Of a DNA stretch of 64,000 bases, positions 1 to 64,000 are shown piece after piece. Origin of the DNA: a virus. Each line of letters begins with the position of its first letter. Within the stretch, counting starts at the first letter, position 1. The notes below the pieces were generated by a model, which did no database searches, had not been told where the DNA came from, and saw only the letters and a program-made list of their open reading frames with translations. The translations under genes were made by a program, and so were the position numbers. The stretch covers positions 14,564-78,563 of the IMG/VR virus record IMGVR_UViG_3300005518_000003. One strand, written 5' to 3'.

Positions 1-687
1 GAACGCGATTCGGCACGGTCCCTGAAGACGAATGTCGAGTGCGTTCCAGTCGTGCGCATCGTCCCAGCGCGTTTTGAGATCGTAGAACGTATCGAGCTCA
101 CCCGTTACGCCCTCACCTGGTGGTTTTCCTCCGAGCGGAGGCGTGTACGCCGTGAGCTGCACGTAAAACGGCGTTGGTGTCGCAACGGTATTGAAGAGCA
201 ATCCAGGTCCAGCGGAATCGCGGAACGCGAGGTTCTGCTGATTTCCGCCGGTAAGCGGATCCATCCTTTGCTCTTGAAGTGGCGGACGACCATACGGTTC
301 GTTCTTCCCCATTAGGCGCATGTGCCACGAGATATTTCCGTCCGGCAGCTTGAAATTCGGCGTTGTTACCCACTGCTCGACGACGCGCGGTCCCGCAGGA
401 GGTCCTGTCACGTCGAGCCTGGTACCGAGCGACCAGCCCATGCGAAATCCGCGAAGCCAAACGTTGCACGCTTCCGGAAAATTCGCCGTGCAGAGCAAAA
501 AGAGGAAACGGTTCGTCGGACCGTGGGTGACGAGCGCAGGCACACGAAGGCCAATCGATGACGTTCCGCCGTACGGATCGCCAGCGAGACCCTGCAATGC
601 TTCGTCGATGCCGGTCGAGACGAGCTCGACTCGGCGTCTTGGAATCACCAGGCTTGGATATCGTCGGAGGTGAGCGACTGCGCCCAT
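1..687 (-). CDS. Putative virion structural protein, partial (runs off the left edge; absent from the ORF track)
   Basis: ATG at 687 with GGAGG upstream, overlapping the stop of 696..1364. The frame stays open to base 1: MGAVAHLRRYPSLVIPRRRVELVSTGIDEALQGLAGDPYGG... Confidence 0.7.
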   Translation of the reverse strand, partial: MGAVAHLRRYPSLVIPRRRVELVSTGIDEALQGLAGDPYGGTSSIGLRVPALVTHGPTNRFLFLLCTANFPEACNVWLRGFRMGWSLGTRLDVTGPPAGPRVVEQWVTTPNFKLPDGNISWHMRLMGKNEPYGRPPLQEQRMDPLTGGNQQNLAFRDSAGPGLLFNTVATPTPFYVQLTAYTPPLGGKPPGEGVTGELDTFYDLKTRWDDAHDWNALDIRLQGPCRIAF

Positions 688-695
688 TCAGCCTC

Positions 696-1364
696 CTACG
701 ACTTGCACGCCGTGATGTAGCAGTCCGGAATCTGGATTCCGCACATATCACGAAGTCGAAGCAGCGCTTCGCGATCCGTGATGTTGACGCCGTCGAACTT
801 GTCCGTGTCGGGCGTAAGCGTTTTGAACGTCATCACGACCGTGATTGGGAAGTCCGGGAGCTGGACACGCGCGAGAAAATCGACCTGGAGCTGCTGTTGG
901 TACGTCATCACCCAGATGCCGTTTGGAAATCCGGGTCCTGGCGTTCCGGCGGCTTTCGCGAGCGTCGAGAGTGGCGTGAACTTCGATGCGATCGACGGCC
1001 GCGGCATGCCGACGACGTTGATCTTCGCTTCGATGCCGCTTTGGAGCGAAAAGAAGAAGTCGCTCTGCGGTTGAAGCACGTTCTGCGGCGTGCGGTCGCG
1101 TGTGATCGTGTACTCGATCTCCTCGATGATCGTGTCCGCGACGATCTTCACGTCGCTTCCGACTTCCGGATTCAGATTGCGATCCGGGTTGTCGAACGTC
1201 GTACGGACGTTGATGTAGTAGGGCACGAACGGAATGCCCTGCGCGCGCGCGAGTGCGAGTCGCGGATACCCGAGTGAGAGAAATCGGTAGATGTCCCTCA
1301 GCCAGTGATCGATCCCGCATGCCCCGGCGCAGTCGCCGAATCCCTTCTTGAGCTCGTCATTCAT
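696..1364 (-). CDS. Putative structural protein (minor capsid-like, beta-rich)
   Basis: 222 aa with alternating hydrophobic strands, directly downstream of the capsid candidate. N-terminal KKGFG and Cys-rich termini. Function inferred from position. Confidence 0.5.
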   Translation of the reverse strand: MNDELKKGFGDCAGACGIDHWLRDIYRFLSLGYPRLALARAQGIPFVPYYINVRTTFDNPDRNLNPEVGSDVKIVADTIIEEIEYTITRDRTPQNVLQPQSDFFFSLQSGIEAKINVVGMPRPSIASKFTPLSTLAKAAGTPGPGFPNGIWVMTYQQQLQVDFLARVQLPDFPITVVMTFKTLTPDTDKFDGVNITDREALLRLRDMCGIQIPDCYITACKS

Positions 1365-1375
1365 GGGGTCTCTCG

Positions 1376-1416
1376 ACGCCTCAGCCCCTCGGCCTTTCGG
1401 CGTCGGGGCTTGGCGT
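1376..1416 (-). promoter_or_regulatory. Structured RNA element, copy 1 (3' of capsid candidate)
   Basis: ACGCC-A-AGCCCC-GAC-GCC-GAAA-GGC-CGA-GGGGCU-GA-GGCGU. Matches copy 2 with compensatory changes. An extra GCGGC-GAAA-GCCGC hairpin lies at 1422-1439. Confidence 0.75.
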
Positions 1417-1444
1417 AGCTAGCGCGGCTTTCGCCGCGTCAGCG

Positions 1445-2827
1445 TTAGATGTTGACGAAGCCGCACTCGCACTCCGAGCAGAGTGCATCGCGCGCGTCCG
1501 CGTTGTTGCGGAGGAACGTCATGAGGTCGCCGTCGAGCTCGCGGCCCTTGACGAGCATCGAGAGCTTGAGGTCGCCCATCTTGTAGAAGGCGCGCTCCGC
1601 GAAGACCGCCTGCGAGTAGTTGACGATCGCCGCGGGCGGCACGTCGAGCGATTGCTCGAGCATGACCGGCGAGCCGCTGACCGTTCCGCCGAAGTTGATG
1701 TTCGTCGCGTCGACGATGAACGGAGGAATCACGCCGTTGCCCTGACGGCCCTGCGTGACCGAGAGGTAGTCGCGCATGATGTCGCCCTGGGTGTCGTCGA
1801 CCTGCTGGAGGACGAGACCGATCGGGATGCCTGCGCCGATGATGTACGGCAAATCGAGCTTTCGGAACTCGCTGTTGCCGCGGAGCATGTGACGGAGGTC
1901 CATGCCGCCGTAGGTGACGGGCGCGAGCTCGAACGCGCGCGACGGACGGAATTCACCGACCGGTACGCCGCCGACCGTGAGCACGCCCTCGCGGATGAAG
2001 TCGATCTTGAGGAAGTCGAACGCCGTTCCGAGCGAGTCGTAGTAGTCGTTCGTGCGACGAATCTCGGCGAGAACTGCGTCCTCGCTGAGACCCGACGAGC
2101 CGTCCTGAGCGTTCGGCGGCATGTACGCCGTGTGACGGAGGATTTCGTCGAGGATGTTCCACTTCGTGCCGATCGCCCAGCGGAGATCGTACGCGCGCAC
2201 GAGGTGCCACGCGACGTAGTTGGCCCACGCACCCCACTGAAGGATGGCAGGACGCATGAACTGCGTCGGCGTCTGACCGTCGAAATTGTCACCGAGGGCT
2301 CCGTTCACGATGTCGGCGACGGTGAAGACATCGGGGCTCGGCGGCTTCGCTTGGCCGACGACCGGGTGCGTCCACGCGTTGCCGAGAATCGACCACGACT
2401 TCGGCTCGGGTTCGAGGTGAAATCCGATCGCGCACGCGAGCATGTGGGTGTTGAGCTCGCCGTTCTGCGGCATCGTCGATTCGACGAATGCCACACCTTC
2501 GACGCTCTTCGAATTTCCGAAGAGATCGATCTCGCTCGAGAAGTTCTTCTCGATCGCCTGGTCGGTGATCGGGCCGACGAGCGTCCAGCGCGTTTGATGG
2601 ATCGTGTCCATCGCGTAGGACGCGCAGTCCATCGAGCTCTTGAGGAGGTTCGTGACGCCAACCGCGCCAAGACCCTTCTTCACGCCGCCTTCGTAAGAGC
2701 GGACCTTCTCGATGCTGATCGGCTCGCCAAGGCCGACTTTCTTGATCTCGATCTCCCGCTTGATTTGGCGGAACTTCGGGCGGAACGGGTGTTTCGGAGT
2801 CGACGGTTTGGCAAGTGCGGTGTCCAT
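1445..2827 (-). CDS. Candidate major capsid protein (non-HK97, possibly jelly-roll)
   Basis: 460 aa, strong GAGGAGA RBS, strongly biased codon use, beta-rich, flanked by paired RNA elements. Basic N-terminal arm with two GLG sites. Fold not verified. Confidence 0.45.
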   Translation of the reverse strand: MDTALAKPSTPKHPFRPKFRQIKREIEIKKVGLGEPISIEKVRSYEGGVKKGLGAVGVTNLLKSSMDCASYAMDTIHQTRWTLVGPITDQAIEKNFSSEIDLFGNSKSVEGVAFVESTMPQNGELNTHMLACAIGFHLEPEPKSWSILGNAWTHPVVGQAKPPSPDVFTVADIVNGALGDNFDGQTPTQFMRPAILQWGAWANYVAWHLVRAYDLRWAIGTKWNILDEILRHTAYMPPNAQDGSSGLSEDAVLAEIRRTNDYYDSLGTAFDFLKIDFIREGVLTVGGVPVGEFRPSRAFELAPVTYGGMDLRHMLRGNSEFRKLDLPYIIGAGIPIGLVLQQVDDTQGDIMRDYLSVTQGRQGNGVIPPFIVDATNINFGGTVSGSPVMLEQSLDVPPAAIVNYSQAVFAERAFYKMGDLKLSMLVKGRELDGDLMTFLRNNADARDALCSECECGFVNI

Positions 2828-2890
2828 GCTGTTCTCCTCTGCTCTCGTGGTTGCCGCAGCCGGGTCACGAGGTGCAGTTTGGTTTTTTCA

Positions 2891-2932
2891 ATGCCTCAGC
2901 CCCTCGGGCTTGCGCCGTTGGGGCTCTGGCAC
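2891..2932 (-). promoter_or_regulatory. Structured RNA element, copy 2 (5' of capsid candidate)
   Basis: GUGCC-AG-AGCCCC-AAC-GGC-GCAA-GCC-CGA-GGGGCU-GA-GGCAU, GNRA loop, covaries with copy 1. Confidence 0.75.
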
Positions 2933-2947
2933 GCTATGTCGAAGCGG

Positions 2948-4684
2948 TTACTCGGCCGCTTCGTCGTTGCGACGGTGTCTCGACGTTCCGGGGAACCGGA
3001 GCGAGGAGTTGTCCTCTTCCACCACGAGTCCGAGACCGCGCGCCGCGCTGTCGAGAACCTGCGGATGGAATTGTCCGAGCGTCGCGAAGCTGCCGCGATG
3101 CTTGGCGATGAGCTGATCGGCGTACTTGCGCTGATCCGGTGTCGCATGTCCTGCCGCATGCGCAGCGAGCACTTCGCGATTCTTTCGAAGCGCGACGTAG
3201 GCTTCTCCGTGCGAGCGTAGGACGTCCGTTGCTCCCGAAACGTCGCCGAGTCCACGGACTCCCACCGGAGCGTACGCGGAAACCGGAGGGCTTTGTGGCG
3301 TCGTCGGAACCATGATGCCCGGAGGCATTTGTTCCGGCGGAACTTGTGGCTGACGCGAAATCGCCGGAGGCGGCACGAATCCGCCTGGCGGGGTGTACGG
3401 GCCTTGATTCACGACGGGCGGATATCCTCCGCCCGGTGGAATCGTCGGATGCGGACCGCCTTGTGGAAGTTGCATTTGCGGCATCACGCTCGGCCCGGTT
3501 GAAGGACCGGACGGAATCATGCTGCGACATCCGCAAGAACCGCCGAGGCCAGGGTACTGACCGCAGGTCGAGCACGGGGCTCCGGCGAGACCGACCGCCG
3601 TGCGCTGTCCGATTTCTCCCGAGAAAAGCTTCTTCCCGGTCGAGTCGGATGCGCTGTCCTTGAAGAGGTACGCCGCGAGATCGTCGACGGCTTTTCCGAC
3701 GAGACGAACGGCTGCGCCGAATCCGAAGAACTGAAGCGCGCTGCGCCCCATCGGCGATCGAATGAACTGCGCGACGACGAGCGGTGTTCCGGCCACGGCG
3801 ACGCCCGCACCAACGCGCGGAAGGAAGTCGTCCATGAGCGGAGCTTCGATGAAGCGCATCGCGAGCGCTTGACCTTTGTCGTCCTTGCGTTCTCGCATCG
3901 TCACGAGACGATCGATCACGTCGGCAGCGGTGTAACCGATGGCGCCCGTGACGAGGCCGACGACGAGCTCCCAGCCAGTGACCGGGTTCTCCATCGCTCC
4001 GCGACGGGAGTGACGACGGCGACGGAGACGCTCACCCGTGATGTGTCCGACGAGGCGCGTGCGGTAGCGCTTGCCGTGCGACTTGCCTCCGCGGCGACGT
4101 GTGAAACGTCCGCGACGGGTGCGACGCACCTGGCGCGGGAACTCGCGCGCACGCGCGCGACGACGACGACCACCTCGACGGCGACGGCGGCGGCGCGGAG
4201 CTTCGGCTGCACGCGCGTAGCGGCGGCGACGGCGGCGGCGCGGAGCTTCTCGAGAACGACGTGCGCGACCTCGACGACGGCGACGGCGGCGCGGAGCTTC
4301 CTCACGCGATTGACGACGACGACGACGACCACCCTTGCGACGTTTGCGGGCCATGTGCACGGTCTCCTTGGAATGAGAACGGCGTCTCGCCCGCACGCGA
4401 GATCGTTTTCTTCGCTTGAGTGAACCGCGACGGCGGCGCTTCGTCAAGCCCTCTTCTTTCGCATGACGACGGCGACGGCGTTTGCCGGCACGACGCTTTG
4501 CAGCTTTCCCGCCGAAACCAGCCTTGATCTGCGCAGGAGTCAGCCTGCGTCGTTTTCCTCTTCGCGCCATCTTTCTGCCTCGTTTTCGTGGGGTGTCTGC
4601 ATGAAGGACCACCGCCCGCCTCGAAGCAGCCTGCTCTGGCTCGGAACGCGCTCGCGAGAGAATCTCTCGATAGTCGACGGGCAT
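2948..4684 (-). CDS. Arg-rich (protamine-like) core/membrane polyprotein
   Basis: About 200 aa of poly-Arg tracts, then MENP, hydrophobic helices, a Cys cluster and a Pro/Gln-rich region with GLG sites. The start may be MARRGK at 4570. Confidence 0.7.
   Translation of the reverse strand: MPVDYREILSRARSEPEQAASRRAVVLHADTPRKRGRKMARRGKRRRLTPAQIKAGFGGKAAKRRAGKRRRRRHAKEEGLTKRRRRGSLKRRKRSRVRARRRSHSKETVHMARKRRKGGRRRRRQSREEAPRRRRRRRGRARRSREAPRRRRRRRYARAAEAPRRRRRRRGGRRRRARAREFPRQVRRTRRGRFTRRRGGKSHGKRYRTRLVGHITGERLRRRRHSRRGAMENPVTGWELVVGLVTGAIGYTAADVIDRLVTMRERKDDKGQALAMRFIEAPLMDDFLPRVGAGVAVAGTPLVVAQFIRSPMGRSALQFFGFGAAVRLVGKAVDDLAAYLFKDSASDSTGKKLFSGEIGQRTAVGLAGAPCSTCGQYPGLGGSCGCRSMIPSGPSTGPSVMPQMQLPQGGPHPTIPPGGGYPPVVNQGPYTPPGGFVPPPAISRQPQVPPEQMPPGIMVPTTPQSPPVSAYAPVGVRGLGDVSGATDVLRSHGEAYVALRKNREVLAAHAAGHATPDQRKYADQLIAKHRGSFATLGQFHPQVLDSAARGLGLVVEEDNSSLRFPGTSRHRRNDEAAE
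4180..4300 (-). repeat. Three tandem coding repeats, EAPRRRRRRR
   Basis: GGCGGCGCGGAGCTTC recurs three times on the + strand. Confidence 0.75.
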
Positions 4685-4759
4685 GACGGTGTTCCCACGT
4701 CACCCGCACGTAACGCTTGGGAGAAGTCTACGCGCAGATCGAGAGATTACGCAACAAGG

Positions 4760-5275
4760 TCACGGAACCACGATTCCGCGGTCATCGACGATGCATCCGT
4801 CCGGCAGCTCGATCCGATAGAACTGCTCCGAGGTCTTTCGACGCCAAAAGGAATAGAGCACCGCGGGTTTCTTGAACGCTCGGCTCTTGAATGGATAGAG
4901 AAGAAGCTGCGTGAGATTCTTCGCCTTGTTGAATTTATGGTGAAAGAACCCCGGATGCTTTGTGCCTGCTCGGTCGTAGTAGATCTCGTTGATCTCTCCG
5001 AGCTTGTGCCACGTGGAAATATTTTCTGGCGGAAGATCGATTCCGCCTTCGAACACGGTTGCGCTGCGACCAAAATAATCTGAACCTTCGTCGCTCTCTG
5101 TCTTTCCACGATCGAACTCACCGATCAGCAAGCTGCACGTGGGCCAGTCTTCACCACTCTCGTCGTAGAGCATCGCCGCGTCGCGAGCCGGCTTGACCCT
5201 CTTACTCCCGCTACCGAGACCGATTCCCGGAGCGCGTAGGTTGATCTCGATCTTGCGTCCCATGCAGATCAGCAT
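4760..5275 (-). CDS. Hypothetical virion-module protein
   Basis: 171 aa, co-oriented in the operon, GIGLGS near the N-terminus. Confidence 0.65.
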   Translation of the reverse strand: MLICMGRKIEINLRAPGIGLGSGSKRVKPARDAAMLYDESGEDWPTCSLLIGEFDRGKTESDEGSDYFGRSATVFEGGIDLPPENISTWHKLGEINEIYYDRAGTKHPGFFHHKFNKAKNLTQLLLYPFKSRAFKKPAVLYSFWRRKTSEQFYRIELPDGCIVDDRGIVVP

Positions 5276-5281
5276 GGAGCC

Positions 5282-6118
5282 TCACTTCGCTCGACGACTC
5301 GCCCACCAAGCTTTGATGTCGTCTTTGTACACAAAGCCGAGAACACCCGCGGTGACGACTGTTCCGCCAAGCATCCACCAACCCCACGGGAACTCCGGCC
5401 CGGCCTTTGGCGTAGTGCATCCGCCAGCCACGAACTTCTGCGCTTCGAGAAGATCGTCGCGCGCCTTCAAATCTTCCTTCGACCAGGGCGCGTTCGGATT
5501 CTGGATGTGATAGTCGACGATTTTGTTGTAGTCCGCATGCAATCGAATGAGCTCGCGATCACATTCGATCTTCGAAAGAATGTCGTCGATGACGAGCGAC
5601 GCGAAGTAGATCAAAGCGATGGCGATCGCTGTAACCGCAAGCATCTGCGCGATGACGGCAACGATCATCACGGGGATGAGCACCTCGATGTTTCCCGTCG
5701 AGTTGTTTTTCATCTGCGTGGCGTCAGCCGGCGTTGGCGTTTTGATTCCGCGTCGCTTCGCAATAATCTGAAGCGTACGAGCCAGCGTATCTGTCGGATT
5801 GTCCGAGCCGCCAGCGCTGATATTTTTGTCGTTCGCGAGCTTCGCGTTGATCGCACTCGAGACCATGAGCGTGATGAAGTCTTGCTTCGAAGGGTTGTCG
5901 TTCGCGATCCACTTTTTGGCGGTGGCTCTTGCATTCGCGGAGGCGAACGCCTGATCCCACGAGCGGCCCTGTACTTGTGCCCAAAACTGTTTGATGAGTA
6001 CGTACGGATTGAGCGAAAACGCAGGAAGTTTGAGCGCTGCGGTGACGTCGTCGATGGGTGCGCCAAGGCCCACGATGCGAAGTGCTTTCTGAAAATCTTC
6101 GTAGCGTACGAGGGTCAT
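5282..6118 (-). CDS. Membrane protein (internal and C-terminal TM segments)
   Basis: Long hydrophobic stretch plus C-terminal WGWWMLGGTVVTAGVLGFVY; GLGAP near the N-terminus. Confidence 0.7.
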   Translation of the reverse strand: MTLVRYEDFQKALRIVGLGAPIDDVTAALKLPAFSLNPYVLIKQFWAQVQGRSWDQAFASANARATAKKWIANDNPSKQDFITLMVSSAINAKLANDKNISAGGSDNPTDTLARTLQIIAKRRGIKTPTPADATQMKNNSTGNIEVLIPVMIVAVIAQMLAVTAIAIALIYFASLVIDDILSKIECDRELIRLHADYNKIVDYHIQNPNAPWSKEDLKARDDLLEAQKFVAGGCTTPKAGPEFPWGWWMLGGTVVTAGVLGFVYKDDIKAWWASRRAK

Positions 6119-7002
6119 CGGCTTCTCACCTTTCGAATGACGACGGCAGCGAGAGCCGACGCAGCGACGATACCACCGCCGACCACGGCCGCCTGCTTGT
6201 TCGTGAGCTTCGGAAGTGAGGGCAGATCGGGAAAGAAATCGCCAAGCTCACCGAGACCACGAACGAGACCGCGAATCGGCTTCGCGAGCTGCGGTGCTGC
6301 GGCTTGGACGCCCTGACCGACGTTATACCAAACCTGTTCTTGCGGATCCGGACCGAGCACCATCTCGCTCGGAAGTTGATGGTACTGGCCGTCACTTCCA
6401 AGACCAAGCACCGGTAGTGCTCCGATTCCGACGAACTCGGCTTGAAGACCCGCGTACGCCGGATCCTTCCACGGGTTCATGCGTGTCTCACGCGACGCCT
6501 TCGCCTTTTCACCCGCCGTGAAGCGCGGCGTGGTCGCATCGAGTGGAAACCATTTCCCATCTTCGAGTTTCACTTCGCAAATCACGTGCTGTTGATGCTC
6601 CGACCCGAAGAACTGGCGAACAATCTCAACTTCGAGTCCCGACGCCGCGCAAAGCGACGCGAGTGCCGTCACGAAGCCATCGCAATCCTCGATCGGAATG
6701 CACGCCAAGGCCCCTTCAACGCAGAGCGTGATCGGCGCGGCTTGGATCAACTCCGTGCCCGGTGGATCGTGCGTGTACCCAATGCTTCGTTTGCAATGGT
6801 TGAAGTGCGCGGTCGCTTTCTCTTTGTTCGTTCGCGGAAACATCGCTTGGCGAAGGATGTTGCCCGCGAAGCTGCGAAAAATTGGCATGGGAGCAGCCTC
6901 CCGAACCTTTTCGCAGATTTTGTGCAGCGACTTTTGGATCCCTTCCTCGCCGTCCGGATACGACTCACGAAGGTACGGAACGCCAGCGGAGGAGGTGTTC
7001 AT
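6115..7002 (-). CDS. Transglutaminase-like cysteine protease with C-terminal membrane anchor
   Basis: DCDG (Cys), QHVICEV (His) and WFPLDAT (Asp) in the order of the transglutaminase-core triad; C-terminal TM followed by a basic tail. Confidence 0.8.
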   Translation of the reverse strand: MNTSSAGVPYLRESYPDGEEGIQKSLHKICEKVREAAPMPIFRSFAGNILRQAMFPRTNKEKATAHFNHCKRSIGYTHDPPGTELIQAAPITLCVEGALACIPIEDCDGFVTALASLCAASGLEVEIVRQFFGSEHQQHVICEVKLEDGKWFPLDATTPRFTAGEKAKASRETRMNPWKDPAYAGLQAEFVGIGALPVLGLGSDGQYHQLPSEMVLGPDPQEQVWYNVGQGVQAAAPQLAKPIRGLVRGLGELGDFFPDLPSLPKLTNKQAAVVGGGIVAASALAAVVIRKVRSR

Positions 7003-7005
7003 CGA

Positions 7006-7398
7006 TCAGTCCTGAATGCACATATACGGGAAGTTCGGCATTCCCGTAGGAACGGAGTGATATCCCGGAGGACACGGATTCGCTTTCGGGTTGGAAAGAT
7101 TCTGCGCGAGCTGACTCGCAACATTTGCAAGATTGACGGGTTGCAATTGCGGCGGCGGCTGCGGTGGTGGCGTCGTATCGACCGGCTTGACGTTTCCAGG
7201 CGGACCGGTTGTCGTCGGCGTCGATCCAGGAGGAAGCGGTTGCTTTCCGCTCGCGATGTCCTCGGTCGTCGATTTCTTCGTAAGGTAGTTCGTGAGGAGA
7301 ACGGCGACGGTCGTTGTTATCGCGGCTGTTGCCCCGGCAATAAGGAGCTGCATCCCCGTGCTCTCGACCGGATTTCTTCGCGCTCTTCGCATCACCAC
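7006..7398 (-). CDS. Small membrane protein with RRNP leader
   Basis: MRRARRNPVES, then a TM helix and a Pro/Thr-rich tail. Confidence 0.7.
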   Translation of the reverse strand: MVMRRARRNPVESTGMQLLIAGATAAITTTVAVLLTNYLTKKSTTEDIASGKQPLPPGSTPTTTGPPGNVKPVDTTPPPQPPPQLQPVNLANVASQLAQNLSNPKANPCPPGYHSVPTGMPNFPYMCIQD

Positions 7399-7970
7399 AC
7401 CGGAAGCGGGTTGGCTGGGAGCAGAAACCCAATCTGCGAAGCGATGGCTTGAACGCTCTTATAGAGCGCGTTGATCAACTCCGAAGAGAGCTGGAGCCCT
7501 TTCATCGCGTTCACCCATGCGGCAACGTCGTTCAAGAGCTGTTGGTTATTCTGCTGGTTCGGCTGACCGTACGCTTGCGGATTCGGCGCGGGCGGTGGTG
7601 TTCCGCCTCCTCCGCCTCCGCCTGGTGGAAGAGTTTTTCCACCGCCACCCATTTGCGCTGAACTTGGACGCAGCGCGAAGTAGAGGCCCGTCCCTAGGAT
7701 GGCTGCACCGCCGAGACCACCGAGGATGTAGAGCGTCGATTTTTTCATGACCGGATTGCTGCGTGCACTTCTTCGGCGTGCGCGTCGACGTTTTACGTAG
7801 CGACGAGAATAATCGCGTCGATCAAGGCTTGCAGATCCACGCGAACCGTGAGGAAGCCATCGCAGAGCTTCTCGTTTGTTCCTCGCTTGGACGTAAAAGT
7901 ACGACGACCTGCTTTCCCCAGGATAGCGGTAGGTCACCTTGTACGATTTGAAATCCCACATCGCGGGCAT
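7392..7970 (-). CDS. Membrane protein with basic domain, RSNP motif and TM
   Basis: RBS before ATG 7970; RRRARRRSARSNPV, then TM ending GLYFALRP. Confidence 0.7.
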   Translation of the reverse strand: MPAMWDFKSYKVTYRYPGESRSSYFYVQARNKREALRWLPHGSRGSASLDRRDYSRRYVKRRRARRRSARSNPVMKKSTLYILGGLGGAAILGTGLYFALRPSSAQMGGGGKTLPPGGGGGGGTPPPAPNPQAYGQPNQQNNQQLLNDVAAWVNAMKGLQLSSELINALYKSVQAIASQIGFLLPANPLPVW

Positions 7971-8034
7971 CCCTCTTTCACGCACGACGCGCCCGCACGA
8001 GCGCCTGCATGTCGTCAGCATACGACGAGGTGGG

Positions 8035-9135
8035 TCACTTCGACAATTCGGCCAATTTGTTGATGGTGGTGGCGATCTTTATAACGACGCTCAGCGCAGA
8101 GAGTGCGGGGCCGAAAGCCAAGGAAAACACTGTTCCGATCGTGGCCATGAACATCTCGAAGACCATCCCAGCATCGACCACTTTGATGCATGGATTTACC
8201 TTCTCGTCGTGCGACTCGAACATGTCGATCAGTCCCGCGATCATCATTCCGCCAACAGACGCGTGGAGCATCGTGAGCGATTTTTGCGGAAGAGGTTTCC
8301 CTTCGCTGTCGGTCGTCGGAAGCGTTTTGTCGTTTTTCTTTGCGAGGTCGCGTGCAAATTGTGCGAGCCGATCGCGCGTCCACGCGGGCATTGCGAACAT
8401 AAAGAGCGAAGAAACATCACCTGGAAGAGAAAACGGCAACGTGATCCCGTATTTCTTCAACGCGGTGAGCACACCTCCGAAGTCTCCGCTGTCCAGTCCT
8501 TTTTTGATGCTGGCCTCCATCGAAGCGACGACCGCTGCGTTGAATGCTCCTGGATCTGCGTGAGGATCGATCGCGTTCCCAGCGTAGCGAATCTGTTTTC
8601 CTTTGTCTCGCGGGTCGCATTGGAGATCGACTCCACACGTCTTGATGATGTCAGGACCGCGATAGACCGTGTTGAAGAACGGGTAGGCCCAATCGTTTCC
8701 GAGCTGAACAACCGCTGCGGCCAACGTCTGGCAATGCGAATGACTCGCAAGTTCGTCGGTCGTGAATTTATTTTCTTTGTTGTAGAAGGCCGCCAGAATG
8801 AGATCGATCACTTTTACGCCGCCGTGCGTGAAGATTTTTCGAAACGCATCGGCTTGAAGAAAAATCGGCGTGCCATTCCCGAGTAGATCCGCCATGGCCG
8901 TCAGCCGTTTCGTAAGCGCTGCGATCTCGATTCCTCGAAGCACGGACACTTGTGCGTACGTCGAGCTCACGGCGAGCATGCTCTCGATCGCGGATTTTTT
9001 CTTTGGCCTTGTCGCCGCGTAGACGATTCCGCCGAAGAGAGCAACGCCAGCACCGATGCCACCGTAAACCGTGAGCTTCGGGTGCTTGTGATAGAAGCGC
9101 TTCGCACTCCTCTTGACGTCGCTGACGAGTTTCAT
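8035..9135 (-). CDS. Membrane-anchored protein
   Basis: N-terminal TM ending GGIVYAATRP and a hydrophobic C-terminus; 366 aa. Confidence 0.7.
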   Translation of the reverse strand: MKLVSDVKRSAKRFYHKHPKLTVYGGIGAGVALFGGIVYAATRPKKKSAIESMLAVSSTYAQVSVLRGIEIAALTKRLTAMADLLGNGTPIFLQADAFRKIFTHGGVKVIDLILAAFYNKENKFTTDELASHSHCQTLAAAVVQLGNDWAYPFFNTVYRGPDIIKTCGVDLQCDPRDKGKQIRYAGNAIDPHADPGAFNAAVVASMEASIKKGLDSGDFGGVLTALKKYGITLPFSLPGDVSSLFMFAMPAWTRDRLAQFARDLAKKNDKTLPTTDSEGKPLPQKSLTMLHASVGGMMIAGLIDMFESHDEKVNPCIKVVDAGMVFEMFMATIGTVFSLAFGPALSALSVVIKIATTINKLAELSK

Positions 9136-9443
9136 GACCGAGTCGCTGAAATCACACCACCGCCGCCACCGTTACTTCCGCCGCCACCGATCTGATTTCC
9201 GTGTTCATCGACCCACGACACGTTTGGAGAGTATGGAGCGAACGCTGCGTAGACTCCCGGAACAGCAGTGGGAGAGATCGTCGTTACGTTTGGCTTGGCT
9301 CCATCACCGCTTGTCGGTGGTCTCGTTCCTTGGGGAGAGACGATCTGCTTCGGCCTAGTGGCGTAGTAGACCGCCCCGCCGATGCCAGCCGCACCTGCGA
9401 GGAGTCCAACGATCCACGCTGCCTTCTTTGCACCCTTCGTCAT
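9132..9443 (-). CDS. Small membrane protein
   Basis: N-terminal TM ending GGAVYYATRP; Gly-rich tail. Confidence 0.7.
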   Translation of the reverse strand: MTKGAKKAAWIVGLLAGAAGIGGAVYYATRPKQIVSPQGTRPPTSGDGAKPNVTTISPTAVPGVYAAFAPYSPNVSWVDEHGNQIGGGGSNGGGGGVISATRS

Positions 9444-9455
9444 CCGGCAACGATA

Positions 9456-9644
9456 TCACTGGTCGGACACCGCCACCAAGATCGCGATCAGAGTGAGCGG
9501 CCAAAACGCGGAAACGAACATCGCTCCGATCGTTACTTCGACCAATTCTTCCGTCGTCGCGCGGTGTTTCCAGGGACGGATCACGGCCGCGCAGAGGCCC
9601 ATTGATCCAGTAAACCCGAGAAGCCAGATGTGAAAGATTGTCAC
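9456..9644 (-). CDS. Small two-TM protein
   Basis: GTG start just after the stop of 9647..11158; two hydrophobic segments. Confidence 0.5.
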   Translation of the reverse strand: MTIFHIWLLGFTGSMGLCAAVIRPWKHRATTEELVEVTIGAMFVSAFWPLTLIAILVAVSDQ

Positions 9645-9646
9645 GA

Positions 9647-11158
9647 TCAGAAGCCTCCCCAACCTCCTTCGCCTGAACCCGTCCCTGGATTTTGCGGAGG
9701 CTGCGGTGGTTGCTGCGGTTGAAGTTGTTGCATCGGCGGCGGCTGTTGAAATTGCGGTGTCTGCTCTTCTTCTTCGGGCGATCCGGCGAGACCACGACGC
9801 TTGGTGGCTTGAGCTTCGAGCCATGCAGCTCCCGCATCCATAAGCCTCTGCGACGGACGCGGATTCATGAGAAGCATCCCGAGCGGATCGACCTTGCCCG
9901 TTTCCTTGTCGCGAACGAGCTTCGCCTTGGTTCCGTCGTCCCACACCGAGGGCAGCTCGGTGATCTGGTACGGGAGATCGTCCTCTTCCTTCACCTCGGG
10001 CGGTGCAGGAAGCATTGGAACGGTCGTCGTCTCTTCCGGCTCTTCGGCCGCAAATCGTTCGCGCATCTTTTCACCGAACGCGACGTAGCGATCGAAAATC
10101 TTGAAACCCTGATCCATCGCCGTAAGCGGATCCATCTGCGTTGACGACGTTGGTGGAGCGCCGAGACCGGCTGCTTTGACGGCAGCGATCATCGCGGTCG
10201 CAAGACCTTCGACGGTCATCTGCGTGATCGGGGTTTGACCCGGAGGAGCTCCGACACCCGGTCGATGTTGTGGTTGTGGTGATTGCGGTTGCTGCCTCAG
10301 CCGCCGATTCTCTTCTTCGAGCGCAGCGAGACGCTTCTCGAGATCGGATTGCTGCGGCGGCGGAAACCCGTATTGAGGTGGGTAGCCGTAGGGCTGGTAG
10401 CCGTACGGAGCCGGAGGTTGCGGAGGTTGCTGCGGCTGCTGTTGCTGCGGCTGCTGCGGTGGTTGTCCAGGAGCAGCGGGGAGCCGGGGAATTTGGCCGA
10501 AGCCCGGTTGCGGGCCGTACTGGCTCGCCATTCGCTGTTGCCACTGGGCTTGACGAAGCGCGTTGATCTCGCCTTGCGACTGAAGCGAGATGTAGCCGTT
10601 GACGATGTACTGTCCGTTCGCTTTCCAGACGAACTGGAGCTCGTAGCGAGCCGGACCGCGCGCGATGTTGTGGTAGTAGTCCTCGACGTACTGTTTGATC
10701 GCCGTTGTCGGCGACATCTCTTGGTTGCCAACGACCGCGCTCGCCTCGAACGCATACCCAATGCTCTGACGCGGCGGCGGATCGATTCGAATCACGTTGA
10801 CGACGACGTCATACGCAGATCGTCCGTGCGCCTCGAGCCATTCGAGAACTTCGGGCCAAAGAACTTCTACTTCTCGGCTCGTCCACTTCGGAGCTCCGTC
10901 TGCACTCGCATCGAATCGATCAGGGATGGCTCCTGCTTTTCCGCTCGGTCTTCCAGGAGTTTTCGGAGCGCCAACACCCGTTTGAGTTGGACCGCGACGC
11001 CTGCCCGCGGGATGTGTTTTTTCTTTCTCTTGAGGTGGAGGCGTTGGAGGAGGAACGACCGGTGCTGTTTCAACTGGTACACCATTCGCTCCTTCCGGCG
11101 GCGGTTCCCAATCTGGTCCCTGACCCGGCGTTGCCGGATCTTGCGTTTCATTGTCCAT
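9647..11158 (-). CDS. Pro/Gln-rich protein (possible scaffold or tape-measure-like)
   Basis: 503 aa, low-complexity linkers, short coiled coil, repeated GVGAP/GLGAP. Confidence 0.7.
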   Translation of the reverse strand: MDNETQDPATPGQGPDWEPPPEGANGVPVETAPVVPPPTPPPQEKEKTHPAGRRRGPTQTGVGAPKTPGRPSGKAGAIPDRFDASADGAPKWTSREVEVLWPEVLEWLEAHGRSAYDVVVNVIRIDPPPRQSIGYAFEASAVVGNQEMSPTTAIKQYVEDYYHNIARGPARYELQFVWKANGQYIVNGYISLQSQGEINALRQAQWQQRMASQYGPQPGFGQIPRLPAAPGQPPQQPQQQQPQQPPQPPAPYGYQPYGYPPQYGFPPPQQSDLEKRLAALEEENRRLRQQPQSPQPQHRPGVGAPPGQTPITQMTVEGLATAMIAAVKAAGLGAPPTSSTQMDPLTAMDQGFKIFDRYVAFGEKMRERFAAEEPEETTTVPMLPAPPEVKEEDDLPYQITELPSVWDDGTKAKLVRDKETGKVDPLGMLLMNPRPSQRLMDAGAAWLEAQATKRRGLAGSPEEEEQTPQFQQPPPMQQLQPQQPPQPPQNPGTGSGEGGWGGF

Positions 11159-11182
11159 GTTGGTCCCTTTTCTGAAATTCGT

Positions 11183-12358
11183 TTACGCGACGAGAGGTGT
11201 CGCACTCGTGACCGGCGTGATCGCGATCTGCTGAATCGTTCCCTGAAGGAACTGAAAAAACGCTTCTGCTTGCGCTTGCGTATTTCCAGTAACGGGCGGA
11301 AAGAATTCCTCGAACTGAGGTGTGATCGTGAACGTCGTTCCCGGAAAGTAGCCTTCGCCTTCGGCGATCGTGTCGATGCGACCGAGACCCATCCGTGCAT
11401 GCGCTGTTGCACCGGTTCCTGGAGCGACGCCCGTGTCGCGAATGAGAATCGATGGAACGGTGACGTAGTTGTCACCAGGATCGGTGACCGTAATGGCCGT
11501 GATGGGAAATCCAGGGCCAGCCCCAACCGTGACGACACCTTGCGCAGGAAGACCTTCGGCCATGACGGCGAAGAGTTTCGCAGGACGGCGAGGAGCGATT
11601 CCGGTCGTCGTCGTAATGAAGACATCCGGCACCGATTCGTAGACGCGACCCATATCGACGATCGTGATCGACTGAACGCGACCTCGGGCGTCGAGCTGAA
11701 GAATTCCCTGCGCAGGAATCGGTGGCGAATTTCCTTCCGGACCGCCACCCTGAATGTTGAGGATCGCTGTTGCCGGGTCATATCCCTCGCCTGGATCCGC
11801 GATGTTGATGTAGCGAACCGCTCCGCCACGTCCACCCTTACGCGTGTCGAAGTTGAAGCCCGCAGGCGGAAGGCCTCCAAGCCACGTGATCCTCGTCGTC
11901 GAGGCCGTGTATCCGGCCCCTCCGGTGTCGAGCGCAGTTTCGTACGCAGCCATGTACGCCCTGAAGAGCGCATCACGTTGGGTCGGTCTCCTCGGAACGA
12001 CGTTTCCGTTCACGATGGGAGCGAGCGGTTCGCGCTGGTTGTTGTTCGCCCGAATGATCGGCGGAAGAATGAAATCACGACCGCGATTCGCAACGTCCAC
12101 GGTTACCTGCTGGATGCGACTTGTGTTCGTGATCGTCGGCGGGTTCAAGAGCGCGGCGACTGAAGGCTCAAAGCCGAGCACGATCGTACGCACGATTGGA
12201 TTCACGGCAGGGATCGTGATGGAGTCCGAAATGATCCGCAGGCCGAGCGCCTGAAGAATGTCTGGCGGGATGGGGGCGCTCGCAATGAACGGCTGAATCT
12301 TGGTCGAGCTGATCCCGAGCGCCTGGACCGTGTAAACGAGCGTGACCTGGGTACCCAT
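11183..12358 (-). CDS. Beta-repeat virion surface/spike-like protein
   Basis: Repeats of I/V-x-I/V-x-D-x-G-x-G-Y...P-x-V-x-I, typical of phage structural beta modules. Confidence 0.55.
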   Translation of the reverse strand: MGTQVTLVYTVQALGISSTKIQPFIASAPIPPDILQALGLRIISDSITIPAVNPIVRTIVLGFEPSVAALLNPPTITNTSRIQQVTVDVANRGRDFILPPIIRANNNQREPLAPIVNGNVVPRRPTQRDALFRAYMAAYETALDTGGAGYTASTTRITWLGGLPPAGFNFDTRKGGRGGAVRYINIADPGEGYDPATAILNIQGGGPEGNSPPIPAQGILQLDARGRVQSITIVDMGRVYESVPDVFITTTTGIAPRRPAKLFAVMAEGLPAQGVVTVGAGPGFPITAITVTDPGDNYVTVPSILIRDTGVAPGTGATAHARMGLGRIDTIAEGEGYFPGTTFTITPQFEEFFPPVTGNTQAQAEAFFQFLQGTIQQIAITPVTSATPLVA

Positions 12359-12370
12359 GCCGCGAGACTA

Positions 12371-12850
12371 CTATGTGCTAGGAGGCGAGACCACCGCCGT
12401 GGTCGGTTGACCGTTTTCTACTTCTTCGTCTTCGTCGAGAACCTCGTCGAATTCGGCTGCGTATCCACCCAAATCGGCCGCAAGCGAATCGAAAAGGGTA
12501 TCCGTGTCGAGGTACCGCGTGAGGCTATGTGTCGGTGCCGTTTTCTGGACGGTCCACCTCACCGGGAAACGTTCCGGTGCCGGCTTCTCGGGAACTCCGT
12601 AGATTCGCGCGCAAACTTCGTCTTCGAAGATCGCCACGATCTTGTGCTCCGCGCTGAGCGGTGAAGTCTCTCCGACCTGGAACTTCTGAAGCTCTCGCTT
12701 GAAGTTGAACCAGTCGAACGAAAACGTCTGCGGCACGTTGGACGGATACCCCTCTTCGCCTTCTGGACGCTCGACGTTCGCACGCACGCAGATCCGTCCC
12801 CAAATGTCAGCTTTCTTCGATTGTTCTTCCGGCATGTTGGTCCCTTTCAA
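12371..12850 (-). CDS. Hypothetical protein
   Basis: Co-oriented ORF with RBS and acidic tail. Confidence 0.6.
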   Translation of the reverse strand: MKGTNMPEEQSKKADIWGRICVRANVERPEGEEGYPSNVPQTFSFDWFNFKRELQKFQVGETSPLSAEHKIVAIFEDEVCARIYGVPEKPAPERFPVRWTVQKTAPTHSLTRYLDTDTLFDSLAADLGGYAAEFDEVLDEDEEVENGQPTTAVVSPPST

Positions 12851-12864
12851 AAAGGGAGCTTACT

Positions 12865-14814
12865 CTACCGGGAACGCACCTTGTGAAGCTTTTTGTCGGC
12901 GAACGAATAGAACTCGCCTTCGCCCATCACCACGTGGTCGATGAACGCGATTCCAGAGGCTTTGCAAGCATTTTTCATTGCTTTGGTCAGGTCGGCATCG
13001 GCATCCGAAAAATCCGCTCCGCCGCTCGGATGGTTGTGCAGGATCGCAAGCCCTTTCGCGCCGCGATCGATGGCCGGCTTGAGGACGTCAGCAGGATCGA
13101 CGGCAACGCGATCGCGCTGACCTACGTGAACGATGGCGACCCCGCGGAGGTCGGAATGGATATCGAGCAGGATCGCGCAGAGGTGCTCCTTGTCCTGCTT
13201 CGAAGCCCACGGATGCATCATGTTGTAGATGTCGCGTGAATTCTTGATCGGACCGATTTGTTGCGCGACCTCGCGAATCTCTCGAAAGTCATCCGCGTTG
13301 CGCTCGACCTTCACGAACGGAATTCCATCCGTCACCTCAACGGGATTCTCACCCACGTGTTTTGCATGTGGCCAGTGCTGTCGCGCGCTTGCTCGTACTT
13401 GATCTTCAGATTCACCACGAATGATGTTGATCGAGTACCCGTGACGATCACGCGCAACCGCTTCCCACTCTTGGCGGACTTCGTCGTACGCGATCTCTAC
13501 GGTCACGACCTTTCGCTCGCGTCCCTCGGCCGCCCCGCCACATCCGTGCTCGCAGCCGCATTCGTTCGCTTCACGCGAGATGCCACCAGGAACACCTCGT
13601 TGCGGATCCAACTTAGACAAAGCCTCGGCATTGCTCGGGAGCTTCCTCACCCGCTTACCAGTGTTTGGCCAGTGATAGAGCCCCTTCTTGTAAAAGAGCT
13701 CGCGCTCGGTGTAGCTGCCGTCATCCCGCGGCGTGTACGTCCGAACGACCCATTTCTTTTTGTCGTCCCAATACTTCACGAAGTGCGTCGCTGAGAACAT
13801 TCCACGATGAGCTTCATGGCGAAGCGCATCGTCGATGTTGTTGAAGTCGCGCGCTTCACGTGGCCCGCTCTCTGGAGGAAGTAGTGGAGGAGTCTCCGGT
13901 CCCGAGTGGAGAATGAGATGCTCCGATTTCATCTTGCCTTTAGAGCCGTCGCGCCAGAGAACGGTGATCTTTTCGCCTTCGACGGAGATCACGACGCCGG
14001 GATTGAGTTTCTTTGCAAGCCTTGGAAGAACGCCAGGCGCAAGCTGCACGTCGTCACCGCGTTGGAAATCGCGCGCCTGGACTGGGTTCTCGCGGAGCAA
14101 CCGATCGACGCCCGACTTCGCCTGTCGCAACGCCTCACCACGTGTGGTCGCACCCCAATGACCTCCACGAACGATGGCCGACCACCACGTGGTTCCGTCG
14201 TCCATGAGATATTTTTCGAGTCGAATGTTCTCGCCGTGGTAGTCGACCGTCTCGCGTTGTTGGATTCGATCGCGCGCCTCGACGGGGTTCTCGCGAACAA
14301 ACGAGACGCTCGGACGCACCGCAGGCTGCGAATTCGCAAAAGCTTCTGCTTCGCCTTTCGTCTTGAACGGGCCGTGATACTCGCTGCTCCGATCACTTGG
14401 TCTGCGGCCGTATGCGTACCAGACCGTGCTCCCGTCTTTCGGACGCTCTGATGGATGCATCTGATCACTCGAAACGATTCGCCAAGGAATCGGTTGCCTC
14501 CATGCCGGCTGAGGACCGCGACGAGGATTCTCTCGCGCACCCGGACGTCGGATCAGTCCAATGTGCACCGCGTAGTCGTACGCGCTCTCGTGCATCTTTC
14601 GTGGATTGAGGAAGCCGTCTTGAATCGCTTCGCCGACTTGATCATCCCACCACTCAATGATGGTCGCGTCGTTCTTCGCGTTGATCAGCTCGACGTGTGC
14701 TCGGTCACGCTCCTCCCAGGTCGAGAGCCGCGTGTCACTGAGAGACAATTCGGGCACGGAATGACGTCCACGGCGACGGGCTTCTTCGGCGGCGGCGGGA
14801 TTCATTCGAGGCAT
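12865..14814 (-). CDS. Multi-domain (polyvalent) protein with C-terminal RadC/JAB domain
   Basis: C-terminal E...HNHPSG...SDAD...DHVV JAB motif; small domains separated by RENP/GENP linkers. Confidence 0.85.
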   Translation of the reverse strand: MPRMNPAAAEEARRRGRHSVPELSLSDTRLSTWEERDRAHVELINAKNDATIIEWWDDQVGEAIQDGFLNPRKMHESAYDYAVHIGLIRRPGARENPRRGPQPAWRQPIPWRIVSSDQMHPSERPKDGSTVWYAYGRRPSDRSSEYHGPFKTKGEAEAFANSQPAVRPSVSFVRENPVEARDRIQQRETVDYHGENIRLEKYLMDDGTTWWSAIVRGGHWGATTRGEALRQAKSGVDRLLRENPVQARDFQRGDDVQLAPGVLPRLAKKLNPGVVISVEGEKITVLWRDGSKGKMKSEHLILHSGPETPPLLPPESGPREARDFNNIDDALRHEAHRGMFSATHFVKYWDDKKKWVVRTYTPRDDGSYTERELFYKKGLYHWPNTGKRVRKLPSNAEALSKLDPQRGVPGGISREANECGCEHGCGGAAEGRERKVVTVEIAYDEVRQEWEAVARDRHGYSINIIRGESEDQVRASARQHWPHAKHVGENPVEVTDGIPFVKVERNADDFREIREVAQQIGPIKNSRDIYNMMHPWASKQDKEHLCAILLDIHSDLRGVAIVHVGQRDRVAVDPADVLKPAIDRGAKGLAILHNHPSGGADFSDADADLTKAMKNACKASGIAFIDHVVMGEGEFYSFADKKLHKVRSR

Positions 14815-14829
14815 CTTACACCGAGTGTA

Positions 14830-15012
14830 CTACCCCTGCTTCTGCGGCGTCGGATCGACCTTGTGGGCGATGAGAGTGATCCCTTGACCCCTGAAATAAA
14901 GCTTGGCGCTCGGTGATTTGAGCGTGTCGTCGAGCTTTTTCGTGAGCATCGCAGCTTGAGCGTCATCCTTCGCATCGAAGACCGCTTCCAGTTTCATCAC
15001 ATACCTCGGCAT
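14830..15012 (-). CDS. Small hypothetical protein
   Basis: MPRYVMKL start after GGAGGA, overlapping the upstream stop. Confidence 0.55.
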   Translation of the reverse strand: MPRYVMKLEAVFDAKDDAQAAMLTKKLDDTLKSPSAKLYFRGQGITLIAHKVDPTPQKQG

Positions 15013-15509
15013 CACTTCCTCCTCTTTCTCCTCAGTTTTTTCACACCTTGTGGAGAACCGTGTCGCGGTGGTCCGCCAGCACATTCGCGCACCAATCGAT
15101 GCGCTTCGTCGATCACGAATGGGTGTTTCCTCCAACCGAATTTCGTGTGGTAGAGGAATTTCATCATCGCGTTGTAGGCAATGGCCACGAGGTGACGCCG
15201 CGGGTCGCCCTCAAAGTGATCGTACGGCACGCCGGTCACGTACTCGACGTAGTGCTTGAGCACGTGGTTGAGCGGATCCGCATCCTCAGTGAGCTCGCTC
15301 AACGAATACTGGAAGCAGTCTTCGTACTTCTCGTCAGCGTACGCGCCGATCTCCGCCATCATCAACAAAAACTCGGGATTGATGGCGTCGTAGCGGTAGC
15401 GAACCTTGTTACGTGTTGCTTTGACTAGCTTTCCCCCCATCCGAACGGGATCGAGCATGTCGCGAACGGTTTCTTCCACCTGCGGACTGAATTTTTTCTT
15501 TCGTTTCAT
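15012..15509 (-). CDS. dATP/dGTP diphosphohydrolase-like (DUF5664) protein
   Basis: K.RYD.I.PE.L...A....Y...KY and H...Y..G...D......HL..IAYNAM pattern. Confidence 0.65.
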   Translation of the reverse strand: MKRKKKFSPQVEETVRDMLDPVRMGGKLVKATRNKVRYRYDAINPEFLLMMAEIGAYADEKYEDCFQYSLSELTEDADPLNHVLKHYVEYVTGVPYDHFEGDPRRHLVAIAYNAMMKFLYHTKFGWRKHPFVIDEAHRLVRECAGGPPRHGSPQGVKKLRRKRRK

Positions 15510-15937
15510 TGCGTGGTCTTCTGAAGAGCTTGATTCCAGGTTTCCAAAAGCTGGAACACGTGCTCTTCGTCCCGGATATTGACGAACTCGATCATCTCCT
15601 TCGGTGTTACCGGTCGGATGATCTTCTCCGTCGTGCGAATCTTTCGCACCTCACCGTCGACCGTGACCTCTTGAACTTTCTCGACGGTGAATTCGATTCC
15701 AGCCTTCATCCACGCGAGATACGCGATGCGCGCCTGAAGAAATTCGTTCCGGTTGATCGGTTCGGGCGGTTTCGAGATTCGCGGCGTGGTACTCGCCGGT
15801 CGAGCAGCTACGAGCGCATCGCGCTGCGCCGTCAGTCGCGCAACTTTTTTGGTGAGGAATTTGTCGTACGCCCACCCGATAAAGTACACGACGACAAATC
15901 CCAGAAGGACGTAGCTCACCCAAGCCGGCGCGTTCAT
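15506..15937 (-). CDS. Membrane-anchored hypothetical protein
   Basis: N-terminal TM helix. Confidence 0.6.
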   Translation of the reverse strand: MNAPAWVSYVLLGFVVVYFIGWAYDKFLTKKVARLTAQRDALVAARPASTTPRISKPPEPINRNEFLQARIAYLAWMKAGIEFTVEKVQEVTVDGEVRKIRTTEKIIRPVTPKEMIEFVNIRDEEHVFQLLETWNQALQKTTQ

Positions 15938-16209
15938 GGACCGAGAAGCTCCGAAAATGCTTCGAGTGCCTTCTCGACTTTCTCGCCTTTGCCGAGCTTA
16001 CGCGCCCACTCCTTGAGCGCCGTCGCGCATTCGTTCGCTTCACGAATCTGCGGATCGTCTCCTCGTTGACCCATCGCCGTACGCATCTGGATCCAGAAAA
16101 GAACCACGAACGGCGCGGTAGGATCGCGACCGAGCAACGTGAAGTGCGGCTCATCGGGGTCTGCTTTCGTGTGGCAGTCGAACTTACCGGGGTTGTTTTT
16201 GGTCGCCAT
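15934..16209 (-). CDS. Conserved small phage protein
   Basis: NPGKFDC...DEPHFTLLGRD motif recalled from phage proteins. Confidence 0.6.
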   Translation of the reverse strand: MATKNNPGKFDCHTKADPDEPHFTLLGRDPTAPFVVLFWIQMRTAMGQRGDDPQIREANECATALKEWARKLGKGEKVEKALEAFSELLGP

Positions 16210-16633
16210 CGCTTTTCCTTTCTCGAAGTATCTGAACGAGCCTCGTGCACCATCGCGTCTGACCTTCTTTGGTCATCCTCCCGAAGAATTCGTTCGCTTC
16301 TTCGTCGGTGAGATCTTCGACTTCTAGATCGACGATCGATTCGCCGCGTTTGATTCGAACGAAGATGCCGGAGCCAGTCTCCGGCGAGCGCTCGCGGACG
16401 CCAGGTCTGTCGTTGTGGAGATCCCCTTCCTTGGTGGGCCCAGCAAGTGCCCATATTCCGCACTTGTCACATTGAAGCCTACGAACCCAGGGTGACCACG
16501 CCTGGTATCGATAGGTACCGCCACATTGTTCGGCTTCGTGCGTCGGGTACTTCTCACGAAGCGGGCAGCCGCGGAAGTGCCGCGTCGGATCGCGATTCAT
16601 GATCTCGGCGCAGTGACACTCTTGCTCAACCAT
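16184..16633 (-). CDS. Cys-rich hypothetical protein
   Basis: Co-oriented overlapping ORF with CxC/CxxC motifs. Confidence 0.5.
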   Translation of the reverse strand: MVEQECHCAEIMNRDPTRHFRGCPLREKYPTHEAEQCGGTYRYQAWSPWVRRLQCDKCGIWALAGPTKEGDLHNDRPGVRERSPETGSGIFVRIKRGESIVDLEVEDLTDEEANEFFGRMTKEGQTRWCTRLVQILRERKSDGDQKQPR

Positions 16634-17378
16634 AATCCGCTCCCGCGTTCATGCGCACGAGCGCGCGTTCCGCCATCGCTTCGATCTCTTTCGGGATCGC
16701 CTTACGAGGTTCGGCGCTCACCCACTTCTCTCCGTGCGGGAAGCATACGTACGCGTGTTCGGTGTCTTCACGAAACTCGCGCTCGATGATCGTGACCGTT
16801 CCTGACTCGGGCTTCGATTCGTGGAACGCATCCGCGGTGAGGCTGTACGAATCGCCTTCAACGAAGGTGACTTCCTGAAGCTTCTCGACGAGTACGGATT
16901 CGGATTCTCCAACCGCGCATCCGCCAGGACCGCATACGATCTTTTGCCTGGAGTGCGTAGGCGTCTTGAATCCGAAGTTGCTCACCTCGTAGAGCACGTC
17001 GGTCATCCGCCCCGAGATGACCGTCGAACGGAAGTGCCACGGATGCGAATGAATCGTCGAGACACTCTCTGTACGGAAGCGATCGTCCCAAACGTGAAGA
17101 CGCATCGATTTCGACAAGTAGAGTCGGAACATTCCGAATCCCTGGAGCGTCCACGTGTCGAACGCGAGCGGTGCCATGAGAATTCGGCGAACCGTCTCGC
17201 GAAGCATTCGCTGCTTTGGTTGGTCTATCGTATTCCAAAGCTCCCACGCTTTCGGGCGCTCCATTCGTCCTTTTCCATCCGAGAACGCACCGCAGTTGGG
17301 ACACCACGCGGGAATCAGTCGAGTGTCTCGCGCTTCGACGATCGTCACCGGGTTCCGACAAAAATTACAGACCGCCAT
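16626..17378 (-). CDS. Zn-ribbon plus cupin-like protein
   Basis: Two CxxC pairs, then RLHVW...IHSHPW.F.S.VISG...FHE cupin pattern. Confidence 0.6.
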   Translation of the reverse strand: MAVCNFCRNPVTIVEARDTRLIPAWCPNCGAFSDGKGRMERPKAWELWNTIDQPKQRMLRETVRRILMAPLAFDTWTLQGFGMFRLYLSKSMRLHVWDDRFRTESVSTIHSHPWHFRSTVISGRMTDVLYEVSNFGFKTPTHSRQKIVCGPGGCAVGESESVLVEKLQEVTFVEGDSYSLTADAFHESKPESGTVTIIEREFREDTEHAYVCFPHGEKWVSAEPRKAIPKEIEAMAERALVRMNAGADYG

Positions 17379-17379
17379 C

Positions 17380-18279
17380 TCAACCCTCCGCCTTCATCCA
17401 AGGAACGGGAAATAGATTCGGCCACCGCTCGACGCAAATGCGCCGGAGCTTCTTCGCAAAGCGCTGCATCTCGAGATCAGCGGCTTCGCCCGCGCGCTCT
17501 TTGACGAGCTTCGCGATGGCGGCGGGGTTGGTTGTCCAGATGAAGCTCGTCTCCGCCTGATGCGGTAGGAAGCTCGACGCCGCTTCGTAGATGCGTTTCT
17601 TGTCCATGCTCGTCGGCGGCTTTCCGTACCGCGCCGCAAAAGAGTCGACTTCCTCTTGAACCGCGCTGAGATAAAAGTCGTACGAAGTCTGCATCGCATG
17701 AACGAAGCGTTCCCGCATCGGGTGGCCAAAGTCGTCCATCGGCAGGGTTTCACGCGCCTGCAAATAGCGTGGCGGCATGATGAAAAACCCGTAGTGGTGC
17801 GTGAACCGCGTGCTCTCTTGTGACGGCGCCCCCTCTTCGCTGCGATCGGCGCCGACGTAGTTTCGGATCAACTCGTGGCTCACACGTCGCGAGATGCCAG
17901 CGAAGAAGAAGCTCATCTTCGCGTGGTACAAAATCGACGCATGTGGGGGATCCATCTCCTGCGTGTGCGCGATGTACTCGGCGTTCGACTTGCGACCGGC
18001 CTTGAGTCCGAACGAGTCGTAGCACTTTCGACCGGCCAGCTCGACGAGCAGCTCGTTGTCAGAAACTTTGTCGGCATGTGGAAAGAGCGAGAGCGTCCGT
18101 CGAGGATCCTTCGACACACCGCGCACCGACCAATCGATGCTGTCACCGTCCGGTAAACACTCCGGTCGATGATCGCGAACCCAATCGACCATGTTGTTGA
18201 TGCCCTCATGCGACAAGCACATCTCGGCGATGACCTCGATCGTCGGATCACCTGTCAGAATCGTGACTTCCTTTTTCAT
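17380..18279 (-). CDS. thyX: FAD-dependent thymidylate synthase (divergent)
   Basis: AGRKCYDS, H.SIL.H, GISRRVSHELIR, SQESTRF, EAA...LP, EMQRFA. Confidence 0.85.
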   Translation of the reverse strand: MKKEVTILTGDPTIEVIAEMCLSHEGINNMVDWVRDHRPECLPDGDSIDWSVRGVSKDPRRTLSLFPHADKVSDNELLVELAGRKCYDSFGLKAGRKSNAEYIAHTQEMDPPHASILYHAKMSFFFAGISRRVSHELIRNYVGADRSEEGAPSQESTRFTHHYGFFIMPPRYLQARETLPMDDFGHPMRERFVHAMQTSYDFYLSAVQEEVDSFAARYGKPPTSMDKKRIYEAASSFLPHQAETSFIWTTNPAAIAKLVKERAGEAADLEMQRFAKKLRRICVERWPNLFPVPWMKAEG

Positions 18280-18493
18280 CTGGTCACCTAGTTTTTCGGC
18301 TTTCGCTTTTGATCCCAACACGCGAGCGCTTCTTCGATTGCTTCGACGAGTGTTCCGCCTTCACCTGGAAACACGCCAAGCTCGGGGTCGTCGGCTGCGT
18401 ATAGCCACACGACGATGCATGCGTTTTGCGTACTGAAGATCTGTAAGCTCAGATCGCGCTCGCGCAGAGCTGCTTCGAGCTCTTCGATCGTCT

Positions 18494-20275
18494 TCATGCG
18501 TCCTCCGCAAGCATCTCTGCCATCTTCACGCGCTCGCGAGACGTCTCTTCGGCGAGCTCGCGTCGTGTGAGCCTCTGGATGTACGCATTGCGCGAAGACG
18601 TTGCCCAGCGCTCTTCCTCCAGCGCTTCCCCAATCTCTTCGCGCGTCATGTCCTTTGGATACGCGTCAGCGAGAACGCGAAGACACTTTGCTTCGGGTCC
18701 TGGAAGCTTGCGAAGCCAGTGTTCGAGCAGCGCTACGCCGGTCGGAAGCTCTTCGTAGTCATCGCCAAGCCATTCGACGCCCTCCAGAGTGATGCGGTGG
18801 CGATCTCCGACCTCCTCAAAGATGCCGGCATTCCGACCGCGCTGGAAATACGCGTTGCGTGTGCTTCCCTTCGCCCCGGTGATTTGTGTGATCTGCGAGC
18901 GCGTCACTCCGCTTTCTCCGAACTGCGCGACCGCAGCCACGAACGACCGCGGAACTTTCACTTCTCCTTCAACCTTCGACGCATCCCCATTCGACTGAGG
19001 TCTCGACGCAACCCTCTTCTTTTCTTTTGGTACGACGACGATCGCCGGAACAACGATCTTTCCGACAGCGAGATGTTGCATCTGCTGGCGAAGTCGCTTG
19101 AGCTCATCGAGCGCTGACTGCGCCATACCCTCGGCTCGGAGCGTTTTCTCTTTCGCATCTTCGGTTGCTTTGCGCGACGAACCCAAAGCTTCAACCAACG
19201 CGTCGACCTGCTTCTCGAGTTTCTTTTCTTGTCGCTTCGTAAGAACCGGTACCTCGATACGCTTTGGGATACGCGCGGGAGATGGATCGGGTTGAAGCTT
19301 CTTGAATTTTCCCGCTGCCTCGAGCTCCTTTTTGAGTCGCATGACTTCTGCCTTCAATGCTTTCGGATCGTTCGCTTTCGCTTGTTCTACGGTCGCCGCC
19401 ATCTGCGCAGAGAGCGCACCAAGATCGACGTCAGCAAGTGTCTTGGGAGGCTTGACCTTCTTCCCATCCGGCGTCCGACTGGAGTCGAACGTCTTTCGTT
19501 CACGGAATGAAACGCATTCGAGCATCCCGTTCATGAGACCTGGCGCCCAAAACCAACCCGTGCCGCGTTCGAGCGACGAAAGCGTTCCTAGCACTTGCTT
19601 TTGCTCTTCTTTGGTCCCGTTGTGTTCGATCCAGTCCCCGAATGCGTTGATGTCCTGCGGTCCCGTGAGGCGAAACGCGATCAAGATCTCGATTTGTGTG
19701 AGCACGTCTTTCGCGATGCGTGCAGGACGCTGCGAAATGAGCGTCACACCGATGCCGCGCGTACGACCACGCAGAACGAAATCGTTGATCGCCCCAACGA
19801 GCGGAAGCATGTCCGCAGAATCGACGCGCTGCGGGACGAAGAGATCGCACTCATCGATGACGATGTGAAGAGGCTCTCGTTGCTTGTTCTTGAGGAGGTA
19901 GAGCTTATCGGCGAAGTCGCGAACGAACCGGCGCATCGCGCTCTTCGAGAAGTCGGAGAGATCGAGCACACACGAGAGACGATTTTCGACGACGTACTCG
20001 GCGAGGACGGTACCTCCACGCTCCTCGAGTGGCATATCCGCATGGAGACCCCCGAAGATCGGAATCGGATAGCCGCCTTCCTTTTTTCCATTGCTCCCCG
20101 CACGAAGCCCCCAGGCTCCGCCTGTCGGATCGATGACAATGGTCTGCACCTTTGCGTCGAGTAGCTCCTCGACGAGGAGCATCCCGGTGTGGGTCTTACC
20201 CGAACCGCGCTTACCGATGATTCCGATGGTCTCGGTTGCGATGTTCGGGATCTTGAGCTTGGGGGCGAGACGCAC
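18494..20275 (-). CDS. HerA/FtsK-superfamily ATPase (DUF87-like) with coiled coil and C-terminal HTH-like region
   Basis: Walker A GKRGSGKT, Walker B IVIDE, RGRTRGIG, SQRPA...KDVLTQ. Confidence 0.85.
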   Translation of the reverse strand: MRLAPKLKIPNIATETIGIIGKRGSGKTHTGMLLVEELLDAKVQTIVIDPTGGAWGLRAGSNGKKEGGYPIPIFGGLHADMPLEERGGTVLAEYVVENRLSCVLDLSDFSKSAMRRFVRDFADKLYLLKNKQREPLHIVIDECDLFVPQRVDSADMLPLVGAINDFVLRGRTRGIGVTLISQRPARIAKDVLTQIEILIAFRLTGPQDINAFGDWIEHNGTKEEQKQVLGTLSSLERGTGWFWAPGLMNGMLECVSFRERKTFDSSRTPDGKKVKPPKTLADVDLGALSAQMAATVEQAKANDPKALKAEVMRLKKELEAAGKFKKLQPDPSPARIPKRIEVPVLTKRQEKKLEKQVDALVEALGSSRKATEDAKEKTLRAEGMAQSALDELKRLRQQMQHLAVGKIVVPAIVVVPKEKKRVASRPQSNGDASKVEGEVKVPRSFVAAVAQFGESGVTRSQITQITGAKGSTRNAYFQRGRNAGIFEEVGDRHRITLEGVEWLGDDYEELPTGVALLEHWLRKLPGPEAKCLRVLADAYPKDMTREEIGEALEEERWATSSRNAYIQRLTRRELAEETSRERVKMAEMLAEDA

Positions 20276-20277
20276 GA

Positions 20278-21645
20278 TTACTCCTCTTCGTCGCCAGCTT
20301 CTCGATCGGGCCTACGCACTTCGTCGTCCGAGGGCGGCTTGGGAGCTTCGAGACTGCGAATCGTGTTGCGAAGCTTGAGGAGCTTGTCCTGTACCTTGTC
20401 GAATTTTCTCTGCGACGGAAGCTTGCTATCGAAGATGTTGTCGCGTTTGTTTTCGAGCTTCGAGATCCAATCGTCGAGCTTGTCGATCTCGCGCTGATTC
20501 GTCCTTCGTTCGCGATCGAGGCTCTTGTCGATCTTCTTCGATTCGCGTGTGAGTTTTACCTCTGCTTTCTTCAGCTTCGCGAGACGCTTCTCTCGTGCGA
20601 TTTCTTTCTTCGACTTCTTTCCCGGTCTCTTCGTGCCCATGGTTTCTCCTATTTGTTCACTACGGTTCCGTTGAACATTTTCGCGAGCGCGATTGCATCG
20701 CGAACCTGAAACGACGTCGCATCGCCCGGCACTCGTCCCTCGACCTCCGCGATCGCTTCGTAATATTTGTGCTCCGGGTTTGCTTCGTAGTCTTTGAGCG
20801 TGAACCCTTTCGGTAGAGGATTCGGTGGAGGCAAGACCTTCGGACCAAACTCCCGGATGTAGTACGTCGAGCCGTACCTCCGAAGCCTCACGAGGCACGG
20901 GTAGCGGAGATGTTGAATGCCCGAGGCACGCGCTATGCGACGCTTCGTGCATTCGGTTGGATTCCAACAGTAGCCGGCGGGAGTGAGCCGTTGCCCGGTC
21001 ACCCCGCATGTTCGGCACTTGTCGTTCGACGTCTTTCCCTCTGCCGTTCCGGCGGTGAGCTCTCCAACGATGGTCATCGTTTCCTCCTCTTTCGTTTCTT
21101 TTTCGGTTCGATAAGCGAACTTGAAAATCTCATCCGAATGAACGACGAGCCGTCCGGTTCGATTGGGACAACGCCGACTTCAACGGTTCGCACTTCTCGA
21201 CCGAGCTGGTTCTTCCCCCATTCCGAACCGGCAGGGAGCACCATCCATCCGAGCGCGCGATACTGTCTTCCCTCGAAGTGAGGAAGCACATCGTCATGGC
21301 AAATCGTTTCGGAGCGTTCCACGCTCACGCGTGCCACGTACTGCTTGAAGTCGTCACCGACGTCGATGATGCGAATCGATTCCACGGTGGGCATTCCTAG
21401 TTCTCGGTAAAGGGTTGAGCAGAGCGCTTGCGTACTCGAAGAATCATTGGTCGACGAACGGCGCGCATGCGACGAACTTTTTTCTTCCACCAATAGAGTG
21501 GGTACGAGATCGCGTAGATGCAGATCGCCCAGAACACAAACACGGGCCAGAACACCTCGGGATGTGCATGCCAGCACCAGCAGCACAAAACGACACCTGC
21601 CCATTCGTCTATGCAGATGAAGATGCGCTGCTGGAGCTTGGTCAT
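20278..21645 (-). other. Four small hypothetical ORFs (20278-20640, 20649-21077, 21074-21394, 21397-21645)
   Basis: Tightly packed, co-oriented, with RBSs; the last has TM segments. Confidence 0.55.
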
Positions 21646-21651
21646 GGCCCG

Positions 21652-22308
21652 TCAGTATTTGGCTGCGGGGCTCGGTTGCTGCGCTTCCGGCGGAGGAGGA
21701 GCCGGCGGCGCTGCGGGAAGCGGCGCAGCTTGTTGCGGCGCGGGCTGTCCGGTCGGGGGTGCGTTCGCTCCAAAGTCGAAGCTCTCTGCCTGCGCGCGCG
21801 TCGGAGTCGGTTGATTGCGGCGCTGACGCGCTGCGAGGATTGAGCCGGCGAAGCGAGAGGCGAACTGCTTCGCTTCCTGAACCTCCATCGGCTTGTGAAC
21901 GCTTGCGCTGCGCGCGGGATCATTTACCCACTGCACGCGATTCGAACGACGGGTTTCCTGGACGATGATCGTCGCACCGGTCGTCTCGTCGGTCTTCTCG
22001 ACGTCTTGCTTGTATTCCTCTTCGTCGACGACGATGAGCACCTCGTTCTTGTTGATGCCGACCGGGTTCGAGAGATCGTCTCCCTCGAGACCGCAGAGGA
22101 GAAGCGCTTCGATCGTGCGCGCTTCCGTACTCTCCGTAAGCCAGCCATCCCAAGGAACACGCTTGCCTTTGGACTCACCCGCCTCGGTGATCTCGAAGAG
22201 GATGAAGAACTCCGGAGTCCCTGCTTTCTTCGATGTGCGAAGACCGCTGATCGGCTTGCCTTCGTGATCGACGCCGATGACTGCTTTTGCTCTGAATGTA
22301 CCTTTCAT
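21652..22308 (-). CDS. Putative ssDNA-binding protein (DUF669-like)
   Basis: Beta-rich core with flexible tail, next to the Sak4-like ATPase. Confidence 0.55.
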   Translation of the reverse strand: MKGTFRAKAVIGVDHEGKPISGLRTSKKAGTPEFFILFEITEAGESKGKRVPWDGWLTESTEARTIEALLLCGLEGDDLSNPVGINKNEVLIVVDEEEYKQDVEKTDETTGATIIVQETRRSNRVQWVNDPARSASVHKPMEVQEAKQFASRFAGSILAARQRRNQPTPTRAQAESFDFGANAPPTGQPAPQQAAPLPAAPPAPPPPEAQQPSPAAKY

Positions 22309-22362
22309 GATCGTTTCTCCTTGTTCACAAACACAAAACACAAACAAACATCCGTCGCTGCC

Positions 22363-23322
22363 TCACTTCGGCAGCTTTTCCTTCGCGTCCGTGAGCTGCG
22401 CTTCGAGCGCGCGGAGCTTGCCGATGTCATCTCCGAACGTCGCGAGGTTCGCTGGAGTCGCCCACAAAAGGAGGTTCTTCGTAACGACGTCATCCGTTGC
22501 GGGAAAAGACTTCGCCAGCGCAATGACGCGCGTGCGCACGTTCTCCGCGGTCTCGTTGAGCTCGCGCGTGAACGAGACGTGATCAAGCCGAACGATAGGC
22601 GGTAGGCGAAATCCGCCGCGTACGCCAGCCTCGAAACCGCTGTTCTCGGCGGTTTGGCACGAGTAGAGCCAGCGGTTCTCCTTCACGATCGCTCGTGTGT
22701 GGATGTTCTCGCCGGGATCGTGGATGGCTCGCTCCTTCGCCGCGTAGAGGACGATGTCCGCCCAGTTGCTCGTGGCGTTCCAGAGAGCACGATGCATGTC
22801 GCCCTGCCAGATGTAGTATTTGTCGCCGAGCTGCGAATCGTTCACGCCAGCTTGCACCGCGTGCGCGAGAAGAACGATCGTCATGCCGCGCTTGTTACGG
22901 CAGTGTTCGAGAAGCGACATCCAAACGCGCCACTCGCGAACGAGGTCTTCTTCCTTGCCCCAGCCCATTTTTTCCCACGAGCCCTTCTTTGACTCGTTGA
23001 CGACGTGATCGAGACAGACCGCGGAAAGCGGCCCAAGGGTGTCTCCAACGAGCGTTTTGAAGTCGTGGTTTCCGTACGCGAGCGCGCGCGTGTAGTTGAG
23101 CAGCTCGGTCCACGTCGTAACGTGACCTTCGTTCGGGAACCGAAAGTCGGCGATCCCATGCGCTCCATCTTCACCGCAAATGAATGCGGGCTTTGGAAAC
23201 GCGGCGGCGAAGGTGGTCTTGCCGATCTTCTTCTCGCCGTAGGTGAGGAGAATGGGCGGTCTCTTGGCTTTTTGTTTCGATCCTGTCGCGAGGATCGCGG
23301 TGTAGTCGACGGTTTGGGTCAT
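22363..23322 (-). CDS. AAA_24 / Sak4-like ATPase (recombination)
   Basis: YGEKKIGKTTFAA, EDG, FKTLVGDT, IVLLAH, WADIVLY. Confidence 0.8.
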   Translation of the reverse strand: MTQTVDYTAILATGSKQKAKRPPILLTYGEKKIGKTTFAAAFPKPAFICGEDGAHGIADFRFPNEGHVTTWTELLNYTRALAYGNHDFKTLVGDTLGPLSAVCLDHVVNESKKGSWEKMGWGKEEDLVREWRVWMSLLEHCRNKRGMTIVLLAHAVQAGVNDSQLGDKYYIWQGDMHRALWNATSNWADIVLYAAKERAIHDPGENIHTRAIVKENRWLYSCQTAENSGFEAGVRGGFRLPPIVRLDHVSFTRELNETAENVRTRVIALAKSFPATDDVVTKNLLLWATPANLATFGDDIGKLRALEAQLTDAKEKLPK

Positions 23323-23366
23323 TTTCTTTCTCCTGGTTCACTCACTCACAATTCAAAAAAAAATCT

Positions 23367-23696
23367 TTAGTGACGCTCGCCCTCAGGCGGCGGTGTTTCG
23401 TCGTCGTCGTCGTCGTCCGACGCATCGATCATCATGCAGAGCTCGTCGTGAGCGAACTCGATAAGCGCCGTTCGCGCTTGATCGAAAGGAATCGGAACCT
23501 TCAGCGGATCGATCATCGTCGCAAGGTTGTAATCGACCTTTTTGCCTTCTTTTCCCGTAAAGACCACGAACGCCAACATGGCCTCTGGCTCGAAGCCCTT
23601 CTCCTGAAGCTCGGTCATCATCCGTCCCATGTGTCGGTTGACGATCTCGTTCTCTTTTTCGGCGTCGCGCGGCATCACTTTGTCTTCTTCCGTCAC
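23367..23696 (-). CDS. Hypothetical protein with acidic tail
   Basis: GTGA overlap with the upstream gene. Confidence 0.55.
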   Translation of the reverse strand: MTEEDKVMPRDAEKENEIVNRHMGRMMTELQEKGFEPEAMLAFVVFTGKEGKKVDYNLATMIDPLKVPIPFDQARTALIEFAHDELCMMIDASDDDDDDETPPPEGERH

Positions 23697-24421
23697 GTTC
23701 CATCTCTCCATTCTGGATTTGCGTATTCGTTCTCCCAGTCGAGTGGTTCGCTCAAACACGCAACTTGCTCGAACTCCTTCAGATACGAAGCAGCGACACC
23801 TTCGTCTCGAATGAAGACAGCATTTTCGAGCGACCGCCGACCATTGTTTGTCCAGTTGAAGGACCCCGTCCATACGGCCTTTGCGACGTAACGCGGCATT
23901 TCTGCGCTAAGCGAAAAAACTGCATCGCAGAACACGACGAACTTGTGGTGCATCCTCGGAACCGACCTTGAACCAGGATCGACCATGCCAACACATCGAA
24001 CGCCGTCCATTTCTGGATCGCCGGAGGACGACATGCGCGACAGCGATGAAAAGAACATGCGATTAGAACCGCGAACTGCCTCGTACAGCGCCCTGAGCTT
24101 CGACTTGCTTGGCCCGCCCACATCGGGGCGAAGAAAATCTTCTTTTTGAACGATGATGGTCGCTTGTTTTAGTCGACTGAGAGCGTCGAGAATCGGTTCG
24201 TGTGTGAGCCATGCAACACAACCGAAGGCAAATTCAAATTGACAGAGATAAGAGATCAAGGCGTCAGGCAACCGCTTGAAGTGCACTGTCACTTGGCCAA
24301 AAGGTGCACTGAAATCGCGTTGAGGATCCCGGTCATTCCCATCTGTTCTGATGCGCATCTCGTTGAGGTCTTCGCGAGCTCGCTCAGCTTCGTCTCTGTC
24401 AATTTTTTCCCACCATTCCAT
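23693..24421 (-). CDS. Phospholipase D-family (single HKD) nuclease
   Basis: MHHKFVVFCD...WTGSFNWT...SLEN. Confidence 0.85.
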   Translation of the reverse strand: MEWWEKIDRDEAERAREDLNEMRIRTDGNDRDPQRDFSAPFGQVTVHFKRLPDALISYLCQFEFAFGCVAWLTHEPILDALSRLKQATIIVQKEDFLRPDVGGPSKSKLRALYEAVRGSNRMFFSSLSRMSSSGDPEMDGVRCVGMVDPGSRSVPRMHHKFVVFCDAVFSLSAEMPRYVAKAVWTGSFNWTNNGRRSLENAVFIRDEGVAASYLKEFEQVACLSEPLDWENEYANPEWRDGT

Positions 24422-24425
24422 CGAC

Positions 24426-25481
24426 CTAAATCTCCTTCAGCTCCTCGTGTTTGTCCTCGACGATCGGAAACTCTTCGATGCGCGCCGTTCCCGAGCACAC
24501 ACTGAAGTACGGGCACATCCCGCCGTAGCGTTTGCACGAGCCGCGATGTCGCGGTGCGCGCTTGGCAAGCTCGTTGTCGCGAATGATCTGAGCGGTCTGC
24601 CAGAGATCGTCAGCGTGCTCGCGCTCGTCTTGTTCGAGACGGACAATATCACCACGTGCGAAATACTTCATCGACGCATCGCGAGCTTTTTCTTCGTCGA
24701 TCACGAGCGGAACCGTCCCGAGCGGTTGGCCAAGGATGTCTTCCGAGACCCGTTGCTCGTACTCGTCCGGCGTTTCGTCGGTCTTGCGCATGTTCGAGTA
24801 GAGCTCGCCGTCCTTCTGACGAAACTTCTGCGACTCCGGCGGCGTTGCCTTGAGCGGGAGGAGCTTTGGTTTGTGAACCACATCGTAGACACACCGGACG
24901 GCTTCTTCTTTCAAACCAACGTCAGATAGAATTTTCCGCGCACCCTTGAAGTAGGTCGAGACCTGGGGATCGAGTGCCGTGATGGTTCGCCAGTACGACG
25001 ACTCGCGTTCAATCTTGTCCGACGTCGTCTTCGTCTCGACGATCAAAATCTCGCGCGTACGAACGTCGCGAACGAGTACGTCGAGCTTACCGCCAAGCTC
25101 ATACACCTTCGAAGGACGACCGGTCCGCGGGTTGACGATCGCGGTCCGAAACATCGGTTGGACGCGAATCACTTCGTACGGCTCGTTCACCCAACGTGCG
25201 TCATACCCGAGGAGGAGAGCTCGAGCTTTCGCAACGTCGAACCGATCAGTCCTCTGCTCCTTCGCGAATTCTTCGAGTCGCGCGAGCATGGAATCGCATC
25301 CGTGGAGTGGTCCTGCCGTCCACCACGCCTGGAGCGCTTCGTCGAACATCTTCCCGAAACGAAGCGCGTACGACTCCGAACGCGGACGACGGCGAAGCTT
25401 GTATCGATAAAAATGCTCTCGCGGGCACCTTTGAAAAGTCTGGACTTCGCTATGGGTAAGGAGTGGAAGCGGTTCGCTCAT
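24426..25481 (-). CDS. PD-(D/E)XK RecB/Cas4-like exonuclease
   Basis: N-terminal CPR, GKLDVLV...IVETKT, Q...Y, C-terminal C...C.Y...C (Fe-S-type Cys set). Confidence 0.85.
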   Translation of the reverse strand: MSEPLPLLTHSEVQTFQRCPREHFYRYKLRRRPRSESYALRFGKMFDEALQAWWTAGPLHGCDSMLARLEEFAKEQRTDRFDVAKARALLLGYDARWVNEPYEVIRVQPMFRTAIVNPRTGRPSKVYELGGKLDVLVRDVRTREILIVETKTTSDKIERESSYWRTITALDPQVSTYFKGARKILSDVGLKEEAVRCVYDVVHKPKLLPLKATPPESQKFRQKDGELYSNMRKTDETPDEYEQRVSEDILGQPLGTVPLVIDEEKARDASMKYFARGDIVRLEQDEREHADDLWQTAQIIRDNELAKRAPRHRGSCKRYGGMCPYFSVCSGTARIEEFPIVEDKHEELKEI

Positions 25482-25936
25482 ACGTGCCTCCAATTCTTCC
25501 CACGAACGATTCTCGACACCGTCATTCGGTGAACCAAAAATCCGCGAGCGATCTCTTTGTTCGTTCGACCTTTCTTCGATTCTCTTCGAATGGTGCGAAC
25601 GTCTTCTTCCGTCAATTTATGACGCGCGTTCCTAGTTCCTACGATCGATCGTCCCTTGGCAATCATGTCGCGTGAATTCTGAGCCTTAGTTCCGACGAAC
25701 AGATGCCTCGGGTTGCAACAAGCCGGGTTATCGCAACGATGAAGTGCGCACGATTTGCCAAGATTTTTTCCAGAAAGAAGAAGCGCAACGCGAGAAGCCT
25801 TGATCGGTCTTCCCTTCACATTGATCTGTCCGTAGCCGTGTTGATCTTTTGATCCCACCCACGGCCAGCACACCTTTTTGGTGCCGACAGCGACCTTCGA
25901 CCAGAAGCGTGCGATGGTTTCCCACGAAAGCCTCAC
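25478..25936 (-). CDS. HNH homing endonuclease
   Basis: CWPW.G...GYG, LHRCDNPACCNPRHL..GT...N; C-terminal HTH. Confidence 0.9.
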   Translation of the reverse strand: MRLSWETIARFWSKVAVGTKKVCWPWVGSKDQHGYGQINVKGRPIKASRVALLLSGKNLGKSCALHRCDNPACCNPRHLFVGTKAQNSRDMIAKGRSIVGTRNARHKLTEEDVRTIRRESKKGRTNKEIARGFLVHRMTVSRIVRGKNWRHV

Positions 25937-28900
25937 TTCGTGTTCTCCAGACGTTCGAGCGCTTTCCTAATTTCATCTCGATGCGATCGCTCGACCGAGT
26001 GCGTACCTGGAACGGCAATGATGCGATCGAGCTTCTTGAGCGCACGTTTGAGCTGCGTCTCTGCGTATTCGACGTTGAGCTGCCAGTCCGTGAGGTACTC
26101 GTTACACGAGATGCGGAGCATTAGTAGCCCTCCCATTCGATATCGCGAATCAGGTACGTGTCCGCGAGCTCACCTGCGCGAATTTTTTCGATCTCGTCGG
26201 CTGCAACTTCGAGAGCCTTCGCGACCGCACGAAGACCAGCCGGCGTTCCTGGCATCATCATCCGCACGTGACGCGGAGGATCGCGTGGGTCGCTGCCTTC
26301 TTGAGGAACGGGCTTATAGCCTTCTCGAATGACGTATTCCAGTCGAACACCTTCGACACCGTACGCGTCCGGACCACGACTGATGAAGAATCTTGCGGCG
26401 TGGTCGCTCATGTGAGCACCGCTCCGATCGTCTCTTGATTCGCGAGGTCGTACGCCTGCTGAAGAGCACACGCGATCTTCCACGCATGTGTCCCCTCACT
26501 GAGAGTCGTAAGCGTTTCTTTGAATTTCTCGTTGATGCCACGCGATTGGTACAGTTCTTTACCAAGCTCGACAGCAATATCCCCGAAGCGTTTCTCAAAC
26601 GGCATCATCGCGCTTCCGTCCTTTTTCTTTGCGATCTCTGCCGCGAGCGCCGTCAGTTCGCCTTGCGTCTTGTCAATCAGCTCCGCCGCCGCGAATAGCC
26701 GCATGAAATCGGCAGCGCCCTTCAATTCAGTCTGCGCGCCTCTGATCGCCATTGCCGCAACGACGAGATCGCAGCGAGCGCGACCGATCGCGCTCTGAAG
26801 CTGTCCGATGAATTCTTCGACGTTCACGGCTTCCACCCCTGCTTCTTGAGCTCGCCCTCGATATGCTCGCGATTCTCGAACGCCACGTACACGTGGTAGC
26901 GACCCACCGTGCCGCTCGGCGACGGACGATGCACCCACGCGCAAGGCCAACGAAGCTGGATTCGTTTGATCTGATTTATGAAATACGAAAAGTCTTCGGG
27001 CCGATCGATGTCAATGAAGAGCTCGTTCGGCTTCGGCTCGACGATGATGCAGCCCTTCTCCTTCGCCTGCTCTTCGGCGGCTTCGCGACGGAGCTTTCCG
27101 GTGTCGGCGCTCACGAATCGTCCTCCGAAAGTTTTTCGATCTCTTCACGCTCTCGCTTCTGAAGCGCTTCGAGATTTTTGACCGCGAATTGAATTGCGCA
27201 GCGGGTCGAGCACACGTGATACCCCCTGGCCTCGCCGAACAAACAAATGAGGTCCCACGGTTTCGGAGGAGCTACGTCAAACGACTCTTTCGTTTGCTCT
27301 TCTTTGCCGCAGTTGTCGCAGGTACAGATCTTTCGAGCGCTCATGGCTTCATCTCTGCGAGCATTTTCCGTGCAACGCCCTGATCGATTTCACCAAGCCC
27401 CGGAATCATTCGCTCGATGAAGACTTCGAGCTTCTTGATGTAGAGCGACGCCTCCGAAGGCGTCCCGTCCGGCTTCACGCCGAACAAATTCTCGCGCGAG
27501 GCAAACGCGAGGTGGACGCGATGCTCCTTCAAATCCTTATCGAGCTTGGCGTTGCGAACGAGAAGCCAGTTGATGAGCGCGACGATCGCGCCCTTACTGT
27601 AGCGGTTGGTCACCATCTTCATCGCGGTCGCGTACTGCTCGTGTGACTCCGAACGCGTTGGATGCGCTTCGTGAATCGCTTCGCTCCATTCGTCCTTCGC
27701 ATCGATCCACGCGTCGCTATCGGTGGTCGCAGTCGAAGCCAAAAGCGATTCTTCTAGCGCCTTCAAACGCTTTACCGCTTCGGGACCATAGAGAACCTGA
27801 AGTGCCTCGTCGTAGGTTCCCAATGCTCTGCGACCGCAGTTTTCGATGCAATGTTCGAGCTTGTAGATGAACGCTTTGTTGTCGAGCGCGGGGACCAGCA
27901 ATCGCCATTCCTCGGAGTTGCAGCGAAGCTCTTGAAGCTCGGCGAGCGTCACGTTCCCACGCGCGATGAGCGCTTCGACTTCGGGTTTCATATCGTCCCC
28001 GCTTCAATACGATCGGCGAATCCGAGAAGCGTTCCTTTCGCGACCGCCATAACACCTTCGACAATCGCGCCGGCAAACCCCGGAGTTTTTTTCGCCGTGA
28101 CATCTTTCGCGACTTCGTCTCGCAGCATCTTTACGATGCGAGCGCGTTCATTTTCCGCACCCTGCGCGTACGCTTGCGTGATTTCCGATCGAAGTGCCGG
28201 GATCGTGTGCTGATCCATCTCGTAGACCTGGTCGTAGAGCTTCGGACATGTGAGGCAGTCCGTGTGCCATGTGATGCTCGCCTCGTATGCATCGATCCGA
28301 TCGAGCAAGAGAGCGACATCCGATATTCGGATCCCTTCAGCGCCAGCGGTGGGGCTTCGCTGCGCTCCCACGAAATCGCGAACGCGCTGCTCAGCCGCTT
28401 TCATCTTTGCGATGCGCGCCTTGTGCTCTTCGAGGGTAGTCATGTCTCCTCTCCCAAGTACCGAAAGAACTTTCGAATGCACTCCGGACACACCTCGACG
28501 TGTTTCGTTCCGTTTCCAGAAGCATGCTGGATTTGAAAGTGTTCCCAGCCCTTCGGTGGCACCGCGCTTCGGATAACGAACACGTTGGAGTCCACTTTCC
28601 CCGTCTCGTACTCCATGCTGTCGTAGCCGACCGGAATGCTCTTCGCTTCGGCGCCACACTTCGCGCAAATGTGATCGAGTGTGATCCCCTTCGTGCGATC
28701 GACGCGAATGGTCACTTCAACGATGTTCGTGTTTTCGTTTTCTTCGTGCATGAGACGCGTTGCCTCTTCGATCATGTCCTGGCGTACGAAAGGATCGACG
28801 TCGGGCCGCTTGATCTTTTCTTCAAGCTTTGAGATCCGCTGTTTGCGGTTCACTTCTTTTCCACGCGCGGAATTGCTTTCTTGAAGAGCGAGTACGCGTA

Positions 28901-29401
28901 CATGGCGACGCCACCGATGAGGAGATAGCCAAGCCACGGCGATCCCCAGAGCGAAGACGAGCTGCGATCGTGTTTGACCTGGGCGTAAAGCGCTTCGAAT
29001 TCGTGCATGCGAGCCGCGCCGACCATGCGAATGTGATGAAGCTGTTGCGCCAGATTGAGCGCTCGTTCCCGTTCGTTGCCCGTCGAACCCACGGGAGGAG
29101 CGGTGAGATCAATCTGCGCAAGCTCGAAGAGATGAACTGTTTCGAGGTACGTCTTCTCCAGCGAGACGAGCTCGACCTGAAGTTGCGCGAGCTTTTCGTC
29201 CTGCGCTTTTTCTTTCGCTAGACGCTCTTCGCGTTCTTTCCGAACCAGCTCGTCGGTCTCGCGGCGTTCGCGCTCGGCTCGTTCCGCCGCTTCGCGATCG
29301 GCTATATGTCTCGCCTCGAATTCGTCGCGCTCCTGCTGCTCTGCTGCTTCACGAGCTTCGCGTCGAATGCGCTGCGCCTTCGTCTCTCGCTTCTTCTTCA
29401 C
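25933..29401 (-). other. Run of about ten overlapping hypothetical ORFs
   Basis: Consecutive co-oriented ORFs with 4-bp overlaps; several CxxC motifs and coiled coils; no family recognised. Confidence 0.55.
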
Positions 29402-29949
29402 GCCGCACCCCAATCCTTGGTCCAATGTTGACCATGTACGATTCGAAAAATCTGCGTGATACCGACTCCGAAACGGTGGGCTAACTCTCGGTAGACCGCT
29501 CCCGACTTTCGGAGCTGACGAATTTGCTCAACCTGGGTTGATGAAAGTTTCGCTGCGCCATTTCTCTCCCCACGCGGTTCCACTTTCAGCGGCGGAGCAG
29601 CAATTTTCTTCGATGCCAATTTTTCTCTCCATTTCGCGACGTAAGCGAAGACTGGAACAGAATTTGGATGAGTGATCAGTCCTTCAATCGTGTTGCATCG
29701 CACACAAAGCAAGCCGCGAGGTTCACCAGTCAAGTGACAATGATCGATGACGGGTTCTTTCTTCTTTTCGAGAAACTTCGAACCGCAACATTCGCATCGA
29801 CCATCGGCTCGTTTTTCAGCGGCCACAAACCACTCGTAGAATTCGTTGGCCGACATGTTGATGCCGGCGTGACCAGCGATTCGAGCTTCCATGTTCGCTC
29901 TTACGCGTCGATACCCAATGTTCTTTCGCTTCGAGTCAGCCCAGCCCAC
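29398..29949 (-). CDS. Endonuclease VII-like HNH protein with C-terminal HTH
   Basis: CECCG...IDHCHLTGEPRGLLCVRCN. Confidence 0.85.
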   Translation of the reverse strand: MGWADSKRKNIGYRRVRANMEARIAGHAGINMSANEFYEWFVAAEKRADGRCECCGSKFLEKKKEPVIDHCHLTGEPRGLLCVRCNTIEGLITHPNSVPVFAYVAKWREKLASKKIAAPPLKVEPRGERNGAAKLSSTQVEQIRQLRKSGAVYRELAHRFGVGITQIFRIVHGQHWTKDWGAA

Positions 29950-30180
29950 GTCGAACCTTCGCTTTCACTGTTGCGACGCACTTTTTGTGAAGCCCAGTCT
30001 GAGACTCCAAGCTGCCCCCGCCCACGACGATCGCCAAATCGCAGTTGAATCGCCCGCACGCGATGCAAACGAGATGGCTCTCGTCGGTGGGCGAGAGCTC
30101 CACCCGGAGGAAAGTGTTCCGCACGTTGTTTGGATCCCTTTCACGACCTGGTCTACAGGTCGCGTCTGACAAAGTCAACT

Positions 30181-30381
30181 CTAAGCAGCCTGCGCTTTTA
30201 CTTTCGAACGTTCGAGCGCTTCATCAACAACTCGTCGAAGCCAGGCGGAAGGATTCTCGAACCCGTTCTGACGTGCAGCATCTTCGATGCGCTTCTTGTT
30301 ACGCCGTGTCGTGCGAAAGAAGATCTGCACGTCCTTCGTCTGTTTCGTGGCCATGATTTTGTCTAGCATTGTCTTGACCAC
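30181..30381 (-). CDS. Ribbon-helix-helix-like regulator
   Basis: VQIFFRT strand plus two helices (IEDAARQNG..NPSAWLRRVV); first gene of the leftward operon. Confidence 0.6.
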   Translation of the reverse strand: MVKTMLDKIMATKQTKDVQIFFRTTRRNKKRIEDAARQNGFENPSAWLRRVVDEALERSKVKAQAA

Positions 30382-30403
30382 TTTCGCAAGCGCGAGTTAG
30401 GTT
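30374..30403 (+). promoter_or_regulatory. Candidate sigma70-type promoter of the rightward operon
   Basis: TTGACC-N18-TAGGTT at the divergence point. Confidence 0.4.
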
Positions 30404-30430
30404 GGATCCTCCTGGCTCGTTCAGCGGGAA

Positions 30431-30508
30431 TCAAATTCCAATCCCCGGCTCCGGTGCCCGATCGCCTTCGGGCGCTCTCGACAAGGCACCGACCGGGCAC
30501 GGAATTGA
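30431..30508 (+). promoter_or_regulatory. Long leader hairpin with cUUCGg loop
   Basis: AATTCC/GGAATT, CCCGG/CCGGG, CGGTGCC/GGCACCG, CGCC-TTCG-GGCG. Confidence 0.55.
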
Positions 30509-30520
30509 AAAGGGATAAAA

Positions 30521-30958
30521 GTGGACGCTTCGGTGTTGGGCGCAGAGACGCAGCTCATGTACGTGAAGTTTGCCGCCAAGGAGGGCAACTGGCGTTCGCT
30601 AAATCGTCGTGGCTTCGAGCCGACCGAAACAATGCGACGTCTCTTCATCTCGATGCGTGCAAAGTACCTCGAATGGAAGAAACGTCGTGACCTCGAAGAT
30701 GCGATCGAAGAAGCACAACCAAAGTTCTGGTTCGAGCTTGAGCCCGGTCATTGGGTTCGCGCGTCGAGTGAAGAAAAAGCTCGCGCGTTCGCCGAGTCCG
30801 TGAAGCCGATCGAAGTCATCGAAGCCGAGGAACGCGAACGAAAATATCCAGAAATCGATACGAGTCACACCTGCGATCACTGCGGGTGTAGGACGCTTGG
30901 GCCAGGAATTGAAAAGTGTTCGGCGTGCTGGGCGATCAACAGAAAGTGGACGCAGTAA
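30521..30958 (+). CDS. Hypothetical protein with C-terminal Zn ribbon
   Basis: CDHCGC...CSAC. Confidence 0.55.
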   Translation: MDASVLGAETQLMYVKFAAKEGNWRSLNRRGFEPTETMRRLFISMRAKYLEWKKRRDLEDAIEEAQPKFWFELEPGHWVRASSEEKARAFAESVKPIEVIEAEERERKYPEIDTSHTCDHCGCRTLGPGIEKCSACWAINRKWTQ

Positions 30959-32584
30959 ATGGCAGCACCTCTCCTGAGACCTTACCAGGACTTCGCCCTC
31001 GTCAACGGTCGCGTCCACATTCTCGCCGGACGAAAGCGCATCATTCTTTGCGCGTGCACGGGCGGCGGAAAGACCGTTATCGCCTCCGCGATCATCCACT
31101 CCGCGCGTAAGAACTTCAACGCGAAGATTCTCTTTGTCGCGCATCGCCTGGAGCTGATCGATCAAGCGGTCGCGCAGCTCGAACGTTGGGGTATCACCGA
31201 GGTCGGCGTCATCCGCGCCGACGATAAACGAACCGCTCCGCTCATGCCCGTGCAAGTAGCGTCGATCCAGACGCTTGCGCGCCGCGAGCTTCCTTGGATC
31301 CCCGACATCATCTTCATCGATGAATGCCATCGCTCGGCAGCGGAGAGCTACCAGAAGCACATCTTTGAGAAGTTCCCGGACTCAATCATTTTCGGCCTCA
31401 CGGCGACGCCATGTCGTGCAGATGGAAAACCGCTTGGCAAAATCGTCGGAGGTCCATTCGACGCGCTCGAGATCGCAGCATCGTACTCGCACTGCATCAC
31501 GGACGGTTTTATCTCGGAGCCGCGTTGCTTCTCGTGTCCTCCAATGCAAGCGCCTGATCTTTCGAAGGTGCATACCGTGGGTGGCGATTTCGACATCGGC
31601 GAGCTCGAAGAGATTATGGTCGGTGAAGCGCTCGTCGCCGGCATCTACGATCGGTGGGCCGAGCTTCACGACGGACGAAAGACCGTCATCTTCGCGACCG
31701 GCGTCCAGCACTCGCAGTCGATCGTAAAGAAGTTCCACGAGAAAGGCGTAAAGGCCGCGCATCTAGACGGCAACACGCCCGAAGGACTTCGTCGAGAAAT
31801 TCTGGCGATGCTCGAAGACGGTAGGCTCGACGTCGTCTCGAACTGCCAGATTCTCACGGAGGGTTGGGACCAACCGAGCGTGAAATGCATCATCCTCGCG
31901 CGCCCGACGAAGTCACTCGTCCTCTACATGCAGATGTGCGGTCGTCCGCTTCGTCCGTGCTGCGAATGCGGACACCCACCCGAAACACATCCGGAAAAAG
32001 GGCCGTGCACGATTTGTACGAGTTTGCTCTGTCATCCAGGTTTTCGTCCGATCACGCCCCTCATTCTCGATCACGCCGGTAACTACGATCGCCATCGCGC
32101 TCCCCACATCGATCGTGAATGGTCGCTCGACACGCCCCCGAAGCATCCGAAGGAGAGCAAGTTCAAAACGTGCCCAGAGTGCTTCGCATACATCCCATCG
32201 AACGCGCGCGAGTGTCCACACTGCAAGCATTCGTTCGTCGTCGTGCAGCCGTTCACCCCACCGAGAGAGCACAATGTTCCGCTCGTCGAGCGAAAGCCGG
32301 TGAGTGAGAAGCGAGAATTTTTCGAGAAGAAGCTCCGCGAGGCACGCGCGAACGGATACAAGCCCGGCTACGTGTCGGCGAAGTACAAGGACGAGTACGG
32401 CGCGTGGCCTCCGTGGTCGTGGAGCGAAGAAGTATCGCTGATCTTCGATCAAGACCCCACCTGGCAATCTCGCCTCGCCCGCAAAGAAGAGTGGCGCGCG
32501 AAAAGGCGCGCCGAAGAGGGTCAGACGACCGACGACCGACTCGTTCAAATGGCTGAGGCCGCGATGAAGGAATGGGACACGTGA
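30959..32584 (+). CDS. Superfamily 2 DExH helicase with Zn fingers
   Basis: LRPYQ, TGGGKT, DECH, TAT, LTEGWD, QMCGR; C-terminal CPEC...CPHC. Confidence 0.92.
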   Translation: MAAPLLRPYQDFALVNGRVHILAGRKRIILCACTGGGKTVIASAIIHSARKNFNAKILFVAHRLELIDQAVAQLERWGITEVGVIRADDKRTAPLMPVQVASIQTLARRELPWIPDIIFIDECHRSAAESYQKHIFEKFPDSIIFGLTATPCRADGKPLGKIVGGPFDALEIAASYSHCITDGFISEPRCFSCPPMQAPDLSKVHTVGGDFDIGELEEIMVGEALVAGIYDRWAELHDGRKTVIFATGVQHSQSIVKKFHEKGVKAAHLDGNTPEGLRREILAMLEDGRLDVVSNCQILTEGWDQPSVKCIILARPTKSLVLYMQMCGRPLRPCCECGHPPETHPEKGPCTICTSLLCHPGFRPITPLILDHAGNYDRHRAPHIDREWSLDTPPKHPKESKFKTCPECFAYIPSNARECPHCKHSFVVVQPFTPPREHNVPLVERKPVSEKREFFEKKLREARANGYKPGYVSAKYKDEYGAWPPWSWSEEVSLIFDQDPTWQSRLARKEEWRAKRRAEEGQTTDDRLVQMAEAAMKEWDT

Positions 32585-32859
32585 CGCCTGTTCAAATCAA
32601 AAACCTGCGGAAGTCTTTTGATCTCGAACGAGCTTCGTTCGCAGCTCTCCTCGGCTGTAACGAACGCACGCTCACTCGTTGGGAAGATGGTTCCAACTCT
32701 CCCCAAGGACTTCACCGAACCCTTTTGAGTTGGCTCATTCGAGTCGAACGCGAAACTCCAGCCATCGACATGAAGCTCTGGGGAAAGAAATGCTGGGACC
32801 TCATGTTCGACAAAGGCCATTTGATCGCCCTTCGAGAACTTCTCCGAGGTCCCCAGTGA
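32581..32859 (+). CDS. XRE-family HTH regulator
   Basis: IKNLRKSFDL...FAALLGCNERTLTRWEDG. Confidence 0.8.
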   Translation: MTPVQIKNLRKSFDLERASFAALLGCNERTLTRWEDGSNSPQGLHRTLLSWLIRVERETPAIDMKLWGKKCWDLMFDKGHLIALRELLRGPQ

Positions 32860-33260
32860 CCTGGCGCGATCACCTCTACGAGCTGAAGAAAGCCACGGAG
32901 ACGGAGCTGCGTCCGTACTTCGTCGCGTGGTGTACCGAAACGATCACCGACGCGCGCTTCCTCATTCGGAACGTCGGCAATGTCGAGACCGAGGGGAGGC
33001 ACTTCAAGGCCGGCGTCCGTGGACAAAGTGATGTTTACGGCTGGCTCTTTCGCGATCCGTATCCAATGGAATTCGAGATCGAGCTCAAGAACGTCAAAAC
33101 CAAACAAAGCGATGAGCAGAAGGCGTGGGCGGCGTTCTGCACGAAGTTCAAAATCCCGTACATCCTGCTTCGCGCGAACGAAGGTGAAACGCCGTACCGC
33201 ATCGTTGAACAGTGGGCGAGGGAAACATGGGAATGGATGAAGGAGCTGCGAAAACGATGA
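32856..33260 (+). CDS. VRR-NUC-like PD-(D/E)XK nuclease
   Basis: GVRGQSD...EIELK...QSDEQKAW. Confidence 0.75.
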   Translation: MTWRDHLYELKKATETELRPYFVAWCTETITDARFLIRNVGNVETEGRHFKAGVRGQSDVYGWLFRDPYPMEFEIELKNVKTKQSDEQKAWAAFCTKFKIPYILLRANEGETPYRIVEQWARETWEWMKELRKR

Positions 33261-33736
33261 AAGAAGTCTGGAAACAAATAGCTAAGCACCCTCGATACAT
33301 GGTGAGCAACCTTGGGAGAATTCGGTCTCGCACTAAGATTCGGAAGTTGGTCCCGAATAATCGTCGAGGCGGGTACCTAGGATGCAGCGTCGTCAAGAAT
33401 GGGAAACATTTCCTTCTTCTCGTTCATGTTCTTGTTGCTGAAAATTTTGTTGGTCCACGCCCGTTCGCCAGAGCCGAAGTGAGGCACCTGGATGGAGATG
33501 TAACAAACAATCGGTTCGACAATCTAAGGTGGGGAGATCGCGATGATCAATTCGCTGATCAAGTTCGTCATGGCACTGACACTCGCGGACCACGAAACGG
33601 AAACGCCAGACTGACGCAGCGTGAAGCCGACACGATTCGATCCAGCTTTCGGTCTGGAAAAATTCTCTCTGAGACCTACGGCGTGTCGCAATCAACGATC
33701 AGTAGGATTCGGGGAGGGCAGAGGTACGCGTCATGA
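33257..33736 (+). CDS. NUMOD4-HNH homing endonuclease
   Basis: EVWKQI...YMVSNLGRIRS, VHVLVAENF, VRHLDGD..NN..NLRW. Confidence 0.9.
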   Translation: MKEVWKQIAKHPRYMVSNLGRIRSRTKIRKLVPNNRRGGYLGCSVVKNGKHFLLLVHVLVAENFVGPRPFARAEVRHLDGDVTNNRFDNLRWGDRDDQFADQVRHGTDTRGPRNGNARLTQREADTIRSSFRSGKILSETYGVSQSTISRIRGGQRYAS

Positions 33737-34566
33737 GTGCACGACCGTTTGTTAAGTGGGCTGGGGGGAAAACGAAACTTCTTCCGGAGCTGCTCAAACA
33801 TGTGCCCGAGAAGATCGATACGTATGTCGAACCGTTCGTGGGTGGGGGAGCATTGTTCTTCGAGCTGGCGAACCAACGTCGGTTCAGGAAGGCGATCATC
33901 TGCGACATGAACGCGGAGCTGATCAACGCGTTCGTCGTCGTCTGGCGATCGTTTCCCGCGCTCGTCATCCAGCTCGAACGGCACAAAGAGAAACACTCCG
34001 AAGAATATTTCTATGAGGTGCGAGCCCTCGATACGAGCGCTCTCTCGGACGTCGCGCGCGCCGCTCGATTCATCTACTTGAACAAGACGTGCTTCAACGG
34101 CCTCTACCGTGTGAACAAGGCCGGGAAGTTCAACGTGCCGTTCGGTAAGTACAAAAACCCAACCGTCTGCGATCTCGAAAATCTTCGCGAGGTCTCGAAG
34201 CTTCTTCGCGAGGTCGAAATCGAATTCGTCGTCGCCGATTACGGCAGGCTTCTTGAAAACCTCGATGTTTTCGGGAAGGGCGGATTCCACTTCGTTTACT
34301 GCGATCCGCCATACGACACCATCTCCAAAAACGCCGACTTCACGAGCTACACCGAGGGCGGTTTCGGCTGGAAAGAACAAGAACGGCTCGAAGCAATCGC
34401 TCGTGCGATTCCTGCCGGACGAACAAAAATCGTTCTCAGCAATGCCGACACGCCCCGCGTCCGAAAACTCTACGAGAAGTGGACGCTTCACGAGGTGAGG
34501 GCGGAGCGATCCATCAATTCGAACCCTGACAAGCGCGGCAAGGTCGGGGAGCTCGTCATCACGTGA
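33733..34566 (+). CDS. dam: Dam-family DNA adenine methyltransferase
   Basis: KWAGGK, YVEPFVGGGA, NKTCFNGLYRVN, DPPY. Confidence 0.9.
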   Translation: MSARPFVKWAGGKTKLLPELLKHVPEKIDTYVEPFVGGGALFFELANQRRFRKAIICDMNAELINAFVVVWRSFPALVIQLERHKEKHSEEYFYEVRALDTSALSDVARAARFIYLNKTCFNGLYRVNKAGKFNVPFGKYKNPTVCDLENLREVSKLLREVEIEFVVADYGRLLENLDVFGKGGFHFVYCDPPYDTISKNADFTSYTEGGFGWKEQERLEAIARAIPAGRTKIVLSNADTPRVRKLYEKWTLHEVRAERSINSNPDKRGKVGELVIT

Positions 34567-35219
34567 ACGAGCACGAAGAGAAGGTACGTCGCTTGATCGC
34601 GCTCGCTCTCAACGCGGGCGCCACGGACGGCGAATCGAGGAATGCTGCCATTCAAGCGCTGCGTCTCATCGAGAAGCACGGACTCATCGGAAATAGTTCT
34701 GGTCCGCAGGCTCCCACGGGTCGAGATGACACCGCATACAACCACATCGTCATCGCGAACCTTCAGGAGCGCATCCGCCTCCTCGAGTCGATGGTGCGCG
34801 GCGCGCGCATGAACGACGCACTTTTGCAAGGTCAGATCCGACGCCTCAACGAGGATCTTGCGAGGGCGCACAACGAAATCGCTGGCCTCAAACACGAGGT
34901 CATGGAGGAGAAAGACAAAAAGCGCGATGCCGAGGATCGTGCTCGACGCTTCCGTGATCATCGCTTTCCAACAACGGTGACTGAGCCTGTATGGAGACCC
35001 GGTCCGCATCCCATGAGCCAACCTGGTCGAGGGACGGTGCGGGACCCCGAACCATCAAACGGATCAAAGCCACGTCGCAAAATCATCCGTTCCCAGTATT
35101 CAGGGACGTGCAGCCGGTGTAAGGAACCGTTCGAAGTGGGCGATCGGATCGCCTGGCGAAAGGGCGCCGGGGCTCTGCATCTGCTCTGTTACGAGCGCGA
35201 GCTCCAGGAGCCTGCATGA
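34563..35219 (+). CDS. DUF2786-like N-terminal domain, coiled coil and Zn ribbon
   Basis: KVRRLIALA....TDGESRNAA..A.RLIEKHGL. Confidence 0.6.
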   Translation: MNEHEEKVRRLIALALNAGATDGESRNAAIQALRLIEKHGLIGNSSGPQAPTGRDDTAYNHIVIANLQERIRLLESMVRGARMNDALLQGQIRRLNEDLARAHNEIAGLKHEVMEEKDKKRDAEDRARRFRDHRFPTTVTEPVWRPGPHPMSQPGRGTVRDPEPSNGSKPRRKIIRSQYSGTCSRCKEPFEVGDRIAWRKGAGALHLLCYERELQEPA

Positions 35220-37531
35220 TGCACGCCCCCGCATCGACCATCCGATTCGACTTCAGCACTGATCCGGACATTCGCGTGCTCGACGCCGCGATCGAATACT
35301 TCCGCGCGGGCGCTGTTCCGGTCTTCTTGCATGGCATCGAGGGCGGCAAGTGTACGTGCGGTAAGTCGCACGACCAGAAGACGAACGGAAAACACCCAAT
35401 CCTTCGCAATTGGCAAAGCTCGATCCCAAAGGACGAGAACGCCATCCACGATCAATTTCAGTCGATCAAGGTCGCCGCTCCGAACGTCGGTCTCGTACTC
35501 GGTGCGCAGCAAACCGGCGACTACCTCATCGCGATCGACAAGGACAGCGAAGAGCGGTTCGACGAGCTTACGGGCGAATTCGGAGCGCTTCCGAAAACAC
35601 CACGCTGCGATTCAGGCCGCGGACACCGTCTCTTCTATCGCCTGCCCGCGGGCATCCCTACGGATCGCCTAAAGAACGTCACCGGTATCGGGGGTCAACC
35701 CGGCGTCGATGCGAAGGTAAAAGGCGGACAAGTCGTCGTCGCACCGTCGAAGCATTTTCTTGGCGGCGTTTACTCATGGGTCGCCGACACCATGGGCGCG
35801 CTCGCCGAGCTACCCATGACGTGGGTCGATGCGCTCATCGCCGAACCACTGCCGCCGCCATTCGCGCGCGAGTACACGCCGGAGACAATTCGCGCCGACG
35901 ATCGTGCAAAACGAAAGCTCGAACGGTACCTCGAACGTGCTGTCATCGAAGAGTGCTCGCGTCTTTCGCGCATGCCCGAAGGACTTCGGAACACGTATCT
36001 CCATCGCAAAGCGATCTCGCTCCTCTCGCTCGTCAACGGATGCTTCATTCCTGCACGTTGGGGCTACGTTCTCTCCGAGCTCGATAGAGCTGCGCGTGCG
36101 GCTGGTCTCTCTGGATCGGAAGTTCGAAAGACGCTGACCTCTGCCGAAAACTTCGTCACGCGCGAAGGTGCGACGCGCGGTCCGCGTCCTGTTGTCGATC
36201 CGCCAACGTCGTCGCCTCCGTCCGGAGGTGAACCACCAACGAATGGCGCTGCGCCCTCTGCGCAGCCTGCGCCCGAGGGAGAACCGTCGCCGCAGCGCTA
36301 TCCGCTCATCGTTCTTGTTCAAGATCGAGGACAGAACGCAGCGATCGCAGAGAACGTCGCGCGCGTCCTGTCCCATCATCCGGAATGGAATGGAGGTCCG
36401 CGTCGAGACATGCTCGGGCAAACCGTACGCTGGTCAAATCCTCTTCCTTCCCCGATCGCAGACATCCCGCGATCACGTTCAGCGATTGCGGACGAAGATC
36501 GAGCAGTGGTCCAAGCGTGGGCGTTAGGGAACTTTCAGGTTCGAGCCGGCCTCGATGTCGTTCGAGAAGGAATTGATCTCGCTGCGCGCCGTCACTCGTA
36601 CGACAGTCTTATGGAGTACGTCGAAAGGCTCCCTCAGCACGACGGTGCACCTCGCCTCGACTTTTGGCTTACGACTTACTTTGGAGCTGCCGATGCGAGG
36701 GTTATTCGTCGCATCGGCCGCGCTTGGCTCACGAGTGCGATGGCTCGTGCGCTCTACCCTGGGTGCGTGGCCGATGGAATGCTCATTCTCGAAGGCCAAG
36801 AGGGAACGGGAAAAAACTGGGGCATCGAAGAGCTTTTTGGAAATGAGTGGGTAAGCCAACTCGGAAGATACAAAATTGGTGAGGATTCTGAAGCGGATCG
36901 TCTTGCCGGAATGTGGTGGGTTCTTCACGACGACGAGCTTCGCTTTCGGAAAATGCAGAAGGACGCGATGTTCTCGTGGATCACACGAAAGACCGACACC
37001 TTTCGTCTCCAGCACAAGAAGGAAATTCTAACGGTGCCGCGTCGAGCGGTGGTCGTCGGATCGAAGAATCCTCCGTACCAATACCTCGACGACGGAGAAA
37101 ATCGTCGCTTCTGGCCCGTGCGTACCGGAAGGATCGACATCGCAGCGATCAAACGAGATCGCGAACAACTTCTGGCCGAAGCACTGCTTCTCGCTCGAAG
37201 ACAGGATCCAAGCGAATGGATCATTGAAAAGGACGATCCCATTTGGGAAGACCTCGCCGAAGAGCGCGCCGAACGCATCATCAACGACCCGTTGGTGATG
37301 GACGTCATGCAGGTCCTTCCTCACGACGCAGAGATCGTCACCACGCGATGGATCCTGAACGAGCTCGGCGTTCCGCCCGAGCGGCGAAAGCAGATGGACC
37401 AAGCGGTTGCGACCGCGCTCGAGCGACTTGGCTACACGAGTCAACGTGCACCTCGGACCGTTCCGGGTCGTCCCCGGATCCATGTCCGGTCCGGGGTGGT
37501 CCTAGGTGGAAAAATGAAAGTTTATTCGTGA
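35216..37531 (+). CDS. Bifunctional primase-polymerase fused to VirE/VapE-type helicase
   Basis: CTCG...GKHP, NVGL, IDKD, GRGHRLFY, VVVAPS.H; C-terminal LEGQEGTGKN, DDE, ENRRFWPV. Confidence 0.88.
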   Translation: MMHAPASTIRFDFSTDPDIRVLDAAIEYFRAGAVPVFLHGIEGGKCTCGKSHDQKTNGKHPILRNWQSSIPKDENAIHDQFQSIKVAAPNVGLVLGAQQTGDYLIAIDKDSEERFDELTGEFGALPKTPRCDSGRGHRLFYRLPAGIPTDRLKNVTGIGGQPGVDAKVKGGQVVVAPSKHFLGGVYSWVADTMGALAELPMTWVDALIAEPLPPPFAREYTPETIRADDRAKRKLERYLERAVIEECSRLSRMPEGLRNTYLHRKAISLLSLVNGCFIPARWGYVLSELDRAARAAGLSGSEVRKTLTSAENFVTREGATRGPRPVVDPPTSSPPSGGEPPTNGAAPSAQPAPEGEPSPQRYPLIVLVQDRGQNAAIAENVARVLSHHPEWNGGPRRDMLGQTVRWSNPLPSPIADIPRSRSAIADEDRAVVQAWALGNFQVRAGLDVVREGIDLAARRHSYDSLMEYVERLPQHDGAPRLDFWLTTYFGAADARVIRRIGRAWLTSAMARALYPGCVADGMLILEGQEGTGKNWGIEELFGNEWVSQLGRYKIGEDSEADRLAGMWWVLHDDELRFRKMQKDAMFSWITRKTDTFRLQHKKEILTVPRRAVVVGSKNPPYQYLDDGENRRFWPVRTGRIDIAAIKRDREQLLAEALLLARRQDPSEWIIEKDDPIWEDLAEERAERIINDPLVMDVMQVLPHDAEIVTTRWILNELGVPPERRKQMDQAVATALERLGYTSQRAPRTVPGRPRIHVRSGVVLGGKMKVYS

Positions 37532-37755
37532 TTTCACATATTTATCTTGCCGGTCCGGGGTACCTTGGATCCAAGCGGTCCAACTTTTCCCTACGCGCGC
37601 ACACGCGCTCGCGCGCGCCCGCGGGCACGGGTGGGCTACAGTTTTCTTATTCTTCTTCTATTCTTCAAAAAACCTTGGACCACCTTGGACCATGGCCACA
37701 TCATTGAAAAAAAACCTTGGCCCACCCCTTGGACCATCTTGGACCACCACGGTAC
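37480..37755. repeat. Candidate replication origin with iteron-like repeats
   Basis: GGTCC copies on the left, CTTGGACCA x4 on the right, separated by a GC block and a T-rich tract; follows the primase gene. Confidence 0.6.
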
Positions 37756-37759
37756 CAAA

Positions 37760-38269
37760 GTGAAAATTCGAGCGAAATTCATTCCCTGGCTGCTTCATCA
37801 GGTCGAGCGACGGGATCCCGTGGGCGACCTCGCAAAAGACGTCATGCAAGACATGGCGGATTACGATGCCGGCACTGAGCTCGATGGCGACAGACCCGAC
37901 TTGGGCTGGTCGTGGAAGAATTTGTACAGACATATCCACGCCTTCGCAGCATTCGACGTGAAGCTCGCGATCATCGAGGCAGCGAAACTCTGGCGGTCCA
38001 ATCCTTTTCTCGAATTCCGAGATCCACCGACATGCGCGGGCGTGTACTGCGTGAGCTACGGAAGTTTGCCTCAGCTCGTGAAGATCGGACGAGCGAACAA
38101 CATCGCGAAACGATTGAGGGGTTTGGGAACTGGAGCACCGGGTGGAGTCGTACTTCGCGCCGTTCTTAGTCTCGATCCCGACGACGAGAAGGTCTTTCAT
38201 GAAAAATTTGCACGTCATCACTTCGACGGTGAGTGGTTTCGCGCCGATCTCCTCAAAGAAGTCGAATGA
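37760..38269 (+). CDS. YozE-like domain fused to GIY-YIG (T5orf172/MUG113-like) domain
   Basis: F..WL....R.DPVGDLAKD; GVY....VKIGRA....RL..L...EK.FH..F......GEWF. Confidence 0.7.
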   Translation: MKIRAKFIPWLLHQVERRDPVGDLAKDVMQDMADYDAGTELDGDRPDLGWSWKNLYRHIHAFAAFDVKLAIIEAAKLWRSNPFLEFRDPPTCAGVYCVSYGSLPQLVKIGRANNIAKRLRGLGTGAPGGVVLRAVLSLDPDDEKVFHEKFARHHFDGEWFRADLLKEVE

Positions 38270-38884
38270 TGAACGGCACTTACGTCCCTGGTCGGATCAA
38301 ACCTTCGGAGCGCAGCATTCCGGTCCGAGGAAAACTGCTCGACCGTCTTCGACGTGCGATCGAGCTCCACGGGCGCGCGCGGGTCGCCAAGATACTCGGG
38401 ATCGATCGCGCAAAGCTCGACCGGATCTGGAAGCTTCGCGTCGTTTACCGGTCGACACACGAGCTTCTCTTGCGAAAGTTGCCGCCCTGAACGTAAAGTG
38501 TGGGCAGAGCCAAACTCGCAAGGGTCCCTTTCGCCGCTTCGACGGCGTCCAATGCCCCGCGGGGCAGTGCTCTGAAACGGTTGGTTTCGCGCCCGCACGC
38601 GCCAAGCCCACCGTTTCTCTTTCCCTAGCTCACGTGGCAGAGTAAGCTCCGCTCAAAGGGATCCCATGGGAAAGAAAGACGAGACGCAAGAGAAGCCGCA
38701 GCGAACGCACACCAAGTTCATCCAGCTCTTGGGCGATGCAGAAGCGATTTACGCCCTCGATGCTGAGGGTCGCGTGTTCATCTACGTCGACGACGACTCC
38801 ACCGACGAACACGGTTGGTATCAGCTCGAATACGACGACGTTCGAGTGATCGCACAAACGCCGGACGCCGACGAAGATTGAGTC

Positions 38885-39223
38885 ATGGTGGTCCTCGTGT
38901 GCGGAGGTCGCGACTACAAGGATCGCAACCTCGTCTTCCGGGTGCTCGACTCGTTTTTGTTCGACGAGCTTGTCCACGGCGCATGTCCAACCGGCGCTGA
39001 CTTCTTTGCGGATATGTGGGCTCGCAACCGCGGACACAAGAAGGTGAAGACGTACCCCGCGGATTGGGACGCTCACGGACGCGCCGCTGGACCGATTCGC
39101 AATGCGTTCATGCTCGACGACGCGAAACCGAACTTCGTGATCGCGTTCCCTGGCGGACCGGGAACAGCCAACATGGTCGCGCTCGCAACTGGGAAGGTTC
39201 CCGTTCTCAAAGTGGACTGGTGA
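38885..39223 (+). CDS. SLOG/YspA-like (DUF2493) protein
   Basis: VLVCGGRDY, HGACPTGAD, ADW..HGRAAGPIRN..M, AFPGGPGTANM. Confidence 0.85.
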   Translation: MVVLVCGGRDYKDRNLVFRVLDSFLFDELVHGACPTGADFFADMWARNRGHKKVKTYPADWDAHGRAAGPIRNAFMLDDAKPNFVIAFPGGPGTANMVALATGKVPVLKVDW

Positions 39224-39536
39224 AGGAGAAAAAAATGGCATCCGAAAGCAATTGGATCTGCGATTGGTGCGGTGTGCGTGTAGAGAATTCGGATCAATTT
39301 CCGAAGAACTGGGCGGTGCTCGATACACATCGCGCTACAGCACGTCGCGGTTACGGACAACACAACGAAATTCAGCTCTTTCCGAAAGAGATGTCCGTCG
39401 AAAAGACCGATGAGCATCCTCGCAACTACGAAGCCGAGTTTTGCGGTGAGTGCTTTCAAGCCATACTCGACGCTCTCAAGAACACGCGAGAAATCCGCAT
39501 CTCGAAGCGCTCGAGAAAATAAGGTAGGCTCGATGC

Positions 39537-39683
39537 ATGAAGCGCAACCCCACCACCTGGACGCGTTCACCGTTCGGTCTCGGTCTCGTCGGTCTCGCAA
39601 TGGTCGGGACGGGTCTCTTCGCCGCTTGGGCGTGGAAGAACATGAGCGAGCGCGAGCGCGAGAAATTCGTCAAGAACCTCTGA
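39537..39683 (+). CDS. 48-aa membrane protein with KRNP leader (absent from the ORF track)
   Basis: MKRNPTTWTRSPFGLGLVGLAMVGTGLFAAWAWKNMSEREREKFVKNL*; fills the gap between neighbouring ORFs. Confidence 0.6.
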   Translation: MKRNPTTWTRSPFGLGLVGLAMVGTGLFAAWAWKNMSEREREKFVKNL

Positions 39684-39690
39684 GGCCCGC

Positions 39691-42165
39691 GTGATGGGCC
39701 GGTTGCGCACCAAACTGCGCCAACCGATGACGAACAGGCAGTTCATCGTAACGATGGTCGTGTTCGTGGTCTTCTTCGTCGGGATGGAGATCAAAATAGC
39801 GCTCATTCAGCGCGATACCATGCGGCACCTCGACAACATCAACGCGTCGCTCGACGAGATGGACAAATCTTTCGTCGCCATCAACGCTTCGCTCGATCAC
39901 ATGCTTGACGGAGGAGGTGATCCGTGACCGGTCTCCGAACTTCGCTCAGCGTAGACGGCAAGACGATCGTATTTCTCTGTCACAAATGTGGTCGCGAGCA
40001 GGCGTACGCGTCGGAGGAGAATCCCGGCGGCGTCACGCATCAGGAAGCTAAAAACTTCGGCTGGAAGGTCACAACGAGACACTGGCCGAGAACGGTCGAA
40101 ACGCAACTCTGTCCCTTCTGCGAGCCATGAGCATGGGTTTTTCGCGCGAGGACCAACGGCGCGTGTTTGTCCTTTGCAAGGACCGCAGCATCACGGTTGT
40201 ATGGAATTATTCACCGAAGAGCTTCATCTATCACGCAACTGCGAACGGTTTGAAAGCCGTGTGTGGAGCGCAAACCGTACTTCAGGAAGAGGAGCCCGGC
40301 ATCGGTGCGTTTGATCGATCCAAAAACGTCATGACGTGCCAAAAATGCGCAGGTCTGGTCGCGCGAACGATGCGTGTGAGAGAGCCGGCCTGATGAAGGA
40401 GCGCGAGACCGTCGATCGACTGATCGCGCTCGCGCTCGATCGGGGAGCATCCGAAAACGAATCCCGGAATGCCGCGCTTCTCGCGGTCAAGCTCATCGAC
40501 GAGCACGACATGCTTGGCGCTCATCTCTTCGAGGAGAAAACGAAAAGGAAGCGTCCATCGATCTCGATCATGATCGAATTCAAGTCGGTGTTGGAAAAGA
40601 TTCAGTCCGCCGACTTCGAGGGTGCGATTCGCGAGATCGAAGTGATCAAGCGTCGCGCCGAACGGCTATCGCACGAGCGCATTCGAAACATGCGCGACGA
40701 CATGGAGGCGAAACCGACGTGGACCGAGCAGACTACCCACCATGCCCGGCATGCGTCGCAAATCCACGAGTGTGCGCACTGCCACGAGACCATCATGCTC
40801 TGGTCGTGGATGGTGAATCCGCACCGCGGATCGATCGCGATGCACCTCCGGTGCTTTAGAGAAGGTGGCCATGGAAAACGTTGATCCGAATTTGCTCGAG
40901 ATCGCCGAGTACCTCCGCGAATCGGCCAAGATGTGGAAGTACGTCGGGCCTCGCCCATACGAGGGATGGGAGATCCTGGTGTACGCACCGAACTTCCCGA
41001 GGCCTCAAGGAGTTCCAGAGGAATGGCGACTCTCGGCACGCCGAAGTAATCGCAGGACACCTACAGACAATGATCTCCGATGGCTGACGAAGCTCGCGAA
41101 GGCCGTGAGCGAAGACAAGGCGGAAGGACCGTTCGAGGCGACCGGAAAAGTCGAACACAACTTGAACGGATTTCGCGACAACATCACGTTCACGCACTAT
41201 TTCACGTGGTCGGTGAAGAGAGAAGACAATGATTGGGATGGATTCGAAAATGACGACGGAGATTCGGAGGACGAAGATGCAACTCGAGGATGAGACGAAG
41301 GCGTTGATCAATCGATCGAACCAGCTCCATGCGGCGCTCATGGAACAGAAGAAAATTCAGGCCGCGTTCTGGGATCGCTTCCACGGCGCTTCGAAGAAGC
41401 TCCATGAGGTAAGCGATGCATTCGCAGCATCACTTATCTCCAAGGAGGAGTGGGCGGCCTTCTACGTCGAGTGGCAAAAGATTCGCGAAGAGGATCCGCC
41501 GAAACCGCCGGACGCGACGGATTGGACGATCGCAAAAGAGGAAGCGATGATGGCTGTCGCTCAAGACGCCGGTCTTCGTCTACGCATCGACGGACTATGA
41601 AGAACCAACGCATATTCCTCAAGCTCTGCGAGCCGTGCAGAAAAAAGTCTTGCACTCCAGGCGCGAAATCTCCGCACACCGTACTGCGTATCCAAACGTC
41701 TTCCGAGAATGCCGGTCCCCTTCTTCCATGGCCGATGGAAGAGGATTGGGTCGATCTCTGCAACGAATGCAAAGCGAAGATCATGCAGGCCGTGCGGCTC
41801 TTGATCTCGGACAACCTTCAGCCTGCGGCCGTCGTCGTCGAGATGACGGAGATACCGATCCGAAAGGAACTTGATCGAACGTGCCGTACCGACCTGCTCC
41901 TTCTTATCGAGGAGCTACGAGGGTCGTGATCCACATCATCCTACGCATCTATCTCCTTCTTTTTCCGCGGTGCGAGATGATGGTGAGCTTTCTTACCGAC
42001 TTTTCGCACTGCAACGACTCGTCGGCGTGGGCGACGCATTGCTACGCGAAGAGTGATTGGGACTACGGCGGGGCAATGCCAGCGGAGCCACTGACACGTC
42101 GCTACGATCCCGAGGCGTTCATCATCCAACTGCCGTTCGTTCGCAGCGTGAGCTGCTGGCGTTAG
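39691..42165 (+). other. Run of small hypothetical ORFs, including a second DUF2786-like protein (40393-40884)
   Basis: Overlapping co-oriented ORFs; VDRLIALALDRGASENESRNAA in 40393-40884. Confidence 0.55.
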
Positions 42166-42169
42166 GCGA

Positions 42170-42502
42170 TCACCGAAGTCTCTTCGCGAGTTGCCAGCCG
42201 AGCAAACCGCCGCCAATAATTCCGGCGCCGGCAGCGATGAGGCTGTACTTCACAACGGCGGAACGCGCAGCCTGCGCGCCCGTTTCTCCGGCCATGGCAG
42301 CTTGTTGATGGACGTAGTCTTTCGAGCTGTTGATGACGCTCTGAGCGAGGCTATCGAGCTGCGGTTTCACCTGGGCGATGATCTGGGCTCGGATGTTCGC
42401 TTCGAGTCTAGCAATCTCGCTATCGACGGTCTTGCGAACGTCGAGCAGATCTCCGGGTGAGAGCCCGAGACCGATGCGCGCGGCGAGCTCGGCGTCGTTC
42501 AT
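42170..42502 (-). CDS. Small C-terminally anchored membrane protein
   Basis: RIGLGLS near the N-terminus, helical body, C-terminal TM plus basic tail. Confidence 0.65.
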   Translation of the reverse strand: MNDAELAARIGLGLSPGDLLDVRKTVDSEIARLEANIRAQIIAQVKPQLDSLAQSVINSSKDYVHQQAAMAGETGAQAARSAVVKYSLIAAGAGIIGGGLLGWQLAKRLR

Positions 42503-42713
42503 CGAATCCCTGCTGCTCGCTGAAGCTCTGGAATTTGATCCGTAGGGATAAGGAATCCGCCCTGGGCTGCCGTAGCCCAACCAGCCTTCCAGAGGGATTC
42601 ATAGATGCTCCAACCTTCGTCGCTCGGGACGAGAATGCGACCACGAGCGAGAAGAAGCTTCACGAGTGCGCGAAGTTGCGGAGGTCGGAGCTGTTCGAGA
42701 GATTTTTTCTTTT

Positions 42714-43514
42714 TCATCCGAACCTCACGACGGCTTTGATCGGCGTACCCTGAAATTGAATCGTGCGCATGCGCCCGCCGGGCGGAAGCTGGCGCAAACG
42801 GATGTACTGGTCAGTGACGTCGACCTTTCCGCTTTTGAAACCGTGCTTCTTCGCCCATGTTTGCGCAGTCTCCGGTGTGAAACTCGAACGCGGAAAGAGG
42901 AGCGTCTGCACGCGACCGCCGCCGGCTCCAGGAGCTTTCGATGCTGGACGTTTTCCAGGAAGACGCTTGACCGGATTTTCTTCAGCGGCTGCAAGACGTC
43001 CAACGACAGGGATTTGCCGAAAGAGATCAGGGCGGAAGTAGTAGACCGCCCCGCCCGTGGCGGCAGCGATGAGTGCGACCGTGACGACTGGATGCTCTTT
43101 CACCCAAGCAGCAGCTCCTCCCGAACCGATCGCACCCTCGTACTCATTTTGGTATTGGAGAACTTTTTGGACGTAGTTTTGCGTTTCCGCGTACGGAGGA
43201 ATGCCTCCAGCTTGAGCGACCGCACCTGGACCTGCGTTGTACGCAGCCACCGCCAAAGGTGTGGAGCCAAACCTCTGCAAGTTCTGTTTCATGAGGCGCG
43301 CAGCGCCGTCGATCGCTTGCGCCGGATCCATGGGGTTCACCCCGAGGTTTGCTGCCACTTCAGGCATGATTTGCATGAGACCCCGTGCGCCCGCTGGGCT
43401 CATCGCGTTCGGATTGAATCCGGATTCCGCCCTCGCCATCGCAGCGAGCAAGGCAGGGTCGACGTGGTATTTCTTACCGGCGGCGACGAAGAGCGAAGCG
43501 TACGGAATGCTCAT
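42714..43514 (-). CDS. Soluble lytic transglycosylase domain + TM + ENP + small basic domain
   Basis: AESGFNPNAMSPAGARGLMQIMP, AYNAGPG, ETQNYV; ATGA overlap fixes the start at 43514. Confidence 0.92.
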   Translation of the reverse strand: MSIPYASLFVAAGKKYHVDPALLAAMARAESGFNPNAMSPAGARGLMQIMPEVAANLGVNPMDPAQAIDGAARLMKQNLQRFGSTPLAVAAYNAGPGAVAQAGGIPPYAETQNYVQKVLQYQNEYEGAIGSGGAAAWVKEHPVVTVALIAAATGGAVYYFRPDLFRQIPVVGRLAAAEENPVKRLPGKRPASKAPGAGGGRVQTLLFPRSSFTPETAQTWAKKHGFKSGKVDVTDQYIRLRQLPPGGRMRTIQFQGTPIKAVVRFG

Positions 43515-44155
43515 CGGCGGAAGTATCCTTTGCGCCAGAGGACCGCAGCGGTCGCGATCGCTCCGACAGCGCCAACTGCAACGAATATCTTCGTCGTGCT
43601 GCTCCATTGGCTGCTAATGGCTTTCGCAACAGCGCTTGCCCACGTTTGAGCTCCAGCACCGTAGAGATGTACGCCATCGCCTTGGCCGGCGTTCACCGCT
43701 GCTTGCGTCGCCGGCCTGGAATCGAAGACGGCAGAACCGGCTGCCTTGTAGAACGCCGCGACGGCAGCATTCGTGTAGTACGGCACGTTCCCACGCGTCG
43801 CGGGCGGACCAATCCAGAACGTTTGCTTCGCGTTGTAGCTCGCGATCGCCTTTTTGATGTCGGCGACGGCTTGCGTGACGGAGCGACCGCCCGCGGCGGC
43901 ATTCGCTGCATCGTTCGTCCCGAGCGAGACGATAAGCAGATCAGGTGAGTGCGGGAGCTTCGACTGGTCGACGCACCACGAGTTGTCAGGTCGACAAACG
44001 GTCTGTCTCGTGGCCCACATCAGGCCGTTCGAGGATCCAACGCCCGCGACGGTGACGATGTAACCCTGCGCCTGGAGAAGCTTCGCGAGATCCGGCCCGA
44101 ATGCACCCACCGGCTCGACATGGCTGTCGCCAATAATGAGCGCGGTTTTCGCCAT
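43511..44155 (-). CDS. SGNH/GDSL hydrolase with C-terminal membrane anchor
   Basis: GDSH, GVGSS, LGTND, DGVH blocks; C-terminal TM. Confidence 0.88.
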   Translation of the reverse strand: MAKTALIIGDSHVEPVGAFGPDLAKLLQAQGYIVTVAGVGSSNGLMWATRQTVCRPDNSWCVDQSKLPHSPDLLIVSLGTNDAANAAAGGRSVTQAVADIKKAIASYNAKQTFWIGPPATRGNVPYYTNAAVAAFYKAAGSAVFDSRPATQAAVNAGQGDGVHLYGAGAQTWASAVAKAISSQWSSTTKIFVAVGAVGAIATAAVLWRKGYFRR

Positions 44156-44180
44156 GGGGAGAGCTTACCTTTCCCGACCG

Positions 44181-44774
44181 TCAGGCCGCAACCATAGGTA
44201 CAGTCCGCCCCTGATAGTCCGCGTAAACGAAGTCGATGTCGACCTCGACGCCCGCACGTTCGACCTCGCACACGCATTGGTACATGCACCATCCGCACTT
44301 CGGTGCGGCTTCGGCACCGTTTCGATCGAGAACGCGCGAGCACGAGTGCCAGTATCGAACGACCGCAAGCTTGTAGAGCTCGAGACTCGTAAGAAGCGCG
44401 CCTGCGCCAACATAGAGACCTGGGATGTAGCCCGCGGCTTTGAGCGCGTTCGCCCACGTGTTGATCCGATTTTGTAGCGTGACGACGTCGTCGGTAACGC
44501 CTTCGACGTCGAGCCACACCACGGTGCCTTTTGGAATACCGAGACGCTGGAGCGCAGCGATCTCGTCAGACGGATCGAAGCTGTTCGCGTAGGAGATGAG
44601 CGTGACCGCGAGTCCTGCGCGAAGGATGTCCGAAAGTTCGGCTGCCGATAGAGATACGACGTATCGACCGACGAATCGAAAACCCGCGTCGAAGAGCTTG
44701 AGGCTGTCCATGTATGTGAGTTTGACAACGGTATCCGCACCTTTGGATCCGGCTTCAAGCGTGACGACGTTCAT
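44181..44774 (-). CDS. DUF1906 / GH25-like glycoside hydrolase (candidate endolysin)
   Basis: GAD, GFRFVGRY, VWLDVEG, GYIPGLY, DID. Confidence 0.75.
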   Translation of the reverse strand: MNVVTLEAGSKGADTVVKLTYMDSLKLFDAGFRFVGRYVVSLSAAELSDILRAGLAVTLISYANSFDPSDEIAALQRLGIPKGTVVWLDVEGVTDDVVTLQNRINTWANALKAAGYIPGLYVGAGALLTSLELYKLAVVRYWHSCSRVLDRNGAEAAPKCGWCMYQCVCEVERAGVEVDIDFVYADYQGRTVPMVAA

Positions 44775-45669
44775 CGGCTTGCTCCTGTTCGTTCTCCGTT
44801 TCCCACGGGTAGCTGCACGAAACATAAAGCGACTCGCAGGGAAATTCTTCGGTGAGGGGGACAATGATCTCCTGGTCGCGCATCAGTCGAGCGAGTTGGG
44901 CGCTGGAGACTTTCATCTCTCCGAGCGACTCTTTGAGCTGCTCTTTCGTAATGCGAAGCTTGCGCTCTTTTTCTCCACGAGTCGTAGGTGTCCAGCTCGT
45001 GAAGGCTGCATCGGAAAGATTGACGCGAACGACCGCCTCTTCAAGCCCAAGCCACGCGAGAAGCGCGCTGAAAGATTCGCCGTCCCAGTCTTCGAACGCG
45101 CGCGGGAAGACCGTGCCGTAACCACCACCATCTTGCTCAGGACCGCTTCCTTCGGTCGAGATTTGCTCCCAATACGCATTCGCAAAGATCCGTTCGGGCA
45201 TCTTCTCGAAGAGCGCTTCCACTGTTTCGCGAAGCTCTGGGTCGGCGCGGCCGGCAAGTTCGTCTCGCGTATCACGAAGGCCGTAGTCGTTCCAATTCTC
45301 GTCCTGGATTTCTTGGGTGAGATCACTCTCGTCGCTTTCACTTAGAATTGGATACTCTTCGAGTGCGTCGATCGCTTCTTTCTGATCGGTCGGCGCAATG
45401 TCGATGCGAACGAAGATGCCGCTGCTTCCGAGATCCCACCACGTTTTTCCTTCGGTCTCCGCGAAGTCGTCTTTCCACACGCGATAGTTCGATTCATTCG
45501 TCGGCCCACCCGAGTCATACGAGCGCGAGTGGTACGTGTACGGCACCATCGTGAAGGCCTTCGGCCATCGCTTGATCATGTACTCTGCGTCGCTGTAGTC
45601 CGGTTCGTGATCGCGAAGGTACGCGAGCGGTTTGTTTCGAAACTCGCCGTACTCGAGGTCATAGCTCAT
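44755..45669 (-). CDS. Acidic hypothetical protein
   Basis: 304 aa co-oriented ORF. Confidence 0.6.
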   Translation of the reverse strand: MSYDLEYGEFRNKPLAYLRDHEPDYSDAEYMIKRWPKAFTMVPYTYHSRSYDSGGPTNESNYRVWKDDFAETEGKTWWDLGSSGIFVRIDIAPTDQKEAIDALEEYPILSESDESDLTQEIQDENWNDYGLRDTRDELAGRADPELRETVEALFEKMPERIFANAYWEQISTEGSGPEQDGGGYGTVFPRAFEDWDGESFSALLAWLGLEEAVVRVNLSDAAFTSWTPTTRGEKERKLRITKEQLKESLGEMKVSSAQLARLMRDQEIIVPLTEEFPCESLYVSCSYPWETENEQEQADERRHA

Positions 45670-45871
45670 AGCCGGATCCCCAAGATGCGTAGTGCGATAC
45701 TGGCGTCTGCGCGATGGCGAAGCTCCGAAGCAATTTTGGAAAGCCGCTGGTGTTCACGAATTTCTTCTTCGGCCGGAAGTGCCGGACGTCCGTTGACGAT
45801 TCGATTCACGATCGCATCCTGCGCCTCGAGATCAAAGAGGCGAGAGAGCTCCTGAAGCATCGCCGGTTTCA

Positions 45872-46102
45872 TCATCGCCGGACGACGACCATTCCGAGAC
45901 CGATGAGATCGTAGATGCCGCCAACCACCTTAGTCAGAGCTTTGCCTTTGACAATCGCGTACGTTCCCGATCCGAGAAGAAGAGCGCCGCCAAGTTGCGG
46001 AGCTCCCAGCACGGCGGAAGCGATACCAACGAGACCACCGATCGTGAGGACGGAATCGACGTTCTCGGGCGGATTCCGTTTTGCTTTTCTTCGACGTCGC
46101 AT
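45872..46102 (-). CDS. Small multi-TM protein with KRNP leader
   Basis: MRRRRKAKRNPP followed by hydrophobic helices. Confidence 0.65.
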   Translation of the reverse strand: MRRRRKAKRNPPENVDSVLTIGGLVGIASAVLGAPQLGGALLLGSGTYAIVKGKALTKVVGGIYDLIGLGMVVVRR

Positions 46103-46645
46103 CAGTCCTCCTCGCGTTTGATCGGTGGTCTAAACGGTGCGGGATCCGTATCTGGGGCAGGTTCGAGCGGTGGAGGTCTTTCGAGAGCTTGCCTCGATTC
46201 GGGTGAAGTTGGAACATCATCCTCATCGTCCTCGGGAAGCCCATGCTGCTTGCGCCATTCTTTGTAGCGATCGGGCTTGACGTACCGAAGATGGCGCTTT
46301 TCTTCGTTGTCCCAGCACCACGCACAAGGCCCTTCGATCTCCGTCGATGGGCGCTTTTGCGAGTTACACTGCGGACAGTGAAGCCACCCGAAGGCTTGGA
46401 GCACACCGCTCGGTTTTGCCCACGGACGCTTCTCGCTCATTGCTCCCGTATCATAGCCGGATGAGCCCGCATCGTCGTCGCTGTCTCACGAAAGCGATCT
46501 TGGAACTGAAAGGTGCGCTCGCTGGAGTCACCGCGGAAAAACTCCTCAAGATGAGCGATAGGGAGCTCACCACGGTCTACGAAGAAATCGAGAAGTCGCT
46601 GGCGGCGGCAAACGCCACCGAACCGATGCCTCCGCCAAGAGAAGG

Positions 46646-47089
46646 CTAGATGGGTGCGATTCGGCGAATGGAAACCACCTGGAGGTCGATGGGGTTTCCT
46701 GCAATCGGGTTTGTGACGCTGAAATCGACGTTGGTCCCATTGATCGCGGGAGCATTGACGGTCGGAGGATTCGCAAGTCCAGGCTGAATGACTTGGAATT
46801 CATTCTGCGTCGCGATGAACGGGGTATTGAGATTCACCTCCGAACGAAGCGTGGTGTACATGTTTCGTTCGAGAGTGTGATCGCGGAACATGAACGTCGT
46901 TTCGAGGAGGACCGGGTTCGTTGTCACCGGCACCGACAACACGATGACGGGCGCGCCGCTGTCGGGCACCGTCAGTACCGCAGAGAAAGGCGTACCGAAA
47001 GAGAGAAGCTGCGTAAGCGCTGACGATGCGGATGTGAGGGCGCGCCTAATCAGCTTTTCAAGCCGTTCGACACGACCGAGGAGTTTCAT
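46646..47089 (-). CDS. Spike/fibre-like paralogue 3
   Basis: N-terminal RVERLEKLIRRALTSAS, beta-rich body. Confidence 0.6.
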   Translation of the reverse strand: MKLLGRVERLEKLIRRALTSASSALTQLLSFGTPFSAVLTVPDSGAPVIVLSVPVTTNPVLLETTFMFRDHTLERNMYTTLRSEVNLNTPFIATQNEFQVIQPGLANPPTVNAPAINGTNVDFSVTNPIAGNPIDLQVVSIRRIAPI

Positions 47090-47379
47090 TGCGGCGGCTC
47101 GGAATCGAGCGTCCCGAGCGTTTCGGGAATCGTCTCGTGGAGAACCTCATCGACAGCTTCGGGATCGACGACGGCTGGAGGATCGGTATCTGCGGACAAT
47201 CCGATCCCGATGGCGTCCGCCCAATCGTCCGCGTTGCGATGGTCTTCGTCGAAGTGACCTCGGTTCACGTTGTTCGGGTCGGTGACGTCTTCCACACCGC
47301 GACCGATGCGAAAGATTTTACCGTCGCGCGTGACCTCTCCACCGCGCTTGAGAATTTCGAGAGCTTCTTCGAACGTCAT
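47086..47379 (-). CDS. DUF2829/Tad2-like small protein
   Basis: MTFEEALEILKRGGEVTR...ADDW pattern. Confidence 0.45.
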   Translation of the reverse strand: MTFEEALEILKRGGEVTRDGKIFRIGRGVEDVTDPNNVNRGHFDEDHRNADDWADAIGIGLSADTDPPAVVDPEAVDEVLHETIPETLGTLDSEPPQ

Positions 47380-47392
47380 GTTGATCCTCTTT

Positions 47393-47923
47393 TCAGACTT
47401 GATATGCGCGGATGCCGTAGACGTTGACCCCGCTCGTCCCGTCTCCGGTATACGAGAGCCCGTCGTCGACGTCGGAGAGACCGAGGGATGCATCCGTGAT
47501 CTCCGCGTCGTGGCCACGCACGATCAGGGTGAGATGATACCAACCGGATTCCGAAGCCGAGATCTGAAGCTCCACCTTGCCATTCGGCGAGTATTGAGTC
47601 CCGCGCGTACCGTCCACGGGTTTGAAGAACGCGTACCAATCTTGCTCGTCTTCCCCTGCCTCCAAAAAGAGAAGCGACATCCAGAACCACCGGCTGCCCG
47701 AATTGTTCTTGACCCAACACTCGAGCCGGACCTCTTCTCCCGCTGGCGTGGTTGGGTAGACGTCGGATGTCACTTCGTGCGCCGACGCAGAGGAGTCTTC
47801 CTTCACGAAGACGGCCGTCGATCCACCATCGGGATCAGATTGCCCGCCTGTCGTCGTTGTATGGACGAGATACCAGAGATCTCCAGCAGCATTTTCGATC
47901 TTCGAGGGAACGATCGTCTTCAT
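47393..47923 (-). CDS. Carbohydrate-binding-like head-spike domain protein
   Basis: ECWVK, SGWYHL, SYTGDGTSG pattern of phage fibre modules. Confidence 0.55.
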   Translation of the reverse strand: MKTIVPSKIENAAGDLWYLVHTTTTGGQSDPDGGSTAVFVKEDSSASAHEVTSDVYPTTPAGEEVRLECWVKNNSGSRWFWMSLLFLEAGEDEQDWYAFFKPVDGTRGTQYSPNGKVELQISASESGWYHLTLIVRGHDAEITDASLGLSDVDDGLSYTGDGTSGVNVYGIRAYQV

Positions 47924-47940
47924 GGCAATTCAGCTCCTCG

Positions 47941-48984
47941 TTATGTGGTCGCGACTTCCCAGTCGATGGTTGAGGTGTCCGCGCCGTTGACCGCTCCGCC
48001 GCCCGCCGCGACGAGCGCCGAGATCTGGAACGAGCCTGGATTTCCGTTGACGCGATCCGCAGCAAGCGCCGCGTACTTTATGGTGAGGGCATCACCAACA
48101 GGTGTCTTGAGAGACACGAGAATGCGGCTGTTTGCGTTGAGAAACGCGGGGATAGCCGCCGTCTTTCCCGTTCCAGCCACGATTGCGGTCGAGCCGCGAG
48201 CGACCATCCCGAGAGGAATGACCGCTGCGGCAGCAACCTGCGTGTTGTACGGAAGGAGTCCGGGGAATGCCGTCGATGAGACGAAGACGTTTCCCGTGAC
48301 GCCGACGCCAACGGAAAGCATGTTCGCGTCGAGAACGGCGGTGTCTTCGATGAAGATCTGAAGCACTCCGCCGACCGATGCGCGAACGGCGATCGAGCCG
48401 CCGTCGAGCGTGGAAATGAACGCTCCGTCCTGCATGTAGAGATTGAGTGATCCCGCCGTCATAGCGAGAAACGAAACGCCGGCACCCGAAAGAACGCTCT
48501 GGTAGATCGCCGAGAATCCGCCCATGTAGTAATCGACCTGGTTTGCGGCGGTCACGGAGATGACATTCGATGTCGATCGGTTGTCGATCTGAACGTCGAA
48601 TTGCCCGGAGAGCCCATGGATAGTCACGGCGGCATTCGCGATCGTGATGAACGGCGCCGAGTTGGTCTTGCTCGCGTTGACCAAGTAAACGGGGCCAGAA
48701 ATGCCAGGCGGTCGAAGATCCCATGCACCAGCAGGGATAACGGCGGCGGCGAGATCAGTGTCGACACCGATCGTAACGTCGCCGTTCACTTTTGCGACGG
48801 CAGCAACGACCTCAGCCCAAGTTGCGTAGACGTTGTCCGCGCTGACGCCACCTGGACGCCAGATGACGCTCGTCGATTGAGCAAAGGAGGTTGCAGAAGC
48901 GACGGCGGCAGCGAAAGCTCGATTTTTTTTGAGCAGGCTTTCGATCCGATCAATGCGCGGTCGACCTGCGGGAATAAACGTCAT
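47941..48984 (-). CDS. Spike/fibre-like paralogue 2 (possible beta-helix)
   Basis: MTFIPAGRP leader; Ala/Gly/Val/Thr-rich. Confidence 0.6.
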   Translation of the reverse strand: MTFIPAGRPRIDRIESLLKKNRAFAAAVASATSFAQSTSVIWRPGGVSADNVYATWAEVVAAVAKVNGDVTIGVDTDLAAAVIPAGAWDLRPPGISGPVYLVNASKTNSAPFITIANAAVTIHGLSGQFDVQIDNRSTSNVISVTAANQVDYYMGGFSAIYQSVLSGAGVSFLAMTAGSLNLYMQDGAFISTLDGGSIAVRASVGGVLQIFIEDTAVLDANMLSVGVGVTGNVFVSSTAFPGLLPYNTQVAAAAVIPLGMVARGSTAIVAGTGKTAAIPAFLNANSRILVSLKTPVGDALTIKYAALAADRVNGNPGSFQISALVAAGGGAVNGADTSTIDWEVATT

Positions 48985-49028
48985 GGCGATCTCCCTAAAA
49001 CGCTAGAAGTTGACGGACCTCGACGCGG

Positions 49029-49541
49029 TTAGATCACTTCTTCGAGGAGAAGCGCTGCGCCATCGATGCCGGCGCCGGCCACACCGCCGAGCGTAACGGC
49101 ATCGTCCCCTGCGGTCGTCTGCCAGTGCACCGAGATCACCGTGCCGGCCGGAGCTCCTGAATCGAACTCGAACACGGTGCTCGCACCGTCGACGACTCCT
49201 GCGGTCGCAACCGGAGCCCACGAATACACCGTGGTGAAAGCACCCGCGCCGACCTTCACCTGAAGGAACGCGTTGACGCCGCCTGCACCGCCGCCTCCCA
49301 CGCCGGAGTAGCTCGCATTGATGAGGATTTTTCCGGTCGGCCCTTTCGTCGTGATCGATGCGTCCGGGGTGATTGTGGTGCCCGCAGCGACGACCACACC
49401 GGAGAGCGCGACTTGCTGTACGCGGTTTCCGAGGATCGCGAGCTGAGCGAGCGCAGCGCTTGCGCTGGCGAGGGCGCGCTTGATCAGTTTTTCGAGACGT
49501 TCGACGCGAGAGGTAGGACGACCTGCGGGAATGAATGTCAT
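49029..49541 (-). CDS. Spike/fibre-like paralogue 1
   Basis: MTFIPAGRPTSRVERLEKLIKRALASAS leader, beta-sandwich-like body. Confidence 0.6.
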   Translation of the reverse strand: MTFIPAGRPTSRVERLEKLIKRALASASAALAQLAILGNRVQQVALSGVVVAAGTTITPDASITTKGPTGKILINASYSGVGGGGAGGVNAFLQVKVGAGAFTTVYSWAPVATAGVVDGASTVFEFDSGAPAGTVISVHWQTTAGDDAVTLGGVAGAGIDGAALLLEEVI

Positions 49542-49681
49542 GACACGGACTCCTGTTCAACCTCCCGAAGGAGGAGTGTTCGTCGTCCGCACACGACGTG
49601 TTGGGTGAGCAAAGCTTCGCACGTTTGCTCCCGAATCGGCAAATCTTTGCTTCGCATCGCCTGGGCGACTAGGTTCGCTGG

Positions 49682-50242
49682 ATGGAATCACTCAAGGTTT
49701 GGGTCTTGGCTGCGATGGTGACCGCGTGGCTATCCATTGGAAAACTCGTTGGAATCACACCGGTCGACGTTGCTCTCGCCATTGCGCAGGCGTCGATCGA
49801 GAAGCCTCTTTACGAGGGTCCCGAGGGTGCTCTTCGAACGGCGTCGCTGCTCACGGCGGTGGGCGTCTATGAGAGCGGTTTCGACAACAAGGCGAAGGGT
49901 GACTGCAAAGACAAGCCACCTGGATGGCCCGGCTGCGGGAAGGACAACGACAGCGTTCCGACGTCGTTTTGCTTTCTCCAGGTTCATTTCATCGATGGTG
50001 TGACCAAGGTGAAGGGGTACACGCCCGAGGAGTTGATGGCCGATCCGATCAATTGTGCACGCGCCGGCCGCGAGATCATGCGCGACTCGCTTCTGGAGCA
50101 CAAAAAGCGAATCAAAGAAAATCCTGAAGCCGTGAGCGAACCGCTTTTGCAGTACGCCGGCACGGGAACTCAGGCCAGGCGTCGCTTCGAGCTCGCCCGT
50201 AAGCTCTTCAAGGACGTGCCGTACTCGATTCGCTGCGACTAA
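49682..50242 (+). CDS. Lysozyme/transglycosylase-like protein with N-terminal hydrophobic signal
   Basis: LLTAVGVYESGF...GD...FCFLQV resembles the lysozyme-superfamily catalytic Glu helix. Confidence 0.5.
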   Translation: MESLKVWVLAAMVTAWLSIGKLVGITPVDVALAIAQASIEKPLYEGPEGALRTASLLTAVGVYESGFDNKAKGDCKDKPPGWPGCGKDNDSVPTSFCFLQVHFIDGVTKVKGYTPEELMADPINCARAGREIMRDSLLEHKKRIKENPEAVSEPLLQYAGTGTQARRRFELARKLFKDVPYSIRCD

Positions 50243-51330
50243 ACGGAGATGTGTGGCTCGTCGTTCACGATCACAAGGTCTTTATCGGTCCAGGTCGCAC
50301 CGCACGACGTGCAGCGGTGGTAGGGGCCGTTCACCTCAATGAGGGTGTCACCAGCCATATCCTTGTGGTCACATCGGCTCGAGCTGGGCACCGTCACGTC
50401 GTTGCTTTCGACCATCCTCTTCTCTCCTAGTTCGCATCGCGGCAAACCGCACGTTGTACTCGACGGCGTCGTAGACGTCGAACGGACGAATCCACACCTC
50501 CGCGAATTGCACCGCGATGGGCGGTCCCTGGCTGATGAACACGCGCGTTCCGACATGAGCGATTGCGACGATCATGCCCGCTACCGACTCCTGGACGTGG
50601 ATCACCACATTTTCACGCTAGCAGGTTCGGCTGCTGGCGTAGAACGTCCAAAATCAGAACCGCTAGTTTTCCGCGGTCGGTGAGCGTGACGGCCAGAACA
50701 TCGTGCAGGCCGCAGGCCGGACAACGCCGTCGTCTCTCGGAGAGACACCCACGAGCCACCAGCGATCGCATTGCGGGCATGTCCTCTTTCGTGAACGTGC
50801 CCGGTCCTGCACGAAGTGCGCGGAGCAAATATTCTTCTTGAGAGTCGAGCCACTTCACGCTTGGCCCACCGTTTTCTTTGATCCGAAAATCTGATCCCAC
50901 CCTTCACGGTACTTCGGCGTTGAGACCTGCGCAGGTCCGCTTGAGCTCGACGCGGGTTTTTTCGGGACGCCGATCTGCTCCATGTAGCGGTCGACGGATT
51001 CGTGAATCATCTTCACGAAGGGTTCGTTCGGGCATTCTCCACCGCCCTCTTGTCCGAACTCTTTCTTCGTGCGCGGACACTCGGCGTCGTGAACGAGTCC
51101 GGTCGTCTCGTCGTGAAAAAGTTTCTCGGGTTTGTCTTTTTCATCCATGGCGCACCTTGAGAAGTTCAGGGTGTTTTTCGATCGCGATGTCCATCACCCA
51201 GCGTAGGGCCGAAAGCTCAGAACGGTAGCGGTTCGCGGAATTTTCGCTGAGGTTCGGGATGTCGAGCTGCCTTTCGATCCATAAGCAACGTCTTTGAAGC
51301 GTTGCCCATCGATCCCGAAGTCGTGAAGGT

Positions 51331-51939
51331 TCAGTCACCGGTCGCTTCCTCCGACGTAAGAACTTCCTCCGACGTACGAACCCAGCGCCTTTGGACTTTG
51401 TCCCAGATGCATTCTTCACTGAGACGGTTTAGATCGACGCGCGCGCCGGGGTCTTCCTTGGCGCAGCGCACCCAGCCGCTCGTTTGGAAATTCAGTTGCG
51501 CCAGAGGGGGGAGAAGCTTCCAGCGGCACCAGAATCCGTATTCGATGCACTCTTTCACACCAGGCCAGGTGCCGGTCCAACGTATCGACTCGTAGCTCAG
51601 CGACGGCACGTCGCTGCATCCGCAAGAAATGATCTGACCCCCGCAGAACGGGCATTGCTCGACGTCGCACCCTGGATCGTGCTCATGGCCGGGAAGCGCA
51701 TTGCAGTCGTGGCAGCGATGCTCTTCGAAGCGAGCGCGAATCCGTTCGACGGCGGTAGAAAGCCGAGCCTGCTTTGCCGGCACGCTGGATTCTTGTTCGC
51801 GCTTCACGGCCCACGGATTCGCTTCGCGAGTCTTTGCCCAATCCACGTCGCCGTCGTCGTCGAACACGATCATCACGGGCGAGCCGTCGCCCCAAAGTCG
51901 TGGGTGCCCGTTGTTGTCGCAAAGCGTTTCGATGTTCAT
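51331..51939 (-). CDS. Cys/His-rich metal-binding protein
   Basis: CHDC....G..H..GCDVEQCPFCGGQIISCGC. Confidence 0.6.
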   Translation of the reverse strand: MNIETLCDNNGHPRLWGDGSPVMIVFDDDGDVDWAKTREANPWAVKREQESSVPAKQARLSTAVERIRARFEEHRCHDCNALPGHEHDPGCDVEQCPFCGGQIISCGCSDVPSLSYESIRWTGTWPGVKECIEYGFWCRWKLLPPLAQLNFQTSGWVRCAKEDPGARVDLNRLSEECIWDKVQRRWVRTSEEVLTSEEATGD

Positions 51940-52516
51940 TTGTCTAGCTCGAGTCGCTGCTGGTGGAACTTCTCTACGTCGCGTCCCTCTGGCAAGAGGT
52001 ATGCGTCAGCGATCGTTTTGTCCTTCCGAACCTTGAGAATGTCGTCGGTCGCCTTATCAACGGGTCCGCGGAAACGTGCGATGAATCTTTTACTCCCGAG
52101 GTAGCGGATCCAAACGATGTGAGGCAGGTGTGAGGTGAGCTGTTCACTTGGCATGTTCCCTCTTCACTTCTTGAAGCTCATGGAATTTTCGTTCGGCTTC
52201 TTCGACCTCGTTCATCGCCTTCTCGGAGACCTCGCCGCGTGTTTTGTTTTGGCGGAGCGCACGGTCGAGCGCGCTATGCCAACGGCCACGAGCGAACGCA
52301 ATGGCAAGGTCGAGCGCTTTCATTGTCTTTCGACCTCTGCACGCATTGTGCGCGCCACGAGATGAGCGATCTTTGGCCATTTGAATGGCTTCGCTGCGCC
52401 GCGCCAGTGCACGAAGCTTTCGCCGTCCCAGTAGGTTTGACTACCGGGTTTCTTCACGAACTCTTCGCGAGGGCCTTTCCACTCAAAGCGCCATTTGACG
52501 ATGATCCAGAGCGCTT

Positions 52517-53182
52517 TCACCACGGGATTTGTCCTTCCGCGCGTCGTTTCTCTTTCAGGACGCTGATGGCTAGATGCGCGCGTTCATTCCATCGGGCATC
52601 GAAGAGCGCATTGTGCTCGAGTCCTGTTTCTTGCGGTGGAAGTTCCTCGCGCGTGATGCCGTGGACCGCCATCTCTTGCTTCAAGTCGAGGCAGTACATC
52701 GGCAGAAGCTTCGGCAGATCGATCATTCGACCAAATATTTGGCAAAACAAAACCCAGTCGTAGTCTGCGAAATAGCCCCAGATCTGGGGCTTCGTCGGCT
52801 TCTCGCCCTCAACTCCAGCGAGGACGAGCTTCAGTCCTTGCCTGACCGGTCCTCGGAAAAATTCGAGCAGGTCATCGCGAATCTGCGCGCGGCTTCGGAT
52901 GTCGAGTCCTTGCTCTTCGCGAAGCTCGGCGAGCGCTTCCGGGTCGCCACCGTCAACGTAAGAAAGAATCCGACCGTTGAGACAGCTCGGGTTGATGCGC
53001 GAATGAAGAGACAGAAACGGAAGAACGTGTTCGCGGACCCACGGATTGACCTGCTTCGGATCCCATCCATCGCCAGCGACCGCGTAGTATTCGCGACCGT
53101 CTTCGCAGCGAACGCCGATCGAGATCAGGTTGATGCGGCCGTAGCCGCTCTCGTCGAATTCGGTGTCGAGGTAGTAACGCAT
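52517..53182 (-). CDS. DEDDh 3'-5' exo(ribo)nuclease (Rv2179c-like)
   Basis: YLDTEF, LISIG, ADYDWV, HNALFDARW. Confidence 0.85.
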   Translation of the reverse strand: MRYYLDTEFDESGYGRINLISIGVRCEDGREYYAVAGDGWDPKQVNPWVREHVLPFLSLHSRINPSCLNGRILSYVDGGDPEALAELREEQGLDIRSRAQIRDDLLEFFRGPVRQGLKLVLAGVEGEKPTKPQIWGYFADYDWVLFCQIFGRMIDLPKLLPMYCLDLKQEMAVHGITREELPPQETGLEHNALFDARWNERAHLAISVLKEKRRAEGQIPW

Positions 53183-53517
53183 AAGCTTACTCTACCACGC
53201 TCTCTTCGTCGTCGGATACTTTCAGTGGGTGCCAAATCCCAGCATCGCGTTCTTCGCGAATCGTAAGACGTCGAGAGGCGAGTGGTCTCAAGTCTTCGAA
53301 AGAGTTGTGACCATGCACGCGCCCGTACTTGGTCGTGCGTGGGCGATTGCTTTTGCTCTTTCGCATCTCGACGAATCGAGCATCGTGAGCGACGCTGCCT
53401 CGGCGCCTAGATTCGTTTTTGTACACACACGGCTCACCAGGTTTCGCTTTGCAGCGTGGGCATTCCACATTCGTGATGATCGGAACGTACTCGGCGCGTT
53501 CCTTCTCGGTGACAGGA

Positions 53518-53925
53518 TTAGGCATGGCTCGCTGCCTTGAGTTGACGGTCTGCTCCGATCTGCATCGCGTGGAGCTCGCCGTAGGTCTTGTTGCTCTTTG
53601 GTTCAACCAGATGCGCAAGGAACACGTCCTCGAACGCGAAGACACCGCTGACAACTCCTTCGAGCTGGGCCTTGATGATGAGCGCGAAGGCGCGCCAGAG
53701 GCGACGATGCTCTTTCGCGTACATGTCCGGGCGCTTGAACTTATTTCGGTCTGGAGACGGGAGCACGAACCGCACGCGATGGCCTCGGAATTCGAACGCC
53801 ATCATGCAGCGGTCGCCTTCGTAGACCGTGGCCAAGCGACTCGCACCGTATTTGATGACGAATCGCTCGATCTCTGCGCGTGAGCGCTCGACCGAAACGC
53901 GTGTGTTGGCTGCAAACCTTCTCAT
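53518..53925 (-). CDS. Conserved phage hypothetical protein
   Basis: T.VSVERSRAEIE...WRA..LIIKAQLE......FEDVFLAH. Confidence 0.6.
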   Translation of the reverse strand: MRRFAANTRVSVERSRAEIERFVIKYGASRLATVYEGDRCMMAFEFRGHRVRFVLPSPDRNKFKRPDMYAKEHRRLWRAFALIIKAQLEGVVSGVFAFEDVFLAHLVEPKSNKTYGELHAMQIGADRQLKAASHA

Positions 53926-54118
53926 GGCTCCATCCTTTTCTGGTAACCCTCGTTCGCGCAATCGACGAAGAACTGCATCGGAGCAACGACGCGCTCGTTG
54001 AATTCTCGCCTTTCGTGGTCATTCGTCGCCCGTCGTCGAGCAACGATGTTTCCGTTCCTATCTGAGACGATGACCTCTTCACCATCGGAGGTAAGCCACC
54101 ACTGAATCATGCCGGCTT

Positions 54119-54355
54119 TCATTCGTAGGCCTCCTCTTCCATTTGTTCGCGCATCTTCTCGACCTCGCGTTCCAGCGCAGGATGCGCCTTGAGCCAGCGC
54201 CCGATTGTCGAGCGCGAAACGCCAAGCGCACGCGCGGCCTCGTTCAGATTGCCCTGCGCCTCCGTGATGGCTTTTTTCACACGGAGGTGTGCTTGTCCCC
54301 ACGGGCCGATCATGGCGACCGACAGCTCTGGGTTTCCACTTCGAAAGATCGTCAT
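54119..54355 (-). CDS. Fis-type HTH protein
   Basis: AITEAQGNLNEAARALGVSRSTIGRWL. Confidence 0.8.
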   Translation of the reverse strand: MTIFRSGNPELSVAMIGPWGQAHLRVKKAITEAQGNLNEAARALGVSRSTIGRWLKAHPALEREVEKMREQMEEEAYE

Positions 54356-55444
54356 CGTCGTTTTCTCCTGTTCCGAAGGTCCTGAATCCATTTCTTCTGT
54401 TGGTCGATGAGCGCGCGTTGCTTCTCCAACAGATCGGCGGCTTGGCGAAGTGTTTCCGCTGCCGCCTTCACCATCTCGGGTGATGGCTCCTCTTCGAGAC
54501 GTCGAGCAATCTCGCGCGTCATCATCTCGACGGTGAGATTCGCGAAGAGACCGAGCACTTCGGCAACGGTTCTCACTGGCGTGCGGTAGGGATCAGAGCC
54601 CACGAGTCCGCCTTTCGAAATCGACGAAGAACGGATCGTTCGGTTGCGAATGGCACTTCTTGCACGAATAGCGTCCGGTCTTCGGGTCCCAAAGACTCGG
54701 ACCGGGACCACCGCACGGTTCGCACCGTCGCAGGCTTGCTTTGGTCGTTTGATCGTGCGCTGGTAATCCGAATTCGTGCGAACCGAATTTGTTGAAGTGA
54801 TCACCAATCGTAAGTCGGCACTCGTGGAGCATCTTCGCCAACTCCTCGTAGCCGGCTTCGCGAAGATCATCCTCCTCCTCGTGGAGAGTGTCCGCGCACT
54901 TGATCAAACACTGGCCCACGTCCCATTTGGTGAGGCTCATAGCGGCGTCTCTGCTTTCTCTCCGGCTTTGCGCGCCAGGTCCGGCGCAAGTTTCAGAATG
55001 ATGCCGAGCTTTACTGCCGTGCCGTGGTATTGGCGAACCGGATCGTCGCCAGGCACGTCGATTCCGACGATCAAGAATTTCCAGCCGTCCGCGTGGCCCT
55101 GATACGCTTTGAAGTTGATGACCGGCGCGGCCTTGTCGATCTCGTGGAGATCGGGAATCCAGACCACCTTAGGCAGCGCGGCTTCGACCTCGACAAGCGC
55201 CTTTCGGATCGCGTCCAATGCCGAGCGTTGGTAGTCGCGAAGATAGTCGCTCATTCGATCCTCCATTCGCCCACGGACCGGCCTTCAAGGTTGATGATGC
55301 CGCGTCGCGTGATCGATTCAGAAATACGCGGTGTGTCTTCGCTCTCCTTCATGAGAAAGCGTCCGGTTCTCACGAGAAGCTCGCCCACGCCCTTGGTAGC
55401 TGCGATGCCGTCGTCATCGTTGATGTTGATCTCCAAGACGAGCT

Positions 55445-55981
55445 TCATGGAGTCTCCTTCGGAGGGTTCGGAGTGACGCTGTAACCGGGGATGCCTTTGG
55501 CTTCGTTCGCGCGCGCGATGTCCATGATTCGCTGCACGGCGTGCGCGGGGCCACCTCGGACCTTACGGAGCCCATCGCGTGTGATCTCCATCACGAGCAC
55601 GTGCTGGCCCATCGCTTCAAGAGCGCCGTTCGCCCGCTCCGTGCGAGACGCGCCGGCCTTGAGCTCGTGAATCATGATGTACGCATCGGGGTCTTCTTCG
55701 TTCGTGTCGGTATCGCTGACCGTGAACGTCGAGACGCTGAGTACGAAGCCGATACGGTCCGGACGAAAATCTTCGGGAAGCGTTCCGGCAAGCCAAAGAC
55801 ACTCGTAGCTGGCGCAATCTTCGGGACGAGTCTTGTAGATCGCGCAGCCTTTGATCGGACCGCGTCTCAGGTGCTTGCATCGCTCGTAGTCGGCCTTGCC
55901 GAGCGATTTCACTTGGAGCGCTTCGCAGCACGCCGTGCACGAGCCGCATGACCGTTCTTGGACGAGCGGAAGTCGAGTCAC
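55445..55981 (-). CDS. YkgJ-like CxxCxxCC cysteine-cluster protein
   Basis: CGSCTACC...C.HL...CAIY..RP..C..Y.CLW. Confidence 0.75.
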   Translation of the reverse strand: MTRLPLVQERSCGSCTACCEALQVKSLGKADYERCKHLRRGPIKGCAIYKTRPEDCASYECLWLAGTLPEDFRPDRIGFVLSVSTFTVSDTDTNEEDPDAYIMIHELKAGASRTERANGALEAMGQHVLVMEITRDGLRKVRGGPAHAVQRIMDIARANEAKGIPGYSVTPNPPKETP

Positions 55982-56647
55982 GGTTTCACCTTGGCGCGGG
56001 CGGCTTGGTATTCGGCGTCCAGTGCGCAGCCGTGACACCACTGGTCCTTGAATACGAACGGGATCCGCGTGTCGCACGACGTTCCGTACGAACATCGGTG
56101 GTGTCGAAAGGCTGAATGAAACGCATCCGCCTTCTCCAACGCGGCTTCTTGCTGGGCGATGCGCACGTTGGCGTGGTGCAGTCTTGATTCCAGCTCGCCA
56201 ATGAGAAGGCCAGGCGTCGTGCCTCCAGAATTGTACAAACGCTGGACCTCGGCTTCGAGTTGGGCGATGCGGGCGTGCATTTCGTTTTGCACATCGCATA
56301 GCCGTGCGATCTCTCTCAGCAGCGGCTTTTGCACCTCCTCGAACTGAAAGGTGAGGGAGGCAACGGTGTTTGCGCCTCCGTAGCCACTACGCGGATCTTC
56401 CAGCCACTTCTGCGCGCGCTCTTCGTCGGTCATCGTTCCCTCGCAATCTTTGCCATCGCGATCAGCGCCTTGCCGAGCCGTTCGGCCTCGATAGGTCGCA
56501 GCCCAATCTCGAATGCTGCTTCAAGTGAAGTTCCTCGCGGCGTGTGCATGTCGAGGACGTACTTGCCGGTGAACACGTCCACCGTTTGCTCGATGACGAT
56601 GGGGATGTCGCCAATCAGGTTCACAACTCTACTTCGTTGGGTTTTTC

Positions 56648-56869
56648 TCATTTGATGTGCTCTCGTAATGCGTCGAGTCCAGTCGCAGCGTGTCTCGTGT
56701 TCCACTGCATACTGGCGCTGCGCGCTGGGATTTCCTCAAGATCCGGAATCTTGATCGCACGCGTCTCGTGTGGACCCTGCGCTCCACACGAAAGGCATAT
56801 GACACGTTCGACGCCGTACTCCGAGCGCGTATAAAGGGACGTCGAACCGCAAAAGGGACACGGTTTCAC
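56648..56869 (-). CDS. Lar-family restriction-alleviation-like Zn finger
   Basis: KPCPFCGS...C..CGAQGP...WNTR. Confidence 0.7.
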   Translation of the reverse strand: MKPCPFCGSTSLYTRSEYGVERVICLSCGAQGPHETRAIKIPDLEEIPARSASMQWNTRHAATGLDALREHIK

Positions 56870-57336
56870 TGCCAGAGCCCCCAGCACGAATTCGTGACGT
56901 ACGCGGGAGCGGGCGAATTTTTGATGTCCGTGCAGCTCGCGCTTTGCAGGTCCGAGAGGCACTGCGTCTCGCAGAGCATCTTGTTCGAGCATGAGCTAAC
57001 GCTGATCTGCGCAGCGCATTGCGAACCGCCTGCGTTCGCCCACGCAGACATGCACTGTCCGTTGCAGCACGTTTTCATGCGTGCGCACCATGCCGTGATC
57101 GCGTCGTTGCAAGCTGGCGTTCCCGTGGGGCACACCCACGAATCGACACCGGTATCGACGGTGGACGAGTCCCGGCTGTCTTCGCGTGCATCTAGTCCAC
57201 CACCGTCACCAGTGGTTTCGCTGCCTTGAGCGTCGAGTGGACTAGCATCGCCCGAATCGGGTCCGGAATCGCCCGGTGCGCGCGTGAAGTCGTCGGGACC
57301 GCACGCGGCGAGAAGAAGAAAAAGTGCGTATCGCAT
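56866..57336 (-). CDS. Cys-rich lipoprotein
   Basis: Lipobox LLAAC, D-[AST]-G linker repeats, Cys-rich C-terminal domain. Confidence 0.8.
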   Translation of the reverse strand: MRYALFLLLAACGPDDFTRAPGDSGPDSGDASPLDAQGSETTGDGGGLDAREDSRDSSTVDTGVDSWVCPTGTPACNDAITAWCARMKTCCNGQCMSAWANAGGSQCAAQISVSSCSNKMLCETQCLSDLQSASCTDIKNSPAPAYVTNSCWGLWQ

Positions 57337-57339
57337 GAC

Positions 57340-57555
57340 CTAGCATTCCAATCCTGCGCGCCTGAGCTTCGCGCGCGTGTTGTAGTAAGCGCCGGGGCTC
57401 GCTTTGGTCGTCGTGCACCACGCCACAAAACGACCCTCCGGTGTGTAGAAGTGAATGTGTGCGCTTCCGCTCCGTGTGGTGCGCCAGCCGGATTCCTCGG
57501 CAATGCGAATCAGTTCGCGAAGCTTGTCGTCTCGAACGCCTTGGGTGTTGCTCAT
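57340..57555 (-). CDS. HicA-like small protein
   Basis: GW...RSGSAHIHF..P.G pattern. Confidence 0.55.
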   Translation of the reverse strand: MSNTQGVRDDKLRELIRIAEESGWRTTRSGSAHIHFYTPEGRFVAWCTTTKASPGAYYNTRAKLRRAGLEC

Positions 57556-57739
57556 GGCTTCGCTCCGGGTTTCTTCACGGGAGATGGCGCAGGACGCGTA
57601 TCGATCTTTGCTACGCGGTTCCGATATTCGTCGAGCATGTAGTCGGCGCTCTTCGCTGCTCGTTCAATGTCGAAAGTGTCGGCACGAGTCATTGCGGCGC
57701 ATGCGAACTGAACCCACACGTTAGCTTCATGTTGGTTTC

Positions 57740-58354
57740 TCACGGCATCCTCCCGTACTTGACCGTGTACTGAATCGCAGCGGTCAGCTCGTGCTCGTCC
57801 GTGTTCTCGAATCTGTCCGTGATCGCGCGAAGGCACATCCGAGCCTTCTCCACGTCTTTACGATCCCACTCCCCTGGTCTCACCATCATTAGGAAGTCGT
57901 AGACTTCTCGTTGTAGCTTGCGAAACGGTTGGGTGTACGGCTCGCCTAGCCCGTCTTTCTTGGGAGCCCACGGGTCGAGAACGGTTTCCAATTCCTTGCG
58001 GAGCTTCGCGACCTCGAGCTCTAGCTCGGGGAGCTTCACGATGCGCGCCATCAGGGCTTCGACGTTCGAACCACCATCGACGCGGATCCGTCCGTTTCCT
58101 GTCTCGACAGATCGTCCACCTTTGGCGAGCTTCCACGCGCCATCGTAAACGGTCGCCATGCCTTTGGGTGCCAGCCAAGCCTTGCCGCACTTCTGGCAAG
58201 CCATCCAACCGCGCAGCGTGAGACCTCCGCACGTGTCGCCCACGAGATTAGGATCGAACTTCAGATCGCCACCGCAATCCGGGCAGATCTGGAAAAGCTC
58301 GTGCGCGAATGAATCGATCGATTCCGGTGCGGCTTTTTTCTTCTTCGCGCTCAT
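57740..58354 (-). CDS. Zn-ribbon hypothetical protein
   Basis: CPDCG...CQKCG. Confidence 0.55.
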   Translation of the reverse strand: MSAKKKKAAPESIDSFAHELFQICPDCGGDLKFDPNLVGDTCGGLTLRGWMACQKCGKAWLAPKGMATVYDGAWKLAKGGRSVETGNGRIRVDGGSNVEALMARIVKLPELELEVAKLRKELETVLDPWAPKKDGLGEPYTQPFRKLQREVYDFLMMVRPGEWDRKDVEKARMCLRAITDRFENTDEHELTAAIQYTVKYGRMP

Positions 58355-58580
58355 TTCTCGTATCCGTTCTCGCGAAGGCGACGGATGCGCTCGCGCGAAT
58401 CCTTCCGTGCCTTCTCTGCGTTTCGAGCGCGCCAACGCTCTTGCGCCTCGCGATTCTGACGCTTGGCGCGTTCGGGGTCCTCGGCACGGTAGCGAGCGAC
58501 GCGATTGCGTTCGTGTGCGCGCACGTCTTCTAGCTCATCGTCCTTTTCTTCTGCGCGGTTCGCAGGCGGAGGGAGCTTGC

Positions 58581-59435
58581 TCATGACGTCTTCTTTCGTC
58601 GGATGCGCTTAGGCTTCGAAGGTTCTAGGTGTTTTCGCGCAATGTCTGCCCACGTTCCGCGCGGTTCGATCGCGAGGTATCGCTGCCAGCTCACGCGTGC
58701 GCGTTCGCGATTGCTCGTTTGCTCGCACGCCATGCCGAGGTTGAACCACGCGTCAGCGAAGCGCGGGTCAATGTCTACGGCCCGCTCGAGAGAGGAGACT
58801 GCGTCCTTCGGTTTGCCACGGTCGAGGAAGATGTATCCGAGGTTGTAGTGAGCTTCCGCGCATCGCGGATCGTCCTCGATCGCGCGCCGGTAAGCTTCTT
58901 CGGCTTTCGCGACGTTACCGCCACGGAAGTAGAGGTTTCCGAGGTTGCATCGCGCGTTGGCGAATGCCGGCTCGATAGCGAGCGCGCGGAGGTAGAGATC
59001 TTCCGCCTTCTTCGGCTCGACGTCATCGATCTCCGTGGCTTCGCGGTAGAGATCGTCCGCGCTACGCGTGTCGGACTGGCCTTCGCCCTCGATCACTCGC
59101 AGCCCGTGCTTCGCGTAGTGCTCGCGAATCGCAAAGAGATTGAGACCAGGCGATTCGATTCGCTTTTCCAGCGTCTTGATGTGTTGCCTGAGATCTTCGA
59201 TAGTCGATTGCGCTTCGATTAGCTCGTCCGAATCGCCCTCTTTGTCGGAAAGCTCCTCCTCTTTGTCGGCAAGGTCCTTCTTCACGCTTTCTGCGTAGTC
59301 GGAGACGTCCTGCCATTCGCATTCGAGAACGAACGCCGCTTCATGAAGCACCGTCAGCGCTTCGTGGAGCCGTTCGCGCAGATCGCGCTCGGGTACGCCG
59401 TGTGCTTCTAGCCAAGCCGTGGTGTAGGCGCTCAC
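58581..59435 (-). CDS. Coiled-coil plus TPR-repeat protein
   Basis: Repeated A..NLG.......A...Y.RA...DP units. Confidence 0.88.
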   Translation of the reverse strand: MSAYTTAWLEAHGVPERDLRERLHEALTVLHEAAFVLECEWQDVSDYAESVKKDLADKEEELSDKEGDSDELIEAQSTIEDLRQHIKTLEKRIESPGLNLFAIREHYAKHGLRVIEGEGQSDTRSADDLYREATEIDDVEPKKAEDLYLRALAIEPAFANARCNLGNLYFRGGNVAKAEEAYRRAIEDDPRCAEAHYNLGYIFLDRGKPKDAVSSLERAVDIDPRFADAWFNLGMACEQTSNRERARVSWQRYLAIEPRGTWADIARKHLEPSKPKRIRRKKTS

Positions 59436-59691
59436 TTCGCACCGCCCTTCAGAGCGGCGCGGCCAGCGTCGGTGAGCTGCAAAAACTGGCGATCGTAGGT
59501 CCAGGCGGCAAGGCCGCGCTCGACCAAAACTTCCGAATCGTACTGATCGCAAGGGTTGGCAAGGCCGTGGGTCTCCAGCGCTTCCAACGCGTCGCGCTGC
59601 GCTTTCGTGAGCTTTGGTGTGGCTAATACATCAGCGCACGGTCCGGAGTGGCCGCGATCGTGGTAACAGCGCGTGCTGCATCTGGGCGCGC

Positions 59692-60132
59692 TCATGGCGT
59701 CGCCCCAGGCTTTGGGGTGTGATCGGTGAGGTACTCGTCCACCTTCGCGTTCAGGGCTTCTACGAAAACGTCCGTGAGGTAGTCCTTGACCTCGTTGCGG
59801 TCACGTCCTGAGATCGTGAGGCGAAACCCCCACGCAAGAGACGGACGCACGGTCACGGTGTGTTCGGTCCACCCGTCGTAGTGGCCCGTGTCATTCATGT
59901 GATGGTAGGCCGTCGTGAATACAAGTCGGTCCCCGGTCGATCGATCGATGTCGATCTTCGTTCCGTTGTCGATGCCAGCGCCGGACGGCATGTGCTGGGC
60001 TACAAGCTCGCGAACGCGGGCGAGATGATTCGCACGCCATTCCGCAGCGTTCGCGTTGGTCTTTTTCGTTTGCTCGCATGTGCGGGCAGCGTCGAGCGCC
60101 GCCGCAAGTGCTTGATAGAGCGGTTTCTTCAC
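59692..60132 (-). CDS. Conserved phage hypothetical protein
   Basis: PSGAGID.G, YHHMNDTGHYDGWT.H...V.PSL. Confidence 0.6.
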   Translation of the reverse strand: MKKPLYQALAAALDAARTCEQTKKTNANAAEWRANHLARVRELVAQHMPSGAGIDNGTKIDIDRSTGDRLVFTTAYHHMNDTGHYDGWTEHTVTVRPSLAWGFRLTISGRDRNEVKDYLTDVFVEALNAKVDEYLTDHTPKPGATP

Positions 60133-60259
60133 GGTCGCTTTCCTTTCCTCGGCTCGTGTGCCGAAAGAAGAATGCGATCCGGGGATCAAACCTCCGTCCG
60201 ATCGCGTTCTTCTTTCGGCGCGCGAATGCGCGCCTAGCTCACTAAGTGAGCATCCGTCG

Positions 60260-60982
60260 TCACTTTGACAAGAGACGTTGTGAACGCTCTGGCAAGGCGC
60301 TTCGTTGGGTGATGCCTGCGCCGTCGCGCTTGCCTTGCTGGTACGCGCCGCTATCGCGGACCGATCCGCTCGTGCGCGCCTTCCCGAGCTTGGGATAGCA
60401 AGAGTCACGCGCGCCCGTGGCGAGCTTATGGCGTTCGTCGAGCAATACGAGAGCGCTCGACGTCGCGGTTTTGGTTTCCTCTTTGCGAGCGACGTACATC
60501 GCTTCGCGGATTCCAGCGACCGCGCCCATGCAGTAGGAATTCCGCCACGCGCGGCCTTTGCCTTTGCCGTTCAGCTCGCAGAGCCGAGCGATCTCGACCG
60601 CGAGGTACGCGTATTGGAAACGAACGATCGCAAGGTCAGACTTGCGACCGAACATGTGAACACCCTGCTTCCACGTTCCGCCGTCATACCCGGCGATTCC
60701 GAGTACAACGCGGCACGAGTATTGATTGCAGAGCGCAGAGATGAGCTGAATCTGCCAGTGGACGGTGCGCTTACCGTCCCAAAGCAGATCTTTCGCGTCC
60801 ACGATCGGATCGTCGGGAAGCTCGTCGCGGTTACCCGCCGCTTCCACCTGCGCGGATTCGATCCGGAATTGTTGCATGATGCGTTCGGCGGCGGCGGCGG
60901 CGGCGGCGGCTTCGTTCGCGTTGCTAGATTGGGACAACGCGCGGAGCTTCACCACCTTTGCCAGTGCTTCATCAAAAGTCAT
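60260..60982 (-). CDS. DUF2786 domain protein
   Basis: KVVKLRALSQSSNANEAAAA...ERIM, R.SYC.GAV, AY..G..DG. Confidence 0.75.
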   Translation of the reverse strand: MTFDEALAKVVKLRALSQSSNANEAAAAAAAAERIMQQFRIESAQVEAAGNRDELPDDPIVDAKDLLWDGKRTVHWQIQLISALCNQYSCRVVLGIAGYDGGTWKQGVHMFGRKSDLAIVRFQYAYLAVEIARLCELNGKGKGRAWRNSYCMGAVAGIREAMYVARKEETKTATSSALVLLDERHKLATGARDSCYPKLGKARTSGSVRDSGAYQQGKRDGAGITQRSALPERSQRLLSK

Positions 60983-61814
60983 GGTCTCTCTCTTTCCTCG
61001 GCTCACGAGCCGACTACCGCGCGCGGTTTCCCGTGCGCGGTGTGTCGATCCGCGAGTTACAGCACCATGATATCAAGCCCGCCGCTGAGAAGCGGAACCA
61101 GTGCGCGCCATTCTCCGTTGACGCAGATCTCCGTGTCGTCAGTTACGACCGCTTCCCCGGTGTCGCTGGCGTCTCCCATGAAGTAGAACGGGCCGCCGCT
61201 ACCTCTAACGAGATAGCGGCCTTGCTCGTCGCGATCCGCGTGCGCCTTGATCGTGCAGTGCATCGATCGTGCAGGTCCGATCCATCCCATGACGTCACCT
61301 ACCGCCTTTGCGACCGTCGAAAAGCACGGACGCGCCGCACTTGGTCAGGGCCGCGTGGAATTCGCGATCCCATTCGGGGGAGCATGACAGGTGCCGCGTG
61401 ATAGCGGAATCATCTCCTACTTGGTCGAATGTGGCCGGTTGCTCGACGCGTGCGCCTGGTGCGAGAACTACAAACGGCGTGTTCGTGCGGGAACCAGGCG
61501 CATCCGTTTCGGCTTGTTGTCCGAACGCGTAGCAGGTGAACGCGCGCGACTTGCGTTTTCCTTTTTCGAGGTACTCGACGTGAAGCGCGCGATCGTGCTG
61601 CGCGTACCGGCCCGGTTTGATCGTGATGGATCGGCATTCGACGCGCCGATACCCGAACGATCCACCGATGTAGAGAACGCACCCGGTAAAAACGTGCGTC
61701 TCTGGTTCGATCACTTGTGTTTCTGGTTGCATTGCTCGTTTCGCTTTCTCTTGCGACATGCGCAAGCTACGGCACGCGATCGTTTCCAATCGCGTGCCGT
61801 GTGCTCGTGCGCGT

Positions 61815-62927
61815 CTACTTGGCGAGCGCGAGAATCTTCCCGCCTTCACGTTCTAGATTCACGCGTTCGTCTTGATAGGGGATGCTGCGCGCGTAGGCCG
61901 TTACTCCCGTTGCGGCGTCCCACAAGGATTCGATCGGCCTCCCTTCATCGGAGAGGTGCGCAGCCTTGATCGCGCTCGTTTGCGAACGCGAAAAGCGAGA
62001 CGCGAGAAACTTCGTCACATCGTCATCCCGCGTTTCTGCGTTGCCGATCTTCGTACCCATTGCGGCTTCTACCGCGCTACGTACGCCGATCGTGGAACTG
62101 TTCGCGTAGTCCTGAAGAGCAGGCAACGCTTGATCGACCCAACGTTCCGGCGCGCGCAAGGTGTGACGGATCGTGATTTCTTCGTATCCCTGCGCGCCCC
62201 AAACGATGCGATTGCAGCACACATAGTCGAAAAGGAACGTTGCGATCCCGAACTTGCACTTTCCCGTTTCGGAATTCCAAACGAAGAAGCCGCGCGCGAG
62301 GCTTCCGTTTTCCCCGTTGCGACGGTTCGGCACTTCGATCCGATGCTCTTCATCGGCGAGAAACACGAACATGTCCCGATCGGACGCGTATAGCGTCGTG
62401 TTGTCCTTCGTGACGGCAACGCGCTTGCCGAATTCACCGGGGACGCGGAAAGCGCCGGTCAATCCGTCACCGAATCGATCGACGAGTGCCTTCGTGATTG
62501 CAGCATTCCAGATCCGCCCGTAGTCCGGGCCGGTAACCGCCTTGATCTGGGCGGGTCCCCCGTTCTTGTAGAGCAAAACGCCGATATCCTCGACCGTGCG
62601 TGTTTGCAGACCGTAGTTGATGCAATCTGCGGCGAGAGGCGCGGGAATGTCGCGGAGGTAGCCGGCAGGGGCGCCAGCACGTTGCGCAAGCTGCGTAAAC
62701 GCCCAGTGCGTGGGAGCAACGGGTACGCCGTTCGGTCCCGCAATCACTAGCGCGTGAATGTCGTTTTCAACGGGCCGTGCCTCGAGCGCCCGGCTTTCGA
62801 GCGTGAGCGCTTTACTGTTCGCACGGATGTTCTGGCAATGGGCGTTCAGCTCGACCAACGAAACGAATCGTTCGTCAGACGGGCGGGTACTCCACTGGTG
62901 GGATGCTTGCATGAGAGTTGTTTCCAT
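61815..62927 (-). CDS. DUF932-like phage protein
   Basis: QW..RP.DERF.SL, W.F.QL, YGRIWN, LYASDRDMFVFL, GFFVWNSE.G, C.NRIVWG. Confidence 0.7.
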   Translation of the reverse strand: METTLMQASHQWSTRPSDERFVSLVELNAHCQNIRANSKALTLESRALEARPVENDIHALVIAGPNGVPVAPTHWAFTQLAQRAGAPAGYLRDIPAPLAADCINYGLQTRTVEDIGVLLYKNGGPAQIKAVTGPDYGRIWNAAITKALVDRFGDGLTGAFRVPGEFGKRVAVTKDNTTLYASDRDMFVFLADEEHRIEVPNRRNGENGSLARGFFVWNSETGKCKFGIATFLFDYVCCNRIVWGAQGYEEITIRHTLRAPERWVDQALPALQDYANSSTIGVRSAVEAAMGTKIGNAETRDDDVTKFLASRFSRSQTSAIKAAHLSDEGRPIESLWDAATGVTAYARSIPYQDERVNLEREGGKILALAK

Positions 62928-63559
62928 TTTGTCACCTGAAAAGGCCTCGCATCGCGGGAGGCATCGCTGAGGTTTCGTTTACCCCATGGCATGCGCGATC
63001 CATCTCCCGCACCTTGTGGGTGTGGTAGAGTAAGATCATGCATGCGAGCGAAAAACGAAACACAAATAGTCCCCGTTCGGCTCTACCCGTTGGGGGGACT
63101 GTTACGCGGGGAATGCTCGTGCATCGGGCCGCGTCGCTCTTTGCTCGTGCGCCTAGGTCGTGCCCGTGCGTCCACAAAAGACGCGATCGATCGTGCGTGC
63201 GAGCGCTTCGCGCGAAGCGAAGCGAGAGACGTTCAGGTTTTCAGAGAACAGGGACCCCCTCTTTTTCAGAGGGAAAACCAGCTTACCACTAGTGACGTGG
63301 TAGAGCAAGCAATTATTCGATCTTTTTTCCAAAGGGAAAACGCCTAGTTACACGTGACAGTCCCTACTGTAACGGTTCGAAAAAGCCGGGAAGACATCCG
63401 ATCGGACCCTGAGAAAGTGCGGATCGCACACGATCCCACCTTGCGCGCCAGCTCGCGATCCCGTGTTCGCGTCTCTCGCGACGTGTGCGAGCCTGGAAAA
63501 GAGCCAGGGGTGCGGTGCGCGCGCCCAAAATCAGGCCAAAAATCGTGCCAGCTCCATAA

Positions 63560-63640
63560 TGGTGCAAGTCGAAAAACGCAATTATATCAACTACTTACGC
63601 TGGACGTTCCGCTCGGTTAGTCCTCGTGATACATCACTGA
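63560..63640. promoter_or_regulatory. Candidate res/promoter region of the recombinase
   Basis: AT-rich CAATTATATCAACTACTTAC and inverted repeat GTGAT-AC-ATCAC directly upstream of the recombinase. Confidence 0.35.
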
Positions 63641-63646
63641 ACAGCG

Positions 63647-64000
63647 ATGGGACGCAAAAAGCCGCCGCCGGGCGACCCAAAACGCGCGATCGCCTACCTC
63701 CGCGTGTCGACTGACCGCCAAGAACACGGCCCCGAGGCGCAGCGCGCTGCCCTGACAGCGTGGGCCGGCCGCGGAGGGATACAGATCGTTGAATGGGTTG
63801 AGGAAAAGGAGAGCGGCGCAGCAACGATCGAGGAGCGGCCTGAGCTCCAGAAGGCGCTTGCGGCACTCAGGACGAACGGTGCGGGGGTTTTCCTCGCTTC
63901 CAAGCGCGACCGCGTGGCGCGCGATGTGACGATCGCGCGAGACATTGCGGCGCACGTGCGCACGCTCGGTGCTGTCGTGATCACCGCGGACGGTATGTCC
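63647..64000 (+). CDS. Serine recombinase (resolvase family), partial; absent from the ORF track
   Basis: MGRKK...AIAYLRVSTDRQ...ESGA...RPEL...KRDRVARD; runs off the right edge. Confidence 0.9.
   Translation, partial: MGRKKPPPGDPKRAIAYLRVSTDRQEHGPEAQRAALTAWAGRGGIQIVEWVEEKESGAATIEERPELQKALAALRTNGAGVFLASKRDRVARDVTIARDIAAHVRTLGAVVITADGMS

Follow-up and report, generated by a model that had tools for sequence, protein, structure and literature searches.

Bacterial viruses with an internal membrane are known mainly from small genomes of about 10–20 kb, and that of PM2 (Corticoviridae), at about 10 kb, is much smaller than the genome considered here. Capsid proteins of small icosahedral viruses carry Arg-rich N-terminal arms. 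Head proteases such as phiKZ gp175 and T4 gp21 cut after S/A/G-x-E or L/I-x-E. Adenovirus pVII and pX/Mu, together with protamine-like viral core proteins, are strongly Arg-rich, low-complexity products encoded among the structural genes of non-tailed dsDNA viruses, and the adenovirus core proteins are thought to neutralise packaged DNA. For internal-membrane bacterial viruses, the review consulted describes no dedicated DNA-condensing protein; it does describe the PRD1 pathway, in which the cytoplasmic membrane gives rise to a vesicle that is pinched off and filled afterwards (PMC6356626). In SPV1 (Portogloboviridae), an icosahedral shell and an inner lipid layer enclose a nucleoprotein core of VP1 and circular dsDNA (PMC8459092).

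The protein described here, P0001, is encoded in a 64,000-nucleotide stretch of viral DNA (the whole stretch that was analysed, referred to as the window). Like the adenovirus proteins, P0001 is strongly Arg-rich and of low complexity. Its gene lies in the structural module of an apparently tailless dsDNA virus, and it may have the same neutralising role. Unlike them, it bears its polycation on a multi-helix membrane anchor, belongs to a family that drifts between Arg-rich and Lys-rich, and has no sequence relation to them. The Arg arms of capsid proteins resemble the P0001 tail in being disordered, basic and selected for charge over sequence, whereas P0001 carries its arm, of about 200 residues, as part of a membrane protein instead of a capsid protein. 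The nearest described design is that of SPV1, which is tailless and combines a jelly-roll shell, an internal membrane and protein-condensed DNA. SPV1 differs in its archaeal host and 20-kb genome, and its VP1 is a separate filament-forming nucleocapsid protein rather than a membrane-anchored tail, with no homology to P0001 found. PM2 P3 and P6 are, like P0001, virus-coded membrane proteins adjoining the capsid gene; the review text consulted mentions no polycationic tail for PM2 (PMC6356626), and no homology to P0001 was found. Judged by composition and gene context, P0001 probably holds viral DNA against a lipid membrane.

Gene Context

The preliminary description of this region proposed an Arg-rich, DNA-condensing segment fused to a membrane domain. 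Its coordinates match a single ORF exactly, and every motif that it listed is present (Table 1). It also placed the gene immediately upstream of a capsid candidate. The two are separated by 120 bp, and wherever a related locus extends far enough to contain both genes, they are adjacent in the same order. The conserved order runs from the transglutaminase-like protein through the 171-aa protein, P0001 and the capsid candidate to proteins of 222 and 289 aa, and a RadC-JAB protein (12865-14814) is also conserved in the module. Inspection of its sequence shows that the transglutaminase-like protein has Cys, His and Asp within the motifs where they would be expected.

The capsid candidate is modelled (pLDDT 62) as a beta-sandwich and not with an HK97 fold. 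Its best structural match is weak (HCIV-1 capsid chain, Z = 5.1, with an rmsd of 3.4 across 127 residues), a Foldseek search of the PDB with the model gave nothing significant, and a search of viral contigs with its sequence gave no matches. Its N-arm is basic. The virus also encodes a HerA/FtsK-type ATPase (phrog_2666, E = 4.8e-17). Among the families listed in pooled scans of about 90 ORFs (the best 25 of 29 Pfam families and the best 25 of 38 PHROG families), there were no terminase, portal, HK97 capsid or tail families. The virus is a large, uncultured, apparently tailless soil virus rich in membrane proteins, from a group with genomes of about 73–79 kb, and we infer that its virion contains a membrane.

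Table 1. Features of the P0001 gene and its surroundings (positions are those of the window; residues are those of P0001).
Feature	Residues	Position	Strand	Evidence or remark
Capsid candidate P0002, 460 aa		1445-2827	minus	Directly downstream, 120 bp from P0001 gene
P0001 ORF, 578 aa	1-578	2948-4684	minus	Stop codon 2948-2950
Conserved N-motif	1-38	4571-4684	minus	Alignment of 13 full-length members
Candidate internal start, M39	39	4568-4581	minus	GAGG 4578-4581 and ATG 4568-4570; conserved Met of M-A-[K/R]
Polycationic tract	39-230	3995-4570	minus	Composition: 84 R, 14 K, 9 E, 0 D
Tandem repeat, 45 bp, 2.4 copies		4176-4282		Encodes E-A-P-R7 units
[A/S/G]-x-E site HAKE	74-77
[A/S/G]-x-E site HSKE	104-107
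[A/S/G]-x-E site QSRE	125-128
[A/S/G]-x-E site RSRE	143-146
[A/S/G]-x-E site RAAE	158-161
[A/S/G]-x-E site RARE	178-181
[A/S/G]-x-E site GAME	229-232
Junction G-A-M-E-N-P	229-234	3983-4000	minus	N233 and P234 invariant in alignments
Membrane domain	235-345	3650-3982	minus	AF2 model, hydropathy, charge per segment
Cys cluster C371-x2-C374-x9-C384-x-C386	371-386	3527-3574	minus	Invariant G379-L-G381 lies between
Pro-rich spacer, predicted disordered	393-478	3251-3508	minus	26 Pro in 86 residues (30%)
Helical C-terminal domain	479-578	2951-3250	minus	Model pLDDT 94-98 for 482-550
Conserved 171-aa protein		4760-5275	minus	Always directly upstream of P0001 gene
Transglutaminase-like (papain-fold) protein, C-terminal TM helix		6115-7002	minus	Conserved in module

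At 50% identity, the P0001 family falls into 358 clusters, and its gene belongs to the core of large, apparently tailless viruses common in soil, rhizosphere and wetland metagenomes. Pfam, PHROG and NCBIfam hold no family for P0001, the capsid candidate or 10 homologues, and the matches listed in a PDB sequence search with P0001 were all of low complexity or had E > 0.001. These searches gave no homology to pVII, Mu, V or any other named core protein. A BFVD Foldseek search with the model of the C-terminal domain returned nothing significant, and an ESM Atlas look-up (scores 0.84) was uninformative. A profile search of genome contigs with the membrane domain found no prophage copy and therefore gave no clue to the host. 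Literature searches found no description of the family, which is widespread but undescribed.

Translation of the Basic Tract

Arg and Lys make up 51% of the 192 residues of the tract, and residues 1-230 have a net charge of +94. The tract is preceded by a motif that reads M-x-D-Y-L-x-x-hydrophobic ... P-E-H-A-A ... P-V-F-Y-E in relatives, with Y5, A19 and A20 invariant or nearly so among the 13 full-length members. It was considered as a targeting peptide common to other proteins and rejected, as it occurs in the P0001 ORF alone within the genome. The tract ends at the invariant Glu-Asn-Pro junction (ENP, residues 232-234). This is not a 2A-like skipping site, which would read N-P-G-P; here, E-N-P is followed by a hydrophobic residue.

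Conservation of the Arg tract in homologues, proposed earlier as a check, was found. All 16 distant loci (29–40% identity) keep an open, basic frame upstream of MENP, with the same N-motif at its start; this frame extends for 200–305 codons where the contig allows, with an R+K content of about 30–48% and few acidic residues. As called, 99 of 146 representatives have the basic extension (median 202 aa, R+K 0.39, D+E 0.03). Its net charge ranges from +22 to +124 (median +66), and its R/(R+K) from 0.20 to 0.91, many members being Lys-rich. In contigs of relatives that cover the tract, the listed indels either pair off or add up to multiples of three; these contigs are short, and only frame-keeping indels were used because the poly-Arg coding stretch (4116-4307) attracts unrelated GC-rich pieces.

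It is extremely unlikely that the Arg tract is untranslated and that the actual protein begins at MENP, even though the Met of MENP is nearly invariant and gene callers begin the close homologues P0005-P0008, P0010 and P0011, as well as roughly 30 representatives, at this Met. The open, basic frame and its N-motif argue against such a start, as do P0004 and the contigs of relatives, which run on in frame upstream. A Shine-Dalgarno-like motif precedes MENP in just 4 of 12 members, and one distant locus (L015) has CTC at that codon. The open frame, the N-motif and the lack of evidence for a MENP start bear out the earlier proposal that basic tract and membrane domain form one conserved translated protein.

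Gene callers are divided between M1 and M39. A Shine-Dalgarno-like motif lies ahead of the M39 Met in 12 of 12 members, compared with 14–28% of background positions (joint probability about 3e-9), and translation probably starts at both M1 and this conserved internal Met. A scan for promoters and terminators around the gene gave nothing above chance, and no RNA data set was listed as containing this stretch. The annotation of the family is corrected accordingly: gene callers place the start at three different sites and often lose the tail entirely.

Glu Sites and Possible Processing

Within residues 40-233, seven of the ten Glu have A, S or G at position -2, a count reached in 46 of 20,000 shuffles; chance is an unlikely source. 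Three of the seven sites lie inside the 45-bp tandem repeat, a recent duplication, and are therefore not independent. The enrichment noted from the single sequence is nevertheless real family-wide. Across 84 representative tails, with the ENP site excluded, A or S precedes Glu at -2 in 167 of 414 cases (40%) against 93.8 expected (22.7%; z = 9.1); shared descent inflates these counts. For the most part, the bias is specific to this offset, with offset -1 giving z = 3.9. Simple charge neutralisation leaves it unexplained, which counts against a membrane-tethered polycation. Only two sites are conserved in position: the A-[M/L]-E-NP junction and a site 5–19 residues ahead of ENP (interquartile; median 14). 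The last Glu before ENP has A or S at P3 in 51 of 70 cases, and at the junction P3 is A in 59 of the 84 representatives, with P2 being M in 58 and L in 13.

These preferences would suit a precursor cut after [A/S]-x-Glu, perhaps also at A-M-E/N-P, by a Glu-specific maturation protease that frees the tail and chops it into Arg peptides, much as adenovirus pVII/Mu and phiKZ/T4 head proteins are processed. In favour are the P3 residues and the offset-specific excess of A/S at -2, which recalls the cleavage sites of phiKZ gp175 and T4 gp21; the papain-fold transglutaminase-like protein and the RadC-JAB protein are conserved in the module. Such processing is nonetheless unlikely. Apart from the two sites near the junction, none is conserved in position, and some members, among them P0012 and P0014, have one or two Glu in the entire tail; the duplication and shared descent weigh further against the site counts. 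Unlike the phiKZ and T4 genomes, the 78.5-kb genome has no HK97-type head genes, and Peptidase_S77 (PF03420; the T4-type prohead protease) is absent from it, the search having used that model rather than one specific to phiKZ gp175. Unlike adenovirus, it has no adenain-type (clan CE) protease, nor any other recognised maturation protease of the prohead type, among the Pfam and PHROG families listed for its roughly 90 ORFs. The earlier claim that the protein is cut into short Arg peptides is thus unsupported, because only two sites keep their position, three stem from a duplication and no T4-type prohead protease was found.

Predicted Membrane Topology

The AF2 model predicts two TM-like helices, at residues 237-262 and 284-305, with best 17-residue hydropathies of 1.6 and 1.85, followed by an amphipathic helix at 311-340. 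A structural search with the domain returned only generic helical and TM-bundle matches (Z about 8). In the model and by charge per segment, the loop between the TM-like helices is acidic and the flanks are basic, an arrangement that would put the tail on the side of the membrane that also bears the C-terminal part. According to the positive-inside rule, the basic tail stays on the cytoplasmic face. By analogy with the PRD1 pathway outlined in the review, this face would be outermost in a pinched-off vesicle, towards the capsid and not the DNA-filled lumen (PMC6356626).

The predicted face and the adjoining capsid-candidate gene would agree with a tail that attaches to acidic phospholipids or to the inside of the capsid and, instead of touching DNA, glues membrane to capsid, recruits lipid or sets the size. 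This is doubtful, as contact with lipid or capsid would need far less than a net charge of +66 (median) to +124 spread across about 200 disordered residues. The capsid candidate also has a basic N-arm of its own, which therefore would repel the tail, not bind it. A membrane-associated protein of the virion module could also be a genome-delivery or pilot protein whose Arg-rich segment exits with the DNA and aids host-envelope crossing or nuclease shielding, and Arg-rich peptides do cross membranes. However, many members are Lys-rich, with R/(R+K) down to 0.20, and nothing ties P0001 to a vertex or entry apparatus, which makes such a role very unlikely.

Proposed Function

P0001 is a putative membrane-tethered, DNA-binding polycation of the virion module, a reading based on composition and gene context to which we give about an even chance. 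The tail stays basic while its sequence and Arg:Lys ratio drift freely, suggesting that charge, not sequence, is under selection. A disordered polycation of about 200 residues would have grown out of the cytoplasm-side N-terminal segment of a membrane protein, and it would bind and neutralise the viral dsDNA and tether it to the virion membrane. The working unit would be the whole tail, not short peptides, and the Pro-rich arm and C-terminal domain may reach another virion component. The C-terminal domain ends acidic (...D-E-A-A-E) and is present only in the closer subfamily in the alignments. By a rough estimate, about 1,670 copies of P0001 would neutralise all 157,126 genome phosphates, and therefore a copy number on the order of that of the capsid subunits would matter. 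The assembly model for PM2, in which a phage-specific membrane patch interacts with nucleic acid (PMC6356626), speaks for a membrane tether, as does the layout of basic stub, N-P and TM helix in other small membrane proteins of these viruses. Points against it are the lack of a DNA-binding domain or known-family match, the predicted face of the tail, the putative nature of the virion membrane and the weak capsid-candidate model.

If the tail binds DNA, P0001 physically connects the genome to the membrane. A single protein would then give access to two questions, namely how some 157,000 phosphate charges are neutralised in such viruses and which membrane face meets the DNA during assembly.

A wider arrangement is possible, if tentative, in which the genome is organised on the membrane and the long P0001 tail and the short Arg stubs of other membrane proteins line the DNA-facing leaflet. 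With tails made on the cytoplasmic side, the membrane would then have to close around the DNA in a co-assembly like that of PM2, and not pinch off empty and fill later, as in PRD1. As part of this arrangement, the Asn-Pro junction, self-cleaving or cut by a protease, might release a membrane-delivered "pro-protamine". At least nine other small membrane proteins of these viruses have the layout of basic stub, N-P and TM helix, and NP is 18-fold enriched in this context.

Translation of the Basic Tail

The window covers bases 14564-78563 of a 78,563-bp IMG/VR virus record that carries a 90-bp direct terminal repeat and whose sequence is present in rhizosphere metagenomes. In the window protein, a basic tail precedes a membrane domain, and residues 1-230 have a net charge of +94. 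All seven motifs quoted for it in the preliminary description are present with the spacing stated there. A 45-bp tandem repeat (2.4 copies, window 4176-4282) encoding E-A-P-R7 units shows that the tail was recently expanded by duplication.

Features of the window protein and of related or neighboring genes (window coordinates unless a locus, L0xx, or residues are named)
Feature	Position	Strand	Remarks
578-aa ORF (window protein)	2948-4684	minus	exact match with the preliminary description
N-terminal segment	residues 1-38		short
Basic tail	residues 39-230		84 Arg, 14 Lys, 9 Glu, 0 Asp; longest Arg runs of seven
G-A-M-E-N-P	residues 229-234
Hydrophobic region	residues 235-345
C-x2-C-x9-C-x-C	residues 371-386
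Pro-rich stretch	residues 393-478		30% Pro
C-terminal part			100 residues
Internal start region (M39 and Shine-Dalgarno-like motif)	4568-4581	minus	equivalent Met in L002, L004-L006, L008, L011-L014, L017, L018
Arg-rich stub, N-P, TM helix proteins	7006-7398, 7392-8021, 45872-46102	minus
Arg-rich stub, N-P, TM helix ORFs elsewhere	L002, including 6599-7210 and 14640-15041	plus	five in L002
Arg-rich stub, N-P, TM helix ORF elsewhere	L014		one
Transglutaminase-like (papain-fold) protein	6115-7002	minus	C-terminal TM helix; kept two genes upstream in L002, L003, L005, L014, L018
649-aa protein, C-terminal RadC-like JAB domain	12865-14814	minus	also L002 378-839, L014 356-979; same structural module in related viruses
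593-aa HerA/FtsK-type ATPase	18494-20275	minus	phrog_2666 ("terminase large subunit", a packaging-enzyme annotation), E = 4.8e-17

Gene callers differ on where this gene starts. The record's own call begins at M111 (468 aa), the calls for several close homologues begin at MENP (Met-Glu-Asn-Pro at the junction of tail and membrane domain), and those for distant homologues include long basic extensions. For comparison, a profile search supplied one viral and 16 metagenome loci (L016 being a truncated match only) with 29-40% identity to the query, one short partial match reaching 48%. In 16 of 16 loci examined, no stop interrupts the frame upstream of MENP for 200-305 codons or as far as the contig extends, and this frame encodes approximately 30-48% Arg+Lys with few acidic residues. 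It always begins, a few codons past the preceding stop, with a conserved motif (N-motif, residues 1-38) that reads M-x-D-Y-L-x-x-hydrophobic ... P-E-H-A-A ... P-V-F-Y-E in relatives and M-P-V-D-Y-R-E-I-L ... P-E-Q-A-A ... V-V-L-H-A-D in the window protein (A5, an alignment of 13 full-length members). A Shine-Dalgarno-like motif precedes the MENP Met in just 4 of 12 members, and in locus L015 this Met is replaced by Leu (CTC). Contigs of closer relatives sampled elsewhere differ in the tract by indels (-1/+1, +2/+1, +3, and 85 bases in place of 82) that offset one another or add up to multiples of three, which, the contigs being short, lends translation slight support. Together, the open basic frame, the N-motif, the poor start at MENP, and the frame-keeping indels contradict both alternatives raised in the preliminary description, namely a start at MENP with the Arg region untranslated and an Arg tract not conserved in homologues.

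The tail probably also contains a second start, at a Met set in S-[S/P]-M-A-[K/R]-[K/R]. This Met, M39 in the window protein, is kept in every member with DNA. GGAG, GAGG, AGGA, or AAGG lies at the proper distance before it in 12 of 12 members; such motifs occur at 14-28% of codon positions in the tracts, giving a joint probability of ~3e-9 if members are taken as independent. Called starts in 84 long-tailed representatives split roughly evenly, approximately 34 at the N-motif and at least 36 at the M39-type Met. The recurrent motif and the split calls make it likely that two nested products are made, with and without the N-motif.

Family Size and Tail Composition

The A4 membrane-domain profile retrieves 358 clusters at E up to 1e-3 and 249 at E up to 1e-10 from 1.84 billion representatives. 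None of the members scanned matches a family in Pfam, PHROG, or NCBIfam, and 185,579 reference prokaryote genomes yielded no copy of the membrane domain. An extension of at least 60 aa (median 202 aa) is called in 99 of the 146 listed members having the membrane domain. These 99 extensions have an R+K content of 0.39 (range 0.26-0.49), a D+E content of 0.03, and a net charge of +22 to +124, and Arg makes up 0.20 to 0.91 of their basic residues. Charge that is kept while sequence and Arg:Lys ratio drift is a signature of selection on composition. A short motif, T/S-x-x-Q-basic-A-A-x-basic-N-hydrophobic-K-K-A, recurs once or twice within otherwise unconserved tails (loci L004, L005, L013, and L006, homologues P0015 and P0017, and window residues 48-65) and may form a small helical element.

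Membrane Domain and Asn-Pro Junction

N233 and P234 are invariant, as are certain Gly, Asp-Arg, Arg, and R-x-A-L-Q-x-F-G residues over the following 110 positions. From a 19-sequence alignment, AlphaFold2 predicts long helices at 237-262, 284-305, and 311-340, then a Cys/Pro region that is disordered, and a helical bundle modeled with confidence (482-550, pLDDT 94-98). By hydropathy, helices 1 and 2 are TM-like and helix 3 amphipathic; net charge is acidic in the loop joining helices 1 and 2 and basic in the flanks. The predicted topology is thus likely a hairpin that places the tail and the entire C-terminal part together on the cytoplasmic side. Structural searches with the membrane domain return generic membrane helical bundles only (Z ~8). 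The helical C-domain is found only in the closer subfamily, and an extreme C-terminal motif of the aromatic-x-W/G ... D-E-A-A-E type is more widely kept. This acidic motif (window 2951-2995, minus strand; homologues in alignment A3) persists in members without the helical C-domain.

Six-frame ORFs from the genome and from related loci show an 18-fold enrichment of NP where at least three Arg/Lys in eight residues come before it and a TM-like segment after. Five family members and at least nine other small proteins have this layout, in the latter usually right at the N-terminus (M-R-R-A-R-R-N-P..., M-A-R-R-N-P..., M-R-R-R-R-K-A-K-R-N-P...). The simplest reading would be an anchor module shared by the group's virion membrane proteins, with a cytoplasmic basic stub and an N-P helix cap; the window protein would be the same module with its stub expanded to 230 residues. 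Asn-Pro bonds are prone to cleavage, and reovirus mu1 cleaves itself at Asn-Pro, so that a cleavage site here is conceivable.

Gene Neighborhood and Virion Type

The order transglutaminase-like, 171-aa, tail/anchor, 460-aa capsid candidate, 222-aa, and 289-aa gene is conserved across loci, which bears out the earlier placement of the tail gene directly upstream of the capsid candidate; the RadC-JAB protein is encoded further upstream. In the transglutaminase-like protein, a reading of the sequence places Cys, His, and Asp in D-C-D-G-F, Q-H-V-I-C-E-V, and L-D-A-T, the contexts expected for them; this protein may serve as a protease, in cross-linking, or as a wall hydrolase. The capsid candidate is modeled with modest confidence as a beta-sandwich (pLDDT 62). 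Its best structural match is the capsid protein of HCIV-1, a membrane-containing virus with a single-jelly-roll capsid protein, although the match is weak (Z = 5.1, rmsd 3.4 over 127 residues) and many unrelated sandwiches score equally well. Among the terminase, portal, HK97 capsid, tail, and prohead-protease families, approximately 90 scanned ORFs gave nothing beyond the phrog_2666-type ATPase. Many neighboring genes encode single-TM proteins. This gene content can reasonably, if tentatively, be read as that of a tailless particle with a membrane. Pooled Pfam/PHROG scans of genome 1-14700 (L019) and the rest of the window also identify Cpn10/GroES-like, D12 adenine methyltransferase, and TPR proteins, several HNH and endonuclease VII genes, and a resolvase/integrase-like protein at genome 4-642, the hits being given for the pool and not ORF by ORF.

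Processing and Function of the Tail

The preliminary description proposed a precursor cut at [A/S]-x-Glu sites into short Arg peptides. The motif enrichment holds for the family, but the proposed cutting does not follow from it. In window residues 40-233, A, S, or G occupies -2 of 7 of 10 Glu, a count reached by 46 of 20,000 shuffles, and three of these seven sites lie inside the 45-bp repeat. Most homologues show no significant excess singly. Pooled over 84 representative tails and leaving out the ENP site, A/S precedes Glu at -2 in 167 of 414 cases versus 93.8 expected (z = 9.1; counts inflated by shared descent), with z = 3.9 at -1 and nothing at the remaining offsets. The bias is real, and charge alone does not explain it. 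However, just two sites keep their position among members: the final Glu ahead of ENP (median 14 residues upstream; P3 A or S in 51 of 70), often preceded by hydrophobic-hydrophobic-A-A, as in V-A-A-E or I-T-G-E, and the junction itself (P3 A in 59 of 84; P2 M in 58 and L in 13). Moreover, some members have one or two Glu in the entire tail, and Pfam and PHROG scans of the genome found neither a T4-type protease (PF03420) nor another recognized protease there, where the transglutaminase-like protein and the JAB domain are the only protease-like folds of the module. Proteolytic processing of the tail protein is possible though unlikely, and cutting into many short peptides is unsupported.

Basic core proteins are known from adenovirus and other large eukaryotic viruses. 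For the window protein, the favored reading, with about an even chance of being right, is that the tail, anchored in the virion membrane, would bind and neutralize viral DNA there as a membrane-tethered polycation. Topology is the main difficulty for DNA binding because the PRD1 pathway first pinches a vesicle off from a cytoplasmic-membrane patch and fills it afterward (PMC6356626), which would turn cytoplasm-side tails toward the capsid and away from the DNA. Less likely readings make the tail an outward-facing glue, the protein a delivery factor, or the whole a precursor that is processed. A membrane-anchored DNA binder would fit better with the PM2 model, in which a membrane patch interacts with nucleic acid during particle formation (PMC6356626). 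No core gene joining so large a polycationic tail to a multi-helix membrane anchor is described for large tailless viruses of bacterial type in the literature and sequence libraries searched. Archaeal SPV1 has a nucleoprotein core beneath its lipid layer (PMC8459092), whereas in the window protein the polycationic tail is fused to the multi-helix anchor itself.

Follow-up and report, generated by a model that had tools for sequence, protein, structure and literature searches.

An open reading frame on the minus strand at positions 12865..14814 of the window (the whole 64-kb stretch of DNA analysed here) encodes a modular protein, P0001, of 649 amino acids plus a stop codon, with a full-length product of 72 kDa. 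The source record, IMGVR_UViG_3300005518_000003, is a complete uncultured phage of 78,563 bp with terminal repeats, and its genome (G000) encodes a terminase-like gene, Sak4, an exonuclease, helicases and a primase. Scanning for promoters and terminators gave no unit boundaries around the gene. The protein has the architecture M1-M2-M3-M4-M5-Cys-M6-RadC, and the six linker strings quoted in a first-pass annotation of this DNA were all located in the reading frame; they are referred to here as tags. The features are listed below in the order of the protein.

12865..14814, minus strand: whole open reading frame, modular polyvalent protein; its N-terminal extension beyond the 630-aa database version is kept in relatives
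14764..14814, minus strand: basic leader, aa 1-17, with a tag-like AEE-ARRR inside; relatives open with M-x-x-(S/A)-E-(A/T)-R-R-R
14539..14763, minus strand: M1, aa 18-92, conserved three-strand plus two-helix unit (TW-ERDRAHV ... EWWD ... DGFLNP); pLDDT 96-98
14521..14538, minus strand: tag 1, ARENPR, aa 93-98; adjoins the low-pLDDT stretch 100-106
14299..14520, minus strand: M2, aa 99-172, variable unit (strands plus helix); pLDDT 81-92 over 111-165
14269..14298, minus strand: tag 2, VRENPVEARD, aa 173-182; overlaps the stretch 166-177 with pLDDT <50
14098..14268, minus strand: M3, aa 183-239, four-strand sheet plus long helix; pLDDT 88-95; copies in P0003 (98% identical) and P0172
14065..14097, minus strand: tag 3, LRENPVQARDF, aa 240-250; identical string ahead of M5 in P0003
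13867..14064, minus strand: M4, aa 251-316, small beta unit then Pro-rich tail, possibly SH3/KOW/OB-like; pLDDT ~78-80 over 262-301
13843..13866, minus strand: tag 4, GPREARDF, aa 317-324, of the REA type and with the same ARDF as tag 3; within the low-pLDDT stretch 302-340
13579..13842, minus strand: M5, aa 325-412, core unit, helix plus beta meander with a G-x-(Y/W)HWP motif; pLDDT 86-93
13561..13578, minus strand: tag 5, SREANE, aa 413-418; kept in P0003 and P0004
13540..13560, minus strand: Cys motif C-G-C-E-H-G-C, aa 419-425; kept in P0003-P0006, P0178 and P0179, there directly ahead of the last tag
13354..13533, minus strand: M6, aa 428-487, variable insert preceded by the Cys motif and followed by the last tag; P0003 has a copy with 50% identity, placed after M1
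13336..13353, minus strand: tag 6, GENPVE, aa 488-493; P491 invariant in eight RadC-ending homologues, distant ones included
12868..13335, minus strand: RadC/JAB unit, aa 494-649; PF04002 E 2.3e-28, phrog_10276 E 1e-23

Within the C-terminal unit, Pfam RadC (PF04002) spans aa 523-642 (12889-13248) with a score of 99 bits, well above its curated cut-off (22.1). Besides RadC and Prok-JAB, the whole protein, including the stretch upstream of the JAB domain, gave no Pfam match at E<=1. The JAMM metal site (E...HxH...S..D) is intact, as had been claimed from the sequence, with E543, H593, H595, S603 and D606 invariant across eight homologues. Cellular RadC/YicR proteins carry a helix-hairpin-helix region N-terminal to the JAB domain. 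The corresponding stretch of the phage protein is a family-specific (I/V)PW(V/L)K extension.

The region ahead of the enzyme (aa 1-494) was modelled with AlphaFold2. Instead of one integrated fold, the model gives compact units separated by low-confidence linkers, with a pTM of 0.36. The compact units lie at approximately 21-95, 111-165, 181-245, 262-301 and 341-405 (block pLDDT 78-98), and pLDDT falls below 50 at 100-106, 166-177, 247-260, 302-340 and 405-447. The first-pass annotation had counted about seven small modules. Six small units lie ahead of the RadC/JAB domain, five compact in the model and the sixth recognised by its copy in P0003. That sixth unit, M6, has low pLDDT because of a shallow alignment, so its status as a unit is supported by the P0003 copy and not by a confident model. 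M1 modelled alone reaches a pLDDT of 93.4 and a pTM of 0.79. It occurs in 452 clusters at E<=1e-3, either free-standing or embedded in other modular phage proteins, and as judged from its sequence it is a widespread unannotated domain. M2 has no match in P0003-P0007 by BLASTP at E<=10, and P0006 has an unmatched stretch at the equivalent position. The description of M4 as SH3/KOW-like corresponds to Pfam hits that are all sub-threshold (PCB_OB E 0.005, KOW2_Spt5 E 0.13, KOWx E 0.24), and M4 is missing from all five close relatives. M5 is found in P0003-P0006, P0033 (twice), P0034, P0035, P0046, P0062, P0172, L001 and L002.

The units other than RadC have no convincing match to any family or solved fold. 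Pfam and PHROGs searches of the whole protein and of each unit returned nothing significant beyond RadC. The best match of an M1 profile to PDB sequences has an E-value of 0.63, and queries of the ESM Atlas with M1 and M5 gave no usable match. Foldseek with the 494-residue model produced only spurious alignments across several domains, and the best VIA-align match to the same model (Z 5.6, on M3) is within noise, the listed matches all lying outside M4. For M1 alone, Foldseek E-values were 0.028 or higher and VIA Z-scores 4.0 or lower; a weak likeness to small anti-CRISPR proteins is not significant. A fold search of BFVD gave one match, a viral protein without a name (E 5e-4). Most plausibly, the small units are putative binders or inhibitors of host factors. 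The anti-defence role suggested in the first-pass annotation is likewise putative.

Comparison of module content across relatives gave a variable architecture with conserved linkers. The five close relatives retain M1, M5, the Cys motif and RadC, and the other units are gained, lost or reordered at the tags. The order is M1-M6-M3-M5-Cys-RadC in P0003 and M1-M5-Cys-RadC in P0004 and P0005. The set and order of middle units vary in P0003-P0006, with an (R/K/Q)(E/K)NPV or REA tag at each junction, which bears out the suggestion that new modules are added between repeated linkers. Between P0001 and P0003, M3 is 98% identical whereas M1 and RadC are 79% and 73% identical; this excess over the shared ends points to a recent exchange of M3. 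Unit sets and orders also differ in P0033, P0046, P0172, L001 and L002. Pfam searches of ten relatives found only RadC and, in P0062, a SPOR-like unit, and P0001 had no exact-word match in viral contigs. Modular tagged proteins also occur with no RadC domain (P0022, P0023, P0034, P0035, P0051, P0062 and P0168), and a CheckV-complete 75-kb phage encodes at least three proteins tagged with V-S-E-A-(R/P)-R and no RadC anywhere.

The recurrence of the linker motif is not due to chance. Translation of the 64-kb window in all six frames gives RENP three times, each time inside this reading frame, which also holds three of the five occurrences of ENPV. The motif [RKG]E(NP|A[RPN]) has 13 matches in the window's proteome of about 100 reading frames, and six of them belong to the protein. 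When the residues of the protein were shuffled 20,000 times, no shuffle had six motif matches (maximum 4) or four ENP. The tags are spelled with different codons (CGA GAG AAT CCT vs CGC GAG AAC CCC vs GGT GAG AAT CCC), so selection is read as acting on the tag peptide and not on a DNA repeat. Pure DNA repeats are thereby ruled out, with the exception of tags 2 and 3, whose DNA is repeated over 34 nt at 85% identity. No in-frame ATG or GTG follows the tags, which excludes internal translation starts there. The N-P-G-P core of 2A-type ribosome skipping (D-x-E-x-N-P-G-P) is absent, since the tags read E-N-P-V or E-N-P-R with no G-P after. Similarly, FlhB/EscU-type NPTH self-cleavage was rejected; NPTH is absent, and the tags, which read NPV(E/Q) or NPR, sit in linkers modelled with low confidence. 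From their sequence, the tags x-R-E-N-P-V and x-R-E-A-x look like processing signals. The x-x-E triplets are ARE, VRE, LRE, PRE, SRE and VGE, plus AEE in the leader. Tags of this type appear in other virion proteins of the phage. The Arg-rich core protein at 2948..4684 carries the Glu residues of its Arg tract in A/S-x-E spacers (SRE-APRRRRRRR, AAE-APRRRRRRR, AME-NPV), and two small virion proteins have (R/S)NPV directly before transmembrane helices.

In three related phages, the gene for the polyvalent RadC protein keeps a conserved slot just ahead of virion genes. L001 and L002 repeat the order MazG-like gene, polyvalent-RadC gene, small acidic protein and 391-aa structural-repeat protein. 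In an unrelated phage (L036), an M1-containing polyprotein of 1173 aa with x-E-S-K tags is directly followed by a 912-aa protease of the Peptidase_S77 (T4 gp21) type, itself fused to further tagged modules. The 502-aa reading frame after the protease is, from its position only, a putative capsid protein. Searches of G000 for S77 (PF03420), S78, ClpP and S49 detected none, and searches of related records, including G005 and G006, for S77 and S78 detected none except the S77 in the record of L036. Very divergent members of Peptidase_S77 could escape profile detection.

The 649-aa protein is classed, from its sequence, with the known polyvalent proteins, and its delivery with DNA is putative. The class is defined by two to fifteen distinct domains per polypeptide (Iyer et al., 2017; PMC5512222). 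The protein is phage-encoded, has seven units with variable architecture in relatives, and carries a RadC domain of the polyvalent network. Likewise, the proteins described by Iyer, Burroughs, Anand, de Souza and Aravind join many unrelated domains, including RadC/JAB, in one chain of variable architecture (PMC5512222); the same survey bears out the earlier statement that RadC is a component of polyvalent proteins of phages and plasmids. DNA-linked delivery is proposed for the class (PMC5512222), whereas the evidence here is positional only. The present protein differs in that its units are only 55-90 aa long and, except RadC, belong to no described family, that a short peptide tag, itself conserved, connects them, and that no zincin-type processing peptidase is present. 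The word "linker" is absent from the polyvalent-protein paper (PMC5512222). The large virion-carried Dar proteins of phage P1 (DarB, DdrB) and the N4 vRNAP are similarly delivered alongside DNA, as anti-defence or early-function cargo (PMC5512222). Those are large enzymes, such as a methyltransferase-helicase or an RNA polymerase, whereas the putative payload here would consist mainly of tiny domains that show no recognisable enzyme family. DdrB of P1 is proteolytically processed before packaging (reviewed in PMC5512222).

The reading proposed here, held tentatively and at a little short of an even chance, is that of a putative late, packaged, small-module polyvalent protein whose tags are cut after Glu by a virion maturation protease. 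Expression would be late, and the protein would enter the particle as cargo. The tags would serve as recognition sites for the protease, whose cleavage after Glu would resemble that at x-x-E in head proteins of T4, phiKZ and SPN3US; the predicted cuts would fall at E95|N96, E175|N176, E242|N243, E320|A321, E415|A416 and E489|N490. Once released, the small units and the RadC enzyme would accompany the DNA into the host. Packaging and release by cleavage are plausible in view of the conserved slot, the Glu-ending tags in the Arg-rich core protein and the S77 neighbour in L036. The SPN3US prohead protease acts on head and ejection proteins, cleaving after A-X-E and favouring Ser at P1' (PMC10052503). 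Substrates of T4-type prohead proteases (T4 gp21; phiKZ gp175; SPN3US gp245) resemble the present case in their short repeated Glu-ending motifs and in the location of the gene in or beside the head module, as well as in the adjoining Peptidase_S77 of the L036 M1 analogue. They differ in that no S77-type protease was detected here, in that the tag is x-R-E-N-P or x-R-E-A and not A/S/G-x-E, and in that known cleavage mostly trims N-terminal propeptides and not strings of domains. Several features of the tags also count against cleavage after Glu. The P3 residue varies (A, V, L, P, S, V) and follows no single A/S/G-x-E or L/I-x-E rule, K replaces E in the tags of some relatives (ARKNPV, RKKNPA) with N-P constant there, and N-P-V-E equally fits a plain helix N-cap, the internal FLNPR of M1 being clearly structural.

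Some polyvalent proteins are transferred uncut (PMC5512222), which also counts against cleavage. The protein may never be cut, the tags being flexible joints (with N-P-V-E as a helix N-cap) that persist as in-frame recombination linkers in one multi-domain protein, packaged or not. This alternative is rather unlikely but deserves serious consideration. The DNA repeat of tags 2 and 3 and the duplication of ARDF on both flanks of the M4 insertion fit recombination at such joints, a short helix begins at P244 of tag 3 in the AlphaFold2 model, and N4 vRNAP, ArdC and TraC1 are transferred full-length (PMC5512222). Differing codons in the remaining tags indicate that DNA homology is not what is conserved, and a joint would be unnecessary at the tag-like AEE-ARRR of the N-terminal leader. 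The equivalent tag type in non-modular virion proteins of the phage and the Glu-specific prohead protease beside the L036 analogue are likewise at odds with uncut joints. Another possibility is that the Asn-Pro bonds break spontaneously through cyclisation of the Asn side chain, comparable with N|PTH in FlhB/EscU and N42|P43 in reovirus mu1, and free the units with no protease. N-P is the most constant part of NP-type tags in many relatives, e.g. [RK]NP[RV] in P0051, P0054, P0097 and P0168, 26 of the 29 NP occurrences downstream of M1 fall 2-17 residues after its end, and (R/S)NPV precedes transmembrane helices directly in the two small virion proteins. Known N|P self-cleavage requires a strained turn within a folded domain, whereas the tags are predicted to be disordered by AlphaFold2; two of the six tags (REARDF, REANE) and all EARR-type tags are devoid of N-P, and spontaneous breakage is very improbable.

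The identity of the protease is a further point at which explanations diverge. The RadC/JAB domain could itself be the processing metallopeptidase, cleaving its own chain at the tags, either in cis or in trans, as well as the tags of other virion proteins. Its JAMM site is intact and invariant, P491 of the adjoining tag is invariant even in distant homologues, and no other canonical maturation protease was detected in G000, G005 or G006. Structure comparison of a RadC-like domain found JAMM metalloproteases and not nucleases (PMC11981726). Against this stand the common occurrence of tagged modular proteins with no RadC, the complete 75-kb phage with tagged proteins yet no RadC, and the argument of Iyer et al. 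that RadC has no ubiquitin-tail groove and that its substrates are probably nucleic acids or nucleotides (PMC5512222). The same points weaken the role of releasing isopeptidase that the first-pass annotation had implied for the JAB domain, and processing by RadC is considered improbable. The P1 residue is also unfavourable, as characterised JAMM enzymes cleave after Gly-Gly and are not known to cut after Glu or Asn. Slightly more doubtful still is the specific form in which RadC/JAB is a maturation peptidase that reads an R-E-N-P / R-E-A code on its own polyprotein and on the tagged core and membrane proteins; if true, it would give the RadC family its first biochemical function and reveal a new virion-maturation system. 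For the proposed cleavage after Glu, the protease is more likely a trans-acting enzyme not yet recognisable in the genome than the RadC domain. Among candidate trans factors are a transglutaminase-like protein (6115..7002) and other products of the late region (1..14814).

Polyvalent proteins are regarded as the weapons that a phage delivers first. Here, a tag marks every module boundary, travels with modules and recurs in other virion proteins, which may amount to a sequence-level rule. Such a rule could help to find and dissect cargo proteins in metagenomes. The case also offers a concrete route to asking whether RadC is a peptidase. The tags further delimit a catalogue of new small phage domains, among which M1, having no convincing PDB match, combines a confident fold with its occurrence in 452 clusters.

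The 649-residue protein studied here (P0001) is encoded by an ORF at 12865..14814 on the minus strand, exactly the coordinates of the feature described in the first-pass annotation. All six linker strings (tags) quoted there are found in the protein, which confirms the linker observation:

Tags of P0001 (residues)
93-98, tag 1, ARENPR
173-182, tag 2, VRENPVEARD
240-250, tag 3, LRENPVQARDF
317-324, tag 4, GPREARDF
413-418, tag 5, SREANE
488-493, tag 6, GENPVE

Residues 523-642 form a RadC-like JAB domain (Pfam, E 2.3e-28; PHROGs concordant), and the JAB metal site is indeed intact, with E543, H593, H595, S603 and D606 invariant when eight homologues that end in RadC are aligned. Outside RadC, P0001 has no Pfam or PHROGs match. 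Among the polyvalent proteins with RadC already described (PMC5512222), P0001 is a distinct variant, set apart by its very small unannotated units and a conserved tag code.

The tags in P0001 occur beyond chance. Translating the 64-kb window in six frames places all three occurrences of RENP and three of the five of ENPV in the P0001 ORF; a more permissive pattern, [RKG]E(NP|A[RPN]), has 13 matches in the window proteome (~100 ORFs), six of them in P0001. Among 20,000 shuffles of P0001, none reached six pattern matches (maximum 4) and none contained four ENP. At the DNA level, tags 2 and 3 make up a repeat of 34 nt (85% identity); the codons of the remaining tags vary (CGA GAG AAT CCT, CGC GAG AAC CCC, GGT GAG AAT CCC, CGT GAA GCG), and the tags in two related viral contigs (L001 and L002) are different again. 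The differing codons therefore point to selection at the amino-acid level and not just for a sequence that serves recombination.

An AlphaFold2 model of residues 1-494, built from an alignment of 58 rows, has a pTM of 0.36 and contains five compact blocks:

Compact blocks of P0001 (residues, AlphaFold2 pLDDT)
~21-95, ~97
~111-165, 81-92
~181-245, 88-95
~262-301, ~79
~341-405, 86-93

The pLDDT falls below 50 at residues 100-106, 166-177, 247-260, 302-340 and 405-447; four of the six tags lie within such stretches and the other two at most five residues from one. The ESM Atlas model of the whole protein has a pTM of 0.28. Relatives of the sixth small unit (M6, residues 428-487) are too few for a confident model, and the homologue P0003 holds a copy with 50% identity. 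The predicted compact blocks and low-confidence linkers, rather than a single integrated fold, are consistent with a beads-on-a-string architecture.

Only five close homologues of P0001 were found among 5.8 billion clustered proteins. The orders of the small units (M1 to M6), the Cys motif and the RadC unit are as follows, with t for an R-E-N-P-V-type and t' for an R-E-A-type tag:

Unit orders in P0001 and close homologues
P0001, M1-t-M2-t-M3-t-M4-t'-M5-t'-Cys-M6-t-RadC
P0003, M1-t-M6-t-M3-t-M5-t'-Cys-t-RadC
P0004 and P0005, M1-t-M5-Cys-t-RadC
P0006, M1-(other unit)-t-M5-Cys-t-RadC

Every unit junction in these proteins carries a (R/K/Q)(E/K)(N/S)PV or REA tag, and M6 differs in position between P0001 and P0003. 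The proposal that modules are added between repeated linkers is borne out, as unit sets and orders vary across relatives with junctions at the tags; an invariant architecture without linker conservation was not seen. P0001 and P0003 share 98% identity in M3, compared with 79% in M1 and 73% in RadC, which indicates recent lateral exchange of this single unit. In P0179 a different N-terminal unit precedes the constant Cys-tag-RadC end, and more distant RadC-ending proteins (P0033, P0043, P0046, P0172, a 1105-aa ORF of L001 and a 492-aa ORF of L002) mix M1, M5, M3 and other units. All of these distant proteins except P0172 keep (E/D)NP a few residues ahead of (I/V)PW(V/L)K, with which the RadC unit begins.

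A C-x-C-x-H-x-C motif (residues 419-425; window 13540-13560, minus strand) is conserved in all close relatives, where it immediately precedes the last tag and RadC. In its place the distant relative P0172 has a larger Cys/His-rich stretch including P-R-C-G-P-D, a string similar to the cysteine switch in the pro-domains of matrix metalloproteinases. A role of the motif in JAB latency or metal binding would be pure speculation.

The domain M1 is both widespread and unannotated. When residues 1-494 were searched exhaustively with HMMER, 452 clusters (50% identity) matched at E<=1e-3, nearly all via M1. M1 occurs on its own as a protein of 65-100 aa and, at any position, within modular proteins, the largest having 990 aa in this search and 1173 aa in the viral contig L036. 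Modelled alone, M1 has three strands and two helices (pLDDT 93.4, pTM 0.79); no convincing solved relative was found by Foldseek (E >= 0.028) or VIA (Z <= 4.0), and the best match of its profile to PDB sequences had an E of 0.63. M5 is likewise recurrent and unannotated.

Sequence comparison indicates that the tag principle extends past P0001. Among M1-containing modular proteins, [RK][EKRQ]NP[RVA] tags occur in P0022, P0023, P0051, P0054, P0097 and P0168, and (S/G)EA(R/P)R tags in P0007, P0029, P0034, P0035 and P0062; NP lies 2-17 residues past the M1 end in 26 of 29 downstream occurrences. Similar strings appear elsewhere in the window:

2948..4684, minus strand, 578-aa protein with a ~190-aa protamine-like Arg tract
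7006-7398, minus strand, small membrane protein
7392-8021, minus strand, small membrane protein

Glu in the Arg tract stands in A/S-x-E spacers (AKE, SKE, SRE, SRE, AAE, ARE, AME), and the protein has three E-APRRRRRRR repeats (e.g. SRE-APRRRRRRR, AAE-APRRRRRRR) and then AME-NPV, followed by a hydrophobic and Pro-rich membrane part. In both small membrane proteins a basic stretch ends in RRNPV or RSNPV right before the transmembrane helix, with the same NPV motif as the P0001 tags.

The first-pass annotation pictured effectors, possibly anti-defence, that are packaged and released by cleavage, with JAB as a possible releasing enzyme. Cleavage and packaging are both plausible for P0001. The case for JAB is weakened, because many tagged modular proteins lack RadC, a complete tagged phage lacks it altogether, and RadC is regarded as having no ubiquitin-tail groove (Iyer et al., PMC5512222). 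This phage, the CheckV-complete 75-kb record behind contig L032 (IMG/VR 3300031772_000013), carries V-S-E-A-(R/P)-R tags in at least three of its proteins and has no RadC, S77 or S78 match anywhere. Three are neighbours:

7766-8899, plus strand, tagged modular protein
10001-11062, plus strand, tagged modular protein with an Arg/Lys-rich C-terminal tail
12438-13643, plus strand, tagged modular protein with an Arg/Lys-rich C-terminal tail

An analogue comes from L036, where the gene of a 1173-aa polyprotein with M1 and x-E-S-K tags is immediately followed by that of a 912-aa protein (L036:6524-9262, plus strand; IMG/VR 3300032516_000013). The latter has an N-terminal T4 gp21-type prohead protease (Peptidase_S77, E 8e-13) fused to several small x-E-S-K-tagged units and a C-terminal coiled coil, and the 502-aa ORF that follows is, from position alone, presumed to encode the capsid protein. 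For the homologous protease of SPN3US, cleavage follows A-X-E and Ser is preferred at P1' (PMC10052503). Because of the RadC-less tagged proteins and phage and this S77 analogue, we favour a trans-acting virion protease that would cut P0001 after the tag Glu, at somewhat less than an even chance since cleavage is itself our inference and tag variants with K for E fit poorly. S77 and S78 proteases were detectable neither in the phage nor in its relatives G005 and G006, nor were ClpP and S49 in the whole phage record. The only peptidase-type fold found in the phage besides RadC/JAB is a transglutaminase-core (papain-like fold) protein at 6115..7002 (minus strand; 49-52% identity in the related phage records G005 and G006), which is for that reason a candidate tag reader.

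The phage record is complete, with direct terminal repeats. The P0001 gene lies within a long minus-strand array, after a terminase-like gene and small accessory genes, and genes with virion-type features come directly after it. The terminase-like gene is a 593-aa ORF (18494..20275, minus strand; large-subunit family phrog_2666, E 4.8e-17, residues 13-226). The order MazG-like, polyvalent-RadC, small acidic protein and 391-aa structural-repeat protein is kept in L001 and L002. This position is consistent with late expression and possible packaging, without amounting to proof. Three further genes were noted:

15012-15509, minus strand, just upstream of the P0001 gene, MazG-like dATP/dGTP diphosphohydrolase N-domain (E 3.5e-6, 27.3 bits, cut-off 27)
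16626-17378, minus strand, also just upstream of the P0001 gene, sub-threshold Lar restriction-alleviation zinc ribbon match (E 7e-6, 26.6 bits, cut-off 28.6)
9945-10589 of the whole record (L047:9945-10589), minus strand, upstream of the window, GroES/Cpn10 homologue (PF00166, E 1.8e-28)

The first two are candidates for early or anti-defence functions.
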